DNA of 64,000 bases from Raillietiella orientalis (lineage: Eukaryota): NCBI GenBank assembly GCA_036172245.1, contig JAYWIR010000036.1:372001-436000 (forward strand). The letters run 5' to 3'. Below, piece by piece: positions 1 through 64,000 of this stretch. Numbering within the stretch: the first letter of the stretch is position 1; the number at the start of each line of letters is the position of its first letter. The notes beneath the pieces are model-generated. The model saw nothing but the letters and a program-made list of their open reading frames with translations, ran no database searches and was not told where the DNA came from. A program made the translations under genes and the position numbers.

Positions 1-3000
1 GCATCTCTGCCTGTAGGTGTCGTTCAGCGAGCCCGGACTTCCAGGACATTCTCGTGCTAGCATTCTCCGCCTCCAGCGGAGGTCCTCCAAGGAGGAGCCT
101 CGGTTCTTGCTTACGTTGTCGCGTGAGCGGTTCTTCGGCCAACAGCACAAGCAGGGAGCCTTCTGGGGTTTGTGGTGGCCGCTCGAGGCAGCCTTCGGTG
201 GCAGCTCGGGAAAAAAAAAAAAAATCGGCTCTCTCAGGGTGCGACTATTCCTCGCCTATTAGCGAACTAGACATGGGGACTTCCATCCTCGAGGGTAGAT
301 GGACCGCTCCTTATTCTCGGCCTATGGTTCGCGAGGAAGACCGAAATTCCTGAAGTAATTCGCGGTCATCTCTTCGATAGCGTGCGCAAGAGAGCAAGAG
401 GGAACGGAGCCCTCCGAGCGAGAGCCACCCGACCGACCATCCGATTCGAAGGAGTTCGCGTCAGCATACCTGGGACTCGGCCTTGGGATTCCTGTCTGGA
501 ACGGCAGCCGGAAAGCGCCCCATATTGCGAACACCGTCTGGCGCTGCCTGCCTTTCCAGCGGGGCTGCCGCGTCTGCAGGTGCGTCTCGCCGCTCGTGCC
601 TGCAGACACGGTGATCCTGCTCCTGGAAGCACCTGTTCCACAGAGTTGCGGTGGTCACAAGTGTCCGAATTTCTGTTGCCCCTCTGGCGAGCATCTGCTC
701 CTTCCGTCCGGCGTGCCTGCGGTCAGCATGGCTCCCTCTGAAGCACAACAGAATGGGGATGGACACTTGGGACGGACACGCGCAGGAGCGCGGGTGCATT
801 CTGCGAGATGGCAGCACGAGCTCCTGGGGCCACCTCTGCGACCAAGGCAACCGAATCTTCTCCAGAGGACCTTCTCGCTTCCCCTCTTCTGCATGAGGGC
901 CTAAATCTCCCACCCACAGCAAACCCTATTGAAGAGACAGACCCACGAGCAGCTGGCGCTCCGGGATAAGGGCGAGGATGGGCTCAGATTACCAGGAGCA
1001 CTACTCACGTCGGGGATTCGACTCCGTGGAGAAGCGCGTCCTGAAAGGGGGCTGCTGAACTTGCGGGGAAAAACAAACAAACCCTCGAAAAATGGGACAC
1101 TCGTGATTCTGCGACGCCTCGCTTGAGATGTCGACGCGAATCAGCGCCGGAATTCTTAGAAACCTCTTTTGCCCAACTCTGGTAAGGGAAGCGCGGCGAA
1201 GGGCGCGCGAAGTCTTCTTCGGCAGGGAGGAAGAGAGGGTACAGAGCGGTAGCTTTGTCGTTGGCTCTGTACATACTCTTTTTGTTTTTTTTCAGAAACG
1301 AATGAACTCGTTGCGAAACGGATTTTAGCGATGAGTAGAATATGATATATATACTATATATACACACACATGTATATACGATATATATACATTTTCAAGC
1401 GCGGTGATCCTGATCGCAGCTCTAAATGGGTAACGAAGCTCCTCCTCATACAACGACTGCCCCGGGGGGCGCGAAAGGGCCACGGCTCACTGCGAGCTCG
1501 TGTGGCGTGAGCGCGCATGAGCCGTGCGACTCAATTGCCTCTGCTTGCGTGCACCCTCTGCTGCACCACGGTTCACGCGCGCACCGCTCTTTTCTTTTTT
1601 CCAAACGAACTCTTCAGACCTTCCTGCTGGTCGCTCAGAGTGGGGGTGGTTTTCCAGGAGGATTTTCCTTCCCAGTTCAAAACTCTCACAATCGCTGTTC
1701 GCTGTTTCCGAAGCAATTTAAGGGTGTCAATTCATACGAACGAGCAGGAACAATCATCACCGTTACGGCACTCGAATGAGGTGCTCCAGTAAACGAGGAA
1801 GGGACTCTGTGAGATCGATTGAATTCCGAAGGTCGAAGCTGTTGAATTGCTACCTACCGCAACCAAGGAAAGAAAGAAAGAAATGTGCAATGAAACAGGA
1901 TGTTAAAGTGCAGCCTAGAAGAACAAAGTTGATGAAACACTGGTGTTATTCTTTCCTGCCTGCAAGCCCCCAAGATTATCCCTCCCCATCCCCCTTCCGT
2001 CCCTCTCCGAATAATGAATCCGCGTGGTACGGAAAGGTGCATAGCCGAGGGATCTAGCGTACCCATCCACAGAGAGTAAGTACACACCATTGCATAAATA
2101 ATGATTTAAGCAAGCAGCCGGACTGAGGGTCGTGCCAAACACATGCTTCCTACACTCTCTTTCCAAGCGACTCTTTTCCAAGAGCAGCATGTGGAGAAAC
2201 GCGTGCCGAAGGCACCACCACCAGATGGAAAGGTTCTGCTTTTATGTGGTCTGCGAATGTGGATCAGCATTCATCCCAATGGAATCCCACAAGAAATATT
2301 TCCACGGGTTGTGGTGTACGCGAATACACAGCACTGCAAATCTCTAGGTATATCGTGTAAAAGGTAATAAGTTAGGAAGCTTGAAAGTGTCGTGAATTAA
2401 GACCGTGATGCCGGTGAGATGTTCGCTCTTCGGTGGCCTCTGCAATTCTGGGTTAACCTGCGGTGTGAAAATACCGAATAACCGCGGTCAAAAAGATAAC
2501 TTGGGCCCGTTCAAATCTGCCACCTTTTCGTTTTTTTCTTTTTTTTCTTTTTTAGACATGCGCAGAACCGGAATTCCGCCGGCGCATAAATGTACAACGG
2601 TCCTTTCTGACCATGCAAATGTACAGTGCGTGCTGTGTCGAGAATAAGCTAAGAAGGATGCGTCCCCCCCTTCTCGAACGATGCACACGATGCTTGAGGG
2701 AAGGCGAGGAAGTCTGATCGGCAGTCGTCTGAAGCCTTTGGAGCGTTCCACCGTGTTTCCATAGTATGTATACATACATGTCCTCTTGATGCGTGCACCG
2801 TGCACCAGATTCCCACACGATCGCATCGGAGCTACGACTGTTTCGGTGTTGTGGTGTTTGCTCGATCAGGGATGCTGATTTCGATCTCTCTTTTTTCCTT
2901 TTTTTCTCAAGACGCTCTTGTCACGGAGCAGATTTCCGAAGCGATGAGTTGTATACGATATATATACATGTGCGTGCGTGCGTGTGTACATTCTGATGTT

Positions 3001-3086
3001 CTTTTTCCGATCCATCCACATTTCGACCCATTCCGATCCATTCCGGCCGTCCACAGAAGTTCGCGATTTGCGTTTGTTTGCGTTCC

Positions 3087-3248
3087 CAAGCATTGTTGGG
3101 CGGCCATTCTCAGAGTTCGCTCTTCTCGCGTCACCCGACGCAAGCATTGTTGGGCGGCCATTCTCAGAGTTCGCTCTTCTCGCGTCACCCGACGCAAGCA
3201 TTGTTGGGCGGCCATTCTCAGAGTTCGCTCTTCTCGAGTCACCTGACT
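3087..3248. repeat. Minisatellite, 3 x 54 bp
   Basis: Unit caagcattgttgggcggccattctcagagttcgctcttctcgcgtcacccgacg at 3087, 3141 and 3195; the third copy diverges slightly at its end. Confidence 0.95.
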
Positions 3249-4377
3249 GTCGGAGTGTCCGGGGAGCAAGCCGGAGCTGTCCTGGTTGCTGTGCAGGTGA
3301 TGCCCCCCTCTTCGGAGGATGCGTTCTCATGTGATGAGCATGTTCTTTACGAGATCACCCGGCATGCAAGTGAGTTTCCAAATAGTTGGATGCGGAGATG
3401 AGGGCACGCCTTTTTTATGCCGTTGAAGGGATGGGCTAGTTCTTCAAAGGCGCCCCTAGAAGACCGTCATCGAAACTGACCGAGAATGCAATCGGATTAC
3501 TCTCTGGTCGAATGTGCTTCTCAAGGAGGAACGTTTAACATGAGGGTCCCGTGCATGCAAAAAAGGGGGGAAATTTTTTTTAAGCCGGCTCTGTTTTTTT
3601 TTTTTCTTTAATGTCACTGGGAATTTCACTTCGAACCCATCAGGTGATCTGAAGGAGTTTCTGTTTTTTTTTTTTTTTAATTTTTTATTGTCGTCTTATC
3701 CAATCGGTCACTTTCAGATCGCTGTCAACTCGTGCGAGGGAATAAATCAAGCGCATTTTTGTTCCATTTATCTCACACTTTTTATTTTTTTGCTCCAGGA
3801 GTTCCTCTTCGACTGCTCGAAAGGCGGCTTCTTTGATAGCTAATAAAATTACAAGTTTCCCGCGTTTACCCCCCCCCCCCCTCCCTCAAAAAACACACAT
3901 ACACGCACAAAAACAACAACAACAAATATTCGTCAGTGATTTGAGACGTTGTTCCCCCCTCATTTTAGCTTATGTTTTATTCTTTTGTCCTGCTACGGGA
4001 GTCTATCGGTTGAACCGATCGCGTTCGCGAGCTCGTCTTCCAGCCATCCTCCCAAACTCGTATGCTGCAAAATCTTGTGCCTTATCGGTCAGAAGGATTC
4101 GGATGAAGCGTTTGAACGTTCTTCATTTTTCTCTCGTGTTCTTTCTTTCCTTCCTTCCTTCTTTCCTTTTTTTTTTTTTATCAGTGGTCACGCACGATTG
4201 GACTGACGTGCGCGAAGAGAGGAGGCATAAGAAGCAGCCTTCCTCCTCCTCCCCCCATCCCCCCCTCAAAAAAAAAAAAAAAAAACCCAAGTAAATCAGT
4301 TTAATTTTGTGCATGGCTGCTGGTGCATGCAGGTAGTCACTTGGCCTTATAAGCCCTCTTCCTTGCAGGTGATCGGC

Positions 4378-7300
4378 ATGGTGTACTTCCTGCAGATTGT
4401 CGCGTGGATCTCGTGTCTTCTGGTGTTCTCAGCATCGGGTGAGTGCAGCGGCAGACCTCGGGCTGCTTTGCTTTCTGCATTTCCTTCTTTCCTATCTGTC
4501 GAGTGTTCCACCGAGTCGAAGACGCACAGGGTGGTGTGTGTGTGGGGAGGGGGCGGGAGAACAGGGATTACCTGGAGGTTTTCCGTTGTGCTGGTTAGCG
4601 CATTCCTCACCACAGCAAACCACACCTACACAGTCGGGGGATGTCCTTCTTCTGTCTTCTGTCTTGTCCGGGGTTTGCCTACCTTCATAAGTAAACACAG
4701 ATTTTATTCCAAGTTTTCCTACTCCAGAATCGACCTTCCGGATAGAGGGGGCTGCTAAAGAAGCCCCTGAATTTCCTTGACTGGTGTGTTAGCCACGCCA
4801 CGAGGTGCGAGTTTTCTTCTTCTTTAACTTGGAAGATGCCGATTTTGTTTTCTGCTACCGGAACGGACGGATGGGGTGTTCTGGTCCTCATTTCCGAAGT
4901 CGAAAGCTTTGTGCAAGTGGCCCCGTCGGGCTGATAGCCCCGATCCAGCACATCTGGATGAGTAAAGTGCACGCTCTTTCGCCTGCATCCCGTTTCGAGT
5001 GCGCAGAACATTTATCTGCTCCCCTCCGCCGTCCCGAAATCTGCCGTCTCCATCTCAGGACTTCTCCTTCCATCTGCCTCCCTCCTTTTGCTGATTTGCG
5101 TGTTGTCGAGTCCGTCTTGTGGAGCACTTCGCTTGCTCTTCATCCTCGTGATCGATTCCGCTCGGGGAACTCCTTTCACGCTTCTCTTCAGGGGGAAGGA
5201 AGGTTTGTCCGTTTCCCCCGTCTTCGTCCTTGCCCTCTCTCCTCGGCGTGCGTCAAAGACGCATCGACGAAGTTGAAGGGGTGAAGAAACAAAACCTGGG
5301 AGTCCCTGCGATCGCCCGTGCAGTCGAGCGAGCAGAGCGAGACGATCCGCAAGGAATCCTGGTTTTGCTTCCTTCTCACTGCAATCCCGCACCGCGTCGT
5401 TTTTCAGCGGACGGAAGGGAGGGAGTGCAGCTGCCTCTGCAGCAGCAGCAGCAGCAGCAGCTCCGAACAAGAAGCACTCCGTTCCCGCGAGAATTTCGGA
5501 TACCTCAAAAACACACACGCACGCACAGAGTAAATAAATCGACGCTGAACCGGGACCGCACGCTGGGATGGCAGAGGGAGGAGGATACCCCTTCTCGTCG
5601 AGGGGAGAGAGCAGTTCCACGGGTCGGAGATTAAGGGACGGGCGGCAAGCGCTCGCTCTGGAAGGATGCGGAGGCGGAAGCGGTGCACTCGAGTGCCCGT
5701 TATGCAAATTTCCGGGAGCTCGAACGCATCGCTTTCTCCCGTTTTTCACGTGTTCTCTCACGATCCCCCGGGCAAGGCGAGATGCAAAGCGGGAAAAAGG
5801 GAACCGACCGGCTGCTGTGCGCGGCTGCTGCCTACGATCCGTAGATGCAAAGAATCGATAGCGGCTTTTTGTGGGTCTCGTTCCGTGACGCGGCTCTGTG
5901 CCCCCGTTGATTGCGGAAATGCAGTGCTGAGGAAGAGAGCGTGACTTTTCGGGTGCTCGTGAATCACCAGGAGAACGAAGACCCGATTTTTTCCTTCTTC
6001 TCCTGTAGTGCTATTTGATGTGATTGCGAATAACTCCGGAAAATCGGAAAATCGCTTCCGGTGCGAAGAGTGGACGATGGGCAGTAATGGCAGAATTCGA
6101 AACTACGGTGTCCAGGGAGCATTTTCCAAGGAAGGAGGTTGTTCCTGCTCGTTAGAGTGGAAGGACAGAAAGAAAGTGCTTTCAATAAATTTGTGCGTGC
6201 ACTCCAAACCACGTGCGGACCATTTTTTTTAGGATGTTTCACGCGGAATGTGATGATACTCGGTGGACAAAGACAATGAGGAAGGCATAGCAAGGCCGGG
6301 GAGCGTTCTGGTCTAATGGGAGAGCTCGCAGGACCGGGAGAGAGGTTAACTGTAGTCTTTCCACGGTACCTCTCTCCCGTTTCCGTGCAGCCTCCGAGAT
6401 CAGCGCAATGCGTCTGGATCACGGTCCCGTCGGAAAAAAATAAAAAATAAAAATAAAGTGTCACGTTTCGTATGAAGGAAACTCCCGAACCCGTGCTTTC
6501 ATCACCTAGCATGGTCGAAAGGAAGGGTTTCCGGTTGCCAGTTAGACAGAACGGTTCATTAATTTATCTTCATTTCGATAAGTACCGCAGACACCCCTAC
6601 ATGCGCACATAAGCACACACACGGGCACATAAGCACCGCTACCTATCTGCGTGCATGCATAAATACTTAAATGAATGTATATACATGAGCGTTGAAAAGT
6701 GTTTTCATGCATCCCAAGCACTCAACAGTGCAGACGCGAGTGATGCAAGCAGTGTCGTAAAGTGAAAAAGAAACACACACACACACAAAAAAAAAAACCT
6801 TTTTTTCGTGCGCAGCTTCATCTAGATGTGTGCTGGGAAATACTCGGTCGAGGCGATCAGAGAATTCAGTGGCACATGTGCTTGTGGCGCGTGCCCTCTT
6901 TATTTTGTTTTTCTTTTCGCAGAAGAGTATTCCGGATGCTGTGCTCCGAGAGCGGCAGCAACCAGGGGAAAGTTCGGCCAGGTACTCGAGAACTGGGAGC
7001 TCGCAAAGACAAAGCGCGGCGAAGAGAAACCAAAAGGGAGCGAGCCAAGGACGAAGGCTGCCGGAGACTCTGCAGATAATGACCTTCCTCGAACAAGATA
7101 TTTGCTGTGGAATCTTGGAAGCCATAAAGACGATTCCGTCCACCGGCAATCCGAAATCGCGTCTTCCTGCTGCTGCTTGGTTGCTAAGTCTCGGTTGCCG
7201 TGGGGGCGATCTGGCAAATCGCGGGCGCACCAACCCCGTCGTCGGGCTGGGTGATGAACCCGCTTGCTGTCAACCATCCCAGGTAGAAGGAGCAGACTAC

Positions 7301-10300
7301 CGGATGGCTGCAAGTGATTTAATTAAGTTCACGGATGCTGTAAAGAGCGAATAGCTTTCAGGGTTCAGTCGGCAGTTTTCTGTCCGCTTCGCATGGCTCA
7401 CGTTCGCATCGGTTTGTTATTTATTCGCTCGCGCGTCTGGTTTTATCATTCATCTTTGACAGTCCATTTAAATTTTACAGCAGACCTTAGTCGAGAAAGA
7501 GTTCTCGAACGGAGTTTGGAAATTCGAAGTGCAGGAACCATTCGTCATGCGAGATCAGTTGCATTTTTTTCGGCGGGGAAGTTTCGAAGCCGAGCAGATA
7601 CTTCGGGGAGCCTTCCTGTTCCCTCCCTTGTTCTTTTCGCGGGATCTTGAGGAATTTTGCGATGTCTTCCGGAGTAGTTAGTCTTCAAGAACAGGAAAAA
7701 ATAAACACTGATGATGAAAAAAGAAGAGTCTGATGAAGTGCGGAGATCATTAGGAGCCGGCGGTGAACGTTGGAGGCAAATGAAGGATGATCGCTATTCT
7801 CTGCAGCTGCAATTATGTGTGTTGGTGAGGTGCACACGGCTGAAATGTAAACAGCTGAACGCGAAAAAAGGTTCTTGTTAACCGCTGACGTGTTTTGATG
7901 TAGTGGAGAAGTAGACCGAGCGTATCCAGGTATCACAAAAGCCCGGCGTTCTCTCAAGCATTCCCTCCATCCCTTAGAAGGAGTCGATGGCGCTCTCTTG
8001 CGAAAGAACGTCGGTGAATCGCGACACTGTAAGCAGCTTTTTCCACATTGGACTTGGCTTTCGTGGTTGCTCTTCCGTCGCACGGGTTGCAGTGACGATG
8101 AAGAGATGAGGTGGTACGCGATGAGCGTCGGTAATTCGAATGGAACAGCGGCAGGAGGAGTTTGCTCGGGGTTGTAACCCTCTGCTGTCTATTCCCGAGC
8201 TGCGACCACCGGTGGTGGTGCAGCGGGAAGACATGCGCGAGCGATCATTCGGCACTTGTGCTTTCCGGCATCGTGGTGCCGGTGGTGGTGGGAGAGGCAT
8301 AGGTGGTCCGCTTTCTGGGCGGCGCACAGCGTAGGCCAGAGATTGCTCACTTAGGTGGTCGCGAAAAGAGATAGTGGTGGAATTAGGGAGCTTCCCATCT
8401 CGCAATGGTGTTTTCTTTTCTTTCTTTTTTTTTGCCAACTGGAAGCTGTTTGTCTCCGTTGATGGTGTTCCACTGCTTTGGCCGTGAAGGGTTCTTGAAA
8501 TAGCTAAGCCATTTTTCTAGTTTACTTTAATGATGGGGGCTGACCGGGATAGTTTATCTTCCTTCGAATGCGGGCCCATTCGAGATCGGGAGCCACGGCT
8601 CTTCTCGCTCTCCGTTCGTCCCTTCGAAAGCAGCACCACGTTCCAGTGCTTGAGTTGACCTCCCATTTCTCTCTTCCCACACCCCACATTTTTTTTTGAG
8701 GGAAGGGGGCCTGGTGTTGTCTCCCCCAGTGATTTCAATTTCGGGCCGAGAAATTACAACGCGCATTCCCGCGGACCTCAAACTGACGTAATTTTGCGTA
8801 ACCCGGTTTTTTCGCAAGGTCATCAGCAGCGATGGCCCACTCCTTTCCTGACATCCTGCTCTTGCCTGGGCAAGGTCCTCCGTAGGCCGAACCATGCGCC
8901 TGGTGCAGTGGCGGCGGCACCGTCGGGCTTCGGGTTGCGGTGGGTGCGCGCGCTGACTTCGTCGTCCTGCCGAGAGAGTTTTCCGTTTTGCTCGCGTCGC
9001 CCGCTGCTCGCCCTTGCTCGACGTGCGCGGAAAGCCGGCAGCTCGCTCGCTCGCCCTGCTACGCTGTAAACTGTGTTTGAATGGCGCGCGGACTTCGCGT
9101 CTTCTCTCGGGGTGCACCGACGCATGGCCACTCAGGAGGAGCTCCGAGGCTGGGCGTCGCGTCTCGCACGATGCACCTCGCCACTTGCTCGCGGCAGCAT
9201 TCGAATCGGCACTCCACAGCCATCTCACTGTGCAGTCCCGCAGTCGGCCCTTGGGCAGATGAAAGGAACGAACGACCCGCAGGGAAAGGGAGCCGCGCAC
9301 CGTGAGGCGGGGGAAGCGCCGCGAAGGGGTGGCAAAGAGCAGCAGGTGCGGCCAGATCCGATGAAGTGAACGCGACGGATGCTGCGCCGGCCGGGGAAGA
9401 ACTCGTGCAGCCGCGACGCATCCTCCACCTTTTCTCCCGCAGCAAGGAACGGGCTGGAACGGGAAAGTTGCGGGGATGGAATGAGGGAGAGGAGGAACGC
9501 AGGGCAAACCAAGGCACGGAAGAGGACGTCCAAGAAGCAAAAGTGCTTTACAAATAGCGAGGAAGTCGTTTGGAAAGATCGGTCTGGGATCCCTGGATTT
9601 GCGTCATCTTTTCAGGCATCGCGGCATTTCCTTCAGCGGGGATGGGGAAACCGCAAGGAGCGGTACGCAGGGGGCGCAACTGCCTCTGCTACCTTCTGCG
9701 AAGGCAGAAGGTAGCAGCATGAGCTGGGGGGGGGGGAGGAGTAAACCCGGGAGACTTCTCCGGCCCGGTGGGTGGTCAAAAGACCGAACGGGGCAGATGG
9801 ATCGTAACCCTCCCTCCCAACTCTGCACGCCCTGCTTGGAGTCGCGTCCCAGTTCTTCCTTTGGTGGTCTTCCCTCGCACGTGTTGCGAATTCTCCCCCC
9901 ATAGTTCTCATGTTGGCGGCCTGTGCTTCTGCGGTTTCCGCGAGTCGTACCAAACGTCGTGGGTCCGAATCCCCACCCGGTAGAGGAGGATCGCCGCCGA
10001 GAAATGGGGGGTGCGTCGTGGGTTTCGAGTTCCTTCCGCAAGATGATGCTGGTTGGTCTGTTCGGGTGCGGCACTGCCGGAAACCGGGTGCCCCCCGCGA
10101 CTAGCCAGGGTTGGAAGCCCCTCTGGGGTCCTTCCAGGACATCAAAGAGCCTTTTCGGGTTCTCCTCCAGTTTGGAAAATGCGAGCTCTCCATCGCGCAC
10201 CGCGGAGCTGGTTGATACTCCCCTCGGGGAACTATCCTCCACCCTGTCAGAAGCTCTCCGCGCCCTTCGGAGAAATTAAAAAACGTCCCTCAAGAAGAAA

Positions 10301-13300
10301 TGAGGACTGTCCTCCTGCGATCCCCCTCGGGAAACCAGGGCAAGGATTCCCTTTGGGGTCTCCTCTCAAAAGCGTAATAGGAACTGACTCCTTCCTCTAG
10401 AGCCTTCCTGGCTTTATAGGGTGGTTACCCCCTAACTCGAAGAGTCAGCACTCCCGTTCGGGTGGCGTGTGTCCAAGAGCTTCGTGAGTGTCCCGTAAGG
10501 AGGCGAACAGTTCTTCAGCACTCCTTGGGAACCAAAAAAGCTATTGGAAGAAAAGCAGCGAGGCAGAAAAACCCTAAAAGGATTTCCATCATTCATTCAT
10601 ACAGTCTGGTACTGTGCCATGCAGAGTTTGGTACAGGATCAAAAGAAGCGCGGATGCGAAAGCACACATTCGACCTCGAAAAAGTCTGTTCAAACTGCTT
10701 CTGATTGCGCTCGACGACCAAGTTGAGTCTGAAGGTCTTCCTGTTGCTCCTGCTGCTACCACTCGGTGGGGGACGCGAAACGCGTCCGCGGTACTCCCGG
10801 TTGTACCTCAAGCGGGAGGAACGGATTCCCCGCGCGTTTCGTGATGGTCCCTCCGAAGCGGTCCTTCCGTTCCCGGCGAAACTCCACCGCTGCCATGCGC
10901 AGCTGGCGGGCTCGCTCTGAAGACTCGCAGCATCTCGCTCCCCTGAGACCTGCCGGTTGCCGTTCACAGAAGATGAGAACAGTCACTCTTCTGATCTCGA
11001 AGTGGGAAACGTGAAGAAACCTGATCCGGTGGCACGGACTGACGATCCATTGAGCGGCCGTTCGGAAGTCGCCGGGGATGGTTGAAAGCCACAGCGTCGT
11101 CGTCCATCCGTGGGGGGGAGGACGAAAGGGAAAAAAAGTCTCCCAGGAGTGTGAGCTCAGAGAGGCCGCCGAGGGCCGCCGCGAGTGGACTATAGAGCCA
11201 TCGACCGACTGTGGAGAGCTCTGTGCGGAAGCCTCAGGGCCACGGGTGTCGGAAAGAACTTGTCGAGGAGGAGAGCTGCCTGAGCTCTAACACCTTCTCG
11301 CGCTCTCTTGCTTGCGTCCTCTCGGATGCCTGCTGGTGCTTCCGAATGCGTTTCTCTTCGCCGCTCGCCATTTGATGCCCCCCCTTCCTCTTCCATTGCC
11401 TCTTCGATTCCCCGTCCGGGAGAACTGAGCGCAATAGCGGGGTCCCGGATTATCCCGAGTGTAGTTCGTTCGCTCGCTGGGATTCCAGAAGTGTTTTTTC
11501 CGGAATCGAATCCGAGGGTTTCAGCCCTCTGGTCTTCCGCCGCTCACATCTTCCTCTCGAAACTCCTGGTTTCGGAAGGTTTGCTTTGGGATCACTCTGC
11601 CCCGCGATAGGAGCGCGGTCAATTTTAGGGAGCCGAGATTTTCCCTCACGCGAACTCCATCTCTTCGCCTTGTCCCAGTTACTTGTTTTTTCTGTTATCA
11701 TTGTCAAGACCACCTTGCCCTTCTACGGGGATGGGGGGAGGGCACCTTGATAACGGCCCTGTTTCTTTCGTGGGCTCTCGCGCGAAGTACGAAACGGGAG
11801 ATTCAATGCGTCCCTTTGCGCGGCTGGCGTTGGCTCTCTCCCCTCGTTAGCACTCCCATCGACAGACCGAGGACCCTATTCGCGTTGCTCCCAGCCTTTT
11901 CTCGATAGGGACGAAAAATGAACAGGGAGAGGGAGCAGTGGGAGAGAATGGAAGGAATCACGGCGACCGACGGATAAAGACATTGAAAAACAGATGAAAA
12001 TGAAGAAGCCAAGACAGAAAGAAAGAGTACGACGAGAGGCATGCAGCGCTCGAGGACGGAAGAGGGTGAGGTCCTTGGGTAGGTCCCAAGAGCCTCCCCT
12101 AACGAGGGTTGCAAGTCTGGCTGTGCAATGGCGACGACGGCTTTGTGCTAGACGCTGCCTTCTGATTGCCGCCGCGTTTCCATTCTTATCTTGGGTGACC
12201 AGGACACGCTCGATCGAAGGTTCCGTGGGGCTCACGCGTCCTCAGGGTAGTAACCCCATTCACGCGGAGCGCCATGAGACGCTGCGCGTGACGTGACCGT
12301 CGTGCTGGCGCACGTCGGTCCTCTTCTCCAATCGACGCGTGCGTGTCGAAGAGAGAGAGAGACCCCCCCTTACTCCGGAATCGGGCTCGAAAGAGGATCG
12401 GCCACGAGCGCGGCAGTAGCTCTCAGCGCTTTGCGCTCCGGTCATCACCTTCCCCTCCGGTCGTTCTCTCACTGTCTTTCGCGCGCGCGGAATGCGGTTA
12501 ATCCGCGAGGTTTTTCTGCAGATGAGGCCGCGCCCGCATGGGAGGATTCACACATCCCAGGGACAGGGCGAGGAGAAAAGTAGGGTGTGTGAGAGGGAGA
12601 GGTCAGGAGGAATCCGACGCACGCCGCTCTCGCACTCTGTGGATATTGCTGCATCTTCCGCCCCTTTCTGTCCGCTCGAACCCTGAACCCTCGGTCGACG
12701 TACCAGTAGCCTGCCCGCACCTGACCCTGAGGGCTTCTGGACCACCAGTCCCACCGCTTCAGAGCGACCGAAAGAGATGGCAACTGCGCGATCCCTGCCC
12801 AGGCCTTTCTCTGGCAAGCCCGTCTATTCCTGCACCCAGCCGTCTGCTTTAAGCACACACGTAACTTTTTTTCCCACCTCCGTACCATCGCGGCTTCGCG
12901 ATCGCACCGCTTCCGGTCTTCTTGGACGGGTTCGTGGCTGCGGTCGCAGTCACCCGGAGGGAGGATGATTTTTTGCACTTCTTGGCAGCGTGAGTATTCC
13001 AGCGCCCGTAGGAGTTGACGGCGCGCAGGGAGGGGGGAGGGAGGTCACCTTCCTTGACATTCGCGTTTGACCTGCTGGAGGCTGCGCATAGGGACTCTAC
13101 GCTCCGCATTCCAGAGGCTGCAAGGCTTTCGCATCCTCCTTCCCTTTTCTCCCGGGAGATTGGCGCGCGTCACCCACCATCCCATCGGGGGAAAGCTCCG
13201 ACTCTCTCGCCAATTCGATCCGCCATGTCTTCCAGCGCCGCGTGAAGAGTGGCCTTGTCCCGTCCTTTTCCGTCTCAGCCGTTTCCCTGAGGGAGAGCGG

Positions 13301-16300
13301 AGAGCGAGGCTGGTCAGCACTCCGTCCCGTCTCGGATGGCACGGAAGAGCTGGCGAGGCTTCGCCGTCGCTGTTTTCTCGGAGCGCAAGAGGGGTGCAAC
13401 CTCCACAGGACGTCACCCCTCGGTGGAGAGTCTTCTTGTCGGTGCTCCGCTTGGCCAAATTCACGTTGGGTCTGTCTTGTGCTTTCTTTTCTTGCTCTGC
13501 AGTTCTGGCAGGTCTCACCTACCATCCTCAGCTTTCGGTTCGGATGTTGTCGGCTCCAGCCCCACGCCCTCGCTCTAAGGAAAGGAATTCTGTCTTCCGG
13601 TCGCTGCAGCTTCACCTCCGTCACTGAAGGAACCCTGATGGTGCTTTTGCTCGTTCTTCACGCGACAGGCACGGGAAAAGCCTCACGAGAGTGCTCGGGT
13701 AGATACGGAAGGAATGGCGAGGGCTGGAAGAATGCCCCTTTGGTTTCCTCGTTTTTGCGGTGGCTGGACGTCCCTCTTCGTCCGCCTCTTTCCTGTGCTT
13801 CCTCGCCTAGGAAGAAGAAGACATCGAGTCTCGTCTCCGTGCCTCCTCTTTTCGCAGCGAGGAAAGGACTTCCACAGGTCCTCTCAGATCCCCTTTCTCT
13901 TGGCGAACCCGCTGCCCCATTCCAAATCTTCTTGCTGGTCTCTCTGCGTGAGCGAACCTTCCAGGGAAAAAAAAAGGGAATGCAAAAAAAAAAAAAATCC
14001 TTCCTTCCTCCTCCTCTTCCCTTGTTCCCGTCTTTGCTTTCCCTGTTCCCGAGGAAGATGTCGTTCGACCGTGTTTCTTTCCCATCTCATGTTACTCTCG
14101 TTTTGCAGCGTGTCAGAACCCACGCCCGCTGGGACTGACCGACTTTCGGATAGCCGACTGGCAGCTGAGTTCCAGCTCATCCCATCCATCGTGCCGCGTC
14201 AAGCACTGCAGACTCCATCAGGGCAACGGTTACGCATGGTGCCCGGAGAAGGCCCAAGTAGGAGAATGGCTGCTCGTGGACTTGGGAGTCTTGTCTGAGG
14301 TCATTGGAGATTTCAATTTTGGTTGTGGGGAGGACTGTGTATTGCATGTGTTGTATTGATGACGGCGAGTATACTTCCTATATCTGGACTTGGTCTTCTG
14401 AGCGGGCGCTGGAGAGAAACCAGCTCAGAAGGCAACCGTTCACTTTTTGGGTGTCCTTTTCCCCTTTCTCCTTTCGTTTTTCCCTTCACACTCCTCTCCT
14501 CTAACTGCAAGAGACTCCTTGGAGCGCGAGGAACGTGTTCTTTTTCTTCCTGCCTGGACAGCGTGGTCTGGAAGAACCTCTGGCTCAGAGCCAGCTCGGG
14601 TGCAGTGGAGGAAGAAATCTCCTGCAGTGTTTACGCCGAAGCAGAGAGCCTTAAACGTTTCTTCCTGTTCTTGGCTGTACCACTGAGACCAAAGCTTTCA
14701 GTGAAAGCTGAAGATGCTAAAGGAGGGCGGAGAAGCAACTGGTTTTGAATTGCCGCATCCGAATGGGACGTTTCGAGGAAGGAGGAGAAGGGAAGAAAGA
14801 GAGAGGCAATTTTATCGCAGAGAGGACGAGGAGGAGGGGGTCTGACGACTGCTTGAACCACCAACCTCCTCTCGGTGCTTGCATCTGAAGAACTAGGGCT
14901 ACACCCTCTCCTTTTCTAGCTCGCTGAACATTCGTAGGTCATTTTTTGCCTGAGAAGGAGTAGTAGAGATGATGGAATCATTCGCGCATAGTGCTGCGCT
15001 TTATTTATTTATCTTTGGAGAAAAGGGGTATCCGTTGCAAAAACACCGCTTGCTGCCTTTGTCTCTTCCCTTTTGGCCTCCTGCACTCGCGACCTGAGGC
15101 TGTGTTGTCGTATTGCGTTGAGGCATTGGGAATCGGAGGCAAAGTGTATGCGTCTCGAAACCGCATCGAGGGATTGGTCAACTGGGGTGCAGCCAAAACA
15201 CAGGGAGTGTTCGTGAAGCAGCCACTTTGTCCAACAAAGTGAGCTGAAGAGCTCACAGCATCGTGAAAACCGCAAGTGCGGTCAACATGCGTGAGACAGC
15301 CGCGTACAGAGTGTTGCAAAATCAACGTGTCCGTCGGACTGCATGCGCAGCATCGTGAACGAATCCTTGGTGAGCGTGTACTAGGAAAGCATGTTGGCAC
15401 TCACATTCACTCGTCTGCTTCTGGGAACGAGCCACCGCAATCAGCCGGCACACAATTTCGGAAGACACTCCGTGAGTGCGGTCGGAAGCCCGCAAAAACC
15501 GAAGCAGCTGCGACAACCGGGAAATTTCGAGACCTCCTTGAACTTGTCTCCGCGCCTCTTTTTCTCCTCCTCCTCCTGCAGCTTCGAAGCGAGTAATCTA
15601 CCAGATATCCCTGGATCCTATGAAGTCAGCAAAGAGGGAAAGTGGAGGCTACTAAATCCAGCCCCAGAGCTGCAAGAGGCATTCTCACTCGTAAAAACAC
15701 GGTTGCGTGAAAATGTAATCTCAATCACGCAAGAATTGCTTCAGCGTACGGCGCCCTCTGTGCTGCGTACGTGCATAAAAGACATTGGGTGTAGGCTGCG
15801 TCCCAGCTTTCCTCTTGGTAGCCAGTTTCGTGTTTGCACGAGGGAGAACCACCGCCGCTCAGTCGGTAACCTGACCAGACCAAGCGGAAACACGATCTCT
15901 TCGCCAATGGCCTTTTTTTGTTTGCAGAGGAAAGATAAACAGGCGCGAAGCCAAGAGTCGATTGATCCGAGGCCTGAAGGTGACAACCAGCCAGCAGCAG
16001 GGAGGAAAGTCTGGGATGGCACTGCAAGCGCCAGGAAAATGGTCATGTGAGTGAACGGTGATTCCTGCGAATCGCTCAGCGGCGCTGGCAGTGCTGCTGA
16101 AGAAGCGCGGCGTGCCCGTGGCTGCAGTCGACAGTTCGTTTTCGGTGGATTCTGCGTGGCGTCCGCGATTGGCCGTTACGTTTAAGAAGTTCGTTACGTT
16201 TTGGCTCCGGGAATGGAGTCGGTCAGTTTTCTAGGGAAACCCATCGTGGCGCTTCAGAACGTGACTGCGTGGACTGGAAGGAAACGAGCCATTTTTTCTC

Positions 16301-19300
16301 GAGCGCGGGTGATGGATTTGCTCGCACTTTTTCCGCCGAGCTGGTAGCAACTCGTGAGCGTTCCCAGGGGAGTGCAGGAACTCCTCCAATCATTCGAAAT
16401 AACGACTGTGGATTACGACCATCGAGATTTGTCAGCAAGCTCGTTTTCTGCGCTTGAGAGCCTCGGATACCAAGGAATGGATCTCACTGAAAGAAGTGGG
16501 AATGTCTTCAATGTTCGCTCGCTCGTTCGCAGATGCCTCGACGCAAACATTTACTCCAGTGACGATGTCTTCATCAACCTTTTCCCTCTTCCTCATCTTC
16601 CTGCTTGCCGTTTTTTTTTTTTGTTTTCCTCAGAGAGCAAGAGCTCCTCTATCAGTTCTGATGGACTGTCATCACCGGAGAAAATTAACTGTGCCCGATC
16701 GCTTCGCTGCTCTTTGCGGACAAACGGAAGCACGTGTTTGTCTTTTGGTGTGTGACTCGCACCGCCAGCAGGCGGTCGCTTCCGAGAGAGAGCGAGGATG
16801 AAGAGCTCAGAATTTTCATCGAGTCGCCTGATTTTTGCTTCTTCGTTTGTTCAGTCTCTGGGGTAGAAGAATATACTTCACGCACACGATTTCCCTCTAG
16901 TGTGTATTGTATGTGTTTGTGTGCGCGTGCGTGCGTGTCGGGGAGATAGAGGGAGGTAGGAGATGGTAGAGGAGAGCAAGGAGACACCCACACGCCTCAG
17001 AGCGGGATGTGGACTCGCCTCTCGCGTGCCTCTGTTATTCCAGGCTACATATGGGGGAGGCTTCGTAGCGGCAGGTTCGAGAGCGAGTTTTATCCTGGAG
17101 ATGGGAGCAGAGATCCGTTTCTTTCTGCTGCTGCGTGCACCCAGCTTCGTGGACGGTGATGCGGGCAAACCCGAGGAATGCGAGCGGGCTTTGAGCATGT
17201 CCACTTGCTGTCTGCCCTGCCCTCTTTCTCATCTAGAGACTTCACGAGAATTCCGATAAGCATAGCAGCAGTTATCTGCGGAATGCGCTCGACATCCCGT
17301 AAACGACACGGTAGACAGCTTCCGCTGTCTACCGTGGGTCATCTACAGGGAGACAGTTTGTTTTTTTTTGTAAATTCTTTAGGAAAAGTTGGATCTGCTC
17401 AGTCATAAAGGCGCATAAGTTCAAAGAAAGAAAGAGAGCACTAAGTCTTTCGACTTTCACTTTCACTCGTTCGAGTGCCGATTCTTCTCCAGAATGGAAG
17501 GAAACCAAGCGTGTTCCTTCAGGAAGAAGTCTTTCCCCGCCCTGATTAAATCGTGTTTTTTTGCGTGAGGTTCCCAAGTCCCTGCTGGCATTTTTTGTTT
17601 TGTTTTGTCTTGCCGTTAAGCGGTCACGCTCCAGTCCTCAGAATAAAAGAAGTTCACCTCTTCTTCCGTTCGTAACATTCTCGTCCCAGTCGACGACAGC
17701 TGTCACGACGACGAGAGCTACTTTGCCTCCGTACTTGAATGAGATGGAGTTCAGCATGATTTCAGGAGTGCAGTTTCTTGGATCTTGCTTGAGGATGCCA
17801 CCGGTTTTCCTCCTGTGTTTTGGAAACAATGGAAAGCAAAGCAAAGCAAAGAATTCTCCTCCTCTTCCTTACCCGTCTTGCTTCCCTAACACTTCTCGTC
17901 TTTTACGTCTTCTCTTCCCACCTCTCCTTGTGGCTGTCTGCTGGTCTTGTTCCTTCCGACCTCCCCTCACGTTCGCCCTGCTCGTCGCTGTTGATGGGGA
18001 AGACAAATGAGATCGGAGAGGGTGCTATCCACCTGGAGACTCGGTATGAGACGTGGCCGGGGTGTTTCATTTCTTGATCCTTCTCCATGGCGATCCGCTC
18101 GATGTCTCTCTCTTCGTGAACCTTTTCCCGAAGCTGGGATGCGCTTCCCATCCGCACAAGACGGAATCAATCAGAGAGAGTCCCATCTATCCATTCCAGG
18201 TGCTCCGGGTGTTTTCCATTCACGCTGTGGGGTCTTCCTCGAAGGCCCTGACTTTAAACCGGAATGGAGCGAAGTGGTGAGCGTACGCAAAAAAACCGAG
18301 CTAACAAAAAGTTCGTGACAGAAACGGATGCTCCTGTTATTTCCCCTTTTTTTTCTTTTTGGTGTTTCATTTTCACGCCACGTTGGCCTTGCGTGGGAGG
18401 GGAGGAAGGCTGGAAATGGACCGCAGCAACGAGATCGGCTGAGGCAGAGCGCACGGCGAAGTCATTTATGAGCAGGCGAAAAGAGTTGTTGCTAGCAGAG
18501 GGGTCCTCACCGACAAGAGACCGACAGACTGAAGGAAGGCGAGAGAGAGACACAGAGGGGGGGGAAGCAGCAGTGTGCCTCTCGAGCGCCAAGGAGACAC
18601 CGCGCCGGCTGACTTCCATCGCCGTCTTGCGCTGCTGGGTGTTTCGCTTCGCGTCGTTTGAGCAGAGAGGACGGGGAGGGAAAGCATTGGAAAGGAGAAA
18701 GAAGATGCCCTCCCGCCTGTGCCCCTCCTGTGCCCTGTGGCACCCCCGAGGAATTCTCACTCTGCAGAAGTGCACTGGAGCTCCCAGTCTTCTTCTTCCT
18801 CTTTCTCCTCCTCCTCCTCCTTTTTTTCGTAGAGCTCTGTTGTCACGCTGTGGGTGTTCCAGTAAAGGAGAGCAAGAGAAGGCCATTTCTTGAGGCTTTG
18901 AGATAAAGTCGGAGGCGCTCTTCAGAGAGCTGGAATGGTGGAAAGGCGTTCTTCCTGGATACAGAGGGCTTCAACGGCGACCACAGTTTCGTTCAGGAAG
19001 AGAGCGGAAGGGGGACGAGAGTCGCGAAGTCTCCAGCCTCCTTCCCGCAGCTGTAGAAGGCAGCAACCACTGTTTCGGGGGGGAGGGGGGGGATTACGTG
19101 GAGGGGCTGCGACCGTGGAGAGTTTCTTTCCGCTTCGAAGGCCTAGACACGATGTGCTAAGATGAGCGCTGCAGGGGCATTCCGGCAACGGAGGGAGGCC
19201 ACAGTTTCGTTCCGACGGAAGCGGAACGACTGTTTCATCCTCCTCCGACTTTGGAGAGGCTGCGGAGGTCCTTCCCTCCTTTTCCTTCCCCCCTTCCCTC

Positions 19301-21995
19301 ATGCTCTCCCTCCATCTTTCCACCACCTTTCGCAGCCTCGCTCCTTTTCACTGGACTTTTCTCTCCCTTCCCAGATAGTGGGGCTACAGACCCAGGGCCG
19401 AGGCGGTGGAAACGAGTGGGTGACGGTGTACACGCTGATGCATAGCGTAGACGCCTTCCGGTGGAACTTCGTGCGCGACGTGTACGGGAAGAGGAAGGTG
19501 AGCGTCGTGCGCCGGAATGACCTGAGATCGCCGCTTTCACCCGCACTCACGCAGCACTCATGCAGCGTTTTAGCGCCAACACGAATGCGCACGACGTGCG
19601 CCACAACTATCTGGACGAGCCAATCGTGGCGCGCTTCCTCAAGGTCTACCCCTTGGACTGGCACCACTACCCGAGCATGCGGCTGGAGATACTCGGCTGC
19701 CAAGGTCAGCAGGGTGGAGGAGCGCGTCGAGAGAGGTCGCGCTTTCCTGTGTGCTTCCTCTTCCTCTCTGCTTCCTTCTTTCGCCATACCTCTCCTTCTT
19801 CCTTCTCTTTTTTCTTTCCCGCTTCGCGTGCCTCGGCCGCCGACCTCACCGCTCCCCGCTGCTTCCTTCAACAGATTGCAACAGCGTCATCACGGTCCTG
19901 CCGTACGTGAAGATGTCGGCCAGCACCCACTCTAGCAGGAGCAAGGACTCCAGCTGCAGGCCCGAGGACGCCGACATCTACGGGAACGGGGCTTGGTGCG
20001 CCAGGATCCACTCTGGTAAGACTCCCCGGCCCCACGGGTCCTTCAGACACGCGTCGCGTGTTTCCTCCCCCGTTTGCAGGTCAGCCCTGGCTTCAGTACG
20101 ATCTGGGCGTGTCCAAGACTGTGACCGGGTTGATAACGAAGGGCCTCGGGGGGTCTGGGAGGAAGAACTGGGTGCGCAGCTACGCCCTCGCGTACAGCAA
20201 CGACTCGACTGTGTGGTACTCGTACAGGGACGCGCAGCACTTGGAGATGAAGGCGAGTGTCTAACGTCACCCTCTCCATCCTCTTTTTCCACCCTTCTCC
20301 GTCGCTCCCTCACGAAGTTCATGGATCCGTTTCCCCTCTTCCAGCAGGTCTTCGGCGGGAACATGGACCGCGACACAGAGAGGAGGCATTACCTTAACAG
20401 CCCGTTCTCTTCCCGGTACGTCCGCTTCTACCCGCTCACGTGGCACAAGCACGTGGCTATGAGGGCCGCCATCATTGGCTGCCCGCACTCCGGGGAGTGC
20501 GGTACGGGATTCTTCCGAGTGAACAGGAACGCCGAGTGCGGTGAGTCTTTCCTTCCGTCCGAGTCTTCCTCGTTCCCTTCGTCGCCGCGGGAACGGTTTC
20601 TAGTCCGCTGCTGCTCGTTTTCCGTTTTTGTTGCACTTTCGTCCCCATAGCAACCGCCACGCGCGGGACGAACGGGAACCCTGTGCGCCCTCACTATCGA
20701 GTTTTGCTGGGCGGGGGGGGGGGGAGTCAGAGGGAGGAGCTTCCCCCCTCGGGCATTCGAAGGTCGTTTACCATTCCATGGTACCCGTAGTTACGTCATA
20801 GGGGCACTTCCCGCTATGGTTAGCAGCTGTCCATCGGCATTTCCGAATTCCCGACACGGATGCTTCTGCGTTCGTCCATTCTTCCTCCTCCTGACTTCGC
20901 CGCCGCGCTATCCGTCGGATCGCTGTGGCGCTCCCGAGCCGGGGGGCGGCGGCTCCACTTCTTTGCCTCCCTTTCCGCTCTTCGGAGCTCCGACCAACCC
21001 AACTAAGGGGCGCCGGCTAGCTCACCTGGGAGAGGGACAGAAGCTTCCGGGCACCTCTCGCTGCTGTTGCTGGTAACCGTCGGCGCCTCCTGTGCGCAAG
21101 CTGAAGGGAGGGGGAAGGCACGAATGTGAGCCCCCTCTTGCCCCCCCTCCCCTCCTCACGGGAATTCTTCCATTCTGCAGTGGAGAACCTGGCCTACAAG
21201 AAGAAGACCTGGGTCAACGACAGGCGCTCGTCCTGGAAGGACTGGGAGTACGGCCACTCGTCCTTGGCGACCGACGGTGACCTCTCCACGACCTTGTCGC
21301 GCTGCGCCATTCTCGACAACTACTACAGCGAGGTGCCTCTGTGGATCGTGGACTTGGGGCAGGAATCGAGGGTCGAGGGCGTCATCATCCACTCCTGGAA
21401 TGGGGACGGAGAAGGTGAGCTCTCTCGCCCCTCGTATCTCACCTCCCCCCTTCCTTCCTTTCTCTCTCCCTCCTCATCATTCAGGCTCTCTCCTTTCCTC
21501 TCGCCGGCCGAGGGACATCTTTACGCCTTTTTTCGTGCGCCTTCTCCCCGTTCGGGCCCGCGTCCGGGGAGTAGGGAAAGAGAGGCCCTTCTTTCCTGGT
21601 TTTCAGTCTCCCCCCCTTCTCCCTGTACGCACTCTCCCCGGAGGGAGGCGGGGTGATGCGTGGAGGGTGGGGTACGTTTGCGCTACTCTTCCTTTGTGTG
21701 TGTGTGTGTTGTGTGTTTTGCAGACAGCACGATCGCTTACGACAGCTACGTGAGTCACCTGGACGCGATCAGCGTCCACGTGGACCGCACACTGCACCTG
21801 ACCAACTCTTCGCTGGAAGAGTCAGCGCTGTGTGGCCTCATCAGCAGGCGCAACCGTGCCGTCTTCTCCGCGCGCCTGCACGTGCAGTGCCCCCGCACCC
21901 TCCACGGTCGTTACGTCCACGTCAAGGCCGCGGGCACGGTCCCGCGCTGGGCTTCGGTGTTCAGCATGGTTCTCTGCGAGGTCATGGTGTACTGA
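4378..21995 (+). CDS. Secreted protein with two discoidin (F5/8 type C) domains and a C-terminal F-type-lectin-like domain (lactadherin-like), 9 coding exons, about 508 aa
   Basis: Exons with consistent splice phases: 4378-4438 (signal peptide MVYFLQIVAWISCLLVFSAS), 14109-14299 (CQNPRPLGL..IADWQLSSSS..AWCPEK..EWLLVDLG), 19375-19497 (IVGLQTQGRG..EWVT), 19566-19704 (..ARFLKVYPLDWHHYPSMRLEILGC), 19875-20015, 20080-20252 (PWLQYDLG..VTGLITKG..WVRSY), 20348-20540, 21181-21414 (ENLAYKK..ATDGD..WIVDLG), 21724-21995 (..GRYVHV..LCEVMVY*). Total 1527 nt, open throughout. Linking the first exon across 9.7 kb is inferred from phase and hydrophobicity. Confidence 0.9.
5440..5460. repeat. (CAG)7 microsatellite in intron 1 of the discoidin gene
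   Basis: Direct reading. Confidence 0.9.
7970..8760 (-). pseudogene. Highly decayed non-LTR reverse transcriptase relic (intronic)
   Basis: Minus-strand remnants KSLGETTPGP, NVVLLSKG..APIIKVN and PTLIAY resemble KAPGEDG, VRLLPKG..RPITTVN and PAVSAYADD of the better-preserved copies in this window. Confidence 0.35.
13400..13630 (-). pseudogene. Decayed LINE ORF2 C-terminal zinc-finger relic (intronic)
   Basis: AWGWSRQHPNRKLRMVGETCQNCRARKES resembles LHWGLPCNARRHHWTWGAVNPNCVRCGERE. Confidence 0.3.
15150..15950 (+). pseudogene. Possible decayed Ty3/Gypsy pol (RT-RNase H) relic (intronic)
   Basis: IEGLVNWG, HVGTHIHSSASGNEP and ELQEAFSLVKTRL occur in the order expected for Gypsy RT and its connection region; very degenerate. 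Confidence 0.3.
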
Positions 21996-22308
21996 AGCCA
22001 CCCACTCCCACCCACCCCTCTCTCGCCTTCGTGCACCAGGACGGTGAGGGCCTGCTCTCCCTTGTCGCTGCATGGGCCGTCAAGACCGAGCGCGCGCCAC
22101 GCCCTCCCTCCCACCACCTTCCTCCTCCTCCTCCTCCTCGTTCGGAGCGCCTCGTTCGCCTCCTCCCCTTCCCCCCTCCCAGAGTCTCCTCTGCGCCCGC
22201 TCCCGGCAGAACCTTCCCCGCCTCGCCCCTCCCGCCTTCCAGCCGGCAGGAAGCGTTTTGGCGGGAGCGACCGGAGTCGCGCGCAGCCGCCACCACCACC
22301 CCCATTTT

Positions 22309-22314
22309 AATAAA
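22309..22314 (+). promoter_or_regulatory. Likely polyadenylation signal of the discoidin gene
   Basis: AATAAA about 310 nt after the stop codon at 21995. Confidence 0.5.
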
Positions 22315-22559
22315 TTCCTGGTCGAATTCCCTGCAGTACTTTTCTCTCCCTCCCTCTCGGCCGTCCCCCGAGCGGCGAGCGAACCCAGGCAGGGGATCAG
22401 GAAAGGGGGGATCCTCTCCTCCAGGACTCTCCACAGGGCCTCGACTCGATTCGCACCCTGCTGCGGTTGCTGCTGCTCCTACCCTGGACTCTGATCCTCC
22501 TCGTCCCCGGGGGCTGAAGATGGTGATCGAAGAGCCGTAAGAGCGGCCATCTTTGAAGC

Positions 22560-22697
22560 ATCTACTCAAAATTGATGCTAAGGCCATACAAGGAGACCTG
22601 GCAACCCTGCCGAGCTCGTATCCGGGCACTCCTGCCGTGTCGGCTTATGCGGACAATCTTCTGCTACCGCTCCACGTGTTCACCCTGGAATCTGCAC
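22560..22697 (+). mobile_element. L1/Tx1-like RT fragment (catalytic motif region)
   Basis: DLATLPSSYPGTPAVSAYADNLLLPL matches TLAPLPSSCPGTPAVAAYADDLLLLL in ORF 52681-54363. Confidence 0.8.
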
Positions 22698-23560
22698 ACG
22701 ATTCTTACCTGGATATGCCGGGACATACATTTCGTAAAAAATAAACTGTCTTAATCTCTGTGGTTGGACCGCTGGTCCAACCACGTCCGTTCCAACGGGA
22801 GCCTGCTGGGTTACCGGTACGCAGACCTGTGATGTCCACCACAGCAGCAGAGGGGAAGGGACAAACAGAAAGAAAAGGAAAACAATAAATAGATAAATAA
22901 GCTTTGGAGGGGTGCGGGAAGAAATCACTGCTGGGGGCGTCTCTCTGCATCCTTTGAGGATGATAGCAACTCTTGCTGTATACAGTTCTTGAGATGGGGC
23001 CACTTAGGGTTGCAGCGTCCGTAAGCTAGCCCGTCGTCCACTCACCCATTCCTCCATTCGGAGATTTCAGCACTAACCTCCCGTCTGGCCGCAGGCTGCT
23101 GCCCATATGTTCCCTCAGGAAGGGCAGTGCAGCGACAAGGGAGGTTCTTCCTGCCCACGCACTCTTCAATGGGTGTTCCAGAATCTCAGAGAGCGAGCAG
23201 TTGCTATAGAAACAGTACATTAATCGCTGTGGCTGTTGTAGGCAACAAAAGCTGGAAGGCAAACAGCGAAGAGAGAAAAGAACGAGGCTGAGGGAGAACG
23301 GCGAGATATGCACACGGAAGAATGGACGACGACCACAGTCTGCCGTCTCTTTCGGAGCTTCTCCACCCCGAGCGGGGTTTGCCGGGAAAGGAGGCGGTCG
23401 GCATCGGATTCTCTCTGGCGCCGACCGCCGGAAGCGTGTCAAAGGCGGTGCCGCCGCCATCCACAGAGGCATCGCCGCGCAAGATGCTGTCGGTTTCGTT
23501 CACTCCTTTTGCCCTCTTTGAGGAAAGCAAGGGACGGCGACTTTCCGGGAGTGGTTGTCC
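22698..23560 (-). mobile_element. L1/Tx1-like 3' portion (ORF2 C-terminus and 3' UTR), Z-like, decayed
   Basis: YSNCSLSEILEHPLKSAWAGRTSLVAALPFL..GEWTTG; the 3' UTR at 22740-22950 aligns by eye with 57300-57510; decayed terminal motif at 22698-22733. Upper boundary approximate. Confidence 0.75.
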
Positions 23561-23599
23561 TTTTGACCTTCACCCACTCGATGGAAATCCACCTTCAGA

Positions 23600-24705
23600 G
23601 GCGAATTCCTCCCTCTTCCCTCTCTTCCTCCCCAGCTTGCCAGAGGCGTGCCGAGTCGAATCGCCGTGCGCTGAGCGACCGCTCGAGAGACGGGAGAGGC
23701 CGGTGGTGGGCACAAGCGAGGAGGGAGGGAGATCAGCCCATTTCCAAGAGAAAGCAAAAGATGCCAGCTGTACTTCATCAAAAAGTGAACCCCCAGGAGT
23801 GTTTCCTTCCGTTGAAAATAAGGAAACTTGCTTACGCAGTTGGACCGCCAGAACTCTGGGGTTACCCCAAAGGAATTCTTCGTTGGGAGGAGTTGCTGGA
23901 CATCCCTCCCGGAGAGGCGTAAATACTCCCAGTGTTCGTGGACAGCTCTGCGCCTCCCCTGGGATAGAGGGACTCGGCGTTGCAGTTGCTGAACTGGGCG
24001 ATCCCATGCAACGCGCGCGTCCACCATCGGACGAGGGGGAGTGCGGCTCCTGATTGTGACCAGGTGCGGGAAACAGAGGAAACCAACCCGCATCTGCTGT
24101 CGGATTGTGCCGTTGCCCTCCCCGGTGTTTGGGAACGCTTGGCTGCGGCCCTCCCGCTGTCGACGGCAGAGAGGTCTTGAGGCGCCTATTCGCGCGCGAC
24201 TCAAAGCCTTCGGCCTGCGGCAGCTTCCCTCGCAGATCCGCCGCTGCACTCGCAGGATCGTGGCGGCAAGAAGCCGCGCCTAAAGAAGCAGGTCGAAAAG
24301 CGAGGTCATCGCAATCGTCTGCTCCTTAATGAGGAAGGCAACAGGATGGCCACACCTCTGCCAACAAAAGGAGGAAGTTACTAACATCCTCCAGAGGATG
24401 CTGAGGACGCCAGGAAGAAATCTATGATCTTTTCCCTGCTCCCCTCCTCCAACACATTTTCAAACTGAACTTTCCTTTGTGTGTGTGTGTTTTGTTTTCG
24501 CTTACCCTCCGTCCCCCATCCCTCCTGTGAGGTTCCCTCCGTCGGGCGAGCTGCTCACCATAAGCAGCGCCTCCGAGGCGGCATTTCCCTTCGTAGTGGT
24601 GATGTGAAGACGCTACGAAGAAAGACGTTTTTTATATGTTATGTGACTGTTTTTTTTCCTATAAATATTTTTTTTACAATGAACGCCCCGGCGTGACCGA
24701 GAGAA
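23600..24705 (+). mobile_element. L1/Tx1-like 3' portion (ORF2 zinc finger, 3' UTR, terminal motif)
   Basis: PKGILRWEELLDIP, LLNWAIPCNARVHH..PHLLSDC, MRKATGWPHL; ends aatgaacgccccggcgtgaccg at 24678. Confidence 0.8.
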
Positions 24706-24709
24706 AAGA

Positions 24710-25000
24710 AAGGATGAGTCGTGAGTTCCAGTTCTTCCACCAAGATGGTTGGTCTGCAGGCTTCGGGGGAGGCACTGGTGGAGCCGGAAATCGGATGTAC
24801 CCGGGAATTAGAAGTCAACACTGCGGGGTCCTTCCGGGAATCGAGGAGCCCATCCGGGTTTACCCTCCGGTTGCGGAAATGGTAGCCGCCGTTCCCCTCC
24901 GCCGCGCACCATGGAACCGATGGATCGACGCCTCCCCGGGGTGTGAAGAAGCGCGCTGCTCCCTTCGGGAAAAAAAAGGCGGGAAGGCAAGCAGCGAAAA
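24710..25000 (+). pseudogene. Decayed APE endonuclease fragment
   Basis: IRVYPP / PSGCGNGSRR resembles NVYAPSGGCGYGERSR in ORF 55225-56157. Confidence 0.4.
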
Positions 25001-25099
25001 CAAAAGGGCTCTAATGCATTTAAGTGTACGAGGCTACTTAATAATGAAAGAGAAAAGAGCAAGTGTTCGAAAGACATGAGACTGTCAAAGACATGAAAT

Positions 25100-25520
25100 A
25101 TCTGGTTGCCATGGCCTGGGAAAGAACCAGCCCGTCAAACGGACAGCACGTACTTGCAAAATTGCTGGAAGACAGCCGCGCAGAAGAATGCAAGTGCAGC
25201 GAGCGCTTCGAGGGTGAGGGAAGGACTGGAAGGGCTTGAAATCCCCTCAGCTGAAGACTCGCCATCTGCCTGTGTCGGCAATTCTTCCCGCTCCTGATAT
25301 TCCAGGAGCTTTCGAGGATGCACTCGAGCCGCAAGAGGAGATGAGCAGCTCCTGGGGAGGCCGGTGAAGTCACGGAAGCGTTCCAGAATAAACCACGTGC
25401 CACAGGAAGGGTGAGAAGACACGCGACGGTGTGTTGGTGGCCGACCGCTCCAGCATCGCTTCTGCCAGATTCGCGGTCCGCAGAACACGTGCACGAGGAA
25501 CGGACTTCCGCGCACCCAAA
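25100..25520 (-). pseudogene. Decayed LINE ORF2 C-terminal relic
   Basis: AHLLLRLECILESSW and EALAALAFFC resemble PHLLVDC..W and ALAALCC. Confidence 0.35.
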
Positions 25521-25923
25521 GTAATGTACACGCATAGCCAAAAAAAAAAAGGATGGGACGCTTTCATAGAGGGCGCTCATGTCGGAGTGTGCCGAACAGT
25601 GAAAGGAATCCAAAAAGAACAGCGCCGCGCAGGGAATGAACGCGAACTCTTTCCCAGAAGAGGGAGACATGCCCGGAGGGGAAAACAAGCAACTACTCAT
25701 CGCCAAGGAAGACTCCGAAACGCCGCAGACGATCGTGAAAGTCGGCTGTCTCTTGCGTGACATCTCCCACCGTCTACCTCCTGTTTGTGTTTGCAGATCA
25801 TTTAGCAGCTACGGTGGTGCAAATAAAACCGGCGCACTTACCCGTCTTCCACTCTTCTTTTCCTCCTTGGTCGCTGAAAGTCAACAAGGGACTGATGCCA
25901 CACACATCGAATCCTTTTCGTTG

Positions 25924-26046
25924 CTACCACATACCTCACGTTTTCATGTGCCAATTTTTCTTTTTCGTTTTGTTCAATTTTTCAGCTACCACATGCGTCA
26001 CGTTTTCATGTGTCCATTTTTCTTTTTCGTTTTGTTCAATTTTTCA
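25924..26046. repeat. Tandem duplication, 2 x 62 bp
   Basis: ctaccacat(ac/gc)..tcacgttttcatgtg..ttttctttttcgttttgttcaatttttca at 25924 and 25986. Confidence 0.9.
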
Positions 26047-26141
26047 TTTTTTCCACCATTTTCGTCACAGTTATTTTTATTTTTAAAAATTCGATATCCC
26101 TTTATGCACTAAAGGTATATAATATATATAGCAACCATATA

Positions 26142-26505
26142 CAGTGTGGTACCTCGGTACTCGTCGGACATTCGTTCCGAAACTCGTGACGAGTGCCGAA
26201 ACCGCCGAGTACCGAACGAGTTCCTTCCTAGGCAGTTTCGTGGTATCATTCTGAACCATTTTAGGACCCATGATTGACGCTTAAAATGCACAGAAAGCAC
26301 AAAAGGGGGGAGGGAGGGACGATTCGGGAGGCACTCTATGGAAGTGTTGGGCACGGTTTGCGAGCCACTATGAGAAGAAAGCGGTTCCCTTGTTTCATCA
26401 TGAGTGGGATGTCGAGTTCCGAGTCATGCGCCGAGTGTCGAAACATTTTTTCACTGTCAAAATGCGACGAGTACTGATGGTTTGACGAGTACCGAGGTAC
26501 CACTG
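26142..26505. mobile_element. Non-autonomous Tc1/mariner-pogo-type MITE, 364 bp
   Basis: Terminal inverted repeats cagtg(tg)gtacctcggtactcgtc ... gacgagtaccgaggtaccactg, TA on both sides (26140-41, 26506-07), subterminal cgagtaccga repeats, no transposase ORF. Confidence 0.88.
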
Positions 26506-26929
26506 TATATGTATTATTTTTTACAATATCAATATATATATATATATATATTGAGATTATAAAAATAGCAGCAATATAATCAACAACTCGTTAATTGCAT
26601 TAATAATACGTATGTCACTAAATCTTAATAAATATATCTGTTGCGATAATATTGCTGTTAATGATGTGTGTGTCGATAAATGTGCGTATCAGAATAAATT
26701 TGTGTATTGATTGATCAATGTAGAATGAGTACGTATGTGCTTTTCTCTTTGGGATCTTCGGGAATTTCGATTTCGGCTTTCGGGATTCCGAACCCGACCC
26801 GGGAAGGGTGCAGTGGAAGGAAGGAGAGTCCATGTTCGGCTGTTGCCCTGTGTTTGTCTGCCATATGCCGCTTCCCTGTGGTGTAGAATGAGTTTCCTCG
26901 AAGGCCACCTTCACCGTGGAAGGTGGCGG

Positions 26930-27800
26930 AGGATGAAACCAAAAAAAAGAAAAACACCAGCTGTCCAGTGGTGCTGCAGCTGCTGCGCCACCTGAAGAAT
27001 CGGTACTGCTGTGCGGATGCGGTAGACAGAGATGGTGACGGGGGAGAGTCGGCAGCCGGAAGCCCTCGCGATGTTCGTCTCCGCAAGAGTTGCCTAAGGC
27101 GTGTGTTCCTTCTGAAGCAAGAGCGTTGCGGCCACGCACGAGCATCCTCGGCTAAAATCCAGCGGCAGGTATGGGAGCCCTTCGATCTTCAGAACGCGCG
27201 TTCCCTTTCGTCCAGTGGCGCCGGAGTAAAAGCACCATGGGGCAGCAGCACAAGGACAACAAAAGTTCGCTTCGAAGACCTCGTTGCACCACGAAGGGAA
27301 GCAGGACTCAGCATCCTGATTCTGAAGGAGATGGAGCTGCAGCTCCAGTTTGAGACGATGGTTACGAACTAGACGCGGCATTGGCACCTGTCCGCGCGCA
27401 CGGAATCCCTGGGCGCGCGCGGCCGGTTGCCAGGGAACAGCGCCGTTGCTACCTCCCAACAGAGGTGATTGCGACCCCTCCCCTCTACCTGGATGGTTTG
27501 TAAACCCCCTTCCCCCCCACGAGGGCGCCTAGCTGTTCGCGCGCTGTGGTTTCCGTGCAACCAGCGGAGGTACCGCTGGACGAGTAGCCCCGCTTCTCCC
27601 AGAACCGCTCCAGCTGCGGGGAAAAAGGAAACTTCCGCTCATCCGCTTCCGGAACGCGGTGACCTCCGGACATCGCGGTGATCTACCACGTCTCGGAGAT
27701 ACTTCGAAAGAGCTTCTGCAGCGCTGCTTCGCGCGGGCAGGCTTTCGCCTGTTTTCCTGAAGTCACCCCATCCTTTGCTGCGTCAGTAGGATTCATGGAG
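26930..27800 (+). mobile_element. Decayed L1/Tx1-like ORF2 (post-RT region)
   Basis: KVRFEDLVAPRREAGLSILILKEMELQLQF matches RVRLKDLCAPRRDGGLGLLTLERLELQLQF. Confidence 0.7.
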
Positions 27801-28199
27801 TCTCAGAACACTGAAGACATGCATCGACATGAAAGGAGGACCATACGTTTGTCGACTGTGCGGTAATGAGGAATGTGACGAAATGGCCTTTGGAGAATGC
27901 TAGACTGAAGAAAGGATGGCGCTTGCATCGCACGGGGGTTGCAGAAGACGCGTTGGCTGTGACCGGTGATTCCTTCCCCTTCCTCCCTGTTTATTCGTTT
28001 ATTTATGTTTGCTTTCCTGAGGCCTTTTGTGCAACTGGTGTGAGAGTCGGTGGTTTTTCCTTTTTTTTTTCTCCCCTCGAATTTTTCGAACAGTCTAATA
28101 GATTTCCCAATTTACATGGCTTCTTTATTTTGGTGGTGAATCATCTCGGAAGAAGGGGAGGTAGGAAAACCCCAGAGTGAGCAAATTAAAAAATCGTGG

Positions 28200-29110
28200 C
28201 GACGTTGACTGTACCAAGAGCAGCACTCATCCACTAGAAGGAAAGCACGGATCTATCCAAGAGGGTTCTGGGCTTTGCTAGTGCATCCACGAGGATGCCG
28301 AGAATGTCTGCCCACCAGAGCGAGGCACGAGCATAAAATGTCACTGCGTTCGATCGTTCCTGCTCCACTTGAAGGGTTTTTTGCATTCCGGCCATGAGAC
28401 CGAGAGGTGAGCGAGCTACCGTCGCAACTCTCCCATGCAGGGGACAGTTCTGCAGCTGGAGAGGTGGAGCGTGCTCACTTGGTTTCTTTAGAACGTCTTC
28501 CAGGGGAACTCTGGAAAGGTATTAGGCGGTGTGTAGGGCCAACAAGTCCCTGACTGGGGCTTGGGACCTTTGCGCAGAAGTTCTTCCCTCAACTTTTCGT
28601 CTCATGGGATGGGCGCAAGAGGGAAGCAGGGGTTTCGAGGACATGGGCAAAGGGGATAATTCATACGGCGTCTCGCTTTCTTAAAGCAAACCTCGCTGCA
28701 AGGAACGTGTTCAACGCCTCTTCCGCTGCCTGGAGGCAGCTAGACCACGCTTTTGCGGTGCAGCAGTAACACGAGGGTGCACCAAGGTACTAAAAAGTAC
28801 TTTCCACGGGGATCCATAAGAGGATCCAGTCCGGCTGTTCTGCCCACGCCACAACGACAGGCGCGACCGTTGGCTTGTCTCGTTCATTCTCGTGCCCGTT
28901 CACGGCGGATCATCTCGAAGAAGTCCTCGAGATATGCCTCCGGCTTGTTGACACAGGGGGCAGGCTCAGAAGGTAGTCGTCCTATGCCGACACGGCCTGT
29001 GTGCAGGGGCAGGAGGACGGCAGGGTTGCCAGGATTCTTCTGCATTCGTGCAGCACCAACTCGAAGTAGGGCCTCAAGCTGTCACCTATTCTGATCCTTC
29101 TCCGTGCCGG
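28200..29110 (-). mobile_element. Decayed L1/Tx1-like RT fragment
   Basis: RRIRIGDSL..YFELVL..LATLPSSCPCTQAVSA*DD, LEDFFEMIRR, YLG..AWSSCLQ. Lower boundary approximate. Confidence 0.7.
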
Positions 29111-29119
29111 GCCTGCCGT

Positions 29120-30560
29120 ATACCGAAATACTTTAAGTACCTCGGTGTACCGTTGGAAGATTTCTCTCCGGGAAAGGCATGGTGTAGCTGTCTCCAGAAA
29201 GCAGGAACAGCGCTCGGTCCGTGACAAAGGGGCAAGTTCTTGCCGGAACGAATCTTTATGGGAAACGCGTTTGTGGTCTCCGCTCCCTACTTTTTGCTTG
29301 CCTTCCCTCACCGCTCAGTAGTGTAAAAAGGCAGACCGAGGATTTCTGGTGAAAGTCTTCTTGGGAACGCAGAGGTCCCGGATCCGCTTGAAGGACTTTG
29401 CTCTCTGAGTCGGGACGGTGGTCTTAACCGCCTGGTGCTGGAGCGGACAAAAAGCTAGTTGCAGTTTAGAAGACTAGCACTGACAAGAAAATAGTGGACT
29501 ACGCATTTCCGGGGCGACTCCTCGAGAGAGCAGCCGACTCAGAAGGACTTACGCCCTTCCCGATCTGTAGCCAACGAAGGCTACCCCGATATGAGTACCC
29601 GCTTCGGCAAATGGTTGCCTTGGCGCACGAACACACCCGGATTCCTGTCCGCCACGAACTGTAGTGCTTGGAAACAGAAAACAGTACAGAGTAGGCGAAG
29701 ATGAACGGCACCCGTTTGGAAGAACCGCAACGCCGGTGGTACTCCAGTTACGTTCGCTGCTCGCTAATGGATATACTGGAATGAACCCCCCACTCCCCAG
29801 GAACACCACGCGGGCTCAAACGACGCCACCTGCTACGGCACTAGCGTCCCTACGGGCGAACCAAGACGGTGGCCAGATGGAAAGCTGGCAGGTGCCCTTC
29901 GACATCGCAGCAAGGAAGAAGCTTGTGGGTTGTTCGACGACTCGTCGGCTAGCTGATCCTTCCACCCCCGCAATGCATCCCAACAAGCTCCTCCGCTGGG
30001 TTCATCTCCCCACAACTCCCTTTGAAAGTAGTGGAGATCCACGACTGGGTTTTTGGATAGCCACTCCTTCCACTGAAGTTGCAGGACTTAGCGTTGCGAC
30101 TGCTGCGTTGGGCGATCTCCATGCAACGCACGCCTCCACCACTGGACCAGGGGAAGTGTGGCCCAGAGTTGCCAGGTGCAGCGCGAGGGAAAATCTCCCC
30201 GCACCTGTTTTTCGAGCGCGTTGTCTTTTAGAGTGTGTGTGAACGCTTTGGCTGCATCCCTGGACTCATCGAAAGACAGCGCGGGAAGCTGAGATGGCCT
30301 CTTCTCTTTCGGCGTGGATCGCAGCTCTGTGCCATTCACACGTGGTCGGAGTAGAGAACAGATACATCGAGAAGGGCCAGACGAACAAATGTCTTCCCGT
30401 TCGTGATCTTTCTGAGGAATCTTTCTTTTGCATCTCTCTCAGGCAGAAGGAGGAACTTTGCCTGCATCCTGGAAAGGATGCAGATGTGATGCAATCTGTG
30501 ATTCCTTTCTTTTGTCCTTGCTGCCTCATCTTCTCGAGACCTCCCTTTTTTTTTTTCTAT
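29120..30560 (+). mobile_element. Decayed L1/Tx1-like ORF2 3' half
   Basis: YFKYLGVPLEDFSPGKAWCSCLQK, RSRIRLKD, LADPSTPAMHPNKLLRW, ARCSARENLP. Confidence 0.75.
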
Positions 30561-30849
30561 TAACTTTGTACATGCATATTTTTTTGGTCGTTTTCTGTTC
30601 TCTTTCCCTGTGCATTCCTCCCACGGAAAAACTGCTCACGAGCGGCACAGCCTCCTCACCCACGTGGATAAGAGGGATGTCAATCTCATACGAAAAATGG
30701 GATTTGTATGACTTCGTTTGTTGCTTAAATTTACAATTTAACATCGAGTTTCAGGGAGGATGCTTCACTTTCTTCCGAGATTCCTCGTTTGCCTTTCTAG
30801 GACGCTCGTCGTCCCTTAGCTTGTCTCTTCCTCAGCTTCCTGTCCTTCG

Positions 30850-31490
30850 TCCCGCGAGAGCTGACCGCTGAGGTTCTCCGGCTGCATCTGATTGTCGGTC
30901 CCTCAGTACTCTCCATTGGTAAGAAGGAAGATTGAAGAGTGGTGCATGATCACACAGGTAGGGTTTCCCACACTGAGCACCCAGAGTCCGGGTGAAAACA
31001 GGCGCGTCGACCTCTAAGAGCGATTTCAACCCGTTCATCGTTCCATGCAGAGTGCAGGCAGACAGGTAGCGATGGTGACAGGTCTGGTCATCCCAGCAGC
31101 TCTGGCTCAGGCCTGGTCTCCCCAAGCAGTCGCTTACCTTTCTTACCGTCCATCCTGTTTCTTCCTTCCAGCAGCTCTAAAGGAAGCTCCCGGTTTAGGC
31201 ACTCGGAAAGTCCTCATCGGATCGATCTCTACCCCCAGAGCCGTGGACGTTTCCTGTGAGTCTCCGCCTCCCTGACCATGCCGGTCTGAGAGTTCAGAAC
31301 CCTGAGGCGCACCCCATCGCTACGCGATGCCGCAGCCCAAATCAGATTGCAGCGCAGATACTGCCTCCGTGACCTCCTAGAGACAGTCCTCCTTGGCCTA
31401 ATCACAAAGTTGACTACCTTAGGCAGATACCCTGCCAATTTAATTGGGTCGCATGGACCACCTCCCTTAGCGAAGAAAAGCGTCACTGTT
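30850..31490 (-). pseudogene. Decayed LINE ORF2 relic
   Basis: LIWAAASRSDGVRLRVL and WKEETGWTVRKVSDC..YLSACTL; about 45 bp at 31125-31170 recurs at 33116-33160. Confidence 0.45.
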
Positions 31491-31649
31491 CATCGGAAGG
31501 AAGCAGACGCGTCGTCTCTCTTTCTGATCAGCTGTTTTTGCTGCTGCCGCTCAACCTACGCTGGAGAACCAGATTTCGCTGCCTCCCTTAAGAAATCCGT
31601 TCTCATTATTTGTAGCCTGCCCGCGGATCTACTGCCGCCCCACAAGTTG

Positions 31650-32500
31650 GAACGCCTGAAGGCAGTAGGGTCTGGAGTCCTGAGTCACCTCTTTGGAAGT
31701 GCGGCCAGAGGAACTGCGACTGCAACAGAATATCTTGCGCAAACCGCTGGGAGATTTCCTGCAGGATTGGACGCATGGTCCCGCATATACCCCCTCATAA
31801 CCCTTGCCACAGCTCTGTCTCCCCTCAGGGCAAGGAATGACATCAGCCAACCAGCGGGTAGTTCTCCTGCAACGTTGCTGGAGTCCAAGAACTCCTGTCC
31901 AGCTGCAAGAGAAGCGAGTTCGCGAACGCCGCCACTCCTCGTTTCCGAGCGAATGGACTCCTTCGGTGGAGTGAGCTGCTTGGTGTGCCCTCGAAGAACT
32001 CGTGGTACCTTCCCTCTGCATGGATATCGCCGTGTTCCCGCTACTCTGGAAACAGGATATTCTGCTGTTTTTGCACTGGGGATTCGAGTGCAATCAGCTC
32101 AGACACCTGGTTGCCGAAGGAGTCGCCTCCCGAACTGTTTCAGGTTTGGGGCGATGGGATGGTTCCCGCACCGCCTGTTGAACTACGGTGTCCTGGAGGA
32201 CTTGTGGCGGAGACGCGCTTCGGCGCTCCGTCAACCGCAGTGCCCCTCTCCCAGCTTTGGACCTGCTGTGACGCTTCTCCACCGGAGGCGGGCTGAAGAC
32301 GAGAGCTACGATCGCAACCATCTGTTGCATCCGCGCCATAGTGGCAGCCCGCCACATGTTATGGTCACCTTGGCAGCGGAGGGGGTCACCAGCATGGCAG
32401 AAGTCCTCAAGAGGACAGCAGCAAGGTGGCCTCATCTGCCAGAAGAAGTCGGCAGGGAGATCGCCATCTGCATCGCTGCCGAGAGGAGACGGACATTCCC
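31650..32500 (+). pseudogene. Decayed L1/Tx1-like ORF2 C-terminus
   Basis: LLFLHWGFECNQ, PNCFRFG..FPHRLLNYGVLEDLWRR, LKRTAARWPHL. Confidence 0.65.
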
Positions 32501-33109
32501 ACCGAGTCGAGGGACACAATGGAAATGTTCTTCCCCGCTCTGCAGCGATGCAGACCTTTATCGATCTGGACTCATCCTGCTCAGTGGTTGTGACGGGCTC
32601 CATTCTGAGAGAATGAAGGGCCTCCACCTACGGACCGGATTCTGTGACGGAGTGCTCACGACCACGCACTCTCCGACGAAGGAGCCCTACGCCCGCTTGG
32701 CATATTATCGAAAGCCCCGTGCATCTCACTGAATCTTTCATTTCGCCACTGCACCGCTGAGTTATCGCCATTCCCGTCTTTTGACTTTTTCGTGTTCCGA
32801 TGGCTTTAATATGACCCTTCTTGGGGGGTCATCTCTAGATGGAGGGAAACGGGTCTTTTTCCATCACAGTGGCCACGCATTCTCTCTACGCACCACAGGG
32901 AAACGGAGGAACCACCTATCTGAATTATATGCGAGGATGCTTTGTGTTTGAGAACCGTGAAACAGGCAGTCGCAAATTCAAGGTGGTAAAAAGTCGGTGT
33001 CCATTCACAAAGGAACCTGGAAAGTGTGCAGATATTTTCGAAAGAAATGAGTGGTGAATTCTTCATTTCAATGCACTGTTAGTTCGGAATGCAACGAGTG
33101 GTTTCCTTG

Positions 33110-34760
33110 GAGTGAAGCAGTCGCTTACCTTTCTTACTCTCCATCCTGTTTCTTCCTCCCACATAGGAACGTCCCTTCTCCATAACAGCTTACTTCAGAA
33201 TGAGAGTCCTCAACTTCACCAGAGCTCTTCACAGTGCTGTAAGGTTGCACCAGTGTTTGTGAACAAGCATTTTCTGTAAGAACGTCATTCCTCCAGGAAA
33301 TCAGAAACGTGCAAGACTTCATCCTTGCTCTTGTAGCCACCAGGGACATTTGGCATTCCGAAAGAGAAAACTAATGTATCAAAAACTTACTCCAGAGGTC
33401 ACACCATCAGAAATCTCATTCGAACTAGGAAAATGTATCTTTCCTTGTTCTTTGAGTACGTCTCTATTTGGGATAGACAATTGTAAAGTGCTTAGTACAA
33501 GCCCCGTTTTGTTTTTCTTCCGGTGTGGCAAAGGTAAAAGAAGAATGTACAGATTCTGTTTGTTATTCTGTCGTAGTCCCCCTCCTGTTCAACACAACAC
33601 ACGGAAGTGGTCCCCAAAGTAAAAATGCTGTAAGCCTTGGAATTAGAACAAACGGCCCATCACAAATCAAGAAAATTTCATCAGAGAGGGACTGTCTGCA
33701 GGGATTGCACTAACTGGCGCTGTTCCTGCATCCGTCTCTGAGCGCATCGAAGTCTTGATTGGTGTTACGAGCTGTAAATGAAGGATTGCATGAGAGGAGT
33801 GAAGCAGTGCGTAAGGGCAAACCAGGTCTGTTGGAGCTCAGGGAAAGAAGAAAGCAGCCACACCAGTAAACATACAAATGTGATGCCTTGCAACCTACAG
33901 TGTAAAATCATATGAGGAAACACCGACTGACTTGCTGCTGCGTCACGCCATACACATGTGTTATTCAAATGAGAACAATCCCAACAAGGCTTCCTCATGG
34001 GAACATTGGTTAACATTCCGAGGTATGCTGAAAGCCTGCAAGGAACCCATCAACGGAGTTGCAACGTTTGAAGGAGTAGACCATTCTCGAACACAACCGG
34101 GTACTATGCTTCCTTTCCATGAATCGAGACCACTCCAACTGAAAAAGCCCATCCACATGGCCGAGAGAATCCAAAGGCATTCATCAGAATTACAAAATAT
34201 GCGGAATGAAATCATCGTAACAAATACCGATGGTTAGAGTAAAGTTTCATGTCATCAGTCTATAAGAGATGGTACTGATCATTGGCGATACACCTTGAAG
34301 GTCATTCCCATGGTTAGGTTTTTCGAACGAAGTATTCTCGAATTGTATGCAAACGGTTTGAATCTTTCTAATTTCGTAGCATCGTAACAATCTGTTGCCA
34401 AAGCCATCACGATTTTGGCAGCTTGAATTGCAGGCGAAGCGAGGCTGCAACTTCAGCGTACCAAGGGGAACACTTTTGCTTGGAGTTTTGAGAAAAATGT
34501 ATTCACTCACAGCTGCTAGGGTGAGTTTGCTGAAAGAATCGGAGCAAACTCCTTTCCTTGATTTCAACCTTTGATATACTCTAATGTCGCTGGACTTTTA
34601 AATCCGGTAACATACCAATACAATGTCTTACGCTGTCTTCTTTTGAATCCAATCGATAGCCGCCACAACTGACAGAAGCTTGGCAACATATTGACACGTA
34701 TTTGTGAATCAACAGGTTGTTGACTGCCAATAAACAACTTTTCTTGCATTCTCAGGCTTA
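33110..34760 (-). pseudogene. Very decayed non-LTR retroelement sequence, possibly with an R4-like RT
   Basis: LSVVAAIDWIQKKTA*DIV and HLL*TDDMKLY resemble AWIDYKKAYD and HLLYMDDLKLY; may be more than one relic. Confidence 0.35.
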
Positions 34761-36188
34761 CCAGGCCAAAATGCAAACTAGAATGAACGATTAAAAGTTT
34801 AAATAAAATTTCATCAATGTTGCATATTCAGTTTACTGATTGGGTTGATACAATAGAATTCCTTATAATATCTCGAATCTTTATAATATTCTTTATAATC
34901 TTTTCAATGACTTCATGATTAAATATCGAATACTTTTTGTTTAGACCAGTTCTGACTTTTACATGTTCTTCAACACCTTTGTTTTATTTTTTAATGCATG
35001 AATCTGCAGAAGATAGACATTGATTTGCAGCAAAAGACATGGAAATGAATTGGCTGACACGCTGTGATTTCTTATATACCTGCAAGTTATGTAAAAAGTG
35101 GAATCCTATCTTTCCTAGCTTTGTTAGAAAATGACCGAAAATTACAACGGAGAGGCGTAAGGATCAAATGAAATCACACTATTTTTCTTATCAATATTCT
35201 AAAAAAATTAAAAATAAAAATTGCTACAGTGATTTAGTTTAGCCTATGCAAAGAACCACAACATGTTAAGATAAGGTCCCTACGAAGTGAAACGTAAAAC
35301 TTGAGGTTTTCAGTTACTTGTGAGATTCATTTTGATTTAACTTCAGTGCTTTTTTGGAATGTATCCTGTACTTAGTGGATGTTCTCATGTGATCTGATTT
35401 GTCCTGAATACCACACCTTTATGAACTGGAATCAATAATTAGCCAGCCATCAATAAGGTTTTCCCTACAAACACAAAATAGCTTCAGATTTCACATTTCA
35501 GGATCAGTAATGTTTGAATACCAATTTTTGTATGCTAACCTTTTGTCTCCTTCCGTAGGTGTTCTTGGCGTGTCCCCAAAGGATACAAAACAGTCAACAA
35601 CGAAGTGGATGGGAAAAGTGTTGCCGAGACGAAGTGTGCATGCAAATTCTGGTGAAAATTGGAGCTGTGTGTACGGTAGGTGAAATTAATTTGGAAACAA
35701 CCGGGGTTATTGTGTCTGCGAGCAAAAGAGTAAGCAAGGGAATCGCTCGGTTTCCCTGTTTGGATTAGAGGCGAAAAATAAACATCAATAACTGAGAACT
35801 GCGAACGTGCCTTGCCTGTTGCATGAATTTGGTGAAAAGGCCGTGTGCAGGAAAGATTCAGTACAGTGTTTATGAATTGTTTGTTTATAAGTGCAACCAC
35901 CAATGAGTACTGCATGCAAGTGAAATCTCTCAACGCATGTGGTTCGCAATCATCATGCTTGCAGTCATTGTTTAGGGCAAAGTGGGAAATTTTTTTTTTT
36001 TTTTTTCTTGGGATTTTATCCAGTAGTATGTCATTGGGGTCTTTAATTCAGTATTCGTTGTAATTGATTTTAGCACCATGAAAAATTATGTTTTTAATTC
36101 TTTTATACTTTTGCAAATATATGAGTCTTAAATGCTGAAAAGCCTTGAAGCATTTTTTTCAATCACTTGAAATCCGAGCTCCCCTGTT

Positions 36189-39100
36189 ATGGCTTCCAAT
36201 CAAGTTATGGTAAGATTACATTTTTTATTTTTATTTTTTCCAAGTTACTGACTGTTGTCTTTGAACTTAAGAGTGAAGTAGATAGTTTGGAGTCACTAAC
36301 CATGGAGCAACTAGAAAAGATGCTTGAAGATATATACTGCAATCAAAGTAATCAAAAAATGGCAAGTCAGCTCTTTCTCACAGCAGTGCAAAACTCCAAA
36401 AGAGGTTGGATCCTATCTTGGGATCTCGTTGAGCCCAAAAAGGTGCCTTTTATAGCACTCATGTTCACCTACTGTTAGATTTAGTTGGATCTTGTAATTA
36501 TGCTTTGGATGTTTCGTTTTTTTGCAAGAATGCACATTTTATGTTCAGTTAGAGGTTGTGCAGTTCTTTGGTGCTATGACTATCCACAAACAGATGGTTG
36601 CACTGTCCAAGCAATCCAATGATGTAGAGTTCCAGCTGTTCAAAGAAAAGTTGCTAACTTGCATTGCCAGATATTCCTGGGGTCCTAAAATCATCTTGAC
36701 TCGATTGTGTGTCACTGTGAGTGTTAACAGATTATGGTGCTCAAGAATAATTAATGCAGCTGGCTGGACTTGTGGTACATGCAGCTGTTAGATGGCCTGA
36801 TGCTGTTCCTGAAATCATATCGCTTTTTCAGTCTCCTCTCCATTTTTCTCTACCTGAAGATAAATGTCTAGAAATTCTTCTGGAGTGCCTGAGACTCATT
36901 CCAGAGGAGGTAATTGAATCTCTTATAAAGTGGTAACAGGATTTCCTTTGACCTTACTCGTATAAAGTGGTGAGCTCCACTTCTGATTCAGATTTGATTT
37001 CATTCAGAATTAATTATGGAATGTTAACAATTTTTCTTGTTGTGTGACAGAACTAACCATCTGTCTATCATGCTTTTCAGTTCCAAGCATTCTCTTGCAT
37101 GCAGAATCAGAGAGTACATCTGCGGCAACAGCTGAAGAGGCACTTTCCAATAGGTGAGATTTTAATGAGTAATCTGCAGATTTGTGGTGGTTAGTCAGCC
37201 AGCTTGTTCAGCAGGTAGCTCTGCAGCAGCCGATTGAAATTGTAAATGCTTCTCTTGCTTGCATTTCTGCATGGATTGAACTTGGTGTCTGCCTGACTGA
37301 AGTACACTCTCTTTTGGATCTTCTTTTAAGAGCAACTACACAGCCCAATCTGTGTGAGTCTGCTCTTGGTGCCCTGACCAAACTGGTCACACAGCCAGAT
37401 GCTGAGAAGTATACAAACTCACTAGTTTTGCTGCTGGGGCAATTGCTGCAACTGGAGCAGCTGCTGCCTCAAGCCCTTCAGGAAAGGAATGTGGTAATTC
37501 TTGGCAATCCACATCTATGCGATTATGTAATTGTATTATCAGGAATTGTGCTCTGCTGTCTATGGGCTGTTTGTGGCATTGGCTGAGACCCATTCTCGTC
37601 TGTGGCTTGATATTTTGTCCAATGAGAGTTCACAACGTGCCTGGGTTGTACAACTTTTCAAAATTGTGTTGCAGTGCTCTGCAGCTCCTGCTCAGTTCCC
37701 TATTCAAGAGACGTGGAGTGAACTACCTTTCAATTTTTGGTTCACTCTAAAGGTCTGTTGAAGCACTAAGATACTGGAATTTTATGATGTGCAGGATGAT
37801 TTTGCCAGTAGCAGTGCTGAGCAAATGCAAGTCCAGCATCCATACATGGAACAGCTGTATGCGCAACTTGTTGATGTGCTGTTGCACAAAGGGATGCAAC
37901 CAATCAACATGGAAGATTGGTCTGAGGAGGAAAAAGAACAGTTACGTCGTTACAGGGAGGATATTGGTGACACTTTGGTGAGTGAAAGAACCAGAAAGGC
38001 TTATTATTTCTGTGATAGAACTACTGCTACCAAGTGTTGGGAGAGAGTATGCTTCAGCAGCTCCAGAAACATTTTATGCATGGCCTCCAGCAACTTGACA
38101 CCCATCCTGAGTGGTGGCTCTTTCTAGAGTCTTGCTTGAGGGCGTATCGTTTTGTTGCTGAAGACATCAATGTAGAGGACGAACCACTCATTTGCCATTT
38201 CATGGAATCATTGGATAAACTGCCTTCTAATTGCCTCCCTTTGGCCAATGCAGTTCTTGAAACCCTTGGTATGAGTTAGCAGGTTTTTCATGCTTATTGC
38301 CCTTGTTTTCCAGGAGCTTTTGCTGAATGGATATTCTATCATCCACATTGTCTGAAGTGGGTGGTTCCTCCAGTTGTGGCGGGTTTGAGGACACCTTCTC
38401 TTTGTTTTTCTGCCTCCATCACTTTAAAGGAATTGTGCAGAGACTGCTCTCAAAACCTGCTTCCTTATGTGCCACAGCTCCTTGAAGCAGCTGTGGTAAT
38501 TGTGTACAGCTTGTTGTTCCCTATTCCCTCGCATGTTCTAGGGAGCCCTGAACAATTTGCAGCTTTCTCAGAGGGATTCCGTGCGTCTTATATACTGTAT
38601 TGGTAGGCTGCTCTGTCTCCATCCCATTCCTGATATGCTCAAATCTCTGGAATCCCTTGTTCTTCCCTACTTTAATCAGCTTCATCAGCTTTCATTGCAG
38701 CAGGTATTTAGCCTGGTGTGACATGGTACTTATTCTGTTCCATAGCCTTCACAGCCTGCCACAGTCAAGATTGTGTTCATCCTGGAAATACTGTCTGTGC
38801 TTTTTTCAGCATTGGATTTACGTTCCCTTAATGAAAATGAGCATCAATCCTCACAAGTACCTGTTAGTCAGGAGCCAGTATTCCTGCTGTTCCAAAGATT
38901 CCTTCCTATTGTTCATCAGCTCCTGCTGTTGTATATGGATGAAGCAACTGTGCTAGATGGCATCTGTGCTGCCTTTAAACAGGCTATAAGCTCTTTGTTG
39001 GACAGTGCGCAGCCTTTCCTGGATGAGTTGTTGGCCTTTCTTTGGGAGATGTTCCAGAGGCATCCAATGCCATCCCAACTGAAAGTGGCTGAGCAGCTCC

Positions 39101-39852
39101 TAGTCCTCTTCCTAGGCGAGCCTGCCCACATGGCCAGCATGCATTCTTTCTTGATTAACATTACCAACCGAATGCTGCAACTTTATGCTGAATCCCTGAA
39201 TGAGTGCACAGATACCATGGAGTTTTTCATGTCATTGCTAGCTTCCTTGGTTCGTAAGAATGCTGATCTGTTGACTCAAAGTATGATCAACACTTCATCT
39301 CTCTTTCAATGTGGTAAGCCGCAATCTTTTTGCTAAATCCAGAGCAAACTCTGAGCCCTGGGTTAGGTGTGCTTGCTTTGGGATTTCATGAGACCCGCAC
39401 CGTGAAAGCAGCTGTTTCATTCCTGATCAGCTTCATTGTCCGTAGTAGAGAAGTTGCTTCCTTAAGCACCATAGTCAATGAACAAGGAGAAGGGCTAGTG
39501 ATGCAGACCTTGCGTTGCGTAGGAGGGCATTCTCCAAAAGGAACATTGGAATACACAGCTGACATCTTGTTTTTCTTAAACAAGAAATATTGTGATAGTT
39601 TGTCACGCTGGTTACACACATGCTTAGTGCTAGAAGGATTCCCTTCGGAATATGCGACCTTCAAAATGAAGCAGCAGTTTATAAGTGAAGTGCTAAGGTG
39701 AGGCTGTAGTTGCTTTGAAACTGGCTGAAAGGCATTGTAGGATCAAAGCCAACAAAAACAAAATGGTGAATCTGGTCAAAGAATTTTCCTTGTGTTGCCA
39801 GAATCTCTCCCCAGGAACAGAATATGCAAACCAAGTCGCTTCTACCTTATGA
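36189..39852 (+). CDS. IPO13: Importin-13 (karyopherin-beta family), 14 exons, about 959 aa
   Basis: Exons 36189-36209, 36272-36442, 36549-36716, 36760-36909, 37081-37153, 37195-37493, 37543-37752, 37795-37977, 38019-38268, 38314-38495, 38542-38703, 38746-39313, 39367-39697, 39741-39852; all GT-AG and in phase, 2880 nt. Importin-13 motifs include VQFFGAMTIH, KIILTRLCV, LRLIPEEFQ, FWFTLKDD, WSEEEKEQLRRYREDIGDTL, ADILFFLNKKY and VKEFSLCC. The first micro-exon is less certain; an alternative start is the ATG at 36302. Confidence 0.93.
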
Positions 39853-39949
39853 TATGGAATGGTTCATTCCTTGCATAGTACAAAGTAACTTATTGGAAGA
39901 GAGATTGGTTTTACATATTACGACGCATCTTCAGAGTATCTCGGCGCTT

Positions 39950-40700
39950 TAGTAACAGTTCCTTTTCGAAGTATACGATCATTGCGAATATACAGTCAAT
40001 AAACATTGATTGGTATGTGACTGTCTTTTCATTCCTGCTGGAATCCACCTGCTCCGTGCCCCAAGGCGTTCTGATGCTCGTGATTTCTGGTTTCCGCCCT
40101 TTTTGTTTCCGTTTCCATTTTAATAATTCTAGTCCATGTTGCATACTCACTGTCTTCACTTGCCTACGTAAATGTAAAGCGTCAGCATGTAATGCCAGTA
40201 AGATAAAAATACAAAAAGCTGCGCAAAATTCATAAACGTGTTGATCTCCTTTCATCATTTTCGCAAGACGTCTAGTGAGGCTGTGTGGTCTCTGCAAATT
40301 TACAACGTGGAATCCCAGTAGTTTCAAAGTTTTCCACATCGTCCTTGGATAGAGTGTTTAGCCGACCAGATACCCAGCCCCGACAGGTTTCTTGGTACGG
40401 TGGAAGCTCTTCGACGGTCTCAATCACAAACCGATACTTCCTCATTGCGCAGTTGGCAATCAGCTGGCTGCTCGCGGGGATCACAGCTGCTCGTTTTATT
40501 TCGACGAAACCGACAGCTTTCTTTGAGATGCCCATTTCTTTGAGATGCACCAACCAAGCCGGCAAGGTTTCGAATCGGTACAGCGGAGATTCCAGAAAAG
40601 TGCCACGAAGCACAAATTTAAGAGGGAAGCTTTTGAGTCCTAAACGACATCGGAATCATTTAGAAAACAACTTAAAGCTAGCAAGTGGAGATGGCAAATG
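39950..40700 (-). pseudogene. Very decayed non-LTR RT relic (R4-like), just downstream of IPO13
   Basis: AWLVHLKEMGI..VGFVE, LNTLSKDDV and ALHLRR occur in RT-domain order; weak. Confidence 0.3.
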
Positions 40701-42599
40701 AAATTGTCAGCTGACGAGAGGATTGGTGCCTCATTGCTCCCTTAAGAAGGTACACTGCACACTGGCTTTCGCACATTCTTCCAACACCTACATCTCATTC
40801 AGGAAGGGCTCCAAGTGGGGAGTGGCGGGAAATAAAACTCCGTAATTACCAGACTTCCAGGGATTGTCGCACACGAACCATAACCTGGGAAAGCCAAGCT
40901 ATCTTCGGTTCCTTAGATTCTGGAAAATAGTTGGTTCCTCAGATGCTGCCTACGAGAAGTACATGAAGTTCAAGGTAGGTACAAAAGGCTTTACAAGTTG
41001 CTATTTCTCGCTTGCCTAAGCGAGAAGCACATGAAGCCAGGAACAGCAAGTGCATGAACGATGCTGGAAATTCAAAGGTCCAACGCTTGCTCTGAAGAAT
41101 TCAATCCAGCTAGGAATGCCTGGAGTGAGCGAGAAAGGGGATCATCTGCCAATTCTTCAGTGTGGGGAACGAAATGTAGTGGCGATGTCCCCCTCCCCCC
41201 AAAAAAAAGAAAAAAAAAAAAAAATTTAGCAAAGATGCTTTCCACAGCAACAGAACTTTGGTCATGAGAGGAACATTTACGAATCCACGCAATCCTATAA
41301 GGAATGCTCATGCAGATGCGCTTTCTATCGAATGTCGTAATGTAGAGATAGGTGAACAAGGCAAGACGCTAGTGATTTATTAAATACAGGAGAAGAAGAG
41401 CCCTCTATGGCCCGCAACAACGAGACCTAATGCTGGCACGTATTCAAAGAAATTGTAGGCCCCAATTGCAAACCTAAAGATGTGACGCCTTCACCACTGA
41501 CTAGATCAAGTAGGGGACACGGGAGATAGGAGATACAGGTTTGCTCCATCGGTTGGGGTGGTCGCTGCGATTCGAAATTGCTATGAGAGAAGGAAGAAAC
41601 GCCATCGTAATTGATGCAAGCTACCCACAAAAGCACAGAATCAGGAAGGAACCATGAGAACCATTTGCTCACCTTTCGTTCTCAGACCGTTACACGCTCC
41701 CTGAGGGTTTGTGCAATTCTTCGAGGCAAGGGGCACCCCGTGAGGGAGCTAACCTAGAAATCCAGAAAGGGCTCCGTAGAAGACAGTAGGTTTTTCTCAC
41801 GCCTGAGGAGTAATCTCCACCCTGGTTGTCTCCGAAAGAAATCTCGAAGAGTACCTCCTTCCTTATTCTTTCCGAAGGGACCCCCGAAAGGGTTTTCTAT
41901 TTTCCCTCCTCCGAAGGGAACACGCAAGGGAGTCGCTACTGTATGCTTCTCTGAAGAGAACTCCGAACGAGTCCTTCCAAGTTTCCTCAGAAGGGCGCTT
42001 CCCTAAGGGAGCGGCAATCCTCTTTGCACTCTGCAGAGGTATCATCAATCCACCAGCTCCATGTTACGAGACGGAGGATCAACCCACGAGGGAACAGGGA
42101 CGGCTCCTTCGCACAACCATAGGGGATCTTTGAAGGGAATTGGACTCCTTGATTCTGCTTACTGGTAGGACTCCGAAGAGTCGACTCCCAATCCCGGACA
42201 CTCATCAGGGTCATCCGGTTTGAACCGCTACGAAAGAAAAATCCCAAACAGATACCATGGAAACGAGATTTGGGAATTGAGACTGCACACAGATTTCAGA
42301 GACGTCCGTGATCAAAGACTGTTAAGCGAGCGACTTCGATGTTCCGTCTTCTCGCAGCGTCGGTGAAGTTGGTGGATGTCCGGTGCTGGGACGTGTAGTC
42401 CGAGTAAGAGGCAGAAGATATGAAAGCTGCATTCGGTGAAGAGATTGTGAATTTTTTGAGGGTTGGGGGCGTGGGAGGGGGGACGCTGAGAAGGAACGCT
42501 AGATGATGCCGCTGCCCGCCGTGGGAAGGCGAGTAGAGGTTGCAAGTGGGATCATCGGCTTCCTAGACGCAGGGATTGTGGTGTTGGGTATGGGGTGTT

Positions 42600-44480
42600 G
42601 ATACGCGCTGGAACTCAGGGTGAGCCGGAACAGCTAAGCGAAAGAGCTGAACCGTACTCGAGACGGATTGAGTGAGAAGGAGTACGGAGTGCAACAGCGA
42701 GCACGGTCTCTGACGAGAAAGACGCAAAGAACGCATTTGGGAAGGTTCTGAAGAGGAAAAAAGGTTGCTGACCATTTTCCAAACTGGCTCCTCGCTGGGG
42801 CAATTCTGGAGAACGAATGGGAAACGGTGCACGAGCGTTCTTTCTTTCTTCTAGTCCCGCACTGCTCCACCGAGAGTTTAAGTGGTGGCCCGCCCTCTTC
42901 CGGATCCACTCTTTTAGAGCAAGAAAACGTCATCTCTTCCAGATGCAAGCGTGGTGTCTGCACTGTGGTCCGAGAGACTTACCCTTCAGAGAGCTATCGG
43001 TAGACCTTGCAGGCCGAGACAGGGTCGTGAAAACAGGGACAGGTCTCTGCGCATTTCCCAGCAGTCAAGCGGAGAGAGCGCTGTGTGACACGTTTGGGAA
43101 AGAGTTCCCGGTTCCAGCACAGAGTGGAACGTCCTGATGGATGGGTAAAGGTAGCGATGGACTCCATCCTAGCGATCGTGCCCGATGGGAAACTTCTGGG
43201 CTCCTTCCCGGGATCATTTCCGGATGCCGGCAACAGGGAAAAGTGAAATTTCAATCCCCATGTGAGCAGATTCAGACCGAGGTGCTCCCCTTCCACACGT
43301 TGTCGGACCGGAAGCTTCGGGGCATGCTGGTAGCGCCAGATACGGAGCTGGCACTTGGTTTCCGGAAGACAAGCGTGGCAGAATGGGAGTTGGTCGATGT
43401 CTTTGCACGGAGTCGCAATGCCTTCATCCACCAATCTGCTTCCAGCAACGTGGTGGTGGTGGTGGGTGCAATCTTTCTTCGGCGGGGGACCGCTCGCGAG
43501 GCCAGCCTTTTGTTTCAATTGCATCCATCGCAGTGCGGACGAAAGGATAGTGAACATTCAAAGGCAAATGATGTTTGAATATTGTAATCTGTCTGTTTCT
43601 TTCCATTATTGAAGCTCACGTTCTTCCTTTGCGTCTGCAGTCCCTCCCGAAGGAAGGCAAGGTGAACTGTTCCTTTGCACAACCGGAAGAAAACCCCAAA
43701 GGGAACCAACTCCTTGATTTTGTTTCCTGGAAGGATCCTAAAAGGATTGACTCCCAATCCTGTTCACTCATCGGGGACATCGGTTTAAATCGCTACATGC
43801 GCCGCACTCGAATGAATTTAGCCAACCAGCGTCACCACGCAGGAGGAACGAACCTAAGACTCATCCCCATCTCTCGGCGCCGATTCTTTCCGCGTATTCG
43901 AACCCGTGACGCTTGTATCAGCGCAAGCAGACCTCAGCAGCAACATCCAACGCAAGAAGTCGAAAGGGGTGAGACTCACTCGAAGTCGTGCTGAAGCTCA
44001 AGGAGGACCGCTGCCTCTTCGCTTGTCGCCCAGGGAACTCCTAACTGCGGGAGGCAATTGGCATTCGGGTTGACAAACTAGATGTGCCCCCCCCGAAAAG
44101 CCTTGTCTCCTGAACCCCTCATGTTCAGCCTTCTGAATGAAGTCCTTGAAGACTGCAGCAGCAGGTCTCCTCCAGTAGAATCACCGCTTGCCACAACCGT
44201 GTTCGCCCTCTGCGCAGGCAGTTCAACACGCTGTGATGCACCATATGCTAGCACTATGCTCGAAGCTGTGGAATTCCTCTGGTGTAAGTCTGTTTGTCCA
44301 ATGCTACAGCGTTGCGTTGGCAGCGGATGACTGATCTCGCTGCTTCCGCACTGGCGATACCGCATCTGAAGATTTGGATTTCCACTGAAACTGGCTGCCT
44401 CGCTGCTGGAAGCCTACTCTTGGATCTTGTACCGTCCAATAAACTTGAAGGCATGGCGACAGGAGGTATTTATCTCCTAA
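42600..44480. pseudogene. Mixed-strand, heavily decayed LINE relics
   Basis: Scattered motifs: SALW..CRPRQG on +, and GLNLLT on -. Confidence 0.3.
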
Positions 44481-44489
44481 GCAACTGCA

Positions 44490-45608
44490 ATGGAGGAAAC
44501 CCCAGAAACCCTTGGTCTCGTGCGCTCGCTCCACAACCTGCCAGTGGAAGATGTACTGCAAGACGAGGACGCGTGCCCTTCTGGCCGTCACACCTCTTTT
44601 TGCAGCGCTCTCTGCCCTAAGGGAAAGTGGCGACAACTATCTACTGACAAGGTGGAAGTTGTGCTGCACCGTTTCAGGAAAAACTCGCCTTTCCGCGCGT
44701 ACAGGACGGAAAGGCGAGTGAGCCGGCGGACTCCGCCCCTCCACTTCATATTGCGAAGGAACTGCTTCGATGGAGCGAGCTCCTCAGAGTGGCCTCCGAC
44801 GGACTTGTTGTCCCTCGATTGTGCATAAAGATTTCCGTGTTCCTGCTGAATTCGAGACGGAACATCCTGTTGTTTTCGCATTGAAGCATGCAGTGCAATC
44901 AGCGAAAAGAAAACGGATTTCCGGGGGCGTCGTGTTGCCGAACTGTTCGAGTTGCGGAGGGACTCAGTCGTTCCAACACCACTTCTTGGAATGCAGAGAC
45001 CTAAAGGAACTTTGGCAGAAGCTGAATTCAGCACTCCTACACCGCTAAGGAACTGAGATAGGCTTACTGCAGCCATTCTTCAGAAGTAGTGAAGCCACGA
45101 GAGGCGCTGTGATAGTGACGATGAGTTACGTCCGTGCCCCTCGCCATTTGCTGGAGAGTCGGGCGCAGCGAATGCAGACCTCCAGCATCTCAGCTGTCTT
45201 CATGAGGATGCCTGCATGGTGACCCTACCTAGACGAAGAAGAGAGGAAGGACATCGTTGATATCCAGTTCCGTTTCCGAGATGAAGGAGCAAACATTGCC
45301 AGTGACCCCTGCTTATGTTATTGTTTACGGTCCACTCCCGCCCGTTCCTGACTATTCCGGTGATTTAAAAAGAAAACGAAAAAGCCAAGGATACTCTTTC
45401 CGTCCTCCAATTTCATGTTGTTTTTGTTTTCGAACCTATATCTCTGCTCTGGACTTTTAGTAAACCGGCCGGACGTGCCGGGAACCTCTCCCCTTGAGCT
45501 TCCATTGGACATCTTTCCGGGAAGCCACCTCCTTCACAGTGTTCCTCTCGTGTTTGTTTTTTTTATTTGCATGGCAAATAAATGCCGCGGCCTCACTAGG
45601 TGCAAATC
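44490..45608 (+). mobile_element. L1/Tx1-like subfamily X 3' portion, decayed
   Basis: RISGGVVLPNCSSCGGTQSFQHHFLECRDLKELWQKLNSALLH matches RVSGGVVSPNCKRCGG at about 51950; UTR hairpin at 45465-45481; terminal aataaatgccgcggcctcactaggtgcaaatc at 45577. Confidence 0.75.
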
Positions 45609-46189
45609 TGTGCAGGAAGAAACAGCAGTTGCTTATCCACGGGATGGAAGCTGCCCTGCACCATGACCGTACTGAAGAGCATCTCCTACTCGGCTGGTAA
45701 GAGGCAGAAACGCTTAACGCCTCCACTTAGAACACGAGCGAGGGAGGGAATGGTGCGGCGAAAAGACACGTCCACTACACCGAAGGAGCAACTCGACTTT
45801 CCACCTTTGTGCTGGAAGGGTAAGGTCAGACAACCAGCGCTGTAGAGACTTCCATTGAAAACACAGCTAGGAGGCCTTCCTAGCAACTAGACTCGGATCC
45901 TTCGATCCTGCACACAAACGAAAGGAATGGACTCAAAGCAAAAACTGAACTTCACTGCGGGATCAAGACATGGGGTGTCAACCCGCACAAAAACAACCAC
46001 AAAACTCTCAGAACTATGAAAAACGCCTGAATATCCTTTAAGCGCCATATCTCTTCAAAGACGTGTGGAGATGGACGCCTGGAGAAGAAGGTGAAAGTTT
46101 CTGAAAATCTCTCACCGACTTTTGCACGTCACATAAAGCGGGGAAAGGCCGCCCACCTTGGATACAACAGATCTTTGCGAAATGATACC

Positions 46190-48420
46190 TAGCGAAAGGA
46201 CGTAGCGCGTGAGGCAAGGACCATAAGTACTTCGGGAGGCACACTCAAAAGCTCGTTCCACCGGAGGAGTCCCTTCGGGGTGATGCGAGGCGTGGCGGCG
46301 TCTGCCAGCTCGCAAGTCCTCCAGCCGTCTATGGGTCGTGTTGCTCCTGCGATGGTGCAGGCGGCCTCCCACCTCGCCGGCAGGCAGCTGTCATCACTTG
46401 CCCTGAGGGCTGACAGCGCGTCGGCGAGGGGCATGACGGCCAGGCGAGTCCACTTCTCCTGGCTGTTGCAGACCTCATCCACCGTGCAGTACGGGGAGAG
46501 GTTGGTGCAACGGAGTTCCAACAGTGAAACATCCTGTTGCTTGGCCCAGCCTTGGTTCCTGCCGCCAGGCTTCAAAGTTCATTGGGCGGCAGGAAATCCA
46601 GGCGTGGGCTGCCAGGAGCCGGTAGAGAAGTTTCAAAGGGAAACCAAAGCATCTCGTGGCGCGCTCCGTATGCGGCAGTAACGAAAGAAGTCTGTCGCTG
46701 CCGGTGCAGCGCCGCAGGAGCAGGCGCGCGGGAGCACATCACGGAGTGGACCAAAGTTTGGCGCACAGGGCCAACATTCGAAGCTGCACCTGCAGCTCGA
46801 TTCTCTCCAGCGTCAGGATGCCCAAGCCGGCCTCCCGATGTGGAGCCGCTAAATCTTTGAGGCGGATCCTGGACCTCGTAGGTCCCCACAGAGCGTTCCT
46901 CAACAGGCTTTGCGCCTGGAGCTTGGTCGAATAGGGAGGAGGACAAACAAAAAGCAGGGGGCGTAAGAGGGGGGCAACGAAGGTGTTCCACGCTGTGGCC
47001 AGCTCCGGCAGGAGGAACCTGCCAAGGTGGAACGGGCACAGAGCACTCCCAGCCCGCCGAAGGCAGTCCGACCATGCTTCCACTGGGCTCATGTCCCCCA
47101 GCGGGACGCCCAAGTATTGGAAGGACGAAGCGGTCGGGATCCCCAGGCGGATCCAGTCGGACTGCCCCTCCCACGCTGCACCAACAGGAACGACCACGCT
47201 CTTACTCCGGTTTACGCTCATGCCCGCTCCCTGGCGAATCAGTTCGAAAAAATCCTCGAGACTGGACGCCGGGGTGGTCATGGGTAAAAGGAGAAGCAGG
47301 TCGTCAGCATAGGCCGCCACGGACGGCGTTCCTGGACAAGAGCTCGGCAGGTTGGCCAGCGTCAGCCTGTGCGCCCTCAGCACCAACTCAAAGAAGATGC
47401 TGAAGAGCAACCGACTTAAGCTGTCGCCCTGCCTGATGCCCCGCCGGACCGGCGTGCCGTACACGTGGCAGCCGTTGAAAGAGATGGAGATCAACGCGTG
47501 GCGTCAGCAAGCGCGCAAATAGGCCACGAAGTGCACCGGGAGATCGAGGCGTTTCAGGAGCTCCAGGAGGAGATCCTGATTCACGCAATCGAACGCCTTG
47601 CGGAAATCGACCGCGACCGCCAAGGCACCCGGCGCTTTCTTAGGCCGAATGCACCTTCGCCTAGCCGAGGCAGCCGCAGCTGCTGATCGCTTGCTGTTGT
47701 GCGCCACGCACCTCTGCAGCTCTTGCCACGTGCGCACGAAGAAAAGGTTCGCCTCCACGGACCGCCCGAGAACAGCGTAGGACTGCTCCGGACTTACCAT
47801 GGATCCTGCGATCCTGCCTAGGCGCTCGACCCAGAGCTTGGAGAACAACTTGACGTCCGAATTCACCAAGGTGATCGGAGCCAGTTGCTCAATTGGCGCA
47901 TGTCTCCGCCTTTCGGCAAGAGACGCACCTTGCTGAGCGAAACGAGGCCGGGACATTGCCCGTCTCTCGCATCAGCGTAGAAAGCCTCAGCACCAGGGGA
48001 ATGAGTTCCGCCGCGAAGCACTGGAAGAACTCCGCAGGCAGACCATCCTCACCTGGCGCCTCGCGCTTCTTGAGGCCCGCTATGGCGGAAGACACTTCCG
48101 CCGTGAAGGGCAAGTCAAGAGTGGCGCGTTCCTCCTCGTCGACCGCCGGGGCACCCGCCGGCAGAAGCAGCTTCGAGAGACTGCGTTCCGTCGGCTCCCT
48201 AGCATACAACGAGGTGTAGTAGAGCTTTAGGAGGCGGCGAACATCGGCCGCGCCCGAGCACTCCAGGCCCTGGTCGTCGAGCAGACAAGCCGCTCCTGAC
48301 TGCCAGACCTGGTGCTCGGCGTTGGCCTTGTACTCCGCAAGGTTCCGGACGTCCGGGCACCGGGAAGAGCGGCGGGCCTGCAGAAACTCTCTGCCGTTGG
48401 CCACACCTTCTCCAAAACCT
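46190..48420 (-). mobile_element. L1/Tx1-like subfamily X ORF2 (linker, RT, part of the C-terminus), frameshifted
   Basis: APGEDGLPAEFF, PITLVNSDVKLFSK, VDFRKAFD, GIRQGDSLS, AYADDL, FQYLGVPLG across ORFs 47889-48404, 47504-47956, 46739-47494 and 46189-46575. Confidence 0.92.
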
Positions 48421-49339
48421 GCCCTTCCTCCAAAGGGCGCTTCACGAAAGCCGGAAGCCGAGGTGGCGAGTCTGCTGCTGTATCGCAGGCAGAGAGAAGA
48501 TGATGAGCGGCTGGACCATGGGAGAGCTGACAGATGCTACGACCCCAAGTGTCCACCCGCGTGGATTAAGAAGATGGGGTGAGCTGCTCGGCATTCGATT
48601 GGATGACCCGAAGTGGCCCCCGGTTCTACTTGGATCCAGGATTCTTCCCCTGAAGTGGCAAGAATCGGCGCTTCTGTGGCTGCATTCGGGTCTACTTTGC
48701 AACGCGCGCCGCTTCCACTGGACGCGGGAAGAGTAAATCCTGTGTGTGCAAGGTGTGGGGAGCGGGAGTCGCTCCCTCACCTCCTAGTTGACTGCCGTGC
48801 CGTCCGGATTCTTTGGGATCGTCTTGGAACGGCCCTCGGTATACCGGAAGGTGGCAACCCCAGGAATGTTTACAGTCTTCTCTTTGTGCGGGACGCCCTC
48901 AGTCCAGCCACAACCCTCGCAGCACTTTGCTGCATCCGTGGTATCGTGGCAGCCTGGAGTAATGCCGAAGATGAAGATTCCACCGTAATGGACGTCATCC
49001 CATATGCTGTTCGCTTCCTGCGGAGAGCTATTGGATGGCCCCAGCTGGGAAGATTGAAGGAGGACCTCGAGGGTATCCTACTAAGGATGGACCCTCCTCC
49101 CAGTGGACTGTGATCCCTTCCCTTCCCTCCAAAAACTGTTTTCTTCTTTTTTTACTGATTTATTTTTCTTTTTGTTTTTCCCCCCATCCCCTTCCACTGC
49201 CGAGGAGAGTCACACCGGGCTGCGTCCCGGTGTCCCGGCAGGTCCGGCATTAAGTGGCCGTTAGTGGGGCCTTGTACCACGTACTGTAATGACGAATGAA
49301 ACGTTTTTTTAATAAACGTCCCGGAGTACCCGGGTGGCA
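48421..49339 (+). mobile_element. 5'-truncated L1/Tx1-like subfamily Y copy (ORF2 C-terminus and 3' UTR)
   Basis: CARCGERESLPHLLVDC zinc finger; collinear with but diverged from 54400-55314; terminal motif at 49311-49339. Confidence 0.92.
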
Positions 49340-51364
49340 TCTCCGAAACCTGGTGTGGGTGGACGTGTTTTTTGGTCGCTCCGCCAGCGAGTCTGGAAAG
49401 CAATCGAATTTTTTTTTAGTTTAGTGTGGTATTCAGGTTGGATCGTCGGTGTCCGATGGCAGCCTTGCCAGAGGACACCGCGATGGAGGTAGGCATGGGG
49501 GAGGCATGTCCTCACCCACAACCTGCAGAATCAGGGGCAAATGCCCCGGGATCCTCTTCGCAGCCCGCGAGGAGCTGGAGCGCCGTGGTGGCCGCGCCAA
49601 GCGTAGAAGCCATGGCAGAGATGGCCGCATATAAGGCTTCCGGATACAAGCCATCACTTGTATATAAGGTAGGCCCTTTATTCGACGGCCGGACGGCCCG
49701 CGCGTTTGCAAAAGCGCTAAAGGCCGCAGATGTGAAAGAAGATCTTGAAGGCCTCTCCGTCCTCAGCGGGGGTCAGCGCTTCGAGGTAGTCTGTAAAGAC
49801 TTCACCTTGGCCCAGCGCTTACTTAATAACCCGCTAAACGTAGATGGCCGCAAGATCTTACCGGTAACAATGGATCGCTCCGTGGTGGTCCATCTTATCG
49901 GCATCACTAACCGCATGACGCGCTCTGCGGTTAGTGAAGAGCTGAATAAGTATGGAGACGTGCACGCGCTGTGGGAGAAGCCCACGATATTCGAGGGCTA
50001 CAACAGCCTCTTCGGGGGTCAAGCCGCGGCGCGTGTTACAGTAAAAGAGGATTGTGGGCTCCCCCACAAACTAGAGGTGGCCAACGAGGCCGTCGACCTC
50101 TGGTACGTGGGGAAGCCACGGTATTGTGGCTACTGCGATGCAGTGGGTCACCTCCGAAAGAGGTGCCCGAACATCGAGTGCTACATATGCGGGAGAAGGG
50201 CCACGTTCGACGCGTATGTCCGAAACGGCCCACTCCGATACCGCCTGCAGCCAAAAAGGCGCAGGCAAAAAGGCGAGGTCGTTAAGGTTAAGGTCGAAAG
50301 ACCTCAACGAGAAAGTGGCCGGCAACAGCCGCCAGTCCCCCTTCCTCCAACACAGGTGTCTGAAGAAACAGTTTCCGAAGACGCGGGAAACGAGGAGGGC
50401 TGGAAGTTGGTAAAGGCCAAAAAGCCAAAACCTGCTGAGAAAGCGCAGAAAACCACGGAGAAAGTCGCCACCGGCGTGGTTCCAAAATGAAGCCGCGTCC
50501 CGAAACCCCCCGTGAGTGCTCGGTAGCACTGGAGCGCGTCGCCGTTCCCGAGGCTGCCACCCGGAGCGAAGATCCTCCCCTCGGCGTTTGCGCTGCACCT
50601 GAGGTTCGCGAAGGCGAACCGTCTGTTTGCCCAGATGGTGAGCCGCGCGACGCGACCGTCGAAAACGAGGACACAGCTTTCGAGAAGGCGGCGGAGGAGC
50701 TCGCGGCCACGCTGGCCGAGCGCGAGAAACCGTCACGCAAGGCCATGCGAAGGCCGGCTCCAACGAGGAAGGCCCCCGCAGGTGAGTCCGACATGGGGGT
50801 AGGAAGTTCATCTTCCTCCGCGGAGGCACCACCTCGGACAGCGGAACGAAATTCCCAAAAGCATAGGAGGGGCGCCTCCCGTCAACGAGCGAGTAGGAGA
50901 ATCCGGAAGCCCACGCTCGGAAGCCGGTAAGCAGGCGACCCTCATAGAGGAGGGTGAGCAAGGGAGCGAAGATCCCCCTGCATACGCCGAACCCGAGCAG
51001 CCCGCCCCAATGGAGGAGGGCGATCAGGTAGGCGCGACACCTCCCTCGTCGGAGTCGCCGGACACACCGGCACCCATGGAGGAAGGGGACCAGGTGCTCT
51101 AAGCACCCACCCCTTCTCCTCCTAGCGTCCAGGCCCAATAGGTGGCAGACGCCGCAACGACGATTTCCCAGGATTAACACCTGGGCTCGCCTGTCGGCGT
51201 AGGATCCGCGTAGCCTGCTGGAACGTCAACGGGCTGCGCGACGACGGCAACAGGCGGGATACGGCCGACACCCTGCGCGACTTCGACCTGACGCTCCTGC
51301 AGGAGATCCACGGGATCACCGCGGCAGACGTCCAGGAGATCGAAACGATCGCAAGGGGTCGTTT
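49340..51364 (+). mobile_element. 5' part of an L1/Tx1-like element: 5' UTR, ORF1 (49456 to about 51102, frameshifted) and the APE N-terminus
   Basis: ORF1 knuckles CGYCDAVGHLRKRC and CYICG/EKGHVRRVC (frameshift near 50193), twice-repeated PAPMEEGDQV; then RIRVACWNVNGL..LTLLQEIH (APE motifs) at about 51200-51310. Confidence 0.9.
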
Positions 51365-52466
51365 GCTTTTCACCCTGGTGCGCCGGGGCGTTTATTTCAA
51401 AACTATCCTGGAACAGAGTTCCCGGACAAAGGACACAGAAGAAACGAAGGGGGTGGGATCCCCGACACGCAGGTCGGTATACGGAAAGTCCGGAACGCGA
51501 GGGAGGAGACCACAAATACACTTATAAAAAAAATAAAAATAAAGATATGGAGGGTAGGGGACAGGGGTCTTTGGTAAGGCCGTTCCTTCCTTTCAGAACC
51601 GGCGATGGATGCCGGCGATCTCTCTCCTAACGCCCTCTGGTAGATGGGCCCACTCTTAAGCCGACGACATGTTCGCGCTGGCTATTCCGGTGGGTTGACG
51701 AAGGATGGCCAGCTTCTCCAACTCTCGGTGGGCCTTGTCGATGGCGCTGTTGCAACAGACCGTTGCGATTAGAGCACCTAAAGACAGGCCGCCTGGCGTG
51801 AAGAAGCGGCGCATCAAGTCTCTCGCGGTATCCCCCTGGTGCAGGAGAGCTGAGGCCAGCCTCCGCCACAGTCCTAGGAGGACACCGCAGTCCAGGAGCA
51901 GGCGCGGGAGCGTTTCCACTTCCCCCGCACCGCTTACAGTTCGGGGAGACAACTCCCCCGGAAACACGGTTCGTCCGCTGGTTGGAGTGAAAACCCCAAT
52001 GCACCAGCATGATGACGTCCTGTTTCCAGTTCAGAGGGAACACAGAAGTGTTCAGACACGAGAGAGGGACCACAAGTTCTTCGGGGGGATCACTCAAGTG
52101 TTCACTCCACCGAAGGATTCCCTTCGTAATGTAGCGAGGCGTGGCGACGTCCGCCAGCTCGCAAGTCTTCCATCCGCCTATGGGTCGTGTTGTTCCTGCG
52201 ATGGTGCAGGCGACCTCCCACCTCGCCGGCAGGCAGCTGTCATCTCTTGCCCTGAGGGCTGACAGCGCGTCGGCGAGGGGCGTGACGGCCAGGCGAGTCC
52301 AATTCTCCTGGCTGTTGCAGACCTCATCCACCGTGCAGTACGGGGAGAGGTTGGCGCAGCGGAGTTCCAAAAGCGAAACATCCTGCTGCTTTGCCCACGC
52401 ATGCAACGGTTCCTGCCGCCAGGCTTCAAAGTTCGTTGGGCGGCAGGAGATCCATTACTGGGCTGG
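51365..52466 (-). mobile_element. 5'-truncated subfamily X copy (ORF2 C-terminus and 3' UTR), nested antisense
   Basis: ORF 51627-52406; 52100-52466 is closely similar to 46240-46612; terminal motif at 51365-51396. Confidence 0.92.
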
Positions 52467-52484
52467 CAGCCCAGTAATGGATCT
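52448..52484. repeat. Perfect 18-bp inverted repeat with a 1-nt spacer at a strand-switch junction
   Basis: agatccattactgggctg-g-cagcccagtaatggatct. Confidence 0.95.
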
Positions 52485-55314
52485 TCAATGCCGCCAAGCC
52501 TGGCAATCCGGGTCGGCCAGCTTGCCGGACGACCAGGGCCGGGAATGTTCGTCCCCGGCGTCGGTACGGCATCTCGTGCGGAGATATTATTCCTCCCTTT
52601 ACGCCAGGGCTCCCCCGGACCAAGCTGTCTCTCAGCGCTTGCTTCCGGACGGTGCCTAGGCAATAGGGGAGGAGGATTCGTTGAGCCTCGACGAGCCATT
52701 TACCACCGGCGAAATTCTCGCCGGTATCAAATGGCTCAAGAGGCGTGAGGCGCCAGGGGAGGACGGCTTGCCCGCGGAGTTGTTCCAGTGCTTTGCGGAA
52801 GAGCTGGCCCCCCTGGTGCTCGAGTTGATACGGCTGATCCGAGAAGAAGGCAATGTTCCCGCCTCGTTTCGGTCAGCCAGACTGAGGCTCCTTCCGAAAG
52901 GAGGAGACCTCAGGAAGCTAAACAACTGGCGTCCGATCACCATCGTGAACACGGACGCCAAGTTGGTTGCCGGGCTGTGGGCTTCGCGTGTGGGGCAGGT
53001 GGCAGAATCCATAATTAGCCCGGAGCAGACTTATGCTGTTCCCGGGCGAAGTATGGATGCCAACCTTTTCTTCGCGAGCACATGGTTGCATGTGCAGAGG
53101 TGTGAAAGTGAAGGACATGGGAGAATCGCCAACCCCACTTTTGGGCCGCCAGTCGTGCAGGGAAGGAACTCCCGGGCGGGGAAAGGGGCCCTAGCGATCG
53201 CATTCGATCTGCATAAAGCGTTCGACTGCGTGGACCAGGATCTCCTCTTGGAGATCCTGGGGCGCATGGGCTTTTCACCGTCCCTGATAACCTACCTGCG
53301 CTCCTGCTGGCGCAGCGCGATAATTACCATTGATTTCAGCAGTCAGAAGGTGTATGGCGTGCCGGTGCGGCGGGGCATAAGGCAGGGCGATAGTCTCAGT
53401 CCCCTGCTCTTTACCACCTACTTTGAGTTGGTGCTGAGAGCATATAGGGTGACTTTGGCCCCCTTGCCGAGCTCGTGCCCCGGTACGCCCGCCGTAGCCG
53501 CTTATGCCGACGATCTTCTGCTCCTGTTACCTATGTCAACCCCGGAGAAGGCGGTCGGGGATTTCTTCGATCTGCTTAGCCGCGGGACCGGACTACAGGT
53601 GAAGAGGGCGAAGTCATCGGTGGTGCCAGTTGGTGCGGCGTGGGCAGGGCAGCAGGACTGGGTCCGTTTGGGGATCACCACGGCGAGGTGCTTCAATTAC
53701 CTTGGTGTGCCGTTGGGGGACTATTCCCCTGCCGAAGCGTGGTCCAGCTGCCTCCAAAAGGTTGATACGGAGATCGGCCCGTTCCTGGAAAGCAAGTTTC
53801 ACTTGTCGGAACGGGCCGCGGTTTGGAACGCCTTTGCGGCCCCCATCCTCCGCCCCTTGCTTTTTGTCTGCCCCGTCACCGTAGAAGCGAAAAAGCGTAC
53901 AAAGGACCTCCTCCGCATCGCCCTTTGGGGCAAGGGGAGGCCCCGAGTCCCTTTGAGGGATTTATGCGCTCCGCGTCGGGACGGTGGTCTTAACCTCCTG
54001 ACGCTGGAGCGCTTGGAGATTCAGCTGCGATGGCGCACCCTCGCCATCGCAGCGAAGATGTGGAGCACCCCTTGGTGCATTCCGGCCCGCCTACTCGCCA
54101 GGCGTGTGTCCCGGTGCGAAGGACTCGCGTCTTTTCTTCTGTGCCCCGGCCGGAAGATCCGAAGATGCGGTCTACTGCTAGGGCGCCCTGGCGAAGGAGA
54201 ACAGCTGGATGGTTTGCAGCCCCGCCAACTCCTCCGCCTGGCTGGAGGAGAATATCGGCACCTGGGCTGTCGTAAACCAGCGGAGCCACGAATCGTGGAA
54301 TCGTCTCCGATGCAGCCCCTACTCCCGCTGCACGCTGCGGAATCTCCTGGAGAGCCCCGCTAGAAGCTCGTGGGCAGAGACGACCTGCCTAGCTACGGCG
54401 CTGCCCTTCCTGAGGAGGGCTCTTCACAGCAGCCGGACGCCAAGGTGGCAAGTCTCCTGCTGCATCGCGGGACGTGAGAAGATGATGAGCGGCTGGACTA
54501 CAGGAGAACTGGCAGACGCCACAACCCCGATCGTCCAGCCGCGAGGAATACAGAGATGGGGCGAGCTGCTCGCCATCCCCATGGATGTGCTGAAGTGGCC
54601 CCCGGTGATGTTAGAATCCAGGATCCTGCCCCTTAAGTGGCAAGAGTCGGCGTTGCTACTATTGCACTGGGGTTTACCCTGCAATGCACGCCGCTTCCAC
54701 TGAACAAGGGGAGCTGTGGATCCTGCATGTGCCAGGTGTGAGGAGCGGGAATCGCTCCCCCACCTTATTGTGGATTGTGCTGCCCTCCGACCCCTTTGGG
54801 AACGGTTTAGGTCGACCCTGGGTCTCCCGACGGGCAGCGCCCCCAGAGACGTTTTCCGCCTCCTCTTCGTGCGGGACGCCCTGCAGCCAGCTGCAGCCCT
54901 CGCAGCACTTTGCTGCGTCCGAGGCATAGTGGCGGCCTGGAGCGACGCCAACAACGAAGACCGGGACATCAACGAGAGGGACGTCATCCCATATGCTGTT
55001 CGCTTCATGCGGACAGCTGCCGGATGGCCCCAACTGGGGAATATACGGATGGACCTCGAGGGCTTCCTTCGACGGATGGGCCCTCCTCACAGCGAATAGT
55101 GATCCCTTCACTGCCCCCCAACTTCTTTTTGTCTTCTTTTTTATTCTTTATTTTTCTTTTTGTTTTCTCCCCATCCCCCTTCACTGCTGAGGAATGCTAC
55201 GCCGGGCTGCGTCCCGGCGTCCCGTCATGTCCCGCGCATATAGCCGTGAGTGGGGCCTTGTACCACGAAATGTAGAGTTTTATCTAATAAACGCCCCAGG
55301 CGCACCCGGTGGCA
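52485..55314 (+). mobile_element. L1/Tx1-like subfamily Y ORF2 (RT and zinc finger) and 3' UTR; best-preserved RT in the window
   Basis: ORF 52681-54363 carries KLNNWRPITIVNTDAKL, FDLHKAFD, GIRQGDSLSPLLF, AYADDL and FNYLGVPLG; stops at 52657 and 54701 and a frameshift near 54180; CARCEERESLPHLIVDC; stop at 55099. Confidence 0.95.
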
Positions 55315-57272
55315 ACACCAAATCCCCGGGGCAGGCAGTGCAGAGGGAACTCCTCGCAAAACTCGCGGACCGAGACCTTCATGCGGTCCCAGTCTTCGAG
55401 ATTGCGGAGGATGACGTCTCCCAGTACTTGGCGGAGATGTTCCGCCGCACCTGAAATGCGCGTCCAGTCCCCCGGCATACGCCACGCCCTGGATGGTGGT
55501 CCTTTGTCGCGTGGCATAACCTCGAATATCAACCGGAAAGGGTCCGATAGCGTCGACGGAAGTTTCCCTCGTCTGCCGACCCGGGCACAGGTCGGCGTCA
55601 AGGAAGACGTGGTCTACGCTTTGGACCATTTCCGGTAGGTCCCCCAACAAGTTGCGCGTGAGCATAGCAGCGCACAGCTCGTTGGCTGCGTCTTTTTGCC
55701 CGCAAGGCACACCTGAGAGCAGGCGGATGTTGAAATCCCCACCGATCAGATGCACTTTGCGTACGTTTGTATCCGCCAGCCAGTCGCGCTTCAGGGTTTC
55801 GAGGAACCGGGAACGTTCCCCGTACCCGCATCCTCCGCTCGGAGCGTACACATTCGTCACGACAAGGTCGATCGAGTCGGACTCCCTAAGGATGAGCTGG
55901 CCAACCCGACTGTCCTTGTCGAAGCGTACGTCCTTGACGAAGGCGGCGACTGCTGGCTTCATAAAAAACGCGACGCCACAGGTGTTGCGATGCATGCGCG
56001 CGACGACGGACGCCACCGCCGGGTCTGTATCCTCCGGTAATAATTTGCCAGAGGGCTGAGAGTCGGCAGCGACGAGTGCAATTTTGCCGCTCCGTTCGAC
56101 CGCAGGAATGCGCTTGATGACGACAGAGCAGCGTTTCATTTTTTCGCGACGCGGCAAATTCTCGCTGCGTTTCGCGATATTACTTGTTTTGTTTTATTCC
56201 TTGAGGTTTTTCTGCCTCTTGGATTGCACTGTCTGCCATCCAGGTTCCTGGCCGTTCTCCTCGACCTTGTCCGCGTTTTCCGACGGGATCTCGGAGCTGA
56301 CCTTCACCTGGGGCACGATAGCTTTTTGCTTAGCGGCGGCTCGCGCTGCTAAAAGTCGTAACTTTTTTGCAGCGCGCTTCTTCGCATTCCGTGCGGACGC
56401 TGCGCGGACTTCATTTTGCGGGCACACCGGAAGAGTGTGCCCGGGTTGCTTGCATTGCTTGCACTGCAAGTGGGGGCACCTATTTTTCAGGTGACCTGAA
56501 GTGCTGCAATGCCCGCAGAAATGCGACTTCCCAACATACCAAATGTCAATGGACTCGCCGTCGACCTCCAGCTTGTTAGGTAAGGAGCAACCCTCGCGGA
56601 CCGTGACTCGGGCGGCAGCCAGACCGCATGGGAGTCGGCCGTATTCCCGAAACAGAGTCGGCTTTTTCCATGACGCGTGGACGGTGCCAAATTTTAGCAA
56701 TTCCTTTCGGACAGCCTCTTTGGCCATCCGAAATGTGATTCCGAGGAGGTGGATCACGATGGACCTATCCTCCGTGATGGGGAGGAGCCGGCGATTCCCC
56801 AAAGGAACAGGTGTTCGGAGCAGACGCTGGGCAAGACTTGCTTCTTTGCAAATCACCTCCACGTACTGTCCACCGCTCCTGATGGTCATCGCCAAGAGCT
56901 CCTCCTCCGGAACTTGCAAAGAGTGCATCGCTTTCGAGAAAGCGCGCGCACTCTCAAAGGAATAAAGGTTACCTTATAGAGTAGCGGGGGATTGCACTCC
57001 TCCTCCAGGTAGGCTTTTAATTCAGCCGCAGCCGCCGGCGATGGCGCCGCAGCCACGGAACTCCAGCTCCTCCCTAACAAGGGAGACGCTTCTGTGGGGG
57101 TGGTTGCCCCTACATCCATTGATTCTGGGGGAGACAGAGACGTCGCCCCCTCCGTATCACTGGTGGTGGTCTCAGGCATTGCTGCCTAGCCACCACCGAA
57201 TCCACTGGCACACCAGAGGAAGGAAAACCCGCAACCGTTCAGGAGCGAAATAAACACCCGTCGGCTCTCGCT
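55315..57272 (-). mobile_element. 5' part of an L1/Tx1-like element: 5' UTR, ORF1 (57179-56194, frameshifted) and APE lacking its N-terminus
   Basis: Knuckles CGHCSTSGHLKNRC and CKQCKQPGHTLPVC; APE motifs GVAFF, NVYAP, IGGDFN, VDHVF; homologous to the + strand ORF1 (RSWS.V.AAPS, RS.V.HL.GIT, WYVGK). Confidence 0.9.
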
Positions 57273-60200
57273 CGCTTCTCACCCGGTTGCGCCGGGGCGT
57301 TTATTCTTGCGAATAAAACGAGATTCTGTGGCTCAACTGGAGGTTTAGCCACGCACAAATAAAGAACAAGAAGCCTGCCGGGTCACCGGGTCACAGTCCG
57401 GTACGGTCCACCACGACAGCAGAGGGGGCTGGGACAAAACAAAAAGATATAAATAAAAAAATAAAAAAAATATATAAAAGCAAGATCTGGTGGGCACGGG
57501 AAGGGATCACAGTCTGCTGCAGGGTCGTATCATCCTTTCTAGAATGCCGGCAAGCTGTTCTTGGATTTGCAAATCCAGATGGGTCCATCCTGTCGCCGTC
57601 CTCATAAATTCGGCTGAGCATTGGACGGCACCCTTATCGCGTGGTCCTCCCGTTGCCTTGCTCCAAGCAGCGACGATCCCGCGAAAGCAGCACATAGCTG
57701 CTAACGATGCCGCTGGCCGAAGGGCGTCGCAAACGAAGAAGGACCTAATAGAGTCTCTGGGGTTGCCACAGGGGATACCGATTGCCGCGGCGAAGCGGTT
57801 CCAAAGGAGCCGAAGAGCAATGCAATCCATAAGGAGGTGGGGGAGGAACTCCCTTTCCCCACACCTCACACAATTAGGGTTCACCGCTCCCCAGGTCCAA
57901 TGGTGCCGGCGGGCGTTGCAAGGGAGTCCCCAATGCAGCAACAGTAACGCCGACTCCTGCCACTTTAAGGGGAGAGTGGAGGTGTTCATCAGCACCGGGA
58001 GCCACTTCAGATGTTCAATAGGAACATCGAGCAGCGCGCCCCAGCGCAGAAGCCCATTGGGAGGCGTACTCGGGGTCGCAGCGTCTGTTAACTGGCCCGT
58101 CTTCCACTCTCCCTGCTTCTTCTCCTTACCAGAGATGGTTGCTTTAACCTCCCACTTCGCCGCAACATCGCTGTCCTGATCTTCCACTAGGGAGGCCAGC
58201 GCAGCAGCGAGGGGGGTTCTTCCTGACCACGCTCGCTTCTTCGGATCCTCCAGGATCTCTCGGAGCGTGCAACTTCTGTAGCACCCAAACAGGAACCATG
58301 GTTCCTGTTGGGTGCGTTGCATGCCGCACTGTGCCCACGTGCGAACGGTTTCCTGCAACCAGGCACTACCGTTCGCGGGGCGACAGGTGATCCATTCGTG
58401 GTTTTTCCGAACCAAGGCAGCCACCCTCCGCAGATGGAGCCCACATCGGTGGAGTGATAGAAAGGACGTGAGTCCCATCTTCCCGGTGGCTTCCTTGACG
58501 AGGAGACGTGCAGGGACTCACCAGGAGGTGCACCACAACTCCGGCACAACGGCCATCATTCGAAACTGGAGCTGAAGCTCCAGCCGCTCCAATGTCAGGA
58601 GACCGAGACCGCCGTCCCGACGCGGGGCGCACAAGTCCTTCAAGCGGACTCGGGCCCTTCCGTTGCCCCAAAGGGCGATACGAAGGAGGTCCTTCGTCCG
58701 CTTTTTGATCCTCTCTGTGGGGGAACAAACAAAAAGCAGGGAACGGAGGAGAGGAGCCGCAAACGCGTCCCACGCCGCGGCCCGTTCATGCAGGAAGAAC
58801 CTGCCGTCCTGGAACGGGCCGATCGCCGCCTGAGCCTTCTGAAGGCAGCCGGACCACGCTGCCGCAGGGGAGTAGTCCCCCAACGGCACACCAAGGTACT
58901 GGAAGTACGTCACCGTGGGGATCCCCAAACGGACCCAGTCCTGCTGCCCTGCCCACGCCGCACCAACTGGCATCACGGACGACTTCGCCCTGTTCACCGT
59001 AAGTCCGGTTCCCCGATTCAGCAGGTCGAAGAGCTCCTCGACTGCCGAAGCTGGGGTGGACATAGGGAGCAGCAGCAGAAGGTCGTCCGCGTACGCTGAA
59101 ACCGCCGGCGTACCGGCGCAGTCGTGCGGCAGGTGCGCCAGAGTTTCCCTGTACGCTCTCAGTACCAACTCAAAGTAGGTACTGAAGAGCAAAGGACTCA
59201 GGCTGTCTCCCTGCCGTATCCCACACCGCACCGGCACGCCGTGCACGGTCTGCCCGCTGAAAGTAAGACTAATTAACGCTTTGCGCCAACTGGAGCGCAG
59301 ATAGGCCAATAATGAGGCCGGGAAGCCCAAGCGTTCCAGAAGCTCCAGCAGGAGATTCTGGTCGACGCTGTCGAATGCTTTACGCAAGTCGACAAGCGTC
59401 CGCAAGGGCTCCCTCCCCCATCCGACCATCCGATCCATGGCTGACGGACTCACCGGAATTCCGGTTGCTCAATAAGCCCCTTCCTTGTTGGAGCTCTAAC
59501 CAGGTGGAAGCGTGGAACAGGTTCGCCTCCATGCTTCGCCCGGGAACAGCATATGTCTGTTCCGGGCTGATGAAGGCGTTGGCAACCCGTCCCAGACGCT
59601 CTGCCCACAGCTTGGCTAACAACTTGGCGTCCGCATTCACTGTTGTGATGGGACGCCAGTTGTTCATGCTCCTAAGGTCTCCTCCCTTCGGGAGGAGCCG
59701 CACCTTTGCCGAACGAAACGAGGCGGGAACGTCGCCTGTCTCGCGTATCAGCAAGGTGAGCTGATGTACCAGGGGGGTAAGCTCTGCCGCGAAAGTTTGA
59801 TAAAACTCCGCAGGCAGGCCGTCCTCCCCTGGAGCCTTGCGCCTCTTGAGCTTTCCGATGGCCGAGAGGATCTCGTCCATCGAGAAAGGCTCGTCGAGGG
59901 ACTTTCTCTCCTCCTCCCCGATCGCTGGAGAGCCTTCCGGAAGCAGGAGTCCTGAGACATCCTGCTCCGGAGGCGCTGTTGCGTACAGGGAGGAGTAAAA
60001 TTTCCAAACAATCCCGCGCTTCTGAGCGGGAACCGAGTGCTCCCGGCCCTGGTCGTCCAGCAAGCTGGCCGACCCGGATTGCCAGGCTTGCCTCTCGGCT
60101 CCCGTTCGATACTCCGCTAACCTGCGCATGTCGGGGGTTCTCGCGTAACGTCGGGCCTGAAGATAGCACCTTTCATTACGCGGACCCTCCCCAAATCCCG

Positions 60201-60495
60201 CAGGTAGACGATGCAGAGGGAACTGGTCGCAGAACTCCTGGACCGACCGCTTGAAGCGGTCCCAGTCCTGAAGCGTCCGCAGTCTGAAGCTCCGTATGAA
60301 CGTGCGGAGATGTTCCGCAGCGTCCATGAGCTTCAGCCAGTCCCCTGGCAATCGCCACGCTGACGAGGGGGGGGGGGGCCTGTCGCGCGGATGCACTTGG
60401 AACACGATCCGGCCATGGTCCGACAGCTTGGACGGTAACTTGTCACGCCTGCCCACGCGAGAGCATAGTTGCTTGCCTAGATACACCTCCGAGCT
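57273..60495 (-). mobile_element. 5'-truncated L1/Tx1-like subfamily Z copy (end of APE, RT, zinc finger, 3' UTR)
   Basis: ORFs 59380-60498 (SDH, NNWRPITTVNADAK), 58518-59453 (DLRKAFD, QGDSLSP, YADD) and 57507-58478 (CVRCGEREFLPHLLMDC); two frameshifts; terminal motif at 57273-57305. Confidence 0.95.
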
Positions 60496-60519
60496 CATCT
60501 ATTATGTTAGGACTCTTCT

Positions 60520-61600
60520 AATCTTTCTCCATAGCGACAGGCGACTTGTACTCAATGATTCAACTTTCTCTTCTTACACAAGTTTCCAATTAAATCCTGT
60601 TCCAATAGGAAACGACACTTGTGCATCCAAATTTTGCATATTGTGGTTCACGCTGCATCTTGGCCAGAACTCCGAAATGCTCTTTCTTCGGAGAATTTGT
60701 TATTCCTAAGAAACAGAAAGAACGATATTTGAAAAATTAAGTCCTTGTTGGATTATCATTTACCAAGGAAACTTCCCTAATGCGTCTGACTGCCGCCGAA
60801 TAATGTCCTAATTCTTTGATATCCACCTTCTAAACTCCAGTCTAACTCCACTGTACTTCTGTTGCGGGAAACGAAATTCTCCTAAATGAATTTGGTTCAA
60901 CGTGGAGTCAGTCCGGAACCTTTCTCAGAGGTCGTCATCCGAAGGTCTAGTAGCTGAAAAGTGCCGTTTGCAGACACGTGCTGTAGATGTCGGAACTTCG
61001 TTAAGAAGGTTTGAGGTCCACACAGACCTCAAACTTGCTCTCCCTTGTCCATCTCTACGCGTGTCATTAGCGAACGGCAGCTCCTTATGCACTCACAAAG
61101 CTCATTAAGACATACAGCCAGGGCGTCTTCGGGTCCGAATAATAGAGGGAAGCCCGTGGACTTTTAGATGACTACCATAATTTCACCCTACTCACTACAT
61201 CATTCCAGAGAATACCGATAATCTATGAGAGGAAATATTCGTTAACAAATCTGCAATCACATTATCTTGAGAAGAAAAAGTTCACTCAGCTCCGGAGTCC
61301 CATTGATGGGAGGAGTCATCTTTGTCATCTTAGCAACCTGTTTCCGTATTCCACAAAGCTCCTGCTAGACTATCGTCTTCTCTATGGTGTTGACCTCCGT
61401 GCTTTTCTCTAGTTTTCGTTAGTCGCTCACAAGATGCCCTAGAAGATGCGGCTGCTACTTTCAGCAAGTTTCCCAGGTCCCTAATCTGTCCCACTCGTCG
61501 CTCTATCAATTTTCCACGATGTTTTCGAAAAAAGGCGCTCTCCGTAAATAGGTTTTTTTCGTATTCAGTCATGAATTTCTTCCATCTTTCTCCCATGTTT
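60520..61600 (-). pseudogene. Possible decayed Ty3/Gypsy gag-protease relic
   Basis: GERWKKFMTEYE, FPA..KELGHYSAAVR (ruined knuckle) and VSFPIGTG (ruined DTG) in gag-pro order. Confidence 0.35.
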
Positions 61601-62299
61601 CATCAAGGTTTCATCTCCGCTTAATACCATTGATCGCCTGAAAAGTGAAGACATGACGATCACGGACTTTCTATGGAGCTCATCAGCTTCCGTTAATCGG
61701 GAAGAGTCCATTAAATTTACGAGCATCTCATCTCGGAGTTAGTTCGTGCCTACATATGTCGGGACAGGGTCGTATATGTCAGTGTGCAAGTTCATGAGCT
61801 GCAGAAGCTTTTGATGGATCGAAGCGCAAACTCAACATTCACAAATGCTATCACAAAGGCGCATTGAGCCCTTGAGAAATCGAGCACTCTGCTCTCCAGA
61901 AATGCAGCTGTTTCTCATCCTGGAAGTGCGGGATTGGCGATTCACGTTTCACCATTTTCTTTCAACAGTGATGGATCATTTTTGTTTTACGAGGATGCAA
62001 TGAGATACCTTAATTTTCAGATCACCATTGGTGGGAGGTCTTCTCAAGTGATTGTAGAATTTGTTTTACCTATCCACGCTCCAGAGAAAACAAACACCAA
62101 CACATCCGTGAAAATTAGTGGAACCGAGTTATGAAATTCGCGAAATTTCATCCAGCATCCTCTTTACAAACCACAGCATTCGGAATGGTCAGAGATTCCA
62201 TTGTGTGTGAAATGGCTGCACATCTACCTTCGAGCTTGGGAAGCCACCAACGGTATCTCAACTGTGCTTTTTGCGGCCTCACCACACCATGCTTCCCAG

Positions 62300-63055
62300 A
62301 GCACTGAGCTCTTCACAGAGTGCATCCCTGTGAGACCCACGCCATGTTTTGCGATTCCCGGTCAGTAGCCTCGCGCTGAAGAGACCGGCTGCAATCAGGA
62401 AGATGGGACGCTGACGTGAACCACCGTCAATGACGTCAGATAAGGATGAATGGGAATTCCTTGTAAGTTCCCTGAGGCGAAATGAAGGATTTAATCTATG
62501 CAGTGGACCCGTCGATCCTGGGGAGAACCGGGAAGCGCGAAATCCGGGTCATCCAAATCAGAAGGATCGGCTTTTTTAGCCACGAGATGTCGATGGAAAC
62601 ACAACAAGGGGGATCTAGAGAAAGAATGCCCTAATGCGATATGAGGTGTTGGTTCCGGGGAAAGAACATTGCGATAAACACCTAAGGCGTCTCGGACGCT
62701 CCGAACATCAACTTCAAAAACTTTTCCGTATATGCGTTCCGGGCATTTCCACCAGAGTGAGAAGGACAGGGGTAATGGTGACTTTCATCGCTCTTTCAAT
62801 GAGGTGCGATATCGCCTTGCACAGTGTCTTTCGAGACCTCCGTAGACGCTCGCAGGCCTCTCACTCCGTGTAGCAGTTCAGATGAAAGAGCACCCCTCCC
62901 TGTTCGCGCAGTGAAGTGCTAAACTCTCTCTGCTTTGAAATTCCCTTGCTCCCCCTATTCATGACAAGCAACATATTGACATACGTTCGTTCCCCTTTCC
63001 TCTGCGATGGGATGCCCGAAAGAACCTTCCAGAGCCTTGTTCCCAGCCTTCCTGA
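62300..63055 (-). pseudogene. Decayed LINE RT relic abutting the bacterial-derived segment
   Basis: LRKAGNKALEGSFGHP resembles KRRKAPGEDGLP; LTLVEMP..SQCSFPG and VSIDIS follow in RT order. Confidence 0.35.
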
Positions 63056-63057
63056 GA

Positions 63058-63309
63058 CATGCGACTACCAAAGCAATATGCAATATCATTAAATACGTTT
63101 GGGGAATAGGTGGACCTCTTACAGTAATAATAGGTGCGGCTTTGCTTGCGGTATTTGGTAGAACGCCCTGGCCTGCTCTTTTTGCACTCGGTGTATTTGG
63201 CGCTGTATTTTTTGGTGCAAAAGCTGTTGTGACAAAAGTAATCGGTGGTGCAGGTGGTACTGGAAGTACTTCCATCATGGACAAATGCGGGGCGGAAGAA
63301 AAGAAATAA
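63058..63309 (+). pseudogene. virB2: Wolbachia-like TrbC/VirB2 type IV secretion pilin, N-terminally truncated
   Basis: ATTKAICNIIKYVWGIGGPLTVIIGAALLAVFGRTPWPALFALGVFGAVFFGAKAVVTKV matches the Anaplasmataceae VirB2 signature as I recall it; the signal-peptide part is replaced by other sequence; composition shifts abruptly to AT-rich. Confidence 0.85.
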
Positions 63310-63566
63310 ATTCTTTTGCTAATAAATTGCTTCCATTGTACACACTGCAACTGATATTTTCTGCTTTGCACTTCTGATACCGAATTGCTCCATTGATAAT
63401 AAAAAAAATACTTCCCTTTCTCTGAGAAATCTGTTATATTCAGTTTAATTACTGACTTTCGTTGTCTCTAGAATATTTTTCCCTTGATGGCTATTTTATA
63501 ATGAATTTGTCAGTAGTTTTTTTGGTTGCCACGCAACAAAACCCACTGGACTCTGAATTTTTTAGG

Positions 63567-63590
63567 CTGGATTTTGTGGTCAAACCACGG
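63567..63590. repeat. Possible remnant of a Rickettsiales palindromic element
   Basis: ctggattttgtggtcaaaccacgg resembles the CTGGATCCCGTGGTCAAGCCACGG palindrome type; short. Confidence 0.35.
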
Positions 63591-63610
63591 CTACTTATAA
63601 GTAATTTAAT

Positions 63611-63850
63611 ATGAAAAGGACCCAATACAATAATTTAGTTTCATCTTATGCTAGAGCTCTGTTTTATATCTCAGAAGATAAACGAGGTGCTACAAGAAAG
63701 GAAGTGGAATTTTGGTTGGTTTCTTTCAAAAATCAACTTGATATCCTTATATACCTATCTCATCCTTTTTTGGTTTCTCCTGTACCCAAAAAAGAAGCAA
63801 TACTCCCTATAAATGAAAACTGAAGTGAGAACTTAGTGGAATTTATTATG
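63611..63850 (+). pseudogene. atpH: Wolbachia-like F0F1 ATP synthase subunit delta, N-terminal fragment with an in-frame stop
   Basis: MKRTQYNNLVSSYARALF..RKEVEF..YLSHP..KKEAIL.INEN*SENLVEFIM; similarity continues past the TGA at 63821-63823 and then breaks off. Confidence 0.85.
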
Positions 63851-63907
63851 TTTGAAAAAGAGCTAAAAGACAATCAATAATAAGTGATTCTTATAGGGTA
63901 TTAACAA

Positions 63908-63939
63908 TAAAAACAGCCAAAGGCCTTTGGCTGTTTTTA
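63908..63939. terminator. Bidirectional rho-independent terminator-like palindrome
   Basis: Perfect 32-bp palindrome taaaaacagccaaaggcctttggctgttttta with A and T tails, between apparently convergent gene ends. Confidence 0.75.
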
Positions 63940-64000
63940 CTCTAGTTTACAAAATCAACAAAATATTTCCTAATTCAAGCAGCTTCATCATCTCTTTTCC

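Follow-up and report, generated by a model that had tools for sequence, protein, structure and literature searches.

Site-specific LINEs of the R2 and R1/SART1 groups do not depend on a long A-tail, begin reverse transcription at a defined 3' end and involve more than one helix of their 3' untranslated regions (UTRs). In the L2 clade the stem-loop of the tail adjoins terminal short repeats. For UnaL2, and for ZfL2-1 and ZfL2-2 of the same clade, Hayashi et al. (2014) reported that a region of ORF2 lying between the endonuclease and the reverse transcriptase (RT) binds the 3' tail stem-loop, and that the shape of the stem and the sequence of the loop are both required (PMC4176376).

For the L1 clade, Ohshima (2012) described a conserved 3'-end hairpin in the monocot lineage 'monocot 1a', with compensatory changes in the stem and a conserved loop, which was read as an element for stringent recognition by the RT (PMC3472496; PMC3747384), and stringent recognition was argued there to be ancestral in the clade (PMC3472496). 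In human L1 and Alu elements a position-specific 3' UTR stem-loop, with a loop of 5-7 nt and a stem of 8-10 bp carrying a bulge, has been proposed by Grechishnikova and Poptsova (2016) (PMC5135761).

Here we describe one common small hairpin, hairpin 1, carried in the 3' UTR by six old L1-like retrotransposon copies that lie in a single 64-kb stretch of DNA, referred to below as the window.

The window and its retrotransposon family

The window is eukaryotic DNA with a G+C content of 38-62%, and no tRNA genes were found along its 64 kb. A fragment resembling karyopherin yielded no homologue, and a likeness in sequence style to the genomes of coccidia found no confirmation (PMC9141347). Nested and diverged copies of one family of non-LTR retrotransposons fill the region from 44 to 61 kb together with parts of the region from 22 to 33 kb. 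The Pfam domains detected in the frames of the family are RVT_1 (best E 1.1e-20), zf-RVT and, weakly, Exo_endo_phos, corresponding to the APE-type endonuclease, RT and C-terminal CCHC domain that together mark the L1 superfamily. The closest solved structure to the RT is that of human L1 ORF2p (E 3e-35), with R2 proteins reaching only 2.4e-14, and the named relatives in a large protein collection carry L1 or Tx1 labels at identities of 30% or less; the RT has 68% identity with an unnamed JGI protein, P0073. On these domains and best relatives, rather than on a tree of reference clades, we place the family in the L1 superfamily (L1/Tx1) and no finer, in agreement with the sequence-only reading, which had assigned the hairpins to 3' UTRs of diverged L1/Tx1-like LINE copies. 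Metagenome scans with an alignment of the C-terminal region and with one of the RT yielded no further members of the family, and viral contigs gave nothing in a protein scan or in a scan for the tail pattern. Six matches to the tail pattern in contigs of prokaryote genomes were set aside as chance; scored with the hairpin model, none of them is a match, the best reaching 11.3 bits (E 0.35).

The copies with hairpin 1 fall into three subfamilies, Y (c49 and c55), Z (c57 and c22) and X (c51 and c45). At the adjoining ORF2, seven copy pairs show dS values of 0.70-2.03 with dN/dS ratios of 0.20-0.32, so that the copies are not recent duplicates but come from lineages that were active and evolved apart; most of the differences accumulated there, with the protein under selection. 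Copy c49 is arranged head to tail with a longer element at 49351-55312 (+), which carries a 5' leader of its own as well as an ORF1-like frame (49420-50490) and is interrupted by c51. In the endonuclease region of this + strand element (50491-51360) the frames contain stops. The two lie within a minus-strand copy, the halves of which resume at 48422 and 55317. The features of the tails and junctions are listed in Table 1.

Table 1. Positions of tail and junction features in the window; a slash separates the two arms of a stem.
Feature	Position	Strand	Remarks
c49	about 48420-49337	+	5'-truncated copy
c49, stop codon of ORF2 remnant	49111..49113	+	open frame 48607..49113; product aligns with the C-terminal CCHC domains of other copies
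c49, pyrimidine-rich (C/T) spacer	49114..49196	+	from stop codon to hairpin 1; layout also in c55, c57 and c22
c49, hairpin 1, full	49197..49241	+	fold -25.3 kcal/mol, z -3.09; RNAalifold agrees (four Y/Z copies)
c49, hairpin 1, core ACACCGGG-CTGCGT-CCCGGTGT	49212-49233	+	read from the sequence
c49, hairpin 1, outer stem	49197-49202/49236-49241	+	
c49, hairpin 1, middle stem	49204-49206/49233-49235	+	
c49, hairpin 1, inner stem	49213-49219/49226-49232	+	
c49, hairpin 1, loop CUGCGU	49220-49225	+	
c55, hairpin 1, full	55184..55228	+	inner stem ACGCCGGG/CCCGGCGT; loop CUGCGU 55207-55212; outer stem with two mismatches
c55, hairpin 1, core ACGCCGGG-CTGCGT-CCCGGCGT	55199-55220	+	read from the sequence
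c57, hairpin 1, ACCGG-aCTGTGAc-CCGGT	57375..57419	-	loop CUGUGA 57396-57391; A.C closing; two U.G wobbles
c22, hairpin 1, ACaGGT-CTGCGT-ACCgGT	22803..22847	-	closing pair U-A; one internal A.G mismatch
c51, hairpin 1, CCGAC-CUGCGU-GUCGG	51462..51477	-	5 bp
c45, hairpin 1, CCGGC-CGGACGU-GCCGG	45465..45481	+	7-nt loop
c49, hairpin 2	49260..49280	+	GUGG 49264-49267 with CCAC 49277-49280
c57, hairpin 2	57328..57352	-	GUGGCU..AGCCAC and three distal pairs
c22, hairpin 2	22760..22784	-	perfect 11-bp stem; -24.1 kcal/mol, z -3.93
c49, AATAAA, start of terminal box	49311..49316	+	pattern AATAAAYGYCCNRG, 6 matches in window against 0.41 expected; alignment
c49, terminal palindrome CCCGG-AGUAC-CCGGG, then UGG	49320..49337	+	probable element 3' terminus
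Junction 13-mer CTTCTCCAAAACC	48407-48419		related to the other two
13-mer CATCTCCGAAACC	49338..49350	+	between c49 and the next element
Junction 13-mer CAACACCAAATCC	55313-55325		related to the other two
c24, tail of fourth subfamily	24536..24620	+	two other strong hairpins, 24536-24581 (loop CACCAUA) and 24589-24620; -40 kcal/mol, z -2.35
c25, decayed seventh tail	25238..25411	+	weak match to hairpin model; AATAAA...GGGTG end

Architecture of the hairpins

The sequence-only reading had proposed six hairpins with outer stems and, behind some of them, a second hairpin based on GTGG..CCAC. All six were found as given, and both the outer stems and the second hairpin are present. Read in the sense orientation, each of the six lies about 105-155 nt past the C-terminal coding region of ORF2 and after a pyrimidine-rich spacer. 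The loop of hairpin 1 keeps a nearly constant distance of 96-126 nt from the end of the element, which puts it upstream of the last few tens of nucleotides of the RNA. On its own, the hexamer CTGCGT shows no enrichment over the window (28 found against 30 expected), so that the case for hairpin 1 rests on its context.

For the four Y and Z copies the fold given by RNAalifold has an outer stem of 6 bp with a bulged base, then a middle stem of 3 bp, an internal loop with 6 nt on one side, and an inner stem of 7 bp that carries the 6-nt loop. The middle stem reads GGA/UCC in Y and GGU/ACC in Z, and the outer stem occurs as CTGCCG/CGGCAG, CTGTCG/CGGCAG and CTGCTG/CAGCAG. In X, hairpin 1 is reduced to a 5-bp stem and its loop. 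Hairpin 2, which follows in the Y and Z copies, pairs over 4 bp in Y, at 9 of 11 positions in c57 and over 11 bp in c22.

Changes on both sides of the stem are found at several levels of the structure. The closing pair (GC:2, CG:2, UA:1 and AC:1 in the six copies) is G-C in Y, C-G in X, U-A in c22 and A.C in c57; the pair next to it changes from G-C to A-U in c51, and an A-U pair is replaced by G-C in c55. In the middle stem A-U swaps with U-A between Y and Z, while in the outer stem C-G gives way to U-A in c22, with U.G intermediates in c55 and c57. A swap of C-G with U-A also separates c57 from c22 in hairpin 2. Counted on the three-pair tree and over both hairpins, there are about six double-sided events. 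Three copies carry mismatches, namely the A.C closing position of c57, the internal A.G of c22 and the two in the outer stem of c55.

The swap that separates c49 from c55 (ACGC/GCGU versus ACAC/GUGU) could in principle be due to two decays of CpG, but this is a poor explanation for such paired transitions since the LINE cluster has a CpG o/e of about 0.9. Folding energy does not discriminate between the strands, nor between RNA and single-stranded cDNA, the summed values being -91.2 kcal/mol for the sense and -90.4 kcal/mol for the antisense orientation.

It had further been claimed that the loop is conserved across the subfamilies. This holds for X, Y and Z but does not extend to a fourth subfamily, consisting of c24 and the decayed c30, which lacks the CUGCGU loop and has different hairpins with other loops at the equivalent place in the UTR.

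Conservation and covariation

Alignment of the whole UTR reveals two conserved islands, hairpin 1 and the terminal box, with mean pairwise identities of 0.64-0.71 and 0.57-0.75, respectively. The segments around and between them mostly have identities of 0.0-0.4, and a low-complexity T-rich spacer reaches about 0.6. Over the 15 pairs of copies the hairpin core of 22-23 nt is 57-91% identical; synonymous-site identity in the four pairs matched to the core is 30-54% (binomial P 9e-5 to 9e-3, with the region chosen post hoc). By this measure hairpin 1 is far better conserved than the synonymous sites of the adjoining ORF.

Pairing is also maintained. In the six copies, 77.4% of 84 cells pair, compared with 68.2% in shuffled alignments (none of 500 reaches the observed value) and 26-39% with slid partners, and 5 of 14 pairs show double-sided changes; these values come from six sequences in three sister pairs within one window, a small sample that holds few independent events, and the shuffle control ignores relatedness, so that related sequences can exceed it without any structure. 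When both hairpins of the four Y and Z copies are taken together, the paired fraction of the 104 cells is 84.6%; shuffles give 79.3% (0/500) and slid partners 30-46%, and double-sided changes occur at 5 of 27 pairs, the structure being tested on the same sequences from which it was derived.

When the UTR alignment of the six copies was scanned for 8-pair helices with loops of 3-40, the helix of hairpin 1 came out at rank 1 for pairing among all 3,879 candidates, and none of the others equals its pairing together with its covariation; ranks 2-5 for pairing are taken by candidates over the columns of hairpin 2. This rank and the double-sided changes described above bear out the proposal that the stem has changed with compensation. 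Since hairpin 1 is conserved beyond synonymous sites and its stem has changed on both sides, selection on a cis element, which had likewise been proposed, is the best reading of the conservation and of the stem changes.

A covariance model built from the six copies recovers just those six in the 64 kb (E 3e-14 to 1.8e-7). The next-best match lies in the decayed tail c25, at 25241-25294 (cmsearch 17.8 bits, E 0.041), and the search of the window with the hairpin model returned only LINE tails; a non-autonomous element with the same tail was not seen there. Folded singly, the six hairpins have z-scores of -3.09, -0.68, -1.24, 0.02, 0.22 and 0.11, four of which are no better than dinucleotide shuffles. 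No family of Rfam 15 reaches its gathering score anywhere in the window, and a permissive search with three of the tails returned only noise (E at least 2.6).

The 3' terminus

The tails share the pattern AATAAACG(C/T)CCCGG-N4-5-CC(N)GGGTG, and the terminal box right after AATAAA is the most conserved block of the UTR. Its palindrome is conserved as sequence and without covariation: none of its five pairs changes on both sides, and 80% of the positions pair compared with 81.7% in shuffles. An A-run after the terminal box is absent from all eight tails read; the 3' poly(A) tail that is usual for L1-clade elements is thus lacking in this family.

Three related 13-mers lie at the junctions around c49 and its downstream neighbour. 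Any two of them share 9-11 of 13 positions, as read by eye, and the homologous uninterrupted site in another copy is CCTCCCCAAATCC, at 60186-60198. Insertion at a single defined target is a mark of the Tx1 group of L1 relatives. Copy c49 and the element at 49351-55312 share one 13-bp insertion site in another copy; this is one site only, and the other tails are differently flanked. Either the 13-mers are target-site duplications, produced by two successive hits on one site, or they represent the element's own tail matching the target. In either case poly(A) is lacking, and the end of the RNA falls at the palindrome CCCGG-N5-CCGGG-UGG or 13 nt past it.

A loop-loop interaction, in which UGCG of hairpin 1 would pair with CGCA in the loop of the terminal palindrome, was also considered. 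The 4-bp match, found in four of the eight tails, is not beyond chance, given that equal or better matches occur in 6-43% of the same-size windows in the UTRs of those four tails, and the interaction was rejected.

Possible roles of hairpin 1

With moderate confidence, we read hairpin 1 as a selected structure of the sense-strand RNA, situated in the 3' UTR of an L1-superfamily LINE that lacks poly(A); its most likely function would be that of a contact point for ORF2p or the RNP. The location of the hairpin, its conservation, its pairing pattern and the lack of poly(A) are direct observations on the copies; we infer a role in recognition by ORF2p, with RNA rather than DNA as the probable active form, the sense strand as the strand concerned and ORF2p as the likely partner.

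The tail would then consist of three parts arranged in order towards the 3' end: hairpin 1, hairpin 2 and the terminal box (AAUAAACGCCCCGG-N4-5-CCGGGUG). Hairpin 1 would present its CUGCGU loop on a CCGG-cored stem, extended in two subfamilies by the 3-bp and 6-bp helices, and may provide one protein contact for ORF2p or the RNP, while the terminal box would set the start site of reverse transcription. By means of this tail the RT could find its own RNA and start on it, in the mode termed 'stringent' target-primed reverse transcription. A defined end without an A-tail implies that the RT would have to recognise its own 3' UTR.

In the fourth subfamily two hairpins of different sequence occupy the same place in the UTR, and this was counted in favour of the reading, as were the nearly constant distance from loop to terminus and the precedents in L2-clade and monocot L1 elements. 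Counted against it were the small sample, the unremarkable single-sequence folds of four copies, the mismatches, the equal folding of the two strands, the missing CUGCGU loop of c24 and c30, the lack of a non-autonomous partner in the window, the distance of hairpin 1 from the terminus and the conservation of the terminal box, which is at least as high.

Hairpin 1 could also be a real and selected RNA structure that serves a different step, such as 3'-end processing, stability, export, localisation, packaging by ORF1p or control of translation, with recognition by the RT left to the terminal box alone. Its position 90-110 nt upstream of AATAAA, a usual place for upstream polyadenylation or stability elements, would suit such a role. 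Moreover, the monocot L1 hairpin lies closer to the end than hairpin 1 does, and the true 3' end is occupied by the terminal box, where conservation is highest. We nevertheless consider this unlikely, since the integrated copies have no A-tail, so that ordinary mRNA-type handling can hardly be the whole story, since the terminal palindrome shows no covariation, and since recognition of larger 3' UTR folds is known for R2-type and SART1-type elements. Doubtful to a similar degree is the suggestion that the hairpin has no function and is a GC-rich CCGG palindrome inherited from a common ancestor, in which the apparent compensation amounts to a few events, decay after insertion and a helix picked by eye. 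The sample of six sequences in three pairs is compatible with that suggestion, as are the invariant CCGG/CCGG core, which is uninformative on structure, the four z-scores of six that lie near zero, the mismatches in three copies and the ability of related sequences to beat shuffle controls without structure. However, with dS at 0.7-2.0 and flanks that can barely be aligned, the core would hardly be expected to stay 57-91% identical; the helix was ranked first among 3,879 in a scan that was unbiased, the closing pair takes three Watson-Crick forms, the middle helix swaps A-U for U-A, and a CpG o/e of about 0.9 leaves little room for decay.

A further alternative is that the active form is DNA, as a palindrome bound by a dimeric protein, a cDNA or antisense hairpin that primes the second strand, an antisense promoter, or a promoter element of a downstream tandem copy. 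Both strands fold equally, and in two or three of the eight tails the 5' leader of a further copy begins exactly where the tail stops; in addition, the A.C mismatches in c57 and c22 become G.U on the opposite strand. Yet five tails have no downstream copy, and the sense strand has five G.U cells as against two A.C/C.A cells, a slight lean to the sense. Symmetric changes of half-sites to three different pairs would be unusual for a protein site, and of the asymmetric internal loop only one side is conserved. We regard a DNA-level role as very unlikely.

The reading of hairpin 1 as a contact for ORF2p or the RNP could be carried further. The three-part tail would then serve for recognition in a branch of the L1/Tx1 superfamily that has not been described before, lacks poly(A) and inserts at a fixed 13-bp site in its own relatives, and the shared loop would be read by one conserved surface of ORF2p, so that the subfamilies could mobilise each other. 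This extension seems to us distinctly improbable; if true, it would show the 'ancestral stringent L1' state of Ohshima at work in a host that is not a plant.

As it stands, hairpin 1 is nothing out of the ordinary, such a feature being expected in the tail of a LINE, and its support comes from a small sample. If it is a recognition element, it would constitute a case, within the L1 superfamily, of a template chosen by its sequence in an element that lacks a poly(A) tail, and would bear on cis-preference, that is, on how L1-type enzymes pick their own RNA. It would also offer a compact handle for finding non-autonomous passengers and for annotating copies of the family, and would bear on whether stringent recognition is the ancestral state of L1, as discussed in the accounts cited above (PMC3472496; PMC4176376).

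Comparison with known systems

The sequence-only reading had suggested that the element is possibly undescribed. This applies to the motif itself, which has no match in Rfam, but not to its kind, which is already represented in the literature (PMC3472496, PMC3747384, PMC5135761); as far as the published description goes, the motif is a further case of a covarying 3' hairpin in a lineage of the L1 clade (PMC3472496).

The R2 and R1/SART1 elements belong to clades other than that of the present family, and target specificity is only hinted at here; the Rfam model for the R2 element found no match in the window or in the permissive search of three tails. With the L2-clade elements, as they are described by Hayashi et al., the hairpin has in common a short stem and a loop of 5-7 nt in a LINE tail (PMC4176376). 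The clade is a different one, however, and whereas in those elements the loop is reported to vary between sister elements and to set specificity (PMC4176376), three subfamilies share their loop here.

The stem-loop proposed for human L1 belongs, like hairpin 1, to the L1 clade, and the extended form of hairpin 1 has a 1-nt bulge and an internal loop that recall the bulged stem of that proposal (PMC5135761). That case, as presented, builds on positional conservation in one young family with poly(A) (PMC5135761), in contrast to the covariation across subfamilies, in tails without poly(A), that is seen here.

With the monocot 1a lineage the likeness extends to an L1-clade LINE with a conserved island in a variable 3' UTR, a compensated stem and a conserved loop (PMC3472496; PMC3747384). 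The monocot hairpin is described as lying in the last 45 nt of an element with a poly(A) end, as having a UCU loop and as being shared with SINEs (PMC3747384). In the present family, which is from a different host, the hairpin lies 96-126 nt from an end that has no poly(A), its loop is CUGCGU and no SINE partner was seen in the window. Compared with the hairpins known so far, hairpin 1 is also accompanied by a second hairpin and by a terminal box.

Arrangement of the copies

Directly 3' of the ends of two copies of the retrotransposon family, c49 and c57, lies a homologous 5' leader, GACGKGTKTT...CGCTCC (two matches to the pattern against none expected), and a looser version follows the decayed tail c25. 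As these 3' ends directly abut a homologous 5' leader, the copies are arranged head to tail. The leaders downstream of c49 and c57 are followed by ORF1-like frames showing 52% mutual identity.

The 3' UTRs of c49 (49114-49196), c55, c57 and c22 each open with a C-rich/T-rich tract carrying repeated CCC runs; the first-strand cDNA complement of this spacer would be G-rich, so that a G-quadruplex may be possible.

Other features of the window

A 480-aa open frame shows distant similarity to the ORF2 C-terminal domain and lacks a recognisable tail; a 7-bp hairpin, ATGACCC..GGGTCAT, occurs about 80 nt past its stop. The stretch 34000-42000 is lower in GC (42%), with a CpG o/e of 0.51 against about 0.9 elsewhere and a TG/CA excess of about 1.25, and it includes a karyopherin-like exon.

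Coordinates of features in the window
Feature	Position	Strand	Remark
Leader region after c49	49351-49420	+	
Leader region after c57	57262-56974	-	
Looser leader after c25 3' end	25412-25440	+	
ORF2-like frame	31290-32732	+	480 aa
7-bp hairpin	32811-32832		
Karyopherin-like exon	38746-39336		TNPO3/IPO13-type
Tandem repeat	3087-3247		54-bp unit, 3 copies, 98% identity
Inverted repeat, c51	52452-52480	-	
Junction 13-mers	48407-48419, 49338-49350, 55313-55325		
Reference site for 13-mers	60186-60198		

Insertion junctions

The 5' truncation point of copy c51 carries an inverted repeat, CCATTACTGGGC-TGCCA-GCCCAGTAATGG, which may be an artefact of the insertion junction. Both c49 and the plus-strand element next to it lie inside another copy, bordered by three 13-mers of related sequence; either the same site was struck by two insertions or the tail of the element matches its target. 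These 13-mers hint at a Tx1-like target specificity, directed towards the family's own copies.
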